A DNA stretch of 64,000 nucleotides from Cirrosporium novae-zelandiae (Eukaryota), in the NCBI GenBank assembly GCA_026023565.1, contig JAPETS010000008.1, positions 124,001 to 188,000 on the forward strand, written 5' to 3'. Both the position numbers and the translations under genes were made by a program. A model generated the notes under the pieces. That model was not told the origin of the DNA. It ran no database searches and saw only the letters and a program-made list of their open reading frames with translations. This document shows positions 1 through 64,000 of the stretch, piece after piece (within the stretch, counting starts at the first letter, position 1; every line of letters begins with the position of its first letter).

Positions 1-323
1 GTGGTCGCTAAACATACGATGGCAGGTGGCCCCATTTCCAATGTGTCGGCACTGAATTGACCGCCTTCATACCCCTGTGCCCTGTGCCCTTGTACCTTGT
101 CTGCCTTGTTGATAATTAGATAATTATCCGAGTGCCTCAAAAAACTCTCAAAGAAATTATAATATCAAGAACCCAACTTCCTTCTACTCTACTACTCTCC
201 TCTCCTCTTCTTCCAATCCATTGATCCTGTTAAATAAATAACAATCCTCCATTCTCTTCCGTCTTACCAATATCTCTACTCTATCTGACTAGGTTTTCTC
301 TCTGGTTCCCACAATCCCTCGTC

Positions 324-1827
324 ATGCCCCTCATTCTAGATTCTGCTGAAAGGCCCGATTTCCGAATTGAGCGACGAGAAGAGCACCATGAGGCCGACAT
401 TGTTATCGTCGGTGCTGGTGTTGTTGGCTGTGCATTGGCGACCAACTTTGCTCGTCAGAACCGTTCAGTAATCCTTATCGAACGCTCCTTGAAAGAACCA
501 GATCGTATTGTCGGCGAACTTCTACAGCCAGGTGGAATAAGGTCGTTGGAACAGCTGGGAATGCAGGACTGCCTCGAAGGAATCGATGCCATTCCCTCCA
601 AAGGATATGATGTGATATACTACGGGCAAGAGGCCGACATTCCCTACACCGACCAAAGTCTGCCAAAGGACGCACCTAAGCCAGAGGCAAAGGGGTTCCA
701 TCATGGGAGATTCATTATGAAGTTGCGCGAGGCAGCAATGAAGGAAAAGAACGTGTTGGTGGTCGAGACCACAGCCACTGATCTGGTAAAGGACGATCAT
801 ACCAATCAGATCTTAGGCGTGCAATGTACAACCAAGGGCGAGAATGACTACTACTTCGGCCACCTTACAATCATTGCTGATGGCTATGCGTCGAAATTCC
901 GCAAACAACATTTGCAGCACCAACCCACAGTCAAATCCAAATTCTTTGCCCTGGAGCTCCTTGATGCCGACTTGCCAAATCCCTACCACGGACATGTGAT
1001 TATCAGCGAGCAACCCCCATCTCTGTTTTACCAAATTGGCACTCATGAGACCCGTGCACTCATTGACATCCCCGACGTCCTTCCATGCTGTCCCAACGGC
1101 ATTGGAAACGGGGGCATCAAAGTGCACCTGCGCGATCATGTGACGCCCACTCTCCCTAAGAACCTTCAGCCCTCTTTTCTGGAAGCTCTTGAAAAAGGGA
1201 CTTCCCTTCGCTCAATGCCAAATTCTTTCCTCCCCCCTTCAGTAAATAAGACCAAGGGTATGATCCTAATAGGTGATGCCATGAACATGCGACATCCTTT
1301 GACCGGAGGTGGCATGACTGTTGCGTTTAACGATTGTGTTTTGGTTCGAGATCTCCTAGCACCTGAAAAGGTATCGGATCTTGGAAACACGGATCTCGTT
1401 TTGAAGCAAATGGCTATTTTCCATGAGCAGAGAAAGCACCTAGGCAGTGTGATCAATATTCTGAGCATGGCACTATACAGTCTTTTTGCGGCCGATGGTA
1501 AGCTCGCTCTTTTGCCCATCTTGAATTAGCCACCAACTAACCCTTCTTCGTCATATAGATTATCATCTCAAAGTCCTCCAAAAAGGTTGCTTCAACTATT
1601 TCCTTCTCGGCGGTAACTGCGTCGATGAGCCCGTCGGTCTCCTTTCTGGCGTAATCGCCCGCCGCCTCGTCCTTCTCTACCACTTCTATGCTGTTGCGCT
1701 CCTGAGTATTTGGGTGATGATCAAAGAGGCACCCATATATATGTTTCCGTTCAAGTTTCTTGAGAGTTTTGCAGTCTTCTGGAAAGCCTGTGTAGTCATC
1801 GGTCCATTTATCTGGAGTGAGTTATGA
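324..1827 (+). CDS. ERG1: Squalene epoxidase (squalene monooxygenase), 2 exons: 324-1497, 1559-1827
   Basis: FAD-binding IVGAGVVG, plus DRIVGELLQPGG, FHHGRF and GDAMNMRHPLTGGGMTVA motifs. Intron 1498-1558 (GTAAGC...ACTAAC...TAG) joins in frame to DYHLKVLQKGCFNYF and a hydrophobic C-terminus; stop TGA at 1825-1827. Confidence 0.97.
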
Positions 1828-4800
1828 CCGTGTTCAACTAAACGGAGTTCGGCCAGATAGGAATGGAATAGACCATTCCAGCTTCTTTAATTCACGAAAA
1901 TATGTTAATGGGTACATTTTGTCTTGTTTAACGCACGGTTTCTGGGGCGGAGTAGTGGCGGAGTAGTGCAAGAAACTTTTTTTTTGGACTTCTCAATCCC
2001 ATGCTACCTCTCTCCCTTCCCCCATGTTGATAAATGACTCGTGGAGTTAGTTTTGACTGTCAATACATGGTCGGCGAGGGAAAATAAAGTCAAAAGCAAA
2101 AGAAAGAGTTCTTACGCTTGAATACTAATTAGCCTAATCGACCAGTGTGGGGGTTGTCTATGATTTTCATGATGCACAGATGATGGATGGCAAACGGCAT
2201 GGATACAATACATATACTCAAGAGATAGGGAGCGGAGTGAGAGCAATGACGAAAGGATAATTACTTTCAGGTAACCATGCATCATCCTAGCAGAACTGTA
2301 GGTAGTGGGATGGATGGCTGGGTTTTTTATGTATGTAGCAATTTGATACCCTGGTTTAGAACGAAATTTTATATCTAATCTCCTCTCCCTCTTCTCTCTC
2401 TCCTCATTATTTACTTTGCAACTAATTCATTGAATTGATATTGTAAAAATACCTACCCTATGAAAACTCGATTGAGAACAAGACTGACGATAGCCATCCG
2501 ATAGCCATACAGCGGACAGGCAGTAGTTAATTAATCAGATCATTTACTGCCCAGCCCACCCGTGCCACCCATTAGTTTATGCACATAGACCATATTTCCC
2601 GGCCTCAGCTACCGTAGCTACCGTTCCTTGGCTCCATAATCCCATTCCATCAGGCAAACCATAATTCGAAATAATTCCCGCAAGCAAGCGCCAGGAATGA
2701 ATTAGTTTGGACAGATGGATGTTGCTGCACGTCAGATAGTAAAATACATCAAGGGTCTAAGCTAATTAAGAAAAAAAAAAGCTGGTTGTTTTTGAACATT
2801 TGGGTATTTGCTTTCTAAGGACAAGAATGATCGAAAACAATAGTGTAATGCTGAGGTTCTTTTTTATAATGGAGAGGGGGGTTTGTAGCTATATTATAGT
2901 AAAAGAAGAAAAAGAAAAGAAAAGACGTGAGGAAAATATTATTATTGAGTGAATGAGTGCATAATGTCTCAAATTACTACTGTACGTATTTCTCTAATAC
3001 CTAATATTGACTTGGGTAGGGATACATAATATCATTGAGAGCAGAAATAAAAATGTATCTATATGATGTACAGTACAAAGCAGTGCTGTAACAAGCTCTG
3101 TCACAGTGTGAGATCATACCGTGTATGCTAAATACCAATGGTAATAATACCAAGTACCAATGTGATGATGATTATGATTATGATGACATACATGCACGAG
3201 GCGCACGCACTTATTGTGCAAGTGCCGTCTTGATCCTTGGTCCTTGGCCTCCACAGTAGGAAAGAGAGACAGGGGGTTACATATTTACTATGTAGTATGG
3301 GTGCATGGTGTATGGTTGAATGGAGATAGTTGGCGACGGCCGGTTTGGGTGAAGGATTTGGTTGGCGGGGTTTGGTTACAATACAGTGAAGGAGTAAAAG
3401 GTGATGGTGATGATGATGATGGACGATTGCCTTTATGGGGATAATAGTTTGTTATGATTTTTTTTTATTCTTTTTGAAGTAACAGATGTCTAATACCCTT
3501 TTTGTTATAATTGCACACACATTATTTTTTGCTATTTGGTTTTTTTGATATCAACCATGAGAGATCTAAATGTGTCTTCAAGATCCCTGAGATGTCTTGA
3601 CTCCATCCTTAACATGATAACTATTCGCCCTATAATATACAGTGGTTACTACAATAGCACTGACCAAACAACCCTAATTCTATTATATCCGATTTGTCAA
3701 AAGAAATACCCTCCACCCTTGTATTGTACGATGTGTGTACGGTAGTTAGCTGCTCTCTCCACCAGGAGAAAAAAACCCTCAAAAAAAGAAAGAAAAAATT
3801 TCAATAACCCCATCTATCCTAACCAATCAAATCCTATGTTACCTAGTTAGCAAAAAAAAAGAAGAAGAAGAACCCTCGAAAAGATCTCGGAGGATTCCTA
3901 GGGCCACAATGCTGTATTTAGATACTGGTTACTCTATACCATGATGGTCATTAGTTTCTTTCTAGAGTTATGTGTATAATCCACCCTACGACAAAAGAGA
4001 ATATTCCGATGCCGGGTTTAAGAGAAAAAAGAAAAAAAAGAAAAAAAAAAGAGGCTGCTCTTGGACTTGCTTGGTCTCTGCAAAGTAAAAGTCAAGCAAA
4101 GTCCAACTGCCGCTAGGACCCCACCGTGAAACCTGCCCTTGGCCCTTGGCCACCTATCTCTTATCCATGCTTGTCTTGAACTCGGACTCGCTTGGGCTTT
4201 TTTTTGTTTTTTGGCTTGTTTTGCCGTGAACGCCGTCTTTGTGAACGTGCCAATGAACGTGATTAGTTTAGTTACAGGATGAAATGTTTCTTTCGGCTTT
4301 CTACTTTCTATTGCTTCCCTTGTTCTTTCATTCCTTCTTTGCAGGGTGTCTCGGTGGTTATGTGGGTGATTGAGCCGTCAATGGGCCCCGGCTGGGAGGA
4401 GCAATTGCACCCGAGGATTCGGGATAAATACGGGTGAATGAGGGTTTAAGGGTAAGGGTGAAGGTGAAGGTAGTTTTTTGGGGGGAGTGAAGAATGGAGG
4501 GAGGGAAAGACTATAAAGATAGGGGCAGAATGAGGTCTGTGAGGCTTTATGAGGGGAGAATGAAACATGGGGATGGCTGAACATTGAACATTGGCGGATG
4601 GGGTTTATATTTATGAAGAAATTGCATAGAGTATTCCATTCTGTAATGTTTTTGTTCCCGTTCTGTCTTTTTCAAAACGGAAATGGATGTTGATGATTAG
4701 ATGGAGGATCTTCTCAATAGAAGGATATGCAATAATTCTGATCAATGCCGGAACACGGACAAAATTCACTGATTCGTAGACTCGAGGATGTATAACCCTG

Positions 4801-6307
4801 CGGATGATGCTGGAAGCCGGGAGGTTTGCCTCAAGTCTGGATCGAGGGGTAGGGCTAGAAGGACGGTCGGGAATAATTTGTTTCGGGAAACGAGCTTGCA
4901 AAATATATAGTTAGTTGATATACCTCGATAGTCGGTAAATGCTAGTAGATACTGTACTTGTAGATGAATTGAGAGATGGCTTGTCATCTTACGATTACAT
5001 TAGCCATCAGCTATCATGATATAATATGATATGATTGAAATAGGTACTAGTTAGTCAATTGGGTGTAGGAACCTGTTATACAAAGTCCATTTCGGGGCAT
5101 GCCTTGATATCAATTCGGAATCTTCCCGCGGCTCCGTTAAAGTTTATGAAAAAATCCTTCAACTTCTGTATGTTTTGTTTTGTACAGATACCAACAACTG
5201 TTATTTATGTATTTGGGTAGATATATTATTATTGTTATTATTGTTATTATTATCGCACTGTACAACTATATAAAAGTAATGTGATGGATGATATTTTTGT
5301 CAGTTCTTTTTCTATTCAATTGTATAACAGTAGCTAATTGGTACCCCCTAAAAAGGCGGATAGATTAAAAGAGATTGCTTGTGGGTTAGGGACAACCTAA
5401 GGGTTTAAGGGCTTAGGAGACTACGGAGACCCTAAAAGAGACAATCGCCTCTTGCCATTAGAGTTAGCCTGTCTTTCTCTTACCTTTTTCATCTTTTCGT
5501 CCTTTTTTTCTGTTCTTACCCAAAAAAAAAAGAGAGAAGACTTTTGTTTTCCTATTCCCCCCCCCCCCAATTTACAGACTAGACTATCCTATCTCGCTCA
5601 CCACACAATTTGTTCACTTGGTTTTTCGACCCATCTTTTCTTCGTTCGCACCTCTTCCTCCTCCTCCCACCACTTATCCATCACCTACCAACCCTCACCA
5701 AGTTCGTCAAATCGTAGTGCGCACACTTGGGTTCGGAAAAAGGAAAAAAAAAACCAAAAAAGAAGAAGAATTTTTTATACTGGGCGTTCCCCCTCGGTCT
5801 TCTCGAATTAAACCGTTAATTGTAAGTTGGCTCTATCTGGTTCGTCGACTTATCTTGGAAAAATCTCAACTCGGGATTGGGACGAGGATAACAGCCAGGA
5901 CTACTTGCTTTTTCGCCTGTCTGTCCTTCAGGGTAGATTGGTAGACTCTCTTCCTCGGTGAAAAAAAAAATATATCTTCAATTCACAAATCCCCCAACAC
6001 TTTGACGCGCTGAAGAAAGTTGAACGATATTGGCAGATCCAACACTCTCAACCTTTTTCAATCTTCTCATCCTATCCCCGTTAACATTAGATTTTATTCT
6101 CGCTAACACTTCTTCCGAGCTTTCTTCGCACAGTCTCCCCAACGCCTTCATACCCCAACCAAGGAAAAAAATTCCTGAACCCGCTTGCGCTAAACACACA
6201 CAACCCAAGAGTTTTTGATATCGAAACTCTCTTATCCTCCTCGTATCGATATCTTTAGTGGCTGCTAGGAAGAAAATATTAATATTAATATTTTTGGGAC
6301 CACCACC

Positions 6308-7977
6308 ATGTCGACGTACTACGCAGAACCTCAACATTGGCAAGCTCCAGCGCGTCAGGCATCATGGGAGGGTCAGACTCCACCGTCACGTTCGGGTATG
6401 GTGTTCATAACTTGTTGATTTGTCGATATGAAGTTAGGATGGTGGTGGGGATATGAACAGATTGCTGATTAGATGGTGGGATATAGGGACTAGCTCGACC
6501 GTACAGCAGCGGGAAGAACCAACGGCATTTCAAAGCCAATTTGAAGGTATGAATACTCTTTCTTGGGTTGTTTTTGTCCAAGATCAGAGAGCGAGTGGGC
6601 ATCTTCACTTGTTTGTGGATTGATGATATGGTCACGGATATCTGTGCTTTCCCATACATGCCCTGCCGTTAGACATGGTTAGTTGATTAGCGTGCTAACT
6701 TGCATCAAATAGAGGTTGATCGTGCAGTGGACAACATGGTCAAGAGCGGGAAGGTGTTCGTGCCTGGACCTGGACCTGGACGCAGGGACTCGATGCCACC
6801 TATGGTATCCCCAAGGCCATTTTCAGAATATGGTACGTAAGAAGTAAAGACTGGATGTGATTATTGTTGGCGGATGATAAAGTCGTGATTAAGGAATAAG
6901 CCCTAATATTGTTGTTGTTTAGGTGTCTATCCTCAGCGTCACTCGATCAGTGAATTCGATGCTATGCGTTCCCACTCTGCTTCGAATCTACAGGGCTACT
7001 ATGCTTCCCAGCGCTTTCAAGGCCGTCCCTCGGACGAACATATGATGCAGCAGAAACGCCGCATGGCCGCCCAACGTGAGCGTGAACTCCGTAATTTTCA
7101 CCAAGAGCAGCAGTACAACCGATGTAAGCCGGAATAGTGATTTATGTACTATACCATAGTTTGAGACTAAATCCAAATAGCACTTTTGGCTGAAATGTCC
7201 AACAAGTCCGATCGTTCCTTAAGTCCTGCCGCCCTTAGCGAAGAGGGTCGCCGTGAACTCATTGCCCGTCAACATCGTGCCTTGTATGGTGGCACCGACG
7301 GACCAAGTGGTTACTATGCACCTGGCTATGATGGACAAACCCCTCGTCCTGACAGTCAAAGTGCCAACATTCCTACTTCTGGTCCTGGTGCTCGAGGCCC
7401 TTCTCCTAGAACCGCATTTGATGCCTTTAATAGCCAAGCTGGCAACGGGGAACCGGCTCCTCAGTTCGCCCCTAGCGAGCAGGGCTCCACCCAGCAAGGC
7501 AATGTACCTGGAAGCAATGCTCCCTCCAACCAGCAACAGCGTTCTCGAGCCAACAGCAACTCTTCTCCTTCATCCAATAACAATGTTTTTGGGAGTCAGA
7601 ACCAGCAAAGCCGCACCTCGGCCTCCTCTCCCGGCGAATCCCCACCGCGCCAGGCCACCAAAACTGCAACCGCTCCCATTGGCTCCGGTGTAGCTCCTAT
7701 CGGCACCCGCCCAAGTCAAGGTCAAGCCCCCAACCCAGCTCTTTCAAAGCGGGCAACCACACCTCTCCCCTCCCCACTTGGTCCCGGTTTAGGTTTCGGT
7801 CCTAACGACTTAGCCAGCTCCAACAATCAACGATCCAACTCTTCCGCCTCTAATGCCCCCAACGCGCAAAATGGAAACAAACAAGACAGCTCTTCCAACG
7901 TCGGCCTAGGATGGAGCAACTCGGGTGTTTGGGGTACTAAGGGTACTCTAGGTGTTCAGGCTTCTGTCTGGGGTTAA
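6308..7977 (+). CDS. Conserved filamentous-fungal hypothetical protein, 5 exons: 6308-6395, 6487-6546, 6713-6832, 6923-7123, 7181-7977
   Basis: ATG in a CACCATG context. Four GT-AG introns splice into one open frame: MSTYYAEPQHWQAP...FEEVDRAVDNMVKSGK...QKRRMAAQRERELRNFHQEQQYNR...ELIARQHRALYG...LGVQASVWG*. The C-terminal half is S/N/Q/P-rich and low-complexity. Confidence 0.85.
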
Positions 7978-9415
7978 TTTCCTTACCTTAACTAGAGGTT
8001 GGGTGCCGCCCATATACAGGAAGAATCACTCACGGCGCAAGGGAAAATTTGGGAAACGGGGTAAAGGGGAGTAGGAATACAACTTGGCGTCATCTCCTCA
8101 TCGACTGTCGGAGGAATCTTTTCGCATCGATATACCTCATTAACATTCCACGTGTTCATTCTTCCCGACCTTACCTTATTACCCTCGTCATTTTATCTTT
8201 ACGCTTGGGTTCCTTTTTGTTCCGGATCGGATCGGGATCGTGTGTTCGCAATTTTATGAGTACCCCAACATCAGCGTGTTACGACAATTTTTACAATCAG
8301 CATTGGCGACGGTCATGGCTTGCACTTGGTTATCGGAGTTTTTATTTACCTCATCGAATTATCGTCTCCCTGTTACGTGCCTTCGACTTACGAAATTGGG
8401 ACGGAAATGGTTCTGGTCGCTGCTAGGGTAGGAGTGAGTGGCAAACGTGCAGGTGGGCAGGCAAACAAATCGGCAAATGGAAAGAAGGCGTCTCTTAAAA
8501 AATGTGAAAAATATCAAAATGAAAAGGAATGGTGGAGTCGTCTGTCAAATGTCAAGTGTGCTACAAACATGAAAAAATGAAAATGGATGGACGGGAGGAA
8601 CATTATCAGAACGGTGTATTCATGCGGATGGCTACGGCTAATGGGGCTGGCTATTGCTATGTCAGGGAAATCAAACAATTGGCTTGGTGTTGTCTGTTGT
8701 GATAACGCGTTCGCTGGGATGGGGTGCCGGTGCATTTGCGAGATGGAGCAAAGTTGTGTATGGCTTGGTTTGGCAAGGGGCCATGTGCATCTATGTCTAT
8801 TGTCTAGGGTGCTTGGGCCTGGGAGCATGGGCTTTGCCTTTGATCCTTCAGGCTGTGTCCTTTGGAATATGGGTACGATGCAAAGATGCCATGGTCTGGG
8901 GGGTTTTTTTTTTCTTTATTTCCGTATCTGGGATTCCCTCGGTGTTTTTTTTTCTCTTGTGCATGTCGATGTCTGTGTGCACAAGATGCCCTTAATTTTC
9001 TTACATTTCAATAGGAGGAGGAGATATAGATGATGGGTATTACTATCTCTTATTCATGCTTCCTTCCCTCCACAGAAGAACCCCCTCGCCCTTTTTTTAC
9101 TATTCACCCCTAGTACCCATTACCCATATCATTCATCCTTTTTTCAACACGGGAGTCGGGGCATGGTTGTCGGTTATTTATTGGAACTGGACGGAAAGGT
9201 GGTGTTTTCCTTTTTCCCTTTTTTTTTTTCGGGACCTTGAGGGGTTGGCTGGTAGATAGGGCCGGCATTGCGAGCATGGAGAGTATAGGCAGGCAGGTAC
9301 AGCTGATGGTGTGATTAGTCATTCATAAAGCAAAGCAAATCGTAAATTGATATGATACACATAAGATGGACTTTTTGTCATTATCTGTAGTGATGGAAGA
9401 TGGGTAGATTGAGTA

Positions 9416-9434
9416 GGGGGGGGGGGGGGGGGGG
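9416..9434 (+). repeat. Poly-G tract (19 G)
   Basis: Read directly from the sequence. Confidence 0.95.
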
Positions 9435-9607
9435 TATTTCTCCTACTAAGCATGTGATTAGGTAGGGGGAAGAGAGATCATCTACTTTATTAATATAACC
9501 ACAAAGATAAGTGCTGGATACATTTTATTCTATAATAATCCATCTCAAGCTATCAAGAAAAGAAAAGAAAAAATCCTCCAAAGCCAAAGAAATCATCTGT
9601 CATGTAT

Positions 9608-9935
9608 ATACCCGCATAACACCTTGTGCTCCAACCCAGAAACCCAACAGGTTGTGAGCCATGCTGGCTCAACCAGATAGGATCGAGACCGAGTTTGCTT
9701 GAGAAGCATGAAAAGAGCACAAGGTGTGTTCAAGTCCGATCAGAGAGACAAGGAGCTTGTCTATGCCCGCAGTGTGATTTCTCAGAGCTGAGACCTGCGG
9801 GGGGGGTATCTGGTTGGAGTGATCCTGCGAGGGGTTTGAAGGTTAGGGAATATTCCTGGAAGTCTGACCTTGCCTAGCCTAGCTCTGAAGAGGGGTGTGG
9901 AAGGCAGATTGGAATAAGAACCCATCACACCTATA
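9608..9935 (+). ncRNA. Unidentified highly base-paired intergenic element (candidate structured RNA)
   Basis: Perfect 13-bp inverted repeat 9619-9631/9715-9727, several nested hairpins and a 10-bp long-range complement 9670-9679/9807-9816. No known RNA family motif recognised. Confidence 0.3.
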
Positions 9936-10608
9936 CACCTGTTATATTGCAGTAATCAATGCTTATGTACACCACGTACCTTAAGAATGAGATAGGAGGT
10001 CCATGAAGTCAATCAAGTATGCTTACCCCAAAAAGTGAGATTCTGTATTGTATTTAGGTAATTACACATGTATGTATGTATACAAGCCAAACACCCTCTC
10101 GAACATACAAATAATGTAATAATATTTTATCAAAACATTAACAAAAAGACGATGTTCTATCATCACTACTGATGATTGATTAATTCATTGATTGATGGGT
10201 ATTTTCCCAGGCCACTAAAACCCCCCAACTCCAACTTCTCCAGTCACGTGTTTACCAGGTACTCCTCCTCGTTCTCCTCACCGCCTTTCAAAAAAGATTT
10301 TCTGCCGGCAAAACTGGAAGAGCTTTCCTTAGACCTGCGTCGGTTGGCGGGTGAGGGCTGCATGCTTCTTTATATATCTATGCCTGCACCTTGTATGGTA
10401 TAGTACATTTTCTCTATGAATTTCCTCTCATTCCATTCATTCATTCATTGCCTGTTGAAAAGAGAGAGAGAGAAAGTGAGAGAGAAGGAATGAAAAAGGG
10501 AGAATGTAATGAATTATTTTTATCAAAAAAACTTCAATTTGTAACATTACTCCAATACCACACACAAACAACCATTCGTTCACTACCACCCACCCACCCA
10601 CCCAAAAA

Positions 10609-11865
10609 ATGGCAACACCCTCCACCCTAACATTCATCCCCCGCGCGGCCTTCCCCCCGCTTTCTTCCTCGATACCACGCGCCTACTTCCTAGGCCACCA
10701 CCGCGCGGGCCTGCAGAAGATGAAGAGCATGACCTCGCTCATTGACCTGGTTATCGAGTGCCGCGATGCGCGGATCCCGGTCACGGGCCGCAACGAAATG
10801 TTCGAGGAGAGTTTGGGGGGGAAGCCTAGGCTGGTTGTTTATACAAAGGGTGACTTGATGGGCGGTGGTGAGGGGGCTCGGAAGGTGGGTTTTGCTTTTT
10901 TTTTTGTTTTTGTGTTCGTTTGTTTGGTTATTGAAATGTTGTATTTATATTGACATATCCATTCATCCTTGCTTTCTGCCTTCCCTTCTTTCCCTCCATC
11001 GATTAGACTAACCCCAACCCCCTCCCCCCCTTTCCACACTCCCCAGACCGAACAAACAATCCGCCAATGGGATTCCCCAACCCCAACCCTCTTCTCCTCA
11101 AACACCTCCCGCCCCTCAACCCGCCGCATCCTAAACTTCGCCCGCGCCCACTCCACCCGCACCTCCGCCCTCACCGGCACCCGCATGCTCGTCGTCGGCA
11201 TGCCCAACGTCGGAAAATCAACCCTTCTCAACTCCCTTCGAAACCTAAGCCTCCACAAACGGAAGGCCGCCGCCACGGGCGCCCAGCCCGGTATCACTCG
11301 AAAGGTGGGCACCAGTGTGAAGATTATTGAGGGGGAGGAAGGGAGAGGGGCTGTGTATCTGTTGGATACGCCGGGGGTGTTTGTTCCGTATGTGCCGGAT
11401 GCGGAGAGTATGTTGAAGCTGGCGCTTTGTGGGAATGTTAAGGATACTATTGTGCCGCCGACGGTGTTGGCGGATTATTTGCTGTTTCGGATGAATCTGA
11501 GTTTTGGGACTGTGGGAAGTGGGAGCGGAGTTGAAGGTAGAGGAGAAGGAGAAACGTGCTTCTACGCGCAGTACGCGGAGCCGACGAACGATGTTATGGT
11601 TTTGCTGGACGGGATCGCCCGACGCACGGGTCGGCTACGTAAAGGAGGCGAGCCGGATTTCGAGGCCGCCGCGCTCTGGTTCATTCAGAGGTGGAGGATG
11701 GGGCTTCTGGGCAAGTTTTTGCTGGATGATGTTAGTGAGGGGGCGTTGGAGAGGAGGAAGGCTGAGCTGAAGGCTTATGGGGGTAGTATGAATCAGGCTA
11801 TTAAGGCTGCTAAGGAGTTGAGGAAGCAGCGGGCGCTGATGAAAAGGAATGCAGATGCTGGATGA
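10609..11865 (+). CDS. MTG1: Mitochondrial ribosome-assembly GTPase 1 (RbgA/YlqF family), 2 exons: 10609-10884, 11047-11865
   Basis: YFLGHHRAGL and IDLVIECRDARIP N-terminal motifs; circularly permuted G4 (TKGD), G1 VGMPNVGKSTL, G2 PGITR, G3 LLDTPGV. Phase-0 intron 10885-11046 (GTGGGT...ACTAAC...CAG). Confidence 0.93.
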
Positions 11866-12093
11866 ATTATATATATTTTTTGGAATTTTTTGTTTGTGTT
11901 TTGTGGGAGGGGGGTTTTTTTTTCTCTCTTGTGGCATAGATAATGAATGTTTGATTTTCCATTTTTCATTTCTGTCAAAAAGAAGAAGAAAGAGAAAAAA
12001 AAACGCCTTTTTCGCTATGCGGGTAAATCGTAATAAGTAATCACATGGTATCTCAAGTGGTATAGAATCAATGTTTCTTGGCTGCTGGTGTTT

Positions 12094-12897
12094 TTAGCCC
12101 AGCTTGTCGAGTAATCTTCTCCTTCTCCTCTCGACAAGTTCGTCCTGTACCTCCTCGAGACTTGGGAGCAACCATCCGTTCCCATCACCCTTATCCCCCG
12201 GGAGGGGCTCCCAATTCGCGTCTTCGTCCTGGACACCTCTAGCCACAAGAGCGTCAAACGCTTCCTTTTCCTTCCTTGCCTCGTACTCCAGTAACGTGCC
12301 ATCCTCCTCATCCAAGTTATACCCATAATACCCGGCGTCCACCTGCCGCCTCAAGTCCGCCCGACTCTGCAACGGCTTCTCCTCATGCTCCTGGCCCTTC
12401 CGGCTCGCCGCCTCAAACAGCTCCTTGACCCCCGGCAGCTCCCTCGCCCGCCCAAAATACCGATACCCTTTACCGCTCCCGGGGATCTCCCTCCCTTCCT
12501 CGTCATACACCTTGCCACCGCCCCTCATATAGTTCGGGCCGCCCAGATTCCGGATCTGCACCTCCCACATGTGCTTCTCCCGCATGGCCTTGTTGATCTC
12601 GTCGTTGAGGTCGCGGATCTGGTAGTCCGACAGCGACGGGTCCTGGATCCGGCTGACTTTTCGCGAGATTTCCTTGAGTACTTGGCCGCGCCATTTTTCG
12701 CATGATGGGATCGAGGTTACCTCCGTTATCATCTTCGGTCGTCGCGTGCGGCCCAGGTCGAGGATTCCGAGGTCCGCGGCTTGCTGCGCCCGGAAGCGGA
12801 ATAGCATCGACTGCGCCTTTTCTGAGTTTCGAGCCTAGGAGGGGGAAGTTAGTTGGGATGGTAGAAAGAGGGAAAGGGGACAGGAGAGGCGGACCAT
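12094..12897 (-). CDS. ISY1: Pre-mRNA splicing factor Isy1 (NineTeen complex); coding exon 1 is the ATG only (12895-12897), exon 2 is 12094-12834
   Basis: The spliced product begins MARNSEKAQSMLFRFR and contains IRDLNDEINK...EKHMWE...LGGPNY and GYRYFGRARELPGVKELFE. Intron 12835-12894 reads GTCCGC...CTAAC...TAG on the minus strand. Confidence 0.95.
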
Positions 12898-14119
12898 GTT
12901 TGCGACTTTGGTTCTCTGAGGATTTTGGGGGTAGGAATGATTGTGGTTGCGGTTGTTGTCGTAGAGATGATTTAAAGATTGACGACACACGGAGAAAAGC
13001 TATGGTAGCGAGAGACTAGGATTTCGTTTTGTCTTGATGCCTTGACGAGGGACCCTCTCAACTTCAACACCAAACATCAAAGCTTGGACAGCCTTGATGA
13101 GTTGGAATTAGCAGTCGGTGGTGGTGTTGAGCGCTTGGAGTAAGGTGGTGAGATGATGGTGGTGGTCGTGGAGAGATTGAAGGTCGGCGAAGAGAAAGGG
13201 CGAAATACGAGGTTGTTTGTCTCGGTGTTTGACAAACTTCCAATAAGCTGCTGGGGGGTGGATGGATGGATGATGGATGTCAACTAGATTGATTGTCTTA
13301 TTTTATGTCTTCCATCATAATAGTAATTAATCATTATTATTTGCAAATGGTTACTCTTGTGGTCGTGTTGCAATTGATTTATGAATTCTCTTTTTTTTAC
13401 AGTGCTTCCTCCTTTTTCGTTTTTGCCAATTGCTTGTCTTGTTCGGTATTACCCCAATCAACGATCAAACACAGAGTTTCTTTGGTCATTATTTGATTTT
13501 TACTTAATTGGCTACTGTGCAATTATATTGTGAACATTTGTATTCTCCATTTTAATACATAGACTATCTCAGTCCCATTTAATAAGCTATATTGCTATTA
13601 TTTCTTAGGCGCCATCGTGCATTATGTCGTCGGCTGTCGAAGGCGCCACAGCCAATGATGAAACCTGTCCAAGGTTTAGTTGAATCCTACAAAGATTTCC
13701 GAGTTTAAGAGTTCGGCCATTGTCAATTGGATAGCTACATCTTGCAGAGATAAAGACGTCTTTGTTATAAAGAAGGTAGGATTGGCTTTCCATCTTCCAT
13801 CCAGTTCATTCAGGTCTCTAGTTCCTCACATGAAATATGCTAAATCTTGAGAGGTTGTACAGGCAAAATAAAGCCTATTAAAGCCAGTGCTTAAGATTGA
13901 AACCGACCCTTATGTCGATTTACCGAAATCGAGTACCCAGGTACCTAAGAGACCGAGAATGTCTGTACAACTCGCTTTTCCCACCTCATCTCACTTCTCC
14001 TAAACGTGTTTTTGAGGTTTCAAGGTGAAATCCTAACACCTACCTGATAAAACTAGCTGGGAGCAGTTAAACTGGAAGAGTAAACACGTTTTCTGTTCGA
14101 AGAAGCACATTTAGCTGAT

Positions 14120-14820
14120 TTGTATGGAGAATCAATCCAAGTCTTCGTTGGCCTCACTAAAGTGAACCATGCCATGTTTTCAGAAGCAATATTCTCAAAC
14201 TCACATTACCAGAGATTTTATGAAATCTACAGCACAATGGCTCAACACCCAAATTATATCGTAAAGCCTCTACTTCAAAACTCAGGACACGCCCGAGAAT
14301 CAACTCCACGTCAGATGGGATGGTATGAGAGAAGGCTGCATTCAAGGTTAGATTAGCATGTCTATTGAAGATAACTGCCCTGCGACTAACGGAACCCTTT
14401 TTTTCCAGACCTCCTTGGGCCGGTTCGAAAACCTCTAAATAACTACAAAATAAACTTATGGCTATAAGCGCGATTGGAAAATCCTAGGATTCTGGAACCT
14501 TGGCTATACGTGCCTCCTAGCCTTCTCGCTATCCTTGCTCGCCTTTATTTCTTCTGGGGGAAAATTAACACCCCAACATCCATCCCATATCATATACGTC
14601 TCTTGAGCAGGGGCAGTTTAACCAAAAAATGGCTATTCAGCTTCTGCGTCTTTCTCGGAAGCCGATAATTTTCTAATAGTGACAACACAGCAATGGGGAA
14701 ATTCACTTCAGCGTAGTCTATCATCCTAGTCAAGCACCCAATCTCATCCAGACTACTGGTGGGGAGTGGGGACGAGCTTGCCTTGACCCTGCTAAAGGAA
14801 TACATTTCCTATTCCGTTTA
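14120..14820 (+). pseudogene. Possible decayed BTB/POZ-type gene relic
   Basis: Fragments LYGESIQVFVG, ILEPWLY...LARLYFFWGKINTP and DELALTLLKEY lie in broken frames and resemble the motif order of fungal BTB proteins. No intact ORF. Confidence 0.22.
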
Positions 14821-17434
14821 ACCTCCCACGTTGAAGCTTTATGTCTACGGCCGTCATTCTGATTCTTCGACCATATTGACTATCTAAAATCAGAAGCCCT
14901 TAGCCCAATATGACTAAAAACTAGAGTGGGAGAGAAAAACGGAAAACTATTTTTTTGGTTTTGTTATATCACGCCATGGACCAGCAAACTCGTATGACTC
15001 GCACTCTAGTATACTAGATAGCACTCCTATCTGAAGCTTATTTGCACATGGCTTCAACTAAGAACACCATCGACTTCTTTCGTTGCAGCAAACCTAGCAA
15101 TTTTTCGCCCAAAACGCGACCGAGCACGCATTTTCGGAGGCAACGTATTGGCTCTTTTGAGAATAGCTACATATAAGTAATCTACTCTTCTTACCTGTTT
15201 CTTATTCAACTACATTCCTGCATGCGCAAAACATCTCCAACACCCTTCTTCTAACACAGCATTCGTGCCATTCTCGCTCAATCGAGCTTACATATAGCCT
15301 TTAAGCTACTTACCTACCGCTCTCCCAGAAACAAAACAAAACAAAATGGCAACACCTCCATGCCATCCTAGCTCACGTCTCCCAAATAAAGTACAAGGAG
15401 TTCTGGACTACGCCGCTACTAGTTGAGGGGTTTGTTTAATATTTTTCAAACTGAAAAGAAAAAGAAGTCGACGAAAACTCTCCCCCAAGAAATGTTTCAA
15501 TTAGTGGGAATGAGACTGGGTAAAAGCTCAGCAGAGGAATACGCTTCCTGACTTAACTATCCCATGCGGAAAGCTTCCTACTGCATCCGTGGTTATCATT
15601 GAAGGTTAGACCGAACATGTTTCTTCGAGGATAAAGGTAGTGTTCTGCCGCCGTCACTCTAACCCGTGTCCAAACAACCATTTTTACTCCAAAATCTTCT
15701 TGGACGAGTCTGGAGATCCTCTAAAAACCCCTACCTCAAAATTCAAATAGTGGAGATGGAACTAGTTTAAACCTTCCATACTAGAGTTGCCTACTACACG
15801 CATGGTCGCTTTTTCAACTCGTTCCAACCACGCTAGTCACCATCATACCCTCTAATAGTCTAACAATTAGAACTTCTTCTTGTTATAGATATATATATAT
15901 ATTAACTATATAAACTTAATTTGTCAAGTTCTTCTTGCCATTGGGTCTTTTGCTCGAAGTAATAGCGGATATAAGTACATGTACAAAGGGCGTGTTCAGA
16001 TATTTGCTCTTTTTCTAACCGAGAGGGGAGGATAAACCTCTATGATTATACTAGGTTTATGGCTTAGTGAAAATTTTGTTGGATTGTTAATACGGATATA
16101 AGATAGAGAAGAAGCAGTTTCTCATAATCTAACGGCATCTAATAAGTAAAGGATGTTTTAGACGTTAGTTATATGTTTGGTCGAGTATGCGTTCTTATAT
16201 TTGAATTTGAGATTTGGAACCTGGAAGTACATAGGACTATATTAAGATGGCTTGAGTTCATTGTTGCTTTATGTTTTTTTGTTACTGCATTTGTTGGCGT
16301 TGTGTGTGAGAGGTTGGTTCTACATTTTTCGTTGGGGATTAGGGATGTACTGGCTTGACGGTATGAGAGGGAACGAGGGCGTGAGCATACAAGCGGAGGC
16401 GGCTGGGCTGGTGAAAGTAACAACACACCCTCACAAGCGAGGAGGGGTAACTATCTACATGTATAGATGGAGAGGAAGCTTTCCCTACATGCTAATATTT
16501 CCAGGAGTATTGAACTACTTTGAAAGTGAGTTATATAGACTAACTTTATGAGGCGCCCTCATTGGGCTAGGCCCAAGACCCTGATCGCCTTAGCTAACTG
16601 AGTTAAAAGAAACGACAGTGAGTTAGGCTTTTTACCCGACTTACACCTAACACCACTATATAAAGACCACAAGAGGCGCCCCTGCTGTGGGCATCCTGAC
16701 ATGCTAATCCCCTACCCCCAGCCTCTAGCTAGGCCTATGATCCCGATGAACCCCGATTTGGTGAAAGGGACCTCCGAATGAATCTCTTGAATTGCGTGGA
16801 TATAACAGTTTAAGTATATGATTGGAAAACAATGGAGCTAGGAGGAATTATAAAGCCTCTAGAGACCGAGCTTTCTCGAGTCCCTATTTTTTTAAGTTGA
16901 ACTTACGTTACCAGCTTGAGAACGCGCCTAGTTTGGACATTGTTCGTTCTCTTCTTCGCGTTAGAGCCATTGATTTAGCCTTGAGATAACATTCTTGCTT
17001 GATACTATGATATCGCCAGGAGTTCACGTTGTGTTGCAGAAGGATCAAGTAAGAAGAATAAGGAGTAAAGATCCTGATAACCTAGGAGATTGTTTGTGGA
17101 CTTCAACGTTCATCGGGATTCGGAACTCCTTTGTACTGCTTCGCTGTCGTTTGAGTGGTCTGTTCGTTCAAGATGGTGGGGCCTTATTGACGGGCGCAAA
17201 CTTATGGCTACAGACAGTATACGTACCGAAGCGGGGTAGCTAACCTCCCCTAGGAGATTAGCGTTAGCTTGATTATCCCGACGGTGGGCTCGAAAAACTA
17301 TCATCAGTTACTGCGCATAGCATGCGACTTCCTTATCATCAACCTGCTACCAGCTGCTAGTCTCATCATAATAATACTTACGCATTTCTGGCGGGCCGTT
17401 ATAGCCCCACCTCCCTAAAGGAACCATATCTGCT

Positions 17435-20400
17435 ATGGATCCTCTAAGCGCAGCTAGTAGCATTATCGCAGTCCTTCAGCTCACAGGAACGGTTGTTAAA
17501 TACCTTAACGGAGTGAAAAATGCGTCATCAGCAATTAAAGCGCTTCTGCTAGAAGTAAGCACCGTACAAGGAATTCTGACCAGCATAAAAGATATAGGAA
17601 ATGAAGCGAAACAAACCTGGATATCAAATGATCTGATTCCTGACCTTATAAAGCTTCTAAAGGGGCTAGAAAAAAAGCTGGCTCCCGTTCAGCAAGCAAC
17701 AGGTTTGAGACGGGCGAAAAATAAACTGGCATGGCCTTTCAAAGAGGGCGACTTTAAGGTTACCTTAGCTAGCGTTGAAAGACTTAAGTTATTTTTTAGA
17801 CTCGCTCTGCAGACGGACCATTTGTAAGTTATCGCTGTGGAAAGCTCTAAGCAAGCACCCTGACAAACACTGATAGCAAGGATACACAACTCGGAATAGA
17901 AAGGTTGCAGATCAATACCCAGGATATCAGGTCCCGACAAATCGGTAAGTAAAATGGCACTGAATGGAGAGAGGCCGTACCAATATGGATGTTTTACAGA
18001 TATGGAACGCAGAGACATTCTAAAATGGCTTTCATCTTATGATGTGTCAGCTAACCATAATGCTGCATGCAACAAGCACGAACCAACAACTCGTAGCTGG
18101 TTTTTTCAGTTAGAAGAGTTCAAGTCTTGGAAAGGAGGGTCCGGCGGGATGATCTGGATCCATGGTATCCGTACGAACCCCGAATCCTCCTGAAGAAATT
18201 GATAGACTAGGCAGTGGCTGATCCTCCTTCATTCAGCTGGGTGTGGCAAGTCTATACTATGGTAGGTAATATATTTTGTTACAACAGCAAAGCGCGAAGG
18301 CTGACACCGTATGTAGTTCTACGGTGATTGAAGACGTGAAGCAGTTATGCCAGGCGGAAGAGAGCAAAACATTTACCTACTTCTATTTCGACTTCACCAA
18401 TCCCAAGATGGGAATAGTCACGAACTTTCTACGTTCGATTATTGCACAATTAGCTGGGAGAAAGAAAGTGCTTCCTGAATCAGTTCGCAACTTGTACCAT
18501 GAATACATCCAGAGCAGACAGGGCCCCGACAAGGGGACATTGGTCACAATTGTTGCTTCCATAATTGAGAGCTTTGAGAGTTGTTATATTATATTGGATG
18601 CTTTGGATGAATGTGGATCTGTGGAGAATAGAAAATATGTGTTAGACGTCTTGCGTACTGTACTGATGATGAAAGCCGCAGAGAAACATGTGCATATGCT
18701 GGCTACCAGTCAGAAAGAGCTCGACATCCAAAAGGATTTGGAACCTGTAGTATCTGCTCAAATACTAATGGATGCAGCGAAAGTGGATGAAGATATTCGT
18801 CTACATATCCATAAACAACTTGATGAGAATGACAGATTGAAGCGTCATCCAAATTCTATCAAAAAAGAAATTATACGTAGTTTGGTTCAGAAAGCGCACG
18901 GAATGTGAGTACATCCGGACATGATATCCTTTTGGAAAGTCTAGACGAAGTAATGGCATTCTTCACAGGTTCCGTTGGGCTACTTGCCAGTTGGATATTC
19001 TAAAAAAGTGTAGGTCGGTAGACCAACTGAAAAAGGTCCTGAAAAAGACGCCCGAGACCCTCTCCGATACCTATGACCGTATCCTAGAAAACATCAGCGA
19101 GGATGATGTTGATCTAGCGCATGCGGCATTCCAATGGCTAGCAGTTTCACAACGACCCCTATATTTGGATGAGGTTGCTGAAGCCGCTGTCCTAGAACCA
19201 AGAAAGGAGCTGGATAAAGAAAAAAGATTACAGCTGCCTGAGGATATCCTTGAAATTTGCTCCAGTCTCGTCACTAACGTCACTACGACTATAGGGGGCA
19301 GAAAGCGAGTGAAGATTAGGTTTGCGCATAGCTCGGTGGAGGAGTATCTTGTTTCCAATATGATTGAGCAACGACCTTCAGGCAAATTTTTCATCACTGA
19401 ATTTGATGCTCAAGAATCAATTGCGACCCACTGCTTGTCTTACATTCAAATGCTCCACCACTTGAAATCAATATCCGAAGAAACGACCAAAGAGTTTCCA
19501 CTGCTGAGATATGCGGCAAAATACTGGCCTGACCATGTCCTCCGCGTTAGAAGTATAGGGCGTTTGTCATCAGAATTAGAAACCCTAGTATTCGAGATTC
19601 TTGCGCCGCAAGAATCTACATATTTCCGTCACTGGCTCTGCGTTTATGACCCAGATTATCCATGGCGAGATGAAGAGCTAGAAACCAACCTAGGCAAGGT
19701 TCCATCGTCCCTCTACTATGGGGCAAGTTTTGGAATGGTCGAAGTAGTCAGCTTCCTCCTAGAGAAAGGAGTTGATGCGAATGCCCCGGGTGGCCAGTAT
19801 GGCAGTGCATTACAAGTGGCGGCATGGATGGGCCACAAAGAGATAGTAAGAGTCCTACTAAAACATGGAGCAAAGGTTGACGCACAAGGGGGCCATCAAG
19901 GATGCGCCGTTCATATGGCTGCAGCAAAAGGCAATTTGCAAATAGTGAAGCTTTTACTCGAATATGGGGCTGATGCTCATTTCCCGAGTGGCCATTACGG
20001 AAGCGCGCTTCATGCAGCAGCAGAGAATGGACAATTTGAGGTTGTGCAATTGTTACTTGTTAGCCGAACGTCAAACCTAACTCTAGGAACAAATTAGGCC
20101 AGACTCCATTGTGGTTGGCCGCATATAACGGATACGCCAATGTCGTCAGACTCTTGCTAGAGGAGAAAGATGTTGAGCCAGACTCCAGAAATGATTCAGG
20201 GCATTCACCACTATGGTGGGCAGCTCAGAATGGACATGAAGAGGTGGTAAAAATGCTGCTAGACCGGAAAGTTCAACCAGATTGCAAAGATCCTGTGGGT
20301 CGGACTCCCCTGAGTTTTGCGGCACAGAACGGACACAAAGAAGTGGTGCGCCTCCTTCTAGACCAAGACGGTATTGATTTAAACTTTGGAGATGAATGCA

Positions 20401-21887
20401 ACATTACTCCACTTACGAGAGCAGCACAAAACGGTCACACAGTCATTGTCAAGGTGTTGCTTGAAAGTGGTGCTAATCCAGACCCCCAAAGGCATGTATG
20501 GGGAGACACCACTTGCTGAAGCTGCTCAATACGGTCATGTCACCGTCGTAAAGCTACTCCTAGACCAAAATATCGATAGAGAATTCAAGGATGCATACGG
20601 ATAGACTGCATTGGATCACGCGGTGGCTAATAGACACGAGACATTGATTGAGATCCTTGGAGTATATGTAAGTGCGCAGGTTGAATCAAAGGTTGAGCCT
20701 TCTGAGGACCCACCGCCTTGTGCCGAGAATGAAACGGTACATCACCCCTTGGAGAATGACATGAGCGAGAAGAATAAGACATGGAATGAGCCGTCATCCC
20801 TGACAGCATTGACTTTGGATAAAGATCTTCAAGTAAGCCCTTATAAATTCATAGACAATCGCTCCAGCTAAATATCTTTAGCTATTATACTACCAAGGTA
20901 GCACCTTTGTGTTGATTGGCTTGAAAGCCGCTTGTGTCTACTAACAATTTCTTAGGTGATGATCAAAATATTTATGAGCTTCGCTGGGATGGAAAGCGGC
21001 AAGATGGTTGTAGTTCTGGGGTCATTGTCGCAAAGGCAAGAGCCCACAGCCTTATTGTAGTCACGGGATGGATATGGGATGATGTCGTTCATGTAAGTTT
21101 TTTTCAGTTTCGGCAAATATTGCATTGAGCTACTCACCCTCAGGTATATTAGATTCGCCTCTATTACCTCAACGCACACAATTATTTGCAAGAACATGCC
21201 TACACTTCCTCCACTGGACGGACCCCGGGTGCATTGAATGCACTGAATACTAAAGTTTCTCCGTTCAGCCAGATTGCTGTAACATCCTGGGGCGACCGAA
21301 ATATCTACGTTTTCTACCAAGATGATGATCTGACCATCCGTGAGCTTTGTGGATTGGTAGACAGGGGGGGTCATTCACACTGGCGTCCTGGGAGTAGAAT
21401 CGTCATAGTAGCACCTGGTTCCTTTATGGGTGTTGTGAGCTGGAAACGGAGCACCAGGACCAACCTGAGGCTCTATTATGAATCAGAGAACTACACGCTG
21501 AGAGAAAGATGCTGGGATGGTCCTTGGGACAGCAATGCCGGGTATTACAAATTGAATATTACTCCTGAGGCGCCAATTGCTGCCATTGCTTGGGGAAGTC
21601 TCGGCCTCGAAGGTTCGGGCTATGGGGGTTTCTATATGCGTATTTACACCATCGACGAATCTGGTAACGTTGTTGAAATTCTTTGGCGTTATGGATGGGT
21701 TAGACCTAGGATCATCGCAGCCAGTATTCCCAATAGCAAGTTGGCCGTCGTCCAACGGGGCTGTAGCGACGCTGATCTTGAAATACGCGTCTACTGCGCT
21801 AGCCAGGACAACATTCTTAATGAGCTGGGGTACTCAGGAGAAGAATGGAAAACCAGGGTTGTGACAGAAATCGATTTTGTGCTGTAA
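17435..21887 (+). pseudogene. Fungal NLR-like STAND gene (HeLo-like/SesA N-term, NACHT, winged helix, ~10 ankyrin repeats, fucose-lectin beta-propeller), disrupted in the ankyrin region
   Basis: Exons: 17435-17823, 17877-17944, 18000-18170, 18237-18261, 18317-18904, 18969-20832, 20882-20897, 20956-21092, 21153-21887. N-term MDPLSAASSIIAVLQL; Walker A WIHGIPGCGKS; Walker B IILDALDEC; AHGMFRWATCQLD; RFAHSSVEEYL; LRYAAKYWPDH. Lesions: -1 frameshift near 20060, +1 in the C-run 20483-20487, in-frame TAG at 20602-20604. Confidence 0.85.
20761..21887 (+). CDS. Fucose-specific lectin-like six-bladed beta-propeller module (AAL/FleA-like), uninterrupted
   Basis: After splicing three introns there are six repeats: LQLLYYQGDDQNIYELRWDG; IRLYYLNAHNYLQEHAY; IYVFYQDDDLTIRELC; LRLYYESENYTLRERCWDG; MRIYTIDESGNVVEILW; IRVYCASQDNILNELGY. 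Each is preceded by an S/A-x-(I/L/M)-(A/V/T/G) strand. From the in-frame ATG at 20761 the module is 319 aa. Confidence 0.75.
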
Positions 21888-23344
21888 TCTGGACTCTGGC
21901 ACAAGGAAAGTCATGTCCACGACGAAATTTGCTGTTGTTTTAGGTGTAGATTGGTTTCGATATCTCAGGGTATACATGCCGACGAAATTATCGCCGACTT
22001 TTAGAGAGACGCTTAGGATATTCGCTCTTTCTTAGTACAGGTTGGATCGACTGATAACCGTGGCCTGCGTTGTAAGGTTTTGTGCTGATCTCTTATAATG
22101 ATGATTGATATGACCATCTAAATGAATCCTGTGGTTTCTGTCCTCAGAAGAGCTGAAATTAATTCCCCGTCTTTGATTATGGAATTTGATCCCTTCTCAA
22201 TCAGATCAGGCAGTATGCACATCCGACAAGGACGGTATTTGCTGTTGTACAATATATTGAAATCTAGTATCGTACCTGGTCGTTTGTACAATAGCTCTTG
22301 ATCTTTGTGCGGAATGTTCTCCAAGGGGAATGGAACACGACCAACAGCTTTAGCATGCGGAGGATAGACGAGGATTGATGTCAAACCATGGATAGAATTT
22401 GCGGCTAGGTCAATGTTTTTATTCCTCATCATCCTCAGTGGATGTCGTTCCTAGGACCGAGATTTGCGAGAGGTGCTGTACCAGGAATAACCAATGGGTT
22501 AGCGAATTTCGGAGGCCGAGCTCTCGATCGGGAGTACCACAATAACCGAGAAGCGCGATCTTTGATCTTTTCGAATAATTCGTCTATCGATAATGAAGGG
22601 AGTAAGTAGTATTGCCGATGTGAAATTAAACGGGAAATTATTTTTTCTTAGCGGGAGCTAGCTATCTCAGGAAATTCCAAAGAGAAAAAAAGAAAATCTT
22701 CTCATCCCGCACGCAAGTATAGTACATGTAAACTTCCCACAACGTTTTACTGGGGCTTCAACTGACGTGCGGTCCCAAGTCCCCCCCTACTTAGCCCTAA
22801 CTTGTAGCCGACCCCTCCCTATCGAAAATAGCTAATTAACTAACTGAGATGCGGTTAAATGGAGACGCGGATAGATATCGTGTTATCGAACGACTAGCTT
22901 CGCTAGATTATTATCGATAATGCTCTTAATTACTGGAATGTTCCTCTCGATACCACGATACAAGAGAGGGCCGTCAAATTATGGTTCGCTAGGAATTATT
23001 TGGGGTGGGTTCGGGCTCGGTGTTACTATACTAATTACTTTATACAGCTGTGACACTTTTCTAAGATATTGTGGTGCCATTCACAAATTCAGTGTTAGTC
23101 AATCAAGTAAGTCAGTGACCCATCATTACCCCCGAAAGTCGTTCATCATTCATCTCATTATAAAACTAGCTTGAGACCACCAGGACCGTCTTGAAAGCGT
23201 CTCACCACACTAAGTACAATCTTTATCCTTGACTGTATCCCATCCCAAGCAGGTCGCTTTTTAGAAAGGTTTAATGGCCTGACTGACTCTCCCCCTCTCG
23301 GTACCTCCTAGAGAATTGAAAGGGGAATGTTCGACACCGTCCCC

Positions 23345-24196
23345 TTAGGTCGTAGTATCATTATCCTCTTCGACTGTCATATAATGATCAACGTTTCCAG
23401 CCGAGGTGATAAGGACATGATTATCATGCTCCAACAATGAGCTCAGATATTGCACTTTGTCGTCAAGACGAGCCAAAAGTGTCAAGATGTGTGTTATCTG
23501 CGGCAAGGGAAGACCAGTCGGAGCAGTGTTATCAACCTGTGTTTGTAGTATAATGGGAACATGTTGAACATCTTGGATACTCTCAAAGACCTGGTCGTTC
23601 TGGTCGGTGAACGTAGAGGGAAGGCTAGGTGTTTGCAAAAGGGTAGGATGAATCGTAGCAATGCTATTGGCTTGGGCGTGTGGTATAGCGGGAACACGCT
23701 GAGTATCATCTTGGATGCTCCCAAAGATCTCGTTATATCGATCGGTAGAGGGAGAAAGAAGATCAAAGTTTTGTGGAAGGGTATGATCAACTGTAGTAAT
23801 ATCACTGGGTAGTTGATACTCGGATGGACAGCAGAGATTTGCCATAGGTTGTAATTGAGAACCAATACCTTTACTAACCGTTAGTTTGAAAAAAATATTT
23901 CGCTATGCATGCATTATCAATGTTGTCAAATTTAACTTTCAAATGGTAGGTCTTTGTGAATATAAAGCCAAAAGTTAGAAGCGTAGCTTACTTTTAAAAT
24001 AGTTCCTGCATTGATCGGTGTTCATTTCAGGATGGCTTCGCCTCATATGCAGCTCAAAGTCAATCTTTTTATCTCTGCGAATCTCAAAATGACAATTGGG
24101 TTTCGGACACGATATTTTAGGCGTGTTGTGACGTTTTTGATCTGAATTAGATGAAAATAATTTCGAACATGATGGGCAGATGTTAGTTGAAGACAT
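23345..24196 (-). CDS. Small C2H2-type zinc-finger protein, probable exons 23992-24196 and 23345-23868
   Basis: CPSCSKLFSSNSDQKRH and CPKPNC...HMRRSH at the N-terminus. Donor GTAAGC at 23991, branch CTAAC and an AAG acceptor at 23869 keep the frame with the 166-aa ORF. Confidence 0.6.
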
Positions 24197-25016
24197 TGCG
24201 CGGGGAGTATCTAGCCTAATAGTTATATGAAGTATGAAATAAAATATCAGGAAGAACGAAAATAGAGCTATGAGGTGAGATAATAAAAGAACGCTCTGGC
24301 AAGCCCAAATGAATCTGAGGGCGAGCCATTGAAATACTTATTCACGTTTAACGGAAAAGGATGGCGGAGGATACAGTAGATACCAATCAACCAATTAACC
24401 AATTAACCAAGTTTCCAACAATCATAAACTACCAAGCAACGCACTAAACACGGGAGTTATGAGACACGACTTGTCGAGCTAGTTAATCATAGTTTCCCAG
24501 GTACGTACTACACATGCACGTGCACCATGAACATGAAAACAAGCCTTACCTCGTTTCAAAACCTCAGGCTCGCTAATAAACCAACTACCACTACTGTAGA
24601 CCCCCCCCAGCTACGATAGGAAGTAAGTAAACAAATAAGCTTAATTAATAATAAAGGCTAAACTTAATTGCCCGACCTATCAAAGTTAGTGGAAAAAGGA
24701 GATGACGAAATGACATTGCTGGTATTACTTGTAAGGGTATCGTGATTCATACTAAACATAGGGGTATGGTTATGCACAGTACATATTTGTGTGTAAATAA
24801 ATTCAGATATAGATGGGTATCCTATCATGTTGAAATAAATAAGTTGTAAGGCTTCGAGGATTTGTTACTTCGTGTTAGATCGTCCATCCATTGCTATGGG
24901 TGTTGTTTTGCTCTCTCAGAATCAGTTAAAGTGGGGGGTCAAGTTTTGTATGTGATAAAAGAGGTGAGGTTTTATTCTCTATCCAAAGGCTTATTTATAT
25001 TATGCATTTAGCGCGT

Positions 25017-25058
25017 GTAAGCGGTCTAGGTCTAACCCGCTTACCGTACCCTAACTAG
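25017..25058 (+). mobile_element. Hairpin followed by CTAG: possible Helitron 3' end or hAT-type subterminal relic
   Basis: GTAAGCGGTCTAG-GT-CTAACCCGCTTAC (13-bp stem, 2 mismatches), a 10-nt spacer, then CTAG|T. Confidence 0.25.
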
Positions 25059-25091
25059 TAATCCGTAACACAGCTTTTATTCAACCACCGG

Positions 25092-28000
25092 TTATTTTCC
25101 ACACCTTTTCTTGTGTTCTTTCCAATCCGCATACTGACATTTTAATGAACAGTAGCGAACATCACGGCACCGGCTACATTTCTGGAGACTTTTACTGTTA
25201 TCCGATTTCTCCGCCCCGCAAGAATTGCATCGATCACCCATGTCTGATTTTATACATCCCTTCAAGTTTACTTGGGAGGTGTCCTTCACATAAGGCACCG
25301 AGAACGATAGCGAGATAGCAGCTCGAACGGCATGCTTCCGGACTCTCTCCCATTCGGGGATGCCAGCTATGAACCCAGCCGGTAAGGTATCTTCCGCACA
25401 GGAACAGATAATATCTCGACCTTCCGCTGTGGATAGAGGTATTTGTGCGTTGGTGTATTCACAGGAGGTGCGGTGTTTCCATTGTCTGCAGCGTTCGATC
25501 CAGGCAGGTATGATTTTTTTCCAGAGTTTTAGCCCATCATCATCGACCTTGATATTATCGATTTGGATCTCGTGTAATCTTTCCAGAAATACATGAAGCT
25601 GTGGCATCAATCGGTGAGTCAAAGGTAAGACGGCTGCGTCAAGCACCACGGTATGGTTTGCCATATCGAGTCGGAGAAAGGAGACAAAAACAAGTATATG
25701 GATGCTACCTTCTGTAACATGGTTGATGCTGAAAACCCGAGAACGTTTGGCGCCCTGTAACCCGGCGAAAGTCGTGAATAAATAGAACAAAGCTTCTTTG
25801 AAGTTGAGTCTGACATCTGGAGAATTGGCATTCGACCTCATTGATTCATCTTTCAGTATTTGCTCCCTGATCGAAAGCACGTAGGTAGCATGAGGGATTA
25901 ACCATTGTAAATCCTCGGGTTTTGTGATATCAAGGATCGGAAGACAATCAAGATTTAGTGAGTGCATGTTCATGACTACCGGATCACCTCCATCTAGGAC
26001 CAAAGGATACATGAATTCTGGATAATTTTCTGCCCTTGCCGGCTGTGCAATGGGAGCCACGATTTCTACATAAGATAACTTTCGGTTGACTCGGACCCTG
26101 GTGCACGAACCCACTACTGGGACAGGAAACTCGACATAGTATCGGTAAGGCTTTTCCCCAATGTTTATAGCAATGACCAAAGGAGATGTCTGATGTATCT
26201 TCGCGAATGCCCCATCGTTGAGAACTATCTTCATGTTATCAGAAAGAAAGTTCACACGGCCCGTCAAAGTTTCTACCCTTATATGGGGAGAATCTACATT
26301 CGCTGTAATGGTTGTGTCAATGGCACTGCTGGGGGATATATTGGGCATCGTAGCTGTATCTGAAAACTTGCATACCGACATGTCTCCGGATTGGTGTGGC
26401 CGATGCTTGGTAATATAAACATTATGTTTATTCATTACCCCCGTTTCGTATACAAGCAGCCTCCTTCCAAGAGCTCTTGCGAATGTAATTGCGTTGTCCG
26501 GTGTTCTTCTGGGGCCAAACGCTACTGTGACATTCTCCGAATCATGCCAAGCTAACTTGCTCGGAGCATAAAATAATGCGATGAGCGACGAAGTTCCCTT
26601 CCAACCGCTAGGGTCTTCTTCAATCTTCAGTTTGAAATTGTCGTCATCTATTTCACCTACGGGCACTATTTCCCCAAATGCCAACTGCACAACCGCAAAT
26701 CCCTGGGTCCAGTCTGACCCTTGTAAAAAGCACTCGACTAGAGGTCTACCCAGTTCAGTTTGTGGAAGTCCAGTAAAAACTTCAAGTTTGGTTCTCGGAA
26801 TCTTTAGAGTGATACACACTATTCCTGGGATGTCTTTCCATGCGCGGATTTCCCTGACGTCTTTATGATCCCAATGAATGACATTCCGCGGTTCACATAA
26901 AGGCACGGCGCATACCTTGAAAATATAGAGTTGAGTATAGAGCTCGCAGGCGTAATGACGAGTAATAATAGAACCATCTGTAACAAGATTGATGAAATTC
27001 TGCATTACTTGTCCCCAGTCTCCAACAGCCTTATGTTGGACAAATGCACAAAATGCAGCCATGCTTCCGCTGTGATACCGCGGAAATGATAGGTTTGGGG
27101 GCTTCGAGATGTCGAAGTCAGCCCAACTATGCATTGGATCCTGAGGATAGAACATATTTAGATAGACCTCATATAGAATATGAGCAAGATCTTTTTCAGG
27201 CCATCGAATGATCTCCCTGGCCTTCGTTGCTGAAGTTGATCTTTTCCAGGCCAATCTACAATTCATTTGTCCGATTTCGTTGACAGTTGGTGTGGCCGTG
27301 GCGTTTGTCCAGTATGCAATAGGAAATAGTTCAAATATCAACGACAGCGTAGCAAAATCGCCGCAAACATGATTATCCACCAACTCCTTGACGTTGCTTT
27401 TGCCTCTAACCAACAACTCCGTGTAGAGAGTTGAGAAAGCATAATTGCTGAGCAGTGGAGAAGCTGCTGTTAAGAGAGTGATTGCCCCAAAGTGATTTGC
27501 AAGGTTGGAAGTATCAATCACATTGAACGAAGACGGGGCACGCCCCGTTGTGGTATAGTCTTCGCTATCGAAAACTAGTGGCTCTAGATGATATGGGTCA
27601 CGATACCAATTTGCGGTGCTACTATCTTCAGTTACTTGATGATGTTGTAATGTGTGACAGAAAGCAATTGCATCCCCAGAGAAAAATCGTACTGTGAAAT
27701 TATGATGAGTCCGCCTTTCGAAAGCAGTACCCCAAGCTTGAAACTGAAACCGTGCAGCTTCTATCACTTTTTGAAGATCAGAGCAATTTCGGGTGGGCGG
27801 ACGCAGAGGCGAATTGGAAGTCAATGGGGCATAAACCGTGGCGAGATGAAATCCAAGAAGCGGGTCGGTCGCATAATGAAGGGTAGATGTATCTGTAACT
27901 AGGGGCGCAAACATTGGATTAGGAGACTCGGCTCGAGATATGCGCTCTTGATCTTGATCCGCGACCCCAAAGTCCCAAAAATTGTTATACAAAAGAGCAA

Positions 28001-28734
28001 GTTCCTCAACTGGTTTAACAGATTCAACGTTGACTGGAGCAGCTGATTTTAGGCCCGTGATCACCATACCAGTGCCAAGGTCAGTAGTCTCCAGACCTAT
28101 AGCTTCCTGAATAGAAGATTCGTAGTGTCGGTGGTAGGCTGTCTTTTCATCTCCCTTCAATTCCGCTATAAGATAAGAATTCCATATAAGTCTAATCTTG
28201 GCAAGGGTCCCTTCATCACAAATCCTAAGGAATCCACCGTATTTGCAGCTATGCCAACTCTGAAGTGAAATTGATAGAGCATGGAGCTTTTCTGCCTGCA
28301 TACACAGGAGTTTGAGCGATGAATCATCGAGAAAAAGACTGTAATAGATATGCCAAATGGATTCGTTGTTAAGACACTCAACATCATCCACAAAAAGCGT
28401 GTATAATAGAATATTTCGAGCTATGGAAAAGTTAGTTATAATTTTGAAGGCGTAGATAAGCAAACCAAGCATTGCAGGTTCGATATCACAACAAGTGATA
28501 TCAATTTGGCGGACAGCTACTCGTCAATCAGCGGTAATTTTTATTAATCGTGCGTATTGTTGAGAGATTACCATCACAGTAAGCTGTGAAGAGAATGTGA
28601 CGAGCATCACCACATCCGAGAAGCAATATATCGGCTTTCTGGTCTTGTGGAAGGTCTTGAGTTAAGCACACAGCAGGCGTATTTCCAAGAGGGTAGAAGA
28701 AAGAAACAAGATTGAGAACTACTGGAGTAAGCAT
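25092..28734 (-). CDS. DUF4470-type / MYND zinc-finger protein, 3 exons: 28572-28734, 28466-28516, 25092-28420
   Basis: N-term FFYPLGNTPAVCLTQDLP...DILLLGCGDARHILFT and ITCCDIEPAML-ARNILL; FNVIDTSNL; ERCRQWKH...CEY; C-terminal MYND finger CNSC...CSRC...YCSLKCQYADWKEHKKRC. Introns 28517-28571 and 28421-28465. Confidence 0.9.
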
Positions 28735-29133
28735 GTTCGGAGCCTAGTACATATGATCTTGAAAAGCTGTTGAAATGGCTATGTTAAGCTCCAGCGAAAA
28801 GGATTTTAGAGAGAGGGAGGTGTAAAATGTGGAAGGATCTTAAGAATAAATAGCTGGATGGTCTTGCAACACTGATCAAGCTGGCAAACTGGGGTAGAGG
28901 AGAAATGCATGTCGTTAGCCATGTGTGGTTGTGTCGCGGCTACCAGTACTGTTAATATTGTGAAAGGGTTGCGCTTTCGAGTATTAGCTACCTACGTAGA
29001 TACGTAGGTAGGCACGTAGGCCCCTAGGTAGTTATCAAGAATCCTGAAGCTGCAACGACGAATATATCCTAGGCACCAAGCAATCACTCAAAACACAAAC
29101 AAAATATCATATTCGCCTAGCGTTATGCATCAC

Positions 29134-29256
29134 CAGTGAAGGGAATGGACCAGACCAAGTAGACGGTCTGGCCCCGACCGACCAGACCGGCCAGACCGAG
29201 CTTTTTCATAGACCGACCAGACCTTGACTGGCCAAAGTCTAAGTCGGTCTATCACG
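29134..29256 (+). mobile_element. Probable DNA-transposon (hAT-like) terminal/subterminal relic
   Basis: Starts CAGTG and is followed by about nine GACC and two inverted GGTC motifs in about 100 bp. GACCGACCAGACC occurs twice (29176-29188, 29211-29223). No transposase or matching second end seen. Confidence 0.35.
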
Positions 29257-29356
29257 TGTGTGTGTATATATATATAGTATATATACCAAGGTATTTAGGA
29301 TATTACTGAAGTAGATACTTGGTATATTTTTTATTTGGTATAGATTAGTCATTATA

Positions 29357-29386
29357 TTATCTCCACGTGATATCACATGGAGATAA
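29357..29386. repeat. 30-bp near-perfect palindrome
   Basis: TTATCTCCACGTGAT|ATCACATGGAGATAA, one mismatch, no spacer. Confidence 0.9.
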
Positions 29387-29553
29387 GATATAGTGTTGTG
29401 ATAATTACCCCTGAACAGTATAAAACAAAACCCAATATCCTCATTACACCAACGTATTCAGACATTCCCTCTGCGATTACATATCCATTCCACTCTTCCA
29501 TGTTCTCCATCCATCATATCCTATATTTCTCATCTTCCCTTTCGTCTACTGCC

Positions 29554-30957
29554 CTAGGCCACTCTCTTTCTTGTACTCTGAAGATTGGGCCTATTTTTCT
29601 TAAATCTTCTTCTCAGGGGAACTGGATTGAATTGGAGGGTGGGAGTGTTGGAAGGGGAAGGGAGGTGTATCTTGGTCGGAGGGGCTTGAAGATTGACCTG
29701 TATCCATCGATGTATCTTGACCTCAACCACTTGAATTTCCCCAATTGCTTGAATTTCATGAATTAATAAAATAGCTCCAACGGTTTGGATCGCTATAATT
29801 AGGGACCTTGCCGCAGGGGCGTTAAACATCCCCACTAAAAAAGCCCTTACCTCTCTCTACATTCACTTTGATTCTTCTCAAATCTCTGCTTCTGACTAGC
29901 AGGGCACCATTTATTAGGAATGTCACACCAATCAAACTGCTTTTCACTATTGGTAGCCGAAGTCTGAAGGGCCCATATTTGTCTTCTGATATTTCTTTTC
30001 ATCATTCCTCGGAGAAGGCTTTCCTTATGTTGAAATCTTCTACGTATTGTACGGTTTATATTGTCGGGAATTTTCGCATGAATGCGTGAGGAGGATGAGC
30101 GGATGGGAGTGGGAGTGACACAGGTGTCAGAACTTTTCTTACTAGATATGTGAAACGGTCGCGTGTAGCTGGCTTTGGCTCCTATCCTTTTGGCGCATGC
30201 GTGCTTTAGTTCCCTTTGAAGCAATCTCTTATCTCTTTTGAGGTCTTGGGGTGTTTCTAAGGTGGTTTTGATTGTCTGGGAAGTCTGTCTAGTGAAGTCG
30301 GCGTGATCCAAGGTCGAGTAGGAGTGGTGACTTGTTTTTGTATCAAGATTTTTTTCTTGAACTCCAGTGTAGCATTTGATTAAAGGGATTTGATCTGTTA
30401 TAGCATAGGATATCCTAGACGGTTCGATGGTATGTTGACTTTGACCTTGAAAAACTTTATCTGATGTGGAGAGAGAAGCACAGGTCAAAAAAGCATAAGT
30501 ATTTTCTGTATTGCAGTTCCTCTTATTATCATCCAATATGACTTCATTGGGGGTTGTGGCTCTTTGCTTTCTCTTAGTTCCAGCGGAGGAAAATATCCTA
30601 GAAGCCATAGCTTAGAGCTAGACACCCAAGTTTACGGTAAGAGGAGTATAAAGGACGGCTAGTTCAGTGAGAAGTATTTCGAGAAAGAGCGTTACCATCG
30701 CTTTCCATAGCTAGAGAAGGCATTGTAATATGAGATGTAACGTTATGATCCGACAGGAAGGTATTATTTTGAAAATAGCTAGAAGCTTGTGAATGAGGTC
30801 TAACTTCAACTAAAGATAGGTGGCATGGGAGAGGGGTTGTGCTAGTATCCGCTTGATCGTTACATGTCCGTTTGAATGTACGGGAATCATCATGACGCTT
30901 TTGCGAAGAGGTTTCATCTAGCAAAGAAATGTCTAGCCCAATACCCATAGGAAGCAT
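29554..30957 (-). other. Uncertain orphan gene or pseudogene (ORFs 30664-30957, 29847-30608 and a possible last exon to 29554)
   Basis: A 253-aa basic S/T/R/K-rich ORF ends at a GTAAGG donor-like site (29850). The upstream ORF is out of frame with it. No recognisable domain. Confidence 0.3.
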
Positions 30958-31499
30958 TATCCTAAAAAAGGTCAGAGAGTTTATCGGGGTTTTAAGGTCG
31001 GTCAGAAGGACTCATTATCTTCATTGGGGGGGGGGGGGGTTGGACTTCTTCTAGTTAATATGGCTTTAAAGCGGTCTCAGTCACTTCCACGGTCCAAAAT
31101 TGTTTGAAAGCTAATCATAAGGTTTATTGACGTGAAAAGTAAGAATAAAAGCTCTACCTATATGTTTACAAAAGGCATCTAGAACCTGCTCTAGCATTAA
31201 AGATAGATCGAATCCGCGATAAATAGAGAAGGCCATTTGGCCAATCCTAGAATTATTGTTCATTAATTAGTACGCCCGAGCGACGTTGATTTAGCCTTTG
31301 TTCCAGTTGGCCCGTGCTTATTTAGCCTTCCACCAAACAATGCAAGGGCGCACAGTGTCAACTACTCGAGTACATTACCTATCTAGGTAGGTACTTGCAT
31401 AATTGTTGAATCCTATTCACATGCATTACAATAGATTCTCGAGGTTAATTTTCTTGTCACCGAAAATATTGTGTCTGATGCTATAAATAAGTTCTGCTA

Positions 31500-31862
31500 G
31501 AAAGTGAAAAGTTATCGTGTAAACCAGTATGATTCCTTTAGTTCTTTCGCAAACATTCCTTACACGAAATGTTTGCCATTATCTAAAAAGACTACGCCAG
31601 GCCATCCGAATACCGCCACTATTTGCTTCACAGAGTGCCAATCATTTACTGAAGTTGCGGATGGTAATCTTTTAGCCCAAATAAATTTTGAGAAGTAATC
31701 TACAGCGATCACTATGGACCTTACTCCCGATTTTGCGATTGGTAGGAATGGCCCAATATAGTCAATACCCAACAAACTCATAGATTATAATATAAGAATC
31801 GGAAGTAGTCCCTTCATTGGTCTTCATGGCCCTAGTAGTTGACAGTTTGCGCATCTCCTACA
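31500..31862 (-). mobile_element. Ty3/gypsy LTR-retrotransposon integrase fragment (degenerate)
   Basis: Reads CRRCANCQLLGP*RPMKGLLPILIL*SMSLLGIDYIGPFLPIAKSGVRSIVIAVDYFSKFIWAK...FGWPGVVFLDNGKHFV*. This is the CxxC of the integrase zinc finger plus the first two catalytic Asp motifs of the rve core, with in-frame stops. Confidence 0.9.
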
Positions 31863-32642
31863 ACGTAACCGCTGTCTCGCGATAGAAAATGACCCCGACA
31901 TCCTCCCTTAGAGCTGGATCCCAATTACCGGTATGAAAAAATGAACTCGAAGCCTCTAGGACTGTCTCTGTTCCAATGATCGAAGCCACCAATGCTGCAA
32001 TGAGAGCCCTGGCTTGGGACCCAACTGGGAAAAGGGCATAAACCCTCCCGGCCTGACGATATGTGCACGACCACTGTGAGGTGATTAACTTCTCAACACT
32101 GGCAATGGCCGAGGCTCGTGCCTGTGGTATGTCTAGAAATTGAATCACCTCAAGAAGGTCAAGTGCCATGTCTAATGTGGTGGAGGTCGGGACAGGGCAT
32201 TCCCCACATCCGTTACCACATTTGCTTATCCAACGGAAGATAGCTCTATAGGCATCCTTCGACCCGCCGATCAATGTGCAGGTCGAAGAGGTACTTCCAA
32301 GATAAGCTGAAAGGGAACCGGAGGTTGGTTTCCAAGCTTTCTCAAGACGACCACAGAAGTGAGCAACTAGTGGGAGGGACAAGTCGTTGATGAAAAGGTG
32401 CTTGGTCACGAATTCGCCTGCGGGAGGCTTGGGAACAGCTGAATAGAAGATACAAACTTTCTTGGGTGCTTGCTTAAGTCTATGAAAGATGATTAGGCAC
32501 GCTACCTCTGTGGGTAGGGTATTTGATAGGGATACCTTTGAAGTTCGAGGAGTGTTACTAGTTGAATCTCTTTCGAAGAACGAATCCCAGAGAACTTGAA
32601 GGGCGAGAGCGACTCTATGAGCTCGAGAGCAGTTGACTCCAT
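31858..32642 (-). CDS. Hypothetical protein, possibly a divergent BTB/POZ-like fold; 2 exons: 32536-32642, 31858-32479
   Basis: ATG at 32642. Intron 32480-32535 (GTATCC...CCTAAT...TAG) joins in frame to the 183-aa ORF. The pattern AYRAIFRWI...LEVIQFLDIP...RVYALFPVGSQARALIA resembles fungal BTB-like proteins. Confidence 0.6.
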
Positions 32643-35600
32643 TTCGTTAATGTGTTGTGAAGAGTTAAGGTTTTGCGAAGAGTATTTATCCCGTTAAATA
32701 AGAGGGGAAGGTCCGTTTAAATAAGAGTCTCCTAGGAGTTCTTAGTGAGAGCAAGTGTAGGAAGAAAAATTAGATGAGTATGGAGAGAGAAAGGGCACGG
32801 TTTAAATCCCCGGAAGGAATGAAGGAATTCACTTTATGAGCTCTGAGTCGCTACAGTAACTAGACCACTGCGCTTCCAGTGAATACACATACACACACAT
32901 ATATATTTAGAATTAACCATTTAGAGATATAGTCTCGGCTTTAAGCTTTGGATATATATATTTATGTAGACGGGCTGAAATATTTCAGCTGCTGTCCTTC
33001 AAAATGACATTTTAACTAGTTAAACACCTCTTCACGTAGAATGTTTCTGATATTATATCATAAGGTTTGACAAATTTTTATCGTTTAGTTCCCCGTGCAT
33101 CGTTAGCTCGACAGAGCATCCCTCCCCCAATGTAAGGACGAGACAACTAAAGCCGTGCCAATATAATACTAGGACGGTGGTCTAGGTATACCAGGCACCA
33201 GTATTTTATTTTCTGCGAAGCACCTGTAGGGGGAATGGTCTCAGGTTCCTGGCTTACACGCAAAGGTTCAGGAACAGGAGGGGCAGGAGGGGCAGCCTAA
33301 GAAGAAAACAAGGCACTAAGCTCTTCCCCACAGCCCCTTCCCGCCCAGATCATGAGGCGCAATTTTGTTTTTGTTTTTGAGCAGACGCATATCGATGTTC
33401 TGGTTACATGTAAGTATAGCTCCACGCGCTCGTTCTCGATTTAATTGACCCTTTCGTTAATATCCGTCGAAAGGGGGGCACAAGGGAAAGCTTCTGTATG
33501 CAATTTTTTGTTTAATTTTCTTTGTTCTTCCTTTCGGTGTAGGTTTTTTCCAATTTCGTAATTGCCCTTAGAGTCGATGATTTCAGTGTCGATATCAATT
33601 GATGGGTTGTGCTCCCTCAGCCCTCTTAAGTGTATCTGCCCATATTGAGATGAATTACTTGCTGCCCTTGACCTTTGCTCACCGGGATTCTTATTGACCC
33701 CTGGTTCCCATTCTCCGTTTACTCTCTGTCCTTAAGACTCGCTCGAGAATTCTATTATTTGCTTTCTTCATCGAATACCTGCCTTGGTGACTGACAATAT
33801 ATTCCTCCCATTTTCTAAATTGGCCAACTAGCATTCATCCAGAAATAAATTGCTTCATAGAAACGAAAAGATTAATAACCTAAAAAGAAAACCTTATTGT
33901 AAGTTGTTATGGTTCCTATTCCCTGTGTGAGTCATTTAGAGCATTGATCAAAATGAATACGGAATTGAATGAAGTCTATAGTGTCATGCATCGTTGAATA
34001 TATATTTGACGTTTTGGTCTCTGACGAAAGTATTATTGTTGGTTATCTCTGTTGTAATTGAGCAATCTCAAGTGCAAACATCTCTGCTTGTTTGAATTGA
34101 ATGGGTGATTTCCTTTCATGGTTCTCTCTGGGTATAGTTCATATGATAGAATATGATTCTTCTTAAAATCTCTAGAATCTCTTGCCGTTCCACTCTATAT
34201 AGACTTGTGTCTAAAGAGCCAAATTCAAGAGACCTTAGCATTTTCACGTCTCCTAATAAATTTATGAGTGTAGGCAACTGAGGAATAGACGAATGAGTAA
34301 CATTACCAAAGAATCCATGACATACCATCATCACTGGCCGGACGGATCCGAGAGCATTGTCGTCTGGATTAAAGGGTTCACCTAGCCCGAGGTATTTTGC
34401 ACCGAGTCTAGACCTCCACGGTAAGGACGGTTCATTTCGGTTCTGGTTCTCCCCATAGCTACCGCACGACAATGTTAACTAGTGTACAGATAAAGAAGAC
34501 AGATCAATGAGAAATGTGAGCAAACGATAAACTTCAGGTTAAGTAGATCTCGCCCATACAGGCATAGAACTAAAGTCCCCTGAAGATGTAATATTTCCAT
34601 CAAAAGGGGATTAACTATGTGGCCAATATTTTTTCCTGGGAGTCTACTACGGCTAGGCTCTTTCCTGAAACTCCCTGTCGCTATTCTTTATCATTTCCGG
34701 GTCTTCTTCGACAAAAAGATCATCTCATCCTGGTATCTAATATTGATTGATATGTTGAGTTTGCGAACCGGCTTGGCTACCCAGCACCAAGAGTATATGT
34801 TTCTTTCGAAAAGTATACGAGGGTATATTCATAAGATGAATTGAATTAATTCACGGAAGGACTTCCTAGAGGAGCAAGATAGTGGACATACGTCTGACAA
34901 TTCATGGTGAGAGTCTTCTACCTTGTTGACATAGGCTTAGATATGGTCGTTATGCGTCGGTGCAAAGAAGCGTTATTGTAAGATAACCTGTTGGGTATTG
35001 AAGTCTTGTGTTAGGAAAATTATAGAACCCCCTAAAATCTCGTGTCGTGGAGGACAATAGTCTCTACATTTTGGATAAGAAAGACAGCACATTATAGTAC
35101 CGTGATATGGTGTAGGTACTAATATATAGATCCGGAATTAGTGTAATGGGGACACACATTAGATGCAAAACAAATTAGAAATCGGTGCGACTAAGGAAGA
35201 CTTCGGCCGCTTTATCGCTCATTTCACGCAGAGAATGTTAGAAAGCTAAGGATTGCCTTTTGGCTTGTTGCTGGGGACAGATTTAACTTCCATGATGGGC
35301 TCGGACCTCGAACCATTTTTCTCCCAATACCCAAATAAGTTTGATCATTGGTGTTCTGCTTCTTCGTGTGAAAACTAGAAATAGAGAAAGCTGACTAGGT
35401 ATCGATCCCTGATTAATTTTCTAATAAACACCCGTGTTGGTATACCTCCCCTCAATGGCTGCCTCGATATACGAGGACTGAGACCTCATGCAAGGGTTTG
35501 TTCCATCCTCACAAACCCTATAATAGCGATGAGCCGTTGTACGGACAGTCGGGTAATGTCAGGCGAGTACTATTTGTACTTGTAAAGTTCCGGAAAGCTT

Positions 35601-37304
35601 CACTAATTCCAAAACCACTTTCCTAAATAAATAACCTTCTTTTATATAAACCTTGACCATATTTTGTCAATATTTTTATCCTTAGAGGAGGTCTTGGCTG
35701 CCTTGGCGTGCCGGAAAAACATAGGCAAGCCCGATATCCTCAGCTATCACACACCCAAACTACCTCCAGTCCTTGAACCCATTGGTAGTATACAGCCAAA
35801 GATCCCGAAAAACATCATGAAAGGTTCAGCTTCTAATATTTGGGATTATCGAATGAAGAAACTTCAGGTTTACAAAAGAAGAACGTTATTGCCAATAATA
35901 CAAAAATACTTAATCAAATTTAAAGAAAAATTAAAAAAAAAAACATGTTGGCTGGCATAATATAAGGACTGCCAATCTTGATTATTTTTATCAAACAGCA
36001 AAAGCTCGGAAGACATCTCCAATCAAGATCGAGCCTATCTAGCCCAAAAGGGGAGATGATAGTTATCTGTAAAGACCCAGCCATCATGCCATAACAAGAG
36101 CCTGATGCTCTTTCTCAATCTTCAAGCTCGTGGGTCCATAGAAGATAGCTAGATGGACCTCAAAATTCGGCAAAAGCACTAGGAAGAGGTGTAGATCTAG
36201 ATATATAAGTTGCTTCCTATGACTATAAAAGATAGAAATATTTATCTGGTAATTTTGATGTGGGCTCGTATAAGCTTCTCCTCTGATTTCACTATATCGA
36301 GTTCACGGTCTGTTATATCTTCTCATGTCTCCCTGCTATCGTTCAGTTGTACCTCTGAACTCATACCTGCAGAAGAGGTCAAGGAGTCTAGATTTAGTGC
36401 GTCTTGAGGCAAAAATGATTGTATATACTCCAATATTAAGCAGTATAGTTATGTATGGGAGAAACGAAGTGTTGTGGGTCAGATTAAGTGTAGCTATAGA
36501 TTTGTAGAGGGACAGGTAACAGTTAATTATATATACCCCGCAAGAAAGCCTGTGCTTAAGACTAGTCCTAATAGGGTAACTACAAACAACAAAAAAAGGC
36601 AACCACACTAGTTCCGTAACATGAAAAAAGGATTATTGGGCGATGGATTCGAGAAAAGAAAATATCAATCAAGGTGAGGAGGGGGATCATACTTATGCTA
36701 GTGGTCACCGCTCTTTCTTTTCCTTCACGTACTTCACTTCCTGATTCTATACGCTAGTTCTTAGTGACGCGACATTATTTTTCTTGCATATAGATTCACT
36801 TCTGAGAATGCTAACCTATATCAAAAATTTATATCATTTGGAGAGATGACGCAAATACCTTAAAGAGAGAATATAAAAGAACTGGTTAATGAAAATCCCA
36901 TATTTTCTCTGCGGTGGTGAATATTATAGAAATGATAGTTTGTTGGAAGGGGGAACACAGTACAAGGGAGTGGTGAAGAGGTGTTTGTTCTGGCCATGTT
37001 ATAAAATCGAAAGAAAGCAATGTTTGTTAATTGTAATGATATATTTTGACTGGTTTGTTGGTCATTGTTTAGCTGCTCATATCTTAAATGGTGTATAATT
37101 GTCAACAATGAAGTGTGAGAAGGAAATTTGACGATATGCGAATCCACTTCAATACTCAACTGCCTTTGTAGCCACACCATTTGGCCTGTGTACTCACCTA
37201 GATATATTCGCCACCCATATATTAATCAACTTTCCATGCGAAGTATTCTCTTTATTAGCAATAAGCTCATAATGTAACCAATAATACCGCTAGAGGAAAG
37301 GTGG

Positions 37305-38050
37305 CTACTTATAGCTCATATCAACCACGCCCATGCAGAAGGTCGTCGTTGTATTCGTGCTTAATATCTCTATTTGCCCGTAATTAAGATGCAACATGTC
37401 TAGCACAAGGGCTTTATATTTATCAAATCCTTCCCGCTTAGAAGCCCACTCGACATCAATGGTAACATCGAAAACCCAATTTCCGGGTTGGTCAAAAGCT
37501 CTATCCATGTAACTTCATGTGTTATTGTCTTGAACCTATTGGTACCACCTTAAGGTCTCGGTAATATAGAAAATCCTCGCAGAGAAGCTGAAAAGATAGC
37601 TGACAAATAGCGAATATAAGTTATAGAAGAGGGGATGCGAAGATAGAATAATATGTAAAGTGCGGATTAAAGATTCTAAGTCGAGATACGGGCGTGAGGA
37701 TTGCCCAGGCATGTCAAGTTCAAACTCATCTTTTTGATTTTTTATACTGTGAAGCAATCTTACTAGTCGTATATATCATGTTTTCTAACAATATATAACC
37801 ATAGGGCCATAGAGGAAGGCATTGGTACAATAAGGGATGGGATTAGCTTCTAAATAAATCTTAGAGCAGGTAGCGAGGGTGTTGGGGTGGAGATGTGTAG
37901 TTAGGAAGTAGAGTGACGTGAATGGTGAGCCCGGAGATGAACTACTAGTATGCCTGGTGGTTAAGTGGTATTGCTTAAGCGGCCCATCTCGTGTTAGGAG
38001 AATAGAGTACGGCATTTCGAATTTCTCCAGATGGGTTAAGAAAGAAAAAA
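37305..38050 (-). pseudogene. Decayed F-box-like (2EXR/DUF7730-type) gene
   Basis: FFLNPSGEIRNA / YSILLTRDGPL spans a frameshift and is followed by LHPNTLATCSKIYLEANPIPYCTNAF. This matches the common fungal 'FLxLPxEIRNxIY...LxTCRxIYxEAxPxLYxxNxF' pattern. Downstream frames are broken. Confidence 0.5.
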
Positions 38051-38858
38051 AGTGAAATGGTGGGATTAATTAATAGCAATGGAAGAAAGGATGAAAATGG
38101 GTTGTAATTGAAAGATAAAGGATGGTGAAAAGGTCGGTATGTGTGTTCTTGAACCAGAGGGGCGGGCACGGTGGGTGAAGCCTAGATTATCTTATTATTT
38201 TTGAAGATTGAAGATTTCTTTGTCTGGAGACTGGAGGAGACTCGTTAATTGTTTCTTTGTGTTGTGTCATAAAGTGGAGAGGAAGAAACTAAACTCATTT
38301 AGTAATTTAAAAACTCAATGTGTCAGGAAAAGATTACACAATACAGTACCGTCGTAAACAGTAAAAAAGAAAAAGGAAGAAAAAACGTTGGAGATAACGG
38401 AGCTCTCGGGGTCAACAAGATGCTCACTCCAGTATCGCGCAGTACAGGCACCCAGTCCTGTACTGTACTTAATACAGCAGACTACAAAGGCCATTCATGT
38501 AGTGGTCTGGAGCTAGCTCCCACATCTCCGATTTCCCATTTCCCTCCCAGTCTCCCCCCAATCTTCATTCTCCTTCATTACACATGCTCCTATTCGACTC
38601 TTAACCATGGGTTGATCTTTTCTATTCATTATAATCACTGTAAGAGCCTCAAACCACATCTCTACAACAATCTACACTTTCAATCGCCTTCAAAACTACA
38701 AACCCCTCCATTTACTGTTTCTCCTCAATTCTCTTGGGCGCAATAGCTCTACAACCCCTCCCACATTGAGTTTCGAACCACCCAAGAGGATTTGACCTCG
38801 ATCTATCCCTTCAAAGCTACTATCGATCAAATAAACCCCAACTGTCACTTTATTCACC

Positions 38859-41000
38859 ATGTCCCCTCGACGATCTTCTCGCGCAAGAACCTCCCAGCCA
38901 CGGCCTAACGCCCCTCAGCACACCAACTCTTCCACCAGTTCTCAGTCATCTGGACGAATCGAGCGAAATACTCGGTCCCATCACAAGCTTGAGTCGCCTC
39001 AAAGGAATTCTGCAACAAGATCACAATCATCTGAAGATGCTGACGACTCGGCAAAAAGTGATCTGCCAGAAACACGCCAAAGGAAGCGCGGCCGAGAAAT
39101 CGAGGAAGAAAATGAAGCCGAATCGCGCACTGAAGATGAGGAGGATAATGCAGAAGCCGACGAAGAGGGTGTCATAAGATGTATCTGTGGTCAAGAAGAA
39201 TATCCAGGTCCTCCAGCTGTTCCAGCTGAGGCCACTAGTCGGCGGAGTCCGAAAGCAGGTGTCAAGGATGAAAAAGACCTTGATAGCACCATGACAGCCT
39301 CAGATGTTCCTAATGCAGAATTGGTTGGAGGATTGTTTATTCAATGCGACAAATGTAACGTTTGGCAACATGGTGGCTGTGTAGGCATCATGACGGAGCC
39401 TGAGGACGATGTTAAATATTACTGCGAAGAGTGCCGAAAGGATTTACACGACATTTCTCAAGGCCCAGACGGGTAAGCAATACTCCTACAATTCGGCAAC
39501 AGGCCCTTCCCAATTTCTGACCACTTTTCTCCCACAGACGATTATCATCGCACTACCTCGGCTTTCAGACAAAGTCTCCTTCCCTCTCTCCAGCACCCGA
39601 CCGTAAAAGCAAGGAATCTGGTCGGCGAAATTCCGCATCAGCAGCCGCTATTAAGCGCCGATCGACATTCAACAGCCGAGAAGCTGCCTACGATGAAGAA
39701 GCTGCCATACAACGTGCAATTGAAGAGAGTAAGGAAGAAAGCAAATTTGGGGCTTCAGAAAATGGCACCAGGAGGGGCAAGAGAGGTCGTGATGAAAGTG
39801 AAGAGTATGTCGCCTACTCTTCTCCACCCCAACTCTTCCCTAACCATCGCTAACAATTATCCTCTTCGCCTAGGAACAAGCAACAAACAAAACGGCTCCG
39901 CACTAATTCTTCCACGCCCTCCTCATCCACTCACTCACATCCTGCCGACACTGAATCGGAGGACGAAATGTCGGCTACGCTATCTAACACCACAAAACAG
40001 ACTAATGGATCATCCAAGAAAGCCGCTCGAGGTGCCGCTGCACGTAGTCAACGCGAAAAAGAGTTAAGAGAAAAGGAAGCAGAGAAAGAGAAAGAGAGAG
40101 CAGAAGCAGCGGGTAGGAGAAAGGGGAGAGCTGATAGAAGGAGAGGTGGCGATAGTAAGCTTGACACACCTACCTATTCTCGTCTACGCTGGGAGCTCGA
40201 AATTAATATAGCGTCCTTCTGCAGCTGAATCAACCTCTTCCTCGGAACCGCCACCTCCACCTACGGTCACAGATGCCAACAGCGGATCCTCAGATGATCC
40301 CACGCCCGTGGCCCCCATTACCACTGCCCCTCAGACTGAATCTACCACCTCTTCCACCCCCCTTGACACCACACCGATCGCACCCACACCCACGCCTGGA
40401 GGTAATACAGCCCCACAACCCACTACCGAAGCAACAGCACCTCCTCCTACTACAACCACAAATCACCGTAAAGGTGCCTCTAATACGACCCGTCCCCCCC
40501 GTGCCCGCCGAACGGGCCGTAATCAATACACACGAGCAACGACCCAGCCACGGGACTCACCTTCACTCCCTCCCTCCTCCGCTCCCTCACCTACCCCCCA
40601 GCCACCAGGCACACCAGTCCTAGCCCCGGAATCGAACACAAATAACTCCCACGCCTCCAATCTCCCACCTAGTGGTCGAGGCCATGGCAATGGCCGTGGA
40701 CGTGGTCACGGAAACCACAATCACGGGCACTCCAAGGTCTCCATGAACGAGATGAAAAAGCGAGCGCAAGCCATGTTCGATTTCCTCACACACACACAAG
40801 TCGAGATGGCCGGTGGGGGTGAAACCCTCTCTTTGGTTTCAGGAAGCTTGAGCGGTTCCAGCGGAAGCAGTGGAGGCGCAACACCCGATGCAGAAACCCG
40901 AGAGAAGAAGAAATATGAGGAAATGGATATGGGAGAGATGATGGATGAGTTGGCAAGAGAGCTAAGACACTGGCAGGAAGAGTTTTCAGATTTGAGGTGA
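38859..41000 (+). CDS. CTI6: PHD-finger protein, Rpd3L histone deacetylase complex subunit Cti6-like; 4 exons: 38859-39472, 39538-39804, 39874-40154, 40225-41000
   Basis: MSPRRSSRART start; split PHD IRCICG...FIQCDKCNVWQHGGCVGI...YYCEECRKDLH; KRRSTFNSREAAYDEEAAIQRAIEESK; GRNQYT; C-terminal SMNEMKKRAQAMFDFLTHTQVEMA...MMDELARELRHWQEEF. All three introns are GT-AG and keep frame. Confidence 0.85.
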
Positions 41001-42014
41001 CGATGATGATAATGATGGATATAAATATTCGATTCGCTTATTATGTCCCCTCCCCTTCTAAAAGAAGAGGAAGAAGAAGGAAGAACCTCAACGACAGGAA
41101 AGAAAGAGAAGAAATATCTGAAATTCAAACAGGAGGGTACCAGGCCTAGGCTAGCCTGGCTGGCTACCTAACTCATTTTGCGACACGGCACGGTACGGGC
41201 ACGATGAACGACCGATGACGAAAGAAGTTTTTTTTGTTATAAAAAGAGATACCCGGATCTACTGGATGGTGCGGGCTGGCTTGGCTCTTGGGATGGGATT
41301 GGGGACTAGGGCTGGACACAACAACAACAATAACAACAACAAATGGGTACAGGAACTAGGAAGAGATGGACAAAGGGAGAGGGGTTCATTCATTCATTGT
41401 TTTTTTTAAATCTTGGGTTGTGACACAAAAACGCACACAGACATTACACGTTACCCGGACAACTTTATTTATCAGCAAAGAAAGAATCTCTTTTTGATTT
41501 TGCCTGATATCTTTCTAAACTCCATATGCGTGAGCCATGACTTGTCGGTCTGGTTTGATCTTGTTTGGTCTGATCCGGTCCTTGGGAAAGAAAAATTAGG
41601 TGTATCTATTTCATTTTCGGATTTGGTTTGCATACATATTTGCATATATAATCGGAGCTTAAGTAACTTACTACTACTAAGTACTTCTTGGCATCACTTG
41701 AATCGTGTCGGAAAATAAAATAATGAGGATTTTGTACTCTTGAGGTATAACTATGCTATTATTGACTTCTTTTTCTTCTTCTTTTGCTGACTAGGATTAT
41801 ATGTAGGTGAACTACATATGTATTTATAGAGAGATTGAGGAGAGGAGAGAAATAGAGTCGGGGACGAAGATAGCTTAATCATACTTTCTAGAAAAAAAAA
41901 ATTGTTAGTTATGGAGAATCTAGAATTAGTAATAAAGCAATTCCGCTCGCTCGATGGATCGCTGTTGGTTTAATATGTTTCTGATTGTTTCCCCCACCAT
42001 ATAAAGCCAGCCGG

Positions 42015-42100
42015 TCAATCAATCAGTCAATCAATCAATCAATCAATCAATCAGTCAGTCAGTCAGTCAGTCAGTCAGTCAGTCAGTTCCATCCATCCAT
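42015..42100 (+). repeat. Compound tetranucleotide microsatellite (TCAA)n(TCAG)n(TCCA)n
   Basis: Read directly; lies about 115 bp beyond the myosin stop codon. Confidence 0.95.
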
Positions 42101-42213
42101 CGTCTCTAAGTAATACCCCTTCCATTGCCCACCAGAAGCATTCATTCGCCAGTCTTTAAAAAGACCAAAACCCAAAAACCAATTCGTTAATCCATCAAAC
42201 TAAGGTATCTTTC

Positions 42214-45200
42214 CTACAGAAAGCCCTTGGTATTACTTTCCATCCGATTCAGACCCTCCATGTTACCCCTGCTCCGCCCACTCGATACGCGGTTCTCACT
42301 TCTGACACTTAACCCACTAACTCTTCTTCCACCTTCGCCGAAATCGCTTAGTGCGGTACCTAAAAAGGGCCCTCTTACTTTGCCATCAGCGTTTCTCTCC
42401 AGCCGTAGCGCTTTCCACCCTTCAAGCTCTCTCTCTAATCTTAATTTTTGTTCTCGTTCTTCTCGGAGTTCGCGCTCGGCACGACGTTGGAGGAGTTCTT
42501 TCTCGCTTTGTTCGGATTGTAGGGCCTCAACTTCTTCTAGCAGAGAGGATATCTTGTCGCGAGACTTGTTGAGGGTTTCTTCAAGTGTAGCGTTTTGTTT
42601 CTCGCGGCGGTCGATCTGGGATTGAAGGTCTCGAACGGTGCGGTCAACATTGCGGACGCTGCGAAGAGATTTCGCTTGTGTGTTTTCTTTTTCTTCGAGG
42701 GCTTTTTCGAGCTATTTAGTTGTTTGTTTAGTAATTGCTAATTAGAATTCGGATTGATAGGTTGCTTACCTCACGGATTCTTCCGTTTAGGAACCTTACA
42801 TCCCTGCTACCGCCATCAAAGCTTTTCGTCTCCAGATCGACGCACTTTAGTTGTAGATCCTTCAGGCCCTTCTCTAACGCGGCCTTTTCTTTGTGTAACT
42901 GTACATTCGTCTCACGCTCTGCAACAACATCTTTCTGCATTTCGGTTGCCAAGGCTTCAGCTCTGCGCATCTTTCCAACCGCAGCTGCAGCAATGTCTTC
43001 TTGTTGCGCCAAGCTGGCCTTAAGGTGAAGCATTTCACGGTCCATACCAGCTGCATTGCGCATAGCGGGACTTTCTCCCTTGGCCAAATCTTCTAAGCGC
43101 TCACCGGCTTCGGTGAGACGAGCCTCGAGACCACGCTTTTCCTTTTGTAACATATCGTGTTCAGCATTGAGATCATCGATGGACGTGCGGAGGTTCCGGA
43201 CTTGAGAGAGAAGCGAAACAATTTTGCCCTGAGCTTCATTGTGTGCGTTGACGGCTTCGTCACGAGAGTTGGAGAGGTCTTGTAGAGTAAGGTCAAGGCG
43301 AGACTTTTCTTTCGCCCAGGTTGAACTGTTAAGGACCTCGTCATCCCATTTGGAGCGGAGCTCTTCGAGTTCTTCTCGTAATCTTGTGTTCTCTTGTCTT
43401 GAATGGAGGACATTTTCCCGTTCAAGCTCAAGCTCGTTATTCAGAAGAGATAGCTCGCTCTGATATTTCTTCCTTGTCTGTTCCATGGAAGTTTCCTTAT
43501 CCTCAATGTCCATGGCTCGTTCGCTGCGATAGTCTTCGAGTTCGTGTTGAAGACGTTTCTTGGCTTGCAATGCAGCATCAAGGTCAGCACTAAGATCCTC
43601 AATCTTTTCTTCATGAGACTGGACCTGCCGCTGGAGATCCTCCACATGATCATCCATTGCCTTTCGCTCGGCCATAATTGTAGCGCAGGTATCTTCGGCT
43701 TCTTTCGCTTGGGTCTTAGCGAACTGCTCGGCTCGCGTAGCCTTCAAAACAGCGATCTCCGCTTGTTCAAGCTTGCTGAAGTATTCATCGGCTCGGGCTT
43801 TATAAAGGTTGAGGCTGGAAGTGACATCCGTGACCTTCGAAGTTTCTGCATCGAGACGGATCTGCAGGTCAGAAAATTCCTGGAGAAGCTGGCTCCTGCT
43901 AGCAGCATCCTGATCTCTAGCATACTGTAATTCTTGAAGCTCTGATCGTGTGTCACGAAGTTCGACTTCTGCTGTAGCTTTGCCTCGAGCAATCTTGTCG
44001 AAGTTAGTCTTGGCCTCAGTTAATTCGGCAACAGTACTGTTATGAACTTGAAGGAGCGACTTTCGAGACTGTTCCTGGGAGTTGATGAGGTCGTAAAGCT
44101 CTTCGTGCGATTTCGCTTGAATATCGCGGAAGGAAAGTTCCCCAGCCTGGATACTTCTTTCCAAGGCAGAAACCTTCTTAGCAGAATCATCAAGCCTGTC
44201 ATGGAGTCTATTATTCTCTTTCTCCAACTTAGCTACTCGTCGAACAGAAGGACTATCATCTTGGAAGACATCACCACCTCTGACAGGTGATGTTTGGCCA
44301 AGCTGTTTTTGAAGGTGGCGATTCTGCATTTCACTCATCTGCAGCTGATTTCGCACCATTTCCAACTCACCAGCGAGGTCCATTCTCTTGTGGTAGGTGA
44401 TAGTATCGACTGTTCGGTCGGAGCGACCGGAATCTGGAGCATTATTGCTGTCCATGTAACGTCCTCGAGTAGGAGTAGAAACGTTGGAATAGAATTTCTT
44501 CATATCTGAATCCTTACGAGCGTGTTTGGGAGGACTAGCAACACTCTGATCGATCTCCTCTAAAAGAGTTTTCTTTGCGGTCGAATAGCGCTGGTCTAGT
44601 TCGGCAAGCTCGTCCCCATGACGTTGTCGAAGTTCATCTAGTTGAGCTTGAGCGCGAGCATACCTTTCTTCGATGACACGATAAGCTTCAACCGAAGCCT
44701 CAAGTTGGCGTGCGAGATCAACCTTCTTTGACAGATCCGGCTTAAGGTCTTCCCATTTCTGGTCTGGAACAACAACTACATCAGGGTCAAACGCTTTGTG
44801 AAGAAGCATAAGTTGGGTATGACAATCCTCAATTTCTTTGTTGGAGTTGTCAAGAGATTCCTGGAGCTTCCGGGTGTTGGCCTGTGCTTGCGTCTTTAAT
44901 TGTCTCTCTGTATCAAGATTCCTGTTTGCTTCTGCAAGCTGGATCCCGGCAGCGGATGAAGCTTTCTCGGCACTACGACTTGTTTTGCGCTCACGAGCCA
45001 GCTCGTGGTTAAGGTCTTCGACATTCAAGGCTAGTTTCTCCTTCTGTTTCTCTAAGGATGTAATTGATAATTGTGCATCACCAAATTGACGAGCTAATTT
45101 CTTGTTTTCATTCTCGAGCTTGGTCTTTTCCGTTTGAAGCTGGGAAACACGAGCACGTTGTGCTTCGCCGACCCTAGAATTTGATCTAGCAATGTCAAGA

Positions 45201-48200
45201 TTCTTCTGCTGAATTTTGTTGAGCAAAGCACGGTTATCATTCTCGGATGCCGTCAATCGGCCCTTGATAGTCACAAGTTCCCTTTCTAGTCGTTCCTTGT
45301 GTTGATCATGGTGCATGCGGAAGGCATCAGAATCTGCTATAAGTCTTGAAAGGTGTTGCACCTCACTAGACAATCGACTTCGCTCCGCATCAGCCTCTTC
45401 GAGCATCTGAGTCTTGGCGTCAAGATCTTTCTTCATGCTGGCTTGGCGTTCATTAGCTTGCCTCGAAACATTTCGTTCAATAGCAGCCTCTGCTTCCTGA
45501 CGAGCGCTCTCAACTTTCAAAAATCTCTCTCGTAACTTTTTCAGTTCGGCTTGGAGGGCCTTTCGACCATTCTCGGCGGCTGTACGGGCCTCTGTAGATC
45601 GCCTTAGGGTGTCCTGTTGGATATACATTTCCTTTTCGATCGTAATCTTGGATTCATTGAGTACATCATATTCATTCCTAAGCTCTGATAGTTGGTGCTC
45701 GCTAAGGAGCCTGATATCATCCCTAGATTGCCTTTCGCGGCTTAGGTCGGCTTGAACTTCGAAGAGTTGGTCTTTGAGATCCTTAATCTGGTCATCAAGC
45801 ATCCTCCGCGATTCTATGGATTGAGCATCCTCTGAGACCTTTGCTTCGAGAAGAGCTTTGGTATCGGCTGCTTCCTTCTCCAATTGAGACTTTTGCGATT
45901 TCATTGCATCCATATTCGCTTGGACTTCTCGTAGACGCTGCTGTGCGTCATTCAGTTTTGTTGTTAATATAGTCTTTTCACTGTCATAACTGGATTTTTC
46001 AGATTCATGTTTCTTTAGGTCGTTTCGAAGAACAGCTAACTCGCTGTCCTTGCGTCGGACAATATCCTCATAGCCTGTCGAAGTCGCTGAAAGCTCGGAT
46101 ATCTGTTGGCGGATTTGTCGATTTTCGTCCAGAAGATCCTTCACTTGTTTCTTCGAGACATTGAGATCCTTTGTGGTATTCGCAAGCTTCAAGTCTAGAT
46201 CTTGATCGGATTTCAGTAATTTAGCCTCTAGATCTTGGAGTTTCCTGTCTTTGAGTGCCAAATGACTGTTCAGCATCTTAACTTCTTTACTCAAAGATTC
46301 CAGCTTCTCGGTACGTTCGGATTGCTCCTTTTCAACCTTTTCAAGTTGTTCATCCAAGGTGTCAAGCTTTTCTAGCAGATCCATCTTCTCCTCTTCTAAT
46401 TTCGTAATTATCAAGCCGGCCTGCTCTAGTTGACTCCGGCGTTGTTCAAGCTCTTCCTCTGCCTTTTTCTTGGCTTCAAGAATCTCGTCAAGTTGATCCT
46501 CGAGATGCTCTTGATCTGAAATCGCTTGTGCTAACGATTCACTCAATTCAGATTCCCTAGCTTGAAGCCGTTTAAAGATCTCCTCTTTATCTAGAGCTAA
46601 TGCGCGTTCGCTTTCTAGCTTTTGTTGAATTTTCTGGACCTCGGCATCTGCCCTTCTCCTGTCTTCTTCCAATTTCTGGCGGTTCGCAGTTTCTTGTTGC
46701 ATCTTAGTTTCAAGCTGATGGATCATCTCATCTCGTTTCTTTACCTCCCCTGCAGTCCGAGTAGCACCGAGTAAAGGCTTCATTCGGGCATATAGTTGCC
46801 ACCAAGGACTCTGGCATAGATCAAGATATACCTGGAAGTTCTTTTGGATAATTCTTGTTGCTTCCGCCCGGTATAGTAACTTGTTGGCCAATCTTCGTCT
46901 GATAAATCCTCTGGCGACTGACTGAAACCGACACATGACATCCCGAATCAGAGCATCGCGCTGTTCTTCTAACTCTGCCAGGACACCAGCACGGAAAAAT
47001 ACTTTGGTCAGGCCAACCCTGTACACGGATTTATCAAGAGCCAGCTTTTCAAGGATAATCTGAGCGGCAGTCTGACCTTCGAGGTAACCCTTTGGCATGG
47101 ATTTGCACAAGACTTCATATCGTGCACGGAACTCTGCGAATGGCAACCGATTAGGAAATCCAGTCCTAGCTATTCGAATGCCCTCTAGGACACCATTGCA
47201 GCGAAGTTGATCGAGAACAAGAAGAGCACTAAATTGTTTCGGCTTCTTCTTGTGATTGGGAAGAATACATCGAACAAAATGAGGGTGCGTGGAATGCAAT
47301 TGATTCATCAAGCTAGCCAATTGTTCCTTGTGCCTCTGTGCGACAGTTCTGAAGAGACCCTTTTTTACTCTGCTGCGGGTTGCTCCAAAACCCTCATCCA
47401 CATCGGCACAATCTGTGAAGAGGTTTGAAACGTTCTTGTCATTTGAATGGGCTAGGAGACGTGTCACGTTATCATTCAATGGATCCTTATTTTTCTCTAA
47501 CCAGCCTCCAGTAGAATATTCCACCTCGGCGGCATAGTGAGTCAGAATAAATCCTTGACTTAGCCTAGACGCACGATACTTTTGGGATTTGCGGTCCCAA
47601 AGGGAATGTAGTTTCTCTGTAAATGATTTGTCTGTTGCCCTAGGCATGACGGAGTCTTCATCCAGACAGGAAAAGATACCGATGGGGTTGGGTAACTCGA
47701 TCAAATCAATTGTGGGCTGGAGGTCCTTGCCAAAGTCTATGAATTGCCATTCAATTTGTTCTCTAGCATACTCCTCCTGTTCTAACACGAACATATGGTG
47801 ATTGAAGAATTGCTGGAGCTTCTCGTTGGTATAATTAATGCACAATTGCTCAAAGCTGTTGTGTTCAAATATTTCGAACCCAGCAATATCAAGAACACCT
47901 ATGAAGTGGCTGTCGTCAAGGCCCATCCCAGTCCGATCAAGCTGTTGGTTTATTCTTGTCACAAGGTCGCCAAATGCTCGCTCATAGATGCCCTTAGCAA
48001 GAGCATCGATCCCTAACCGGACTTGTTCCGGTGTCTGGGTTTTCTCGACAAACTCCCTCCCAGCCTTGACACGCGGATGAAGTAGCCCTGCGATGAAAGG
48101 GTCAGGTGGTATTCCCAGGAGATGGCATACTCTATCCACCTGCTCAATTGCGTCCGGTGTCAAAGCCGCCTGGTCAGCGCGATAACTCTCCTTCATTACG

Positions 48201-49652
48201 GTTATATTTCCCAAGTGAAGAACGGCAGCCATAGTTTTGAAGATCGAGGTTTGATCCTTCCCAGAAAAGTTCATAATATGAAATGCTTCCAACAGCGAAT
48301 TCCATTCATCTTGATCTGAAACCCCTGTGATAGAATCATTACCACCTTTCGTGTACTCAAAATCGTCGATGTCCATGCCATGGAGAAAGAATTGCTCTTT
48401 CAGTTGTTGGTCGGCTCCTCTGAGAAGCTGATAAAAGATATGATAGTTCCGTTCATGAGCATTTAACCTAACAACTCTCGATTTTTCTAACAAGTACCAG
48501 TCAATATAGGCACCTGCAATTTGGCCAGTTCTAGTAAACTCGATTCTTATGAATTTGCCGAAACGCGACGAGTTGTTATTTCTAACGGTTTGGGCATTTC
48601 CGAAGGCTTCTAGTATAGGATTCGCTCTAAGAATTTGTTGAGAAAGGTTCGAAAGTTGTCTTGCTCCTGATCGACCGGTTGGAGAATCCGTAGCGACTGC
48701 GGCAAGGTACTGGATAACTTTCTTGGTATTTTCGGTCTTTCCGGCTCCTGACTCTCCAGTGACAAGAATACTCTGGTTCTGCCCTTCATCCACAAGGTTC
48801 CTAAAGGCCTCATCGGCCATAGCAAAAATATGTGGTTTTGTGTCCTCTCGACTCCGGCCCTTGTACATTTTGATGTATTCATTGCTGTATATTGGTAATG
48901 GACAATATGGATTTACGGTGACCAAAAACAAGCCGGAGTATGTCTAGATGGGTAGTTAGGATTCTTCAGCTCTCTCCAATCGGGACTGTAAGGAGCTTTA
49001 CATAAATTAAGTCTGTCTGATATCTCATATGCAAATTGTGTACCACCGATGCCTCATTAAGGTGTGTTAGTTCTGCCATATCGTTCGCCTTATCGAACTT
49101 CCCAGGATTGACCTTGTCAACGCTATCGGCGTCAACCTCACGTTGCTAAAGGACTCGAGTTAGTATCTAAAAGCAAAAAAATAGTTTGATTCTTACGGTG
49201 CCATCATCACATTGGACCAGCAGTCTCCCACCATCAAGCTCTTCTACAACCCATCCACGAACGAAAGCCTTCTCTTTATCTCGCACCCATACATATCTCT
49301 TTCCCGAAAAGTCGTTTTCCCCTTCAATTCCTTTTATACTCTCTGCGCTGTTGCGCACCTCCTCCGATTTAATGAACTGCGGAGCAAAGGTATTTGAGCC
49401 TTGAGCACTTCGTTGTGATGTAGATCTACTTCTCTGGTGTGTTGATCCTAAGACCGGACCTAGGTGAGAGAAGGATTGTGTACGCGAGTGACTAGATAGT
49501 TCGCCATTGCTGAGAGCTACAGGCGCCGTAAATATCGCGGATTGAGGTCGTTTGGATATAGTCCGAGGTGCCGGTGAAGGGGAAGGCGAAGCAGACTGGC
49601 GATGAAAGGGATTATTTCGTATGGAGCCCCCATGGAAAGTTGGGGCAGTCAT
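42214..49652 (-). CDS. MYO1: Type II myosin heavy chain; 4 exons: 49197-49652, 49002-49145, 42770-48943, 42214-42711
   Basis: SH3-like N-term (KRYVWV), [18 protein letters not shown]-loop [38 protein letters not shown] region and a very long coiled-coil tail ending SNTKGFL*. The symbol follows S. cerevisiae MYO1 (myoB/myo2 in other fungi). Confidence 0.97.
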
Positions 49653-50468
49653 GCTGGATTGGTCTTTATAAATCGCGGGCAAACATTCAGTGACGTCGAG
49701 GGGAAACTAGAGGGTGGGGGAAATCAAAAGAAAAAGCAATTAACAGAAAAGACGCAAAACATCACGGAGTAGATATCGTATCGGTTCCTTTAGAGACCTT
49801 CAATATAGCAGTAGAAGGGGAATTGATGGTCTTTTAGAATCGTTGGTGGCAGCTCGTTGTTGTGTCAATAAAGCTAAACTACTTTGGGAAACCCTGTACG
49901 AAAAGGCGAGGTTCTTTTGATCACTTGAAATGTCGCGGCCTCAGGTGCTACGGTCCCTTATCCAGCCGTGCCAGGCTTACCAGTTTTGGTAATCTTACAT
50001 AATAGCGTACACCTAAAATCGAGACTCGCATTCTGGGGAGGCAATTTGGAGATTTCATCCAGCTGTAGCTTCCATCTCTTCTGCCTTCATCTAATTAATT
50101 ATATTCTTGTTTTCGGTCGCATTCTTGCAGTATCATCCATGTTTAATGCTTACTGGTGCCTGTGATATTCTTCACGCTTCTATCCTTTCAAATAGTTTGA
50201 GACTGAACTCGGTCGAGCAGTGCAGTGTTTAAGGTCTAACTGGCTTCGATAATGCATGGTCAACACGCGCTGCATCAAAAATTCGAACAGTGTGGATATT
50301 GTAGACAACAAGTGGACTATTTATCACTCTGATCTTATCATTACATTTCCCCGAATGACTCTTTGCTACTACAGCTCCTTCTAAAGCTGACTATATTTCA
50401 TCTGCAATTGTCGCCAATTACCATTACCCTTCAGCAGGTAATCATTGAGTGAAACGAAGGACAGAACC

Positions 50469-53400
50469 ATGGCTCAATACCCTGCTCCACCACCTTATAG
50501 TGGTGCATACCATTATGACCCTCAGTGGTCCGCTCCACCAGCACCATACCCACCTCCCATGAATGGAGAATCCCAACCGCATACTCCCTTGGGGACAGCA
50601 CCACCTATTCACGCGTTCCAAAACATGCGACCTGCCAACGCAACCAATTTCAACAGCAACTTCCAAGGGTTCAACTATCCGCCTGTTCCTCATCCACATC
50701 TACCTCCACCTCCTCCTGGGTCGCTGCCCTTTAATTATTCAAATGCGCCACTGCCCCCTCCTTATCCTCCAATTCCCCTACCTCACACTAGCTACTTGCA
50801 ATTTCCATTCCCACCACTACAGGCGCCCTCTCAGAGCCAATTACAAACAACCTCTGACACACGACCTCAGACAGCAGTTCTCGAACAACCGATCGTTCTG
50901 ACCAGCAACAAAACTCTAGGACCAGCGATGGGGGATAAAAGTTCAAAAGCAGACGCAGAGGAAGGGGAATTAAGTGACAACGAAACGGCATCAACAATGC
51001 CTAGTAATGGAGCGCGACGTGATCAAATATTCGGAAATTCATTGCGTAATGAAGTGAATGGTCGTGCTCGATTTAGCGATCAAGGACAGAGGGAGAGCCG
51101 ACCGACCAGTCGTCGTCAAGGTAGAGCATCCCACAACATGAGAATTGAATGATGATGACAGTATTAAACTAATCCTTAATCTAGACGATTCTCCTAAATC
51201 GAACCAAGTATCTGTACGGAATTCACCACCAATTTGTTCTCCAGAACCCATCCCACAACGAAGACAATATGACTCGTATACTCCCCGAGGGCCTGCAAGT
51301 GAACTCCACCGCAGAAATGCGAATCGTGCAATGAATGACACAATTCAGTCAAAGAATAACAGTGAGCCCCTCTTCGAACGTTTATTCTAGTCTTGCTGAG
51401 TGCAATAGGTTACCAAAGTTACCGGCCTCGCTCTCGATCACCTGTCCGTCATGATGATGGTTTTCCGACAAACTTGATCAATAGTTATAGAACGCGTTCT
51501 CCTGGCTTTCATGGAACCACTTCCAGTCAAGATGCGACCAAGCCAAACGAGCCTCGTTACGACAAATACGAATCTACCAGTGGAAAATCCATTGCCGAAA
51601 TACGTCGCCTAACCATTGATGCTCTTCATGAATTCGAGCAGCAAAACATCAAATTTGAAGATCTTGTCAAAGAAGGCGTTTCGGCAGAGATAATAAAGAA
51701 GCTTCTTCCTGGATTTGGTCCAAAGACAAGTTCAGGAGGATTGGGTAAGAAGTCTAAACAGACACCTCAAAAGAATGTTCAAGTACAGGCCTCCATTACT
51801 ACTGAATCATCGAAAACGCCAACGAAGAATGTCTTCGCAGGTGATATTTCGAAGGTGAAAGACTCTGTTACCTCAGGAGAAAAAGCTAGCCGTGATCACC
51901 TTCCCGGCCTAAATAGCACACCAGCTACAAGCCAACCAAGCCTAAAGACTACTACTTTGTCTTCCGGCAAGGAGGCAACGCAGGCCGCACAACCGCCTAC
52001 ATCAGCTAATCTCTCGCGCAAGGAACGCATTGCCCTTATGTTCGGTAAACTTGAGGGAAAGTCACACCCACCAGCAACTCAGCCCACGCGGACATTGCAA
52101 AAACCTCAACAAGAACATGCGCCCTTGTCGATACCTCCAAAACCGGCCGATTCTCCCTTGGCTGCCCCTACTCCCCCCCAGATGGATTCAGAACCACCCA
52201 GTGTGTCTGAATTGCCGCCAGTACCACCTACACCTTCAATCAAACCTGAACTATCAAAAATCCACGAAAAGGTAGCATCGTTGAGAGAGAAACTATTGAT
52301 TAATAGAGGATCTCAGCCAAAGCCTCCACCTATTTCGCGGAGAACTTCTGATGACGAGTTGTATTTGAGTACACCCCCTAGTGAGCATGCTAAAGAGGTC
52401 CCGAAAACAACTGGAAAACAAGACCAAACTGAGTCGCCCAAGCCATCTCTTCAGCGAGGCCCAAGTCAACAGCCACCTCCATTGACTCAACAAGCACCTG
52501 CCGATGATATGTTCAGTGGCATTCCTGGCTTATTCATGACATCAGCTAATGATGCCGCACCTACTCCCGCTTCGCCAGTCCAACCTCCTACTCCAATACC
52601 AGTGGCTGTAGAATCACCCCAAGTAATTCCAATTGGACGAAAACGAAATGTTGAGTCCTTGCAAACTTCTGGTGCTTCAACCCCTAGTTCCAAGAGACCA
52701 TTTGGGCAGAGCAGATCATTCGAACAAGTTTGGATCGGTGAAAGTGATGATGATGGTAATGAGACTGATAACAGCGGCAACGATATGGATATCGATGACG
52801 GGCCAGAGCCAAGTCCTCCCCCACAATCCCAGACAAGCGAGGGCCAAAAACCGCTAATGATACGTGACATGCCACCATTGAGTGACTTCCCTTCTCGCAA
52901 GAGCTTTAATAGTCCTTCGGCTGTAAGAACACCATCCCAAATCCCCACGCCAACAAAAACTTCTAAGCCGAACGAACTCGCTCTTAAAATGGAGGAAATT
53001 GAACGGATGAAAAAACAAATAGCCCAGAGGGAAAGGGAACGACAGCTTAAGTCGAAGTCTAATGTGAGCCGGCCGCAGACACCTGCTGGTACTGCGCCGG
53101 TCCATTTAAAGACAGCTAGTCATTCGTATTCTGTTCCTCCCGAAGCCGCACACATTGACCAGAGAACGTCCCTGTCAAGGACTCGGTCCCTTCCTCTTAA
53201 CGATCTCGAACGGAAAGGATCTGTTGAATCTGCGGAAATTGCTGAGCCAGAGCACTCAACAGACCCAAAAAATGAATTGACTGTCCACGAGCCAGCATGT
53301 GAACAAGAACCGATAATTACTAAGGTTGGACAAGAGATGATCGAGAATCCGCCACAATCTACAAATCATCATGGCCAGAGAGCAAGTTTGGAGAGAGCAA

Positions 53401-55480
53401 ATTCTGAATCGACTTTGACTGCCGCTGAGCAAGTTGGTACCGGCGACAGTCGTCCTCGAGGTAACGCCATTGAACAGCAGATGTCAAGGATTGAGATCAT
53501 GCGTCTTGAGATAGCCCGAGAGGAAGCGAAGCTTCGAAAGATGCACGACGAAGAGATGAAGTCAAAAAAGGTCCAAGATAATACTAAGGCTATCGTAGAC
53601 AGCCCTACTACAGCTTATGGATATAATTCGCTGTATGACGGTTCCTTCGTGGCTGAATCCAAGATTGATTCGACTCTCCGAGTATCGAACGTCCCTTACG
53701 AAAGTACTAAAGAAGATATCAAAGCTTTCTTTGATTTCTATTCTGTGTGAGTAGACGACACTCTTATAAACTTTAATGAAAGAATTCTAAGTGCGTATAG
53801 CCAATGGCTTCTCCGCCCTTGCGATCCTCAAGCTCAACCAGCAGATTTTGCGATTGTCGAATTAGGTAACGATAATGATGCATCCGATGCCATTTCTCGA
53901 TTATCAGGTCAGATGTGGAATGGCCGAAACCTAACTGTTTCTTACGCTGTTGATGGCCCACCAAAGGACGAGCCAAGGTGGCATGAGGCTCTTATTGGTC
54001 AAGGCTACCTACTTGTACCACCATCAGAGCGCCGTAACAATTCCTGTACGTTCAGTTCCGCATCCTCTCTTGGTTACTTGGCTGAAGCGTCTTGATACTT
54101 CCAGATTACCCCGCTAACATTTGATTTGTAGCATCTATGACTGCTTTAGAGAAGACTCCCTCTCCACAACTTGATTCTGTATCAGATAACAAAGCCCAGA
54201 GCCAACAGGATGAAGATTCTCTACAGTCACAAGCATCCCCCATACCCGAGATTGATGTCATTGAAGCTCATCCTACAATAGCAGCTTCGGTTAAAGCCAG
54301 CTCTGAGATGTCAACGAGCAGCTCCGAGGAAGGTGAAGTTTCTGATACCATACCTATTAACATCCAGCATAACATGGCGATGGATCAGTCATCGCAGCAA
54401 CTAGAAGCTGACCTGTTGAAGGTCGCCGAAGAGAAGCACGCACCTAGTAATTCACCTGATAGTTCATTAGACGTGCAGGGTTACTCGGATGTGTCTCCTG
54501 CAACCAACGCCAGCGCTGAAATCTGTCAAAAAGAAGAACCTTCAATACCACATAACTGCAGCCATAATCATGATATGACTGACTCGGACAGCATGGAATA
54601 CTCCGACGAGTCTAACGATTCTGATGAATACGAACCTCCAGAACCTGGCTCTCCTCCAAATCAAACAAATGGGGCCTTAGGCAGTATTACTTTTAGCCCA
54701 CCGCCTCCAAGCGAGCCTAATCCGAGACCTAATATCGTAGATCCATCTGTTTCTGTTCCTTTTATTTCTGACCCAGTTCAGGTTGACTCTCCCGATGAAG
54801 AGTCTATGTTAAGCCAGATTCCGGATGCTATGGCCCCCCAGCCAGTTTCTCGGGTAAGAAATCCTCCTTTTTTCTAGCTGTCTTGTATTGACTTTTATAG
54901 GAACAATCGGTAATTCATGAAAATAAGGGTCACTTTTCCCCTTATGAAAGCCCCCTAAAAGCTCTTAAAAGCTACCGCTTCCACCCGAATTATCTTTCTG
55001 AAACGCAAGGAGGATACCGTTCCGTGACTTACAGTAACACCCTTCCCGATAATGGGGATGTGACATTGTGCAAATATGAGACAGCTGGAGGTGTCTGTAA
55101 CGATAAGAGCTGCGAATATCAGCATTTTCGCGACATGTGCGTTAGTGGTGCGTTGATGGAGTCAGCCGACCAGTCTCTCTTTTGTTCCTGTTTTCTATCT
55201 TTGCTATCTCTGAGCATTTCCCATCTTCCCTTTGGCTTGTTCGCGAAACTGACTTTGCACCCAATTAACACCGCTAGATGATAAAATTCTCTTCGGAATT
55301 GGTCGCGTCAATGAAGGACAAACTCCTGACCAACAGCGCGAATACGCCACAGGCCTTCACAAAATTATCAGCAACCTACGTGAAAATCGAGTAAAAGACG
55401 TTGACACCATCGCTTCCGAAATCGTGGCGTATCGTCGACGCTTTCTGAACGAGGATCCTGCCAAAATGCTGCCACTGTAA
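50469..55480 (+). CDS. Red1/ZFC3H1-like zf-C3H1 protein (MTREC/NURS scaffold-like) with internal RRM; 7 exons: 50469-51120, 51185-51361, 51409-53746, 53801-54045, 54132-54853, 54901-55147, 55278-55480
   Basis: C-terminal FSPYESPLKALKSYRFHPNY...YRSVTYSN...LCKYETAGGVCNDKSCEYQHFRD, as in fungal Red1-like proteins. EEGELSD and EEGEVSD motifs; Pro-rich disordered N-terminus; six GT-AG introns keep frame. Confidence 0.8.
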
Positions 55481-58270
55481 GCACAAAATTATTCGATGAG
55501 GCTGAAGTATTAAACCTTTCAAGTCCTTTGGAGTTTTTCCTTACGACAAATCTACATGAGGTATATCATCGTATGACAATACAAACCCAGAAATGAGAAT
55601 TTAGCCGTCTGCCACTCAGCCGATAGCTCCTGTAAAACTATCTCCTTGTTATTTTTTTCCTCCTTTTGCATACATACCCCAGCTATTTCTTTTGTTCCCC
55701 GCCAATGGAACAAGGATGTGTTCCGAAATCTGCATAGCGCAGGCGTTGAAGGTATCGACACTTTGATATGCTAAAGGCCAGTGTACTTCCAGAGTCTGGT
55801 GTTGAAGGGACTTTGGGATCTAGAAAGCCTAGGTATTTGAGTACTCTTTCCGGGATTCGCGAGGTCAGGGCGTCGGGATTCGGACTGGAGCGGGTTAATG
55901 CAATGGAATGGTAGATCAATCTACCATTTCCCAGTGAATACCGTTCGCGCCAGGCGGTGTGGATAGTTAGAAATGAAATCTTTTAATCCATCAAAAACGT
56001 ATTCTCCAGTTGTAGAATAGTATAGCCACGATTAGAATAATGGCCAAGAAACCTTTCCGGTGGTTTATAGTACTCATAATTATATGCAAGGCCGAAGAAT
56101 TTGGAAGCCTACCGATTAGAAAGAATACGGATAGTCGATAGTTGTGTAATTAGATAATAAAGTAATTAACTGAAACTAGTGATGGTGCTTGGTAGCTAGC
56201 AAGTTTTTTCCATATTTCCTATTTCCTCCACTCACCATTTAACCATCACCATGTCAACACATATCCAAAGTTCTTTAGCGGGTATCAAGAAATTCGTCAT
56301 CTGACGAATCATAAAATACTATATTCGGGTGAACCTAGGTACATCGTTGTCTGATCTTCGAATAGGATTGTTCGTCCTTTGGAGGGACTTTCTGCTGGGT
56401 TATCCTGCGGAGTGGTTGCAATGGTCTAACCTTGGGACATCTCTCTCTCTTTTCTTCTTCTCTCTTAGCCTCAATGAAGCAACTGTCCTTTCTTAAATAA
56501 TATTTTCTAGTTTTCCTAGTTTTATTTATTTATTTCTATCTATCAGTCGTAGTCGACCTGTTGTGAAGAGGGGATTGGCCTATCTAGTCTAGAGATAGAT
56601 CTATTGGCAGCGTTGCTTGAGAATAGGTTTCCTATTAGATGAGGTGATTTTTCTGTTATCTGAGTATCAAATTGAAGGGATGAACATGGTGAGGTCTCAA
56701 GCTCAGACGTGGGGATTAGATTTGATAAGGCTTGCAGCCGCAGGCACCGCCTACACGGCTTGCTTCACTACTTGTGTGGACGACTTCGGGACTGCTAGGA
56801 ACGCTACTCAGTTGGCACACGATGTTGTTTCATGTGGTATGCACTATAAAAGAGTTTCGTTTCTATCTGTCGTTTTTCTGACATTGTGAAATTTTAGTGG
56901 AATCCTGCTGTGAAGAATACCCAGACGTCTGCGACTGAGCATGTAAGTAAAAAGAGGCCGAGGCGCTCTTCTCGGATATTCTAGAACCTCCGTAGAGTCT
57001 TGCTTATTCAAGCGGTTTTAGATCGAGGATGCTCTGTCGGCATTTCTCTCCGTCATTCGAAATTGAATGCTCGGGGTGGGTTGGTTAGATTGGTGGGGGT
57101 TGGGGCGTTATGGCCCTTCCGTGCCTTATCTCTCTATTTCCTTCCCTATGTGAGCATCTTCCATTCCCGTTTTGTATTTCTAAGAATGATTTAGATCTCT
57201 GAATTTTGGGGGCTCGGTCTTCATACATTAGAAAGAGATACCGGAAAGCTCGAACCTAGATAGAGGGGACCATTCAGGATTTTCGGAAGAGACGTACACT
57301 TGTCTTATATCCACTCGAACGATTGAATGGCCGGAGGATTCTTGAAGGACTTGGCCCACCGGATCGGCGGGTACATATCTAGACTCAGGATCTAGGGAGC
57401 CTGACCAGGTCAGCGACGGACTCGACGTCTTCTTCAACAACCTTAATTCCTTCAGCACAGTCTGGTTAAACATAACTACCTAGGTACCTACCTACTATCG
57501 CCTACTTTAGCCTAGCAGCCTATTGTTTAAATCTATCCGGTGATTTATTTACCGTTCGCACCGAGAAGGTTCGATAATACTCCTCCAGTATGATGCTATA
57601 TACCGAGGATAGGCGAGTTTCAAAAAACTTTTCTTGCTACAATCAAGATCCTAAAGACAAATCTGACTCTGAAAATAATATCAGAAAGTATGGCCTCGGT
57701 ACCTTTAAACCTGCCAAATCTTCCCCAAAGAAATAAAATTTTTAGAACGTATCAAAACTTATGGTGTTTTTTTTAAGAAAGAAAAAACTTGAATCGATAT
57801 CATATAGGCAAATAATAAATGATGGTCAACAAAAGCCAAGGCTATCTTTTGACTAGGTTAAGCATCATGGAATAATAAGCAGGGCGCGGCAAGTGCTGAG
57901 GCCATATTGTGAGCGAATGAAGTGGTATATGACATGTTTATATTTGAAGAAATAACGTTTTGAGTCTGAGACTGCAATGTCCAAGCAAGGAGAAGATAAC
58001 TTTGGATACTAGCGAAGACTAGTCTTGATGGTCGGCACAGACATTCATCTGACCCACGGAACAAAATTTTAGACCTTAGATCTTATTCTCCTAGGATTTG
58101 GGCAGGGGCTTTTGATGTCTCTATTTATCCAAGCTCCCTAATGATGACATCACTGTACCCTCAGACACAGGTATCCCGGTCTCAGCCATATACTCTGCTA
58201 AGTCGAATTTCAAAGTGTGCCAGTTCTTTACACACGATGCTTCCAAGTGCAAATGTAGAGTGTACGAGTC

Positions 58271-58588
58271 ATGACTACCTCTACTAGAAGTCATTCCATC
58301 GCTTCTAGGGAGAGCTTAAATAAGGATCAAGCGAGGCGAGAGGCGAGCGCTGGATATAGAAGCTATATGGCAACAACGAACGCACTTTCTAGGGATGTGA
58401 TTGATAGAGAGAAAGTGAAAGGGGAGGCTATGGTTGCTTATAGAAAGTATACGACACTCAGAGGTTCGTCTATTAAATGGCATCGAATTTGGCAAGGAAC
58501 ATTTGGTTATATAGCCATACCTGTTAATTACATAAAATACGCGGAGCTACAAAAGGCTCTCGGCCGAAGCTATCCCGATAACATTTAG
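58271..58588 (+). CDS. Small hypothetical protein (105 aa)
   Basis: ATG-initiated ORF in a CATGA context with plausible composition; no recognisable motif. Confidence 0.25.
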   Translation: MTTSTRSHSIASRESLNKDQARREASAGYRSYMATTNALSRDVIDREKVKGEAMVAYRKYTTLRGSSIKWHRIWQGTFGYIAIPVNYIKYAELQKALGRSYPDNI

Positions 58589-59006
58589 CGGATAAAATAA
58601 CCTCCAGGGTACTCAACTACATTCCCTCTTTATTCCAACAACCCAACACCCATCCTCTCCCATTATTTGATATTTATTATTCTCAGCTAATATAAAATAC
58701 TGATCTAAGACTCATGGCAAAAAGCTATTTCAATTTGCGAGTTTGAAATGTTAGCATTCTAGCTAAGGCCTACGACGAAAGACTAAGGTGTCGTTGTCGT
58801 CACCTCAGCTCTTGTTAGCCAACGACTCCACTCGAGTAAGATCTAGAAACCCAGGAACTTGATATTTAAACGTGTTTGATTAACTAATCTCAAGTACGAG
58901 GCTTGTATGAGCACATAAAACTATGGGAATTTTACTTGTTATTCCTTAACCAGCAGAATAACGCAATCTCAAACGCCTAGCTTTCAGTTTTTTCCTTGAC
59001 GTTCTT

Positions 59007-59492
59007 TTATGCCTCCGCGCCTTCAGCCGTGGTTGGCTGTTCCCCATAATACTCAACCAGTTCCAAGAGGCTGGCCTTTACTTCCTCTATATCGGTATCA
59101 TCGACAATGTCCGCTATCGGTGTGATAGGCCAGATAGTAGGCTCATCCTGGAACCGTACGCGCTTGGTATTAGACCTGGATGTCGGCTCTTTCTTGAGGA
59201 TACTCTTCTTGGGAATGTTGTTCCTGTAGGAATAGGTCGGCTCTCGGACACCAGTAGAGCGGTTATTTCGATTTAGATTAGTGTTATCGTCTGTTACCCT
59301 CGTTAGGGACGGGGAAGATGGCGCGATTGGAGAACCAGGGGGCATGATTGCTAAATTTCCGGATAGTGGGCTGAGAGGAGAAGACTTGGGTTCTCGTCCA
59401 TCCTTATCTTTTGAGTTATCTCCGTAATTGTTTGAATTTGCGATCGAGATCTTGATGGTGGCCTTGGGTTTTTTCTTCGAGAGTATAGCCAT
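59007..59492 (-). CDS. Small disordered protein (161 aa) with SILK and RVxF PP1-docking-like motifs
   Basis: ATG in an AAATGG context; single ORF; contains KKSILKK and, nine residues after the SILK motif, KRVRF; acidic C-terminus. Confidence 0.6.
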   Translation of the reverse strand: MAILSKKKPKATIKISIANSNNYGDNSKDKDGREPKSSPLSPLSGNLAIMPPGSPIAPSSPSLTRVTDDNTNLNRNNRSTGVREPTYSYRNNIPKKSILKKEPTSRSNTKRVRFQDEPTIWPITPIADIVDDTDIEEVKASLLELVEYYGEQPTTAEGAEA

Positions 59493-59981
59493 TTCGAGTA
59501 TTTTCCAGGACGAGGTCGGTATAATTGAATTTGGGTTGAAGTTCTCTTCGTGATTATGGGTGTTTCATCTTTGAAGTCCTTGAAAGATATTATATTCTCT
59601 ACTAGAACAGAATGGTATGGAAAGAGAACATTTTTTGAAACATTACTGTTGAATTTCTTTGTCGCTGGGGGGCTTTTACAATGGCGTTGTCTGGGTTCTC
59701 TACAATAACGAGTTTTACAATACCATTGTTCAGTTCCTCTTTGTTCTTCAAATTTATCTTTTTGAGATCCCCTTCTTTACTTTGTGTACCTTTTGAAATT
59801 TCTTCTTAAAGATCCAACTTTATATAAAAGCATTGTATAGACGAGAAGTATAAATGTTATCTATCCTCTCCAATATGGCAACCAACTTTCTTCAAGAGTT
59901 CATTCTCAGCACTACACTCGACTCGAGATATCGACCCTCAATACCATCAAATCCCAGGTCTTATAAATATACCTTGAAATC

Positions 59982-61418
59982 ATGGCTAACTACAGTGATG
60001 CAGGCTCATCACGGCAGAACATGACGATGAGAGACAAGAAAACACAACAGCAGAACAAAAGGAACTCAAAAACTCCCACAGCAACTCCTATATCGTCAAC
60101 AACGGTACAGGAAGGTAACCGTTACAGATCTAACCGAAAAGTAGCCGCCAAAAACCCATCAAGAGCCGTTCAATTTTTCGGAGCAGGGCAGGATGACGGT
60201 GACTACGACATGCTAGGTCAGACGGATAACAGAGTGATCGAAGACTTTGAAAAAATACGGGACGCAGAAATCCATCTCGGTGAGTACAACGCCAACAACC
60301 CCTGGAACTATAAACTCCGTCGGGAAATAACCGCAGTGGAATTTGCTAACGGAAAGTCAAAATGGCTTCAGGACATAAAATCCCAATTCAGCATCACGCC
60401 TGACGCATCAATGTCCTACGGCATCAACGCAGTCGCAGCATTCAAGGCGCACTGCCTGAGCATCCCACCATCCCTAGGCACCGCCGTCCAAGCAACCCAA
60501 CTCACCAACGAAGTCCACCCAATATTCAGCCGTCAAGTCTTCGACCAGCTCGAAGACGAGATATACGAACTCTTCCTCCCGACCCTACGCCTGGCAACCA
60601 AATTCATCACCACCCCATGCTGCCTCCAGCTCTTTGCCGACCTAACATTCAGCTCGCGGGCCGTGGACCCCACCAAAAAGGGCCCCCGCAGCAGACCCAT
60701 AAGCCGCCTCGTCACCACCACCCCGAACCAAAAAACCATAACCCCCGCCCAATTCTCCCTCCTCCAAACCCACCTCCTCTCTCTCGTACCCTACACCCGC
60801 ATCCGCTTCGCGGAAATGCTCCAGATCCACCCGCACATGATGCTCGGCACCATGCACACCTCGTCCGAGTTCCTCGTCCTCATCGATGCCGACCACCTGT
60901 CCTTCCTCCTCAAACTCTCCCGGAACGGAAACCTCAACCCGGCTCAGACCCTGCGCTCCAACTTCTTCATCGCCCTCTGCCTCTGCCACGAGCTCGCCCA
61001 CGTGTGGGAGTGCTCCTTGCACCCAGACCGCGATCGCAACCTGGACGACGAGCCTTACTACCTACCGGGGGATCCGGAGGCGGAGCTGGGGTACGCATGG
61101 GAGCGGGAAGTTTTTGGAGGCAGGGTTTGGCCGGCCAGCCACCGGATGGACTGCCAGCACGGGCTCGTCACCTTTGACTGGCCGCCGGATACGTCGCTGC
61201 TGGCCAAGAGGTTCGTCGTGGGCATGGAGTATGTGGCGAGGATTCAGACCATGGAGGTCTGGGAGCGGGCACGGGATTCTCACGATCCCGCCTTCTTCCA
61301 TGTCCCGAGGACCGGACCTGTGGGGTATTATTCTGATGGGATGGATTTTCAGGGGCTTAGTCCTGCCGACAGGGTTCATATCTTGGGACCTATTCATCCC
61401 CCGGAAAGACAGAGCTGA
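59982..61418 (+). CDS. Hypothetical protein with HEXXH zinc-metallopeptidase-like motif (478 aa, intronless)
   Basis: Long ORF with strong codon bias. ALCLCHELAHVWE is followed by EPYY...AELGYAWEREVFGG. No signal peptide evident. TATA-like elements lie upstream (TATATAAA about 59821). Confidence 0.8.
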   Translation: MANYSDAGSSRQNMTMRDKKTQQQNKRNSKTPTATPISSTTVQEGNRYRSNRKVAAKNPSRAVQFFGAGQDDGDYDMLGQTDNRVIEDFEKIRDAEIHLGEYNANNPWNYKLRREITAVEFANGKSKWLQDIKSQFSITPDASMSYGINAVAAFKAHCLSIPPSLGTAVQATQLTNEVHPIFSRQVFDQLEDEIYELFLPTLRLATKFITTPCCLQLFADLTFSSRAVDPTKKGPRSRPISRLVTTTPNQKTITPAQFSLLQTHLLSLVPYTRIRFAEMLQIHPHMMLGTMHTSSEFLVLIDADHLSFLLKLSRNGNLNPAQTLRSNFFIALCLCHELAHVWECSLHPDRDRNLDDEPYYLPGDPEAELGYAWEREVFGGRVWPASHRMDCQHGLVTFDWPPDTSLLAKRFVVGMEYVARIQTMEVWERARDSHDPAFFHVPRTGPVGYYSDGMDFQGLSPADRVHILGPIHPPERQS

Positions 61419-62524
61419 TGATGGCTATGTTTAATTCTTGCGGTAAGTTTTCCCCCCCTTTTCCGATATCACACTACTGTAAATGCCTACCATGACATAA
61501 GGACTCCATATCCAAAATGATAACATAATTTTTTTTTAATTAATAACAATCACCTCAATAATCACAAATCAATAACCTGTAACCCTCATAACCTCTCGTA
61601 AGTGATTTCCTCCCTATATCCCTCCCTCCCCTTTTCACACAGCAAGCCTAGCTAGACAACAATAACAAGTCATCTAAATACCTAATCCACTCCTTCCATC
61701 CCCTCCATCTATAAATAATTCCGTAAACTAACCAGGTTTAATTATACCATCTCCGTACTTCCATATACACAATAACTCATTCCATTCTATTCTTAAATCC
61801 CTAATTTCCTACATCCCCCTTACCTATCATTTGATTACAATACTTTTACGTACTGTAGTCGTAACACAGTGTAGACTATCTGACACTAGCAGCACAGTCC
61901 TAGTCCCTTAGTCTGATTGCCCTCGCCCTGTTTGTCTAAACTCTAATGGTTATGCTCGTTGCTATATATAGATACATAGAAAACTCTAATATCTCCCTAT
62001 ACCGAACATATCAATGTAATCATCTAAATTTTAAACAAATTTACCATGATATGAATGAGCTGTCATTGCTATATCAACGTTGCCTTCTATTTTATCCTGT
62101 CACCAAAAAAGCGAACCGTCACCACCATGTAGTTAAAAAGATAGAAATCACATGCGTTTTTATTGAGATTGGTATCTATCTCAAAGTTACAACCATCTGC
62201 CTAAGGGAGGGTATTCTCCATTTTACAATCCACGCCTGGCCTATCTACCTTGTAATATCCATTTCTACCAATGTTATAAATGAAAGAAAGAAAGTAAGAC
62301 ACATCCGAAACAAACCAGCCCCATATGTCCACCTTTTTAGCTTTTGCTATGCATTGCCAAGTCCTATTCCTTTTAAACCCAAATGAGGATACCGCTTATA
62401 GTGCGAAGTCGTGAAGGAGGAATATATCCGTTAGAAAAGAAACATGATACACTGGGAACCGTCGATTGCGAATCCGTAGGAAAGAGGTTTGAGGATCGAA
62501 AATGTAGCACACGAAATTGGGGCA

Positions 62525-64000
62525 TCATGACAATAATGATATGGCAAGGCCGAGTAGGAAGAGAGGGACTGTGTATTGGGCGAGAGCCGCTGGTGCAGCA
62601 CCCGAGTCCTGTTGTGCTGTGCTAGATGTCGAGTTGGAAGCCGCACTAGAGGTTGAGGAAGCAGAGTCACTGCTATCATCATTTGAAGATTTAGAGGATG
62701 TTAACGATGTAGATTCCGTGCTCGAGTTGGAACTGGTTGTGGCGTTGGCATTTGCGCTGTTTGCAAAGCCTATTCGTTGCTTGTCGTAATCAAAGACGGC
62801 ATAGACATTCTTGAGAAATACGTCCCCTAATATCCATTGCGAGCTCGAAAAGACCTTTTGAGAGACAATTTTACTGACACACAAGCCATCACTCGTTTCA
62901 GAACCAACATAGTCTTTAGAAGAGACGTTGAAAGTGGTTCCGGAGAAGCTGAACTGTACTGGTGCTGTTGAGTTACATGGAACATGCCACTGACTACCAC
63001 TTTTTACTGCATCTGGAAAGTTGGTGAAGAGAGCTGTGGCATCATTAGGAGGAAGAAGGACGTAGGAAGTTCCAGTGTCGATGATGGCAGTCCTGGAATC
63101 GAGGCCGGCACTTGTGCCATCAAATGCTAAATCATCGGCGGCGATTTCCCAATAAGAGCCCTTTGAAACAACACTCGTATAGACCAAATCTCCGGTATAC
63201 TTGGACGAGTCAATAACTCCAAGACTTATCTCACCATCTTTAGTATTGTCGGCTTCACGCTGTAGGTGGACTCCGATTAGTTTAGATTTCAGTAGGCCGG
63301 CTTCGTCGAGTGCTTCCATGAATGTTGTTCCCGATATCGTATCATCTTCCGCACGGCCTATACCGAGAAGACCGTCAATTGGGAAATTGAGAAAGGCATC
63401 AGAAGCACTCGTAGCCCATCCAAATGATAGATCAACCTCCAAACTTCCAGCTTTAACGGTATCATTAGCCACCAGTCCCCCAACTTTACCAGAGCCATAG
63501 GTCATGTTGAAGGTTTCGCTGGTCTTGACAAAGGTTGTTGAATCTGACGATCCAAATGTATTATGTGATTTGCAGGCGCTTGTTGTGCAGCTGGAACCCA
63601 TAATCCAGGTGGTAGCCGATCCAGTATCGAGAAGCATGTACATCTCCTTACCACTTGATCCAAATTTCAAGATTGAGAAGTAGGAGTAGTCGTTTGAATC
63701 CTCACTGATTGCCATACTATCGGTCGCTGTAGGTGTAGCCGCGGAGACGAATGAATAGGTATTATCACGTTTGACTCGGGTGCCTCTCTATGACAATAAA
63801 TCAGTTACTATTCAACTTTGGGGAATTTCCTAAATCCTACTTTTACCGAAGGGCCTTTCCTGATCGTTAAAGTTGGGATATCTCCTTCTCCTTCATCATC
63901 CTCGGAACCCAAATTCAAGTAGGGAAAGAAACGGCGGACATTAGACTGGGTGTCATCCGTAGTAGTGGTATCAGCAGTATCAACAGTGTCCTCATCGAAC
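62525..64000 (-). CDS. Pepsin-family (A1) aspartic endopeptidase, CtsD-like, probable GPI anchor; 5' end beyond window; exons 63841->64000 and 62525-63787
   Basis: Two catalytic motifs LLDTGS and IIDTGTS, flap TYGSG and WILGDVFLKNVYAVFD. Ser/Thr-rich stalk and hydrophobic C-terminus. Propeptide has RRFFPY and a KR site. Phase-0 intron 63788-63840. Confidence 0.93.

Follow-up and report, generated by a model that had tools for sequence, protein, structure and literature searches.

A probable pseudogene for a NACHT-ankyrin receptor fused to an AAL-type lectin propeller in Cirrosporium novae-zelandiae

We analyzed a stretch of 64,000 nt of Cirrosporium novae-zelandiae DNA (hereafter the window; positions are counted from its first letter). 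An NLR-lectin locus lies on its + strand at 17435..21887 and consists of nine exons separated by eight canonical GT-AG introns of 49-66 nt each, with a coding length of 3990 nt. The domain order, from the N- to the C-terminus, is a helical N-terminus, NACHT/NPHP3_N, ten ankyrin repeats, an acidic linker and an AAL/FleA-type lectin. No second copy of the locus was found within the window by tblastn (17 HSPs, all inside 17300-22000). The features of the locus are given below, where KAI9737778.1 is its annotated protein and KAF3941614.1 a homologue from Dactylella cylindrospora.

17435..17823, + strand: exon 1, with the ATG at 17435; helical N-terminal domain with weak PigL_N/SesA resemblance; donor GTAAGT at 17824
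17877..17944, + strand: exon 2, between GT..AG introns 17824-17876 and 17945-17999; agrees with the residues of KAI9737778.1 and KAF3941614.1
18000..18170, + strand: exon 3, whose end ...IWIHGI is immediately 5' of the P-loop
18237..18261, + strand: exon 4, a micro-exon of 25 nt with Walker A motif PGCGKSIL; also in KAI9737778.1
18317..18904, + strand: exon 5, NACHT/NPHP3_N core (NPHP3_N E 1.3e-19)
18969..20832, + strand: exon 6, remaining NOD, winged helix, ankyrin repeats 1-10, linker and first beta-strand of blade 1; holds all three lesions
~19705-20658, + strand: ankyrin repeats 1-10, within exon 6
20065..20066, + strand: -1 frameshift in ankyrin repeat 4, where CG is left over from a lost codon; frame 1 to frame 0
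20483..20487, + strand: +1 frameshift, an extra base in a C5 run between ankyrin repeats 8 and 9; frame 0 to frame 1
20602..20604, + strand: in-frame TAG inside ankyrin repeat 10 (..KDAYG*TALDHA)
20659-20793, + strand: acidic linker within exon 6; 45 aa, 10 D/E, 3 K/R
20761..20763, + strand: in-frame ATG, located within the linker and 13 codons 5' of blade 1; could serve to start a stand-alone lectin, though solely in this broken copy
20882..20897, + strand: exon 7, a micro-exon of 16 nt; LLYYQ + 1 nt, strand 2 of lectin blade 1 (counterpart FLFYQ in KAF3941614.1)
20956..21092, + strand: exon 8, remainder of blade 1 and beginning of blade 2
21153..21887, + strand: exon 9, lectin propeller blades 2-6 and TAA stop (PF07938 E 2.4e-28)

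Pfam searches identified the receptor part of the locus. NPHP3_N was matched by exon 5 alone and, at E 4.6e-37, by the annotated protein, on which NACHT also scored 29.1 bits, above its cutoff of 26.7; the Walker A motif GIPGCGKS spans exons 3 and 4. Ank families gave many matches (E 1e-23 to 1.9e-36), and the translation shows ten repeats. No DNA-level tandem repeat was found in the ankyrin array, and the repeats have therefore diverged. An initial annotation, made from the letters of the window, had described NACHT, about ten ankyrin repeats and six lectin blades in this order, which is borne out by the Pfam matches, the repeat and blade counts and the fold of the homologue; its acidic linker of about 40 aa was likewise found, at 45 aa. 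The same annotation had read the N-terminus as HeLo-like/SesA and had suggested a membrane-targeting death domain. Matches to PigL_N (PF17111; E 0.0015, 18.4 bits) and SesA (E 0.0038, 17.8 bits) fell below the curated cutoffs of 27.2 and 26.3, respectively, as did those of PigL_N to the relatives P0154 and P0155 (E 3.4e-4 and 2.3e-5), and the AF2 model, an all-helical bundle (pLDDT 71), had no PDB match at E <= 0.001 by Foldseek, the best being the potato Rx CC domain (E 0.097). A death domain of this kind is thus not established. The exon 1 product has 52% identity to the N-terminus of KAF3941614.1 over 159 aligned positions.

The identification of the C-terminal module as an AAL/FleA-type lectin propeller, which had also been proposed initially, is supported by both profile and fold. 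Exon 9 matched Fungal_lectin (PF07938) with 99.9 bits against a cutoff of 25.3, KAF3941614.1 matched it with 125.8 bits over profile positions 8-293 of 299, and the window lectin matched AOL, AAL, FleA and AofleA at E 1.9e-18 to 1.1e-14. Six blades were counted by motif on the translation of the window lectin, the same number as in the AF2 model of the C-terminus of KAF3941614.1 (propeller at about residues 975-1293), which folds as a six-bladed propeller (pLDDT 87.4, pTM 0.89) and in Foldseek resembles FleA 6z6c (TM 0.83/0.86, rmsd 2.2 Å) and AAL 1ofz (TM 0.79/0.83). Based on its near-gapless alignment to KAF3941614.1 (56% identity, one 1-residue gap), we infer that the window lectin would adopt the six-bladed fold as well.

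Sugar sites were assigned by motif register only, with the Arg/Glu register anchored on the alignment to AAL, whose sugar-site residues are listed in the accessible part of PMC5726637. In this register the Arg and Glu pair is kept in blades 2, 4, 5, and 6 (four of six), for which Trp or Tyr of the next blade also falls in the expected position, the predicted aromatic pairs being complete at sites 4 and 5. Unlike AAL-type lectins, blades 1 and 3 have no Arg in any of the copies (Leu in blade 1, Tyr in blade 3), and the window copy also lacks three Trp residues present in relatives: L68 replaces the Trp of KAF3941614.1 and of P0004, a third lectin copy known as a 79%-identical fragment, and Arg replaces the Trp of KAF3941614.1 in blades 1 and 2. 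With KAF3941614.1 as the outgroup, 23 substitutions in the lectin part, W68L among them, are unique to the window copy versus six unique to P0004 (p 0.002), which suggests that constraint on the lectin is relaxed in the window lineage, where it appears to have evolved about four times faster than in that of P0004. Two scans of metagenome contigs for the P0004 fragment and its relatives gave 138 and 21 pattern matches, of which none was confirmed.

KAF3941614.1 is the sole other protein found with the full end-to-end architecture. It is colinear with the window product throughout, with identities of 52% in the N-terminus, 49% in NACHT-WHD, 58% in the ankyrin repeats, 36% in the linker and 56% in the lectin, although its own gene model, judged from the protein alone, is imperfect upstream, where the P-loop micro-exon and about 34 aa are missing. 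In the ESM Atlas its ankyrin-linker-lectin part retrieved generic ankyrin clusters only (scores <= 0.90). D. cylindrospora also encodes a PNP_UDP-lectin protein.

One uninterrupted open stretch, 20605-20832, takes in the last ankyrin helix, the linker and the first lectin strand, all in a single exon, and since the ankyrin-lectin junction lies inside one exon, the lectin is truly fused to the NLR. Supporting this is the colinear D. cylindrospora homologue, whose linker contains no Met. We are therefore highly confident that the NLR-lectin fusion is real, as had been proposed. The accompanying statement that the last ankyrin repeat and the lectin share one frame holds for 20605-20832; just 5' of this stretch, inside repeat 10, is the TAG at 20602-20604.

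This TAG is one of three lesions, all inside exon 6, which splicing is unable to remove, so that the locus cannot be read after splicing alone as was initially thought. KAF3941614.1 aligns gap-free over each lesion and is unbroken at all three sites: it reads LLLSRPDVDPN across the equivalent of 20065-20066 and NPDPKAMYGETP at the C5 run, and has an Arg in place of the TAG (KDAYGRTALDFA). After the -1 frameshift the original frame closes at a TAG at 20095-20097, giving a 789-aa product, and the predicted spliced message holds the N-terminus, NACHT and about 3.7 ankyrin repeats before this stop. The lectin is thus predicted to be uncoupled from the NOD in this genome and, because the break is upstream of the lectin, the window copy cannot make the receptor. 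We conclude that it is probably dead in that role, contrary to the earlier suggestion that the locus may be an immune receptor. The annotated protein KAI9737778.1 (1242 aa) is a gene-prediction artefact spanning the broken gene: the model exists only because the lesions were skipped via invented introns, by which conserved ankyrin and lectin residues were dropped, and the exon 7 micro-exon is absent from it.

The lesions are confined to 537 of the 3990 coding nt (p 0.049 under uniform placement), and the chance of all three landing in the ankyrin array is 0.014. About 2.4 kb of the 5' part and about 1.1 kb of the lectin-coding part are lesion-free, the latter despite its 23 lineage-specific substitutions; hence the inactivation may be recent, or the halves may still be used separately. 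Two candidate causes of the lesions were rejected. RIP left no signature by the usual thresholds over 18-22 kb (TpA/ApT 0.70-0.73; (CpA+TpG)/(ApC+GpT) 1.24-1.50), and the ankyrin array has no DNA-level tandem repeat that could point to repeat instability.

Our preferred reading, which we hold with somewhat better than even confidence, is that a real single-gene fusion of a NACHT-ankyrin NLR, an acidic linker of about 45 aa and a complete six-bladed fucose-lectin propeller is present here as a pseudogenised copy. It is very unlikely, in our view, that the organism has an intact gene and that all three lesions arose as errors of sequencing or of the consensus. While the record is labelled as a metagenome-assembled genome, one lesion lies in the C5 homopolymer and annotators did make a 1242-aa model, the two remaining lesions are outside homopolymers, and that model was obtained only through the invented introns. 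In addition, an independent build, the Logan contig of run X1, shows 0 differences and 0 gaps to the window over 17300-22000 (word depth 355); since this contig is probably from the same sample, its identity rules out a fault of the assembler, while a variant specific to the sample would have been reproduced in it. Base quality also looks good, because the other long ORFs in the window, a 2071-aa myosin and a 1143-aa ORF, are intact.

Split use of the broken gene, as a truncated 789-aa NLR and a separate cytoplasmic lectin of about 330 aa starting at the ATG at 20761, would leave the lectin part a working gene. This is consistent with the clustering of the lesions in the ankyrin array, with the lack of stops and frameshifts across 20761-21887, both in the exons that encode the lectin and in the three introns there, and with the placement of the ATG 13 codons ahead of blade 1, a spacing similar to that between the start and blade 1 in stand-alone lectins of the AAL/FleA family. 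Against it stand the roughly fourfold faster change of this part relative to P0004 (23 versus 6), the loss of Trp residues that relatives have kept (W68L and the two W-to-R changes versus KAF3941614.1), and the linker Met, which is not conserved in KAF3941614.1. We consider split use unlikely.

The combination of an NLR with this lectin is rare. PF07938 was found in two of 31 related NLRs, and the next NLR relatives after KAF3941614.1 have 34% identity and no lectin. Conversely, the 36 longest representatives bearing the lectin all lack a NOD domain, and a Pfam rescan at E <= 0.01 found no hidden NOD domains in ten long "lectin-only" proteins and P0003. The same lectin type does occur stand-alone and fused to kinases, PNP_UDP and proteases. 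In the literature, we found no paper describing a NACHT-ankyrin-lectin combination.

In its NPHP3_N/NACHT NOD, GPIID-type winged helix and ankyrin sensor the encoded protein is like canonical fungal NACHT-ANK NLRs; these, however, stop at the repeats, whereas here a lectin is added beyond them. In the available part of the survey by Dyrka et al. (2014; PMC4986451), C-terminal annotations are sorted into ANK, WD, TPR or "REST". Another parallel is provided by the Goodbye-T-NACHT-Ank-SPRY proteins, 46 NLRs in Sordariales whose extra C-terminal domain was read as an additional sensor in the accessible part of PMC12258605, and whose layout resembles that of the protein described here, in which a putative effector-type domain at the N-terminus is followed by NACHT, an ankyrin array and one extra globular C-terminal binding domain. 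The SPRY domain is a protein binder, while the extra domain here is an AAL-type lectin propeller, of a carbohydrate-binding type; neither "lectin" nor "PF07938" occurs in the available text and 17 supplementary files of that study. By sequence family the propeller groups with AAL, FleA (AFL), AOL and AofleA (PDB 1ofz, 4agi, 5eo7, and 7c37; TM 0.78-0.86 for the homologue fold). Those AAL-type lectins are separate proteins with lengths of about 310-355 aa, in contrast to the present one, which is the C-terminal module of an NLR of about 1330 aa.

For the NLR-lectin family we propose a glycan-sensor mechanism, to which we give an even chance. In intact members, the ankyrin-lectin end would keep NACHT inactive as long as no fucose-type glycan is bound by the propeller, with sites 2, 4, 5, and 6, where the Arg/Glu pair is kept, as the candidate sugar sites. 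Such a glycan would normally be absent from the cytosol, and its source might be an invader, an endosymbiont or ruptured endomembranes. Its binding could lead to oligomerisation of NACHT and then to clustering of the helical N-terminal domain, the putative executing end. To our knowledge, the ligands of fungal NLRs are largely unknown outside allorecognition. A lectin of a structurally well-understood family on an NLR offers a concrete ligand hypothesis (fucosides), testable on the D. cylindrospora protein.

Integrated decoys, a concept from plant NLRs with integrated domains, mimic a host protein that is targeted by a pathogen effector. The lectin of the family could be such a decoy instead of a glycan sensor, copied from a cytoplasmic defence lectin, so that an antagonist molecule targeting such lectins would trip the receptor. 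The occurrence of the lectin type stand-alone and fused to kinases, PNP_UDP and proteases is compatible with this, as is the PNP_UDP-lectin protein of D. cylindrospora. We nevertheless regard a decoy as improbable: we know of no effector that targets lectins, and the Arg/Glu pair at four of the six sites of KAF3941614.1 is what one would expect if the lectin works, even if a faithful decoy would keep the pair too.

A broader reading of the glycan-sensor mechanism, which we offer as tentative and rather doubtful, is that a small cross-class family of fungal NLRs binds its ligands through a terminal AAL-type fucose lectin. The window copy would then have been lost from this family recently, and the family would comprise the first fungal NLRs with a sequence-predictable ligand class, namely cytosolic glycan sensors. 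On this reading it would also be part of a larger set, so far undescribed, of cytosolic signalling proteins that are "lectin-capped" (Ank-kinase-lectin, PNP_UDP-lectin, and sedolisin/S8-lectin). The propeller is promiscuous as a C-terminal module, recurring on kinases, PNP_UDP phosphorylases and proteases, which suggests such a broader theme of glycan-triggered signalling. If this is true, the same propeller is joined in the set to the very kinds of module that serve as N-terminal effectors in fungal NLRs. The nearest full-length lectin match to the window propeller is the stand-alone lectin P0005 (E 6.4e-25), after which the closest are Ank-Pkinase-Fungal_lectin and Pkinase-Fungal_lectin proteins of Pezizomycotina (E 3e-23 to 1e-16, 37-41% identity), such as TGO28133.1 (Botrytis paeoniae) and KAI0600931.1 (Biscogniauxia sp.). 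In both types the lectin is likewise C-terminal, in the former combined with ankyrin repeats, but the signalling module is a protein kinase instead of the NACHT NOD, and a helical N-terminal effector domain is absent.

The NLR-like gene at 17435-21887 (+) comprises nine exons, which were defined from stop-to-stop open reading frames in three frames along with reading of the sequence. The window is fungal, and the annotated counterpart of the gene is P0001 (KAI9737778.1, [quoted passage not shown]); P0002 is a Dactylella cylindrospora homologue. The eight introns are 49-66 nt in length and all have GT..AG borders. The exons and their Pfam matches are as follows.

17435-17823 (+), exon 1, PigL_N (E 0.0015) and SesA (E 0.0038), neither reaching its curated cutoff
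17877-17944 (+), exon 2, set from P0001 and P0002
18000-18170 (+), exon 3
18237-18261 (+), exon 4, 25-nt micro-exon with the Walker A motif
18317-18904 (+), exon 5, NPHP3_N (E 1.3e-19, single exon)
18969-20832 (+), exon 6, ankyrin region with strong Ank family matches
20882-20897 (+), exon 7, 16-nt micro-exon encoding the second strand of lectin blade 1 ("LLYYQ")
20956-21092 (+), exon 8
21153-21887 (+), exon 9, Fungal_lectin PF07938 (E 2.4e-28, 99.9 bits against a cutoff of 25.3)

Together with a NACHT match above threshold on P0001 (29.1 bits, cutoff 26.7) and ten ankyrin repeats counted on the translation of the locus, these matches bear out the order of NLR, ankyrin repeats, linker and lectin that had been proposed in the initial annotation. 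Of the 45 residues in the linker, 10 are acidic and 3 are basic. The region 20605-20832 is open throughout, running from the final ankyrin helix across the entire linker and strand 1 of blade 1 (SSLTALTLDKDLQ), after which splicing via the LLYYQ micro-exon leads to the remainder of the propeller. Because the junction lies in a single open stretch, the lectin has no 5' region of its own and is not an adjacent gene; it is the C-terminal module of the NLR by construction. The linkers of P0002 and the window copy have an EDPPP motif in common, and that of P0002 contains no Met, so a separate lectin cannot start there.

The N-terminus had been labeled HeLo-like/SesA. As modelled by AF2, residues 1-172 form an all-helical bundle, with moderate confidence (pLDDT 71.2, pTM 0.48). 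Pfam scores remained below cutoffs and Foldseek returned no structural match at E ≤ 0.001; its top row was the potato NLR Rx, matched over the coiled-coil domain (E 0.097, TM 0.38/0.52). Based on the moderate model and the Foldseek outcome, we consider the label a reasonable lead rather than a result.

P0002 (KAF3941614.1, "Inversin", Orbiliomycetes, 1293 aa) aligns colinearly over its full length with the window read-through, with identities of 52% in the N-terminus, 49% in NACHT-WHD, 58% in the ankyrin region, 36% in the linker and 56% in the lectin. It is the one further protein found with NACHT, ankyrin repeats and Fungal_lectin. The N-terminal 640 residues of P0001 retrieved 31 NLR relatives from 8000 scored candidates, and only P0001 and P0002 of these 31 carry PF07938. 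The next best relatives are NACHT-Ank proteins at 34% identity, compared with 46-58% between P0001 and P0002. With the lectin exon as the query, the longer proteins matched among 1291 candidates were P0001, P0002 and an Armillaria protein of 707 aa whose only Pfam domain is the lectin; the lectin part of P0002 retrieved only P0002 and P0001 from 3110 candidates. Word-based searches of this kind miss distant homologues. P0001 is labelled as Xylobotryomycetes, a class other than the Orbiliomycetes of P0002, and the pair could have been conserved from an ancient origin and lost in many lineages, or could stem from gene transfer.

The C-terminal module proved to be a lectin propeller. Exon 9 matched the solved lectins AOL, AAL, FleA and AofleA (E 1.9e-18 to 1.1e-14), and the C-terminal 327 residues of P0002, predicted from a 38-row alignment (pLDDT 87.4, pTM 0.89), superposed on FleA 6z6c (TM 0.83/0.86, rmsd 2.2 Å) as well as on AofleA, AOL and AAL. 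In AAL, each site combines Arg and Glu of one blade with a stacking Tyr/Trp and a Trp of the next (PMC5726637), and the same scheme is described for FleA (PMC3858362). Our register for these sites is at motif level and is anchored on the HMMER alignment of the last exon to AAL, in which AAL R77/E89/Y92/W97 and R179/E191/W194/W199 lie opposite R212/E224/Y227/W232 and R106/E118/W121/W125, respectively. In this register, the window copy and P0002 would each have Arg and Glu in blades 2, 4, 5 and 6. Both would lack Arg in blade 1, where the window has Leu and P0002 has Phe, and in blade 3, where the residue is Tyr in the window copy and P0004, a metagenome fragment, and His in P0002. Both aromatic partners appear to be kept in the window copy at sites 4 and 5 only; last-exon position 68 is Leu in the window and Trp in P0004 and P0002, and blades 1 and 2 of the window have Arg at P0002 Trp positions. 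The family is attractive as a putative glycan sensor.

The initial annotation placed the last ankyrin repeat and the lectin in one frame. This holds for 20605-20832, but three lesions had been omitted, all of them in exon 6 and not removable by any splice:

20065-20066, approximately (+), one base missing in ankyrin repeat 4, the old frame ending at TAG 20095-20097 to give a 789-aa product
20483-20487 (+), extra base in a C5 run between ankyrin repeats 8 and 9, shifting the frame back
20602-20604 (+), in-frame TAG in ankyrin repeat 10, a premature stop

The P0002 alignment is uninterrupted at all three sites, with Arg where the window has TAG. A Logan contig of run X1, probably the source sample of the window's own assembly, showed no differences or gaps against window 17300-22000 at a word depth of 355, and an error of the original assembler is therefore ruled out. 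Other long open reading frames in the window are unbroken, including those for a 2071-aa myosin and a 1143-aa MYND-finger protein. The 1242-aa P0001 model arose only through the gene predictor skipping every lesion, and it lacks conserved ankyrin residues, segment FRWATCQLDILKKCR and the blade 1 micro-exon. Both database models are mis-spliced, P0002 being without the micro-exon for Walker A and some 34 residues downstream of "...DMDIQL". The frameshifts lie about 420 nt apart and, being of opposite sign, leave no net change of frame. Read in its own frame, the intervening segment is conserved, at 60% identity to P0002. A single event such as patch repair or conversion may have made both shifts.

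On the best reading, this is a pseudogenised copy from an NLR-lectin family that is real, though rare. The lesions all cluster in 537 nt of the 3990-nt coding sequence (p 0.049 for such clustering), and neither the 2.4 kb upstream of them nor the 1.1 kb lectin part contains stops or frameshifts. Based on this clustering and the clean flanks, inactivation may be recent, or a truncated NLR and a lectin started at the in-frame ATG 20761 may still be in use. Against such split use, the window lineage has 23 unique substitutions compared with 6 for P0004 (P0002 as outgroup, 215 aligned positions; Tajima chi-square 9.97, p 0.0016; binomial p 0.0023), an asymmetry that fits relaxed constraint on its lectin part. 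The locus shows no RIP signature, and the ankyrin array contains no repeat at the DNA level.

When 1.84 billion cluster representatives were searched exhaustively by HMMER with the lectin exon, 189 matched at E ≤ 0.001, and the best 150 of them are considered here. The top match, P0004 (215 aa, JGI metagenome, 1431-bp contig), is 79% identical to the last exon and represents a third copy of this lectin lineage, with fewer lineage-specific changes than the window. Pfam detected NACHT/NB-ARC in none of the 36 long matches.

Pfam architectures of all 36 matches of at least 510 aa among the best 150 of 189
Ank, Pkinase and lectin, 6
Pkinase and lectin, 2
Sedolisin/S8 and lectin, 6
PNP_UDP_1 and lectin, 3
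Jacalin and lectin, 2
Peptidase_C70 and lectin, 1
Peptidase_C1 and lectin, 1
Lectin only, 12
No lectin match at 1e-5, 3

A Pfam rescan at E ≤ 0.01 revealed no hidden NOD in ten lectin-only proteins and protein P0003. Nine of ten matches whose source was looked up are fungal, and one PNP_UDP-lectin protein is from D. cylindrospora. Fungal_lectin recurs C-terminally in Pezizomycotina on Ank-Pkinase, Pkinase, PNP_UDP_1, sedolisin/S8, papain-type and Jacalin proteins. S8 is said to have been described by Dyrka in 2014 as an N-terminal module of fungal NLRs. PNP_UDP_1 and Pkinase also serve as such modules, and SPRY (46 NLRs), zinc fingers and PKinase occur as extra C-terminal domains after ankyrin repeats, according to PMC12258605.

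The word "lectin" does not occur in the text of PMC9815663 or PMC10197012, nor in the text and 17 supplementary files of PMC12258605 (one further file aside), and in PMC4986451 it is confined to a reference. "NACHT" is absent from PMC10481521, which mentions PF07938, and from the lectin survey PMC8227253. "Fungal_lectin" and "NLR" did not co-occur in the literature searched, and "fucose-specific lectin" and "NACHT" did so only in genome or proteome papers, each term once. The NLR-lectin family adds a further form to the fungal NLRs that carry an extra binding domain at the C-terminus. We found no previous description of an NLR-lectin architecture in the literature searched, a scope outside subscription journals.

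Pfam detected no transposon or second NLR near the locus within the window, and its surroundings are ordinary housekeeping genes:

234-1526 (+), squalene epoxidase
10954-11862 (+), MMR_HSR1 GTPase
12097-12834 (-), Isy1
25095-28523 (-), MYND-finger protein
42731-49706 (-), class-II-like myosin
62528-63787 (-), aspartyl protease
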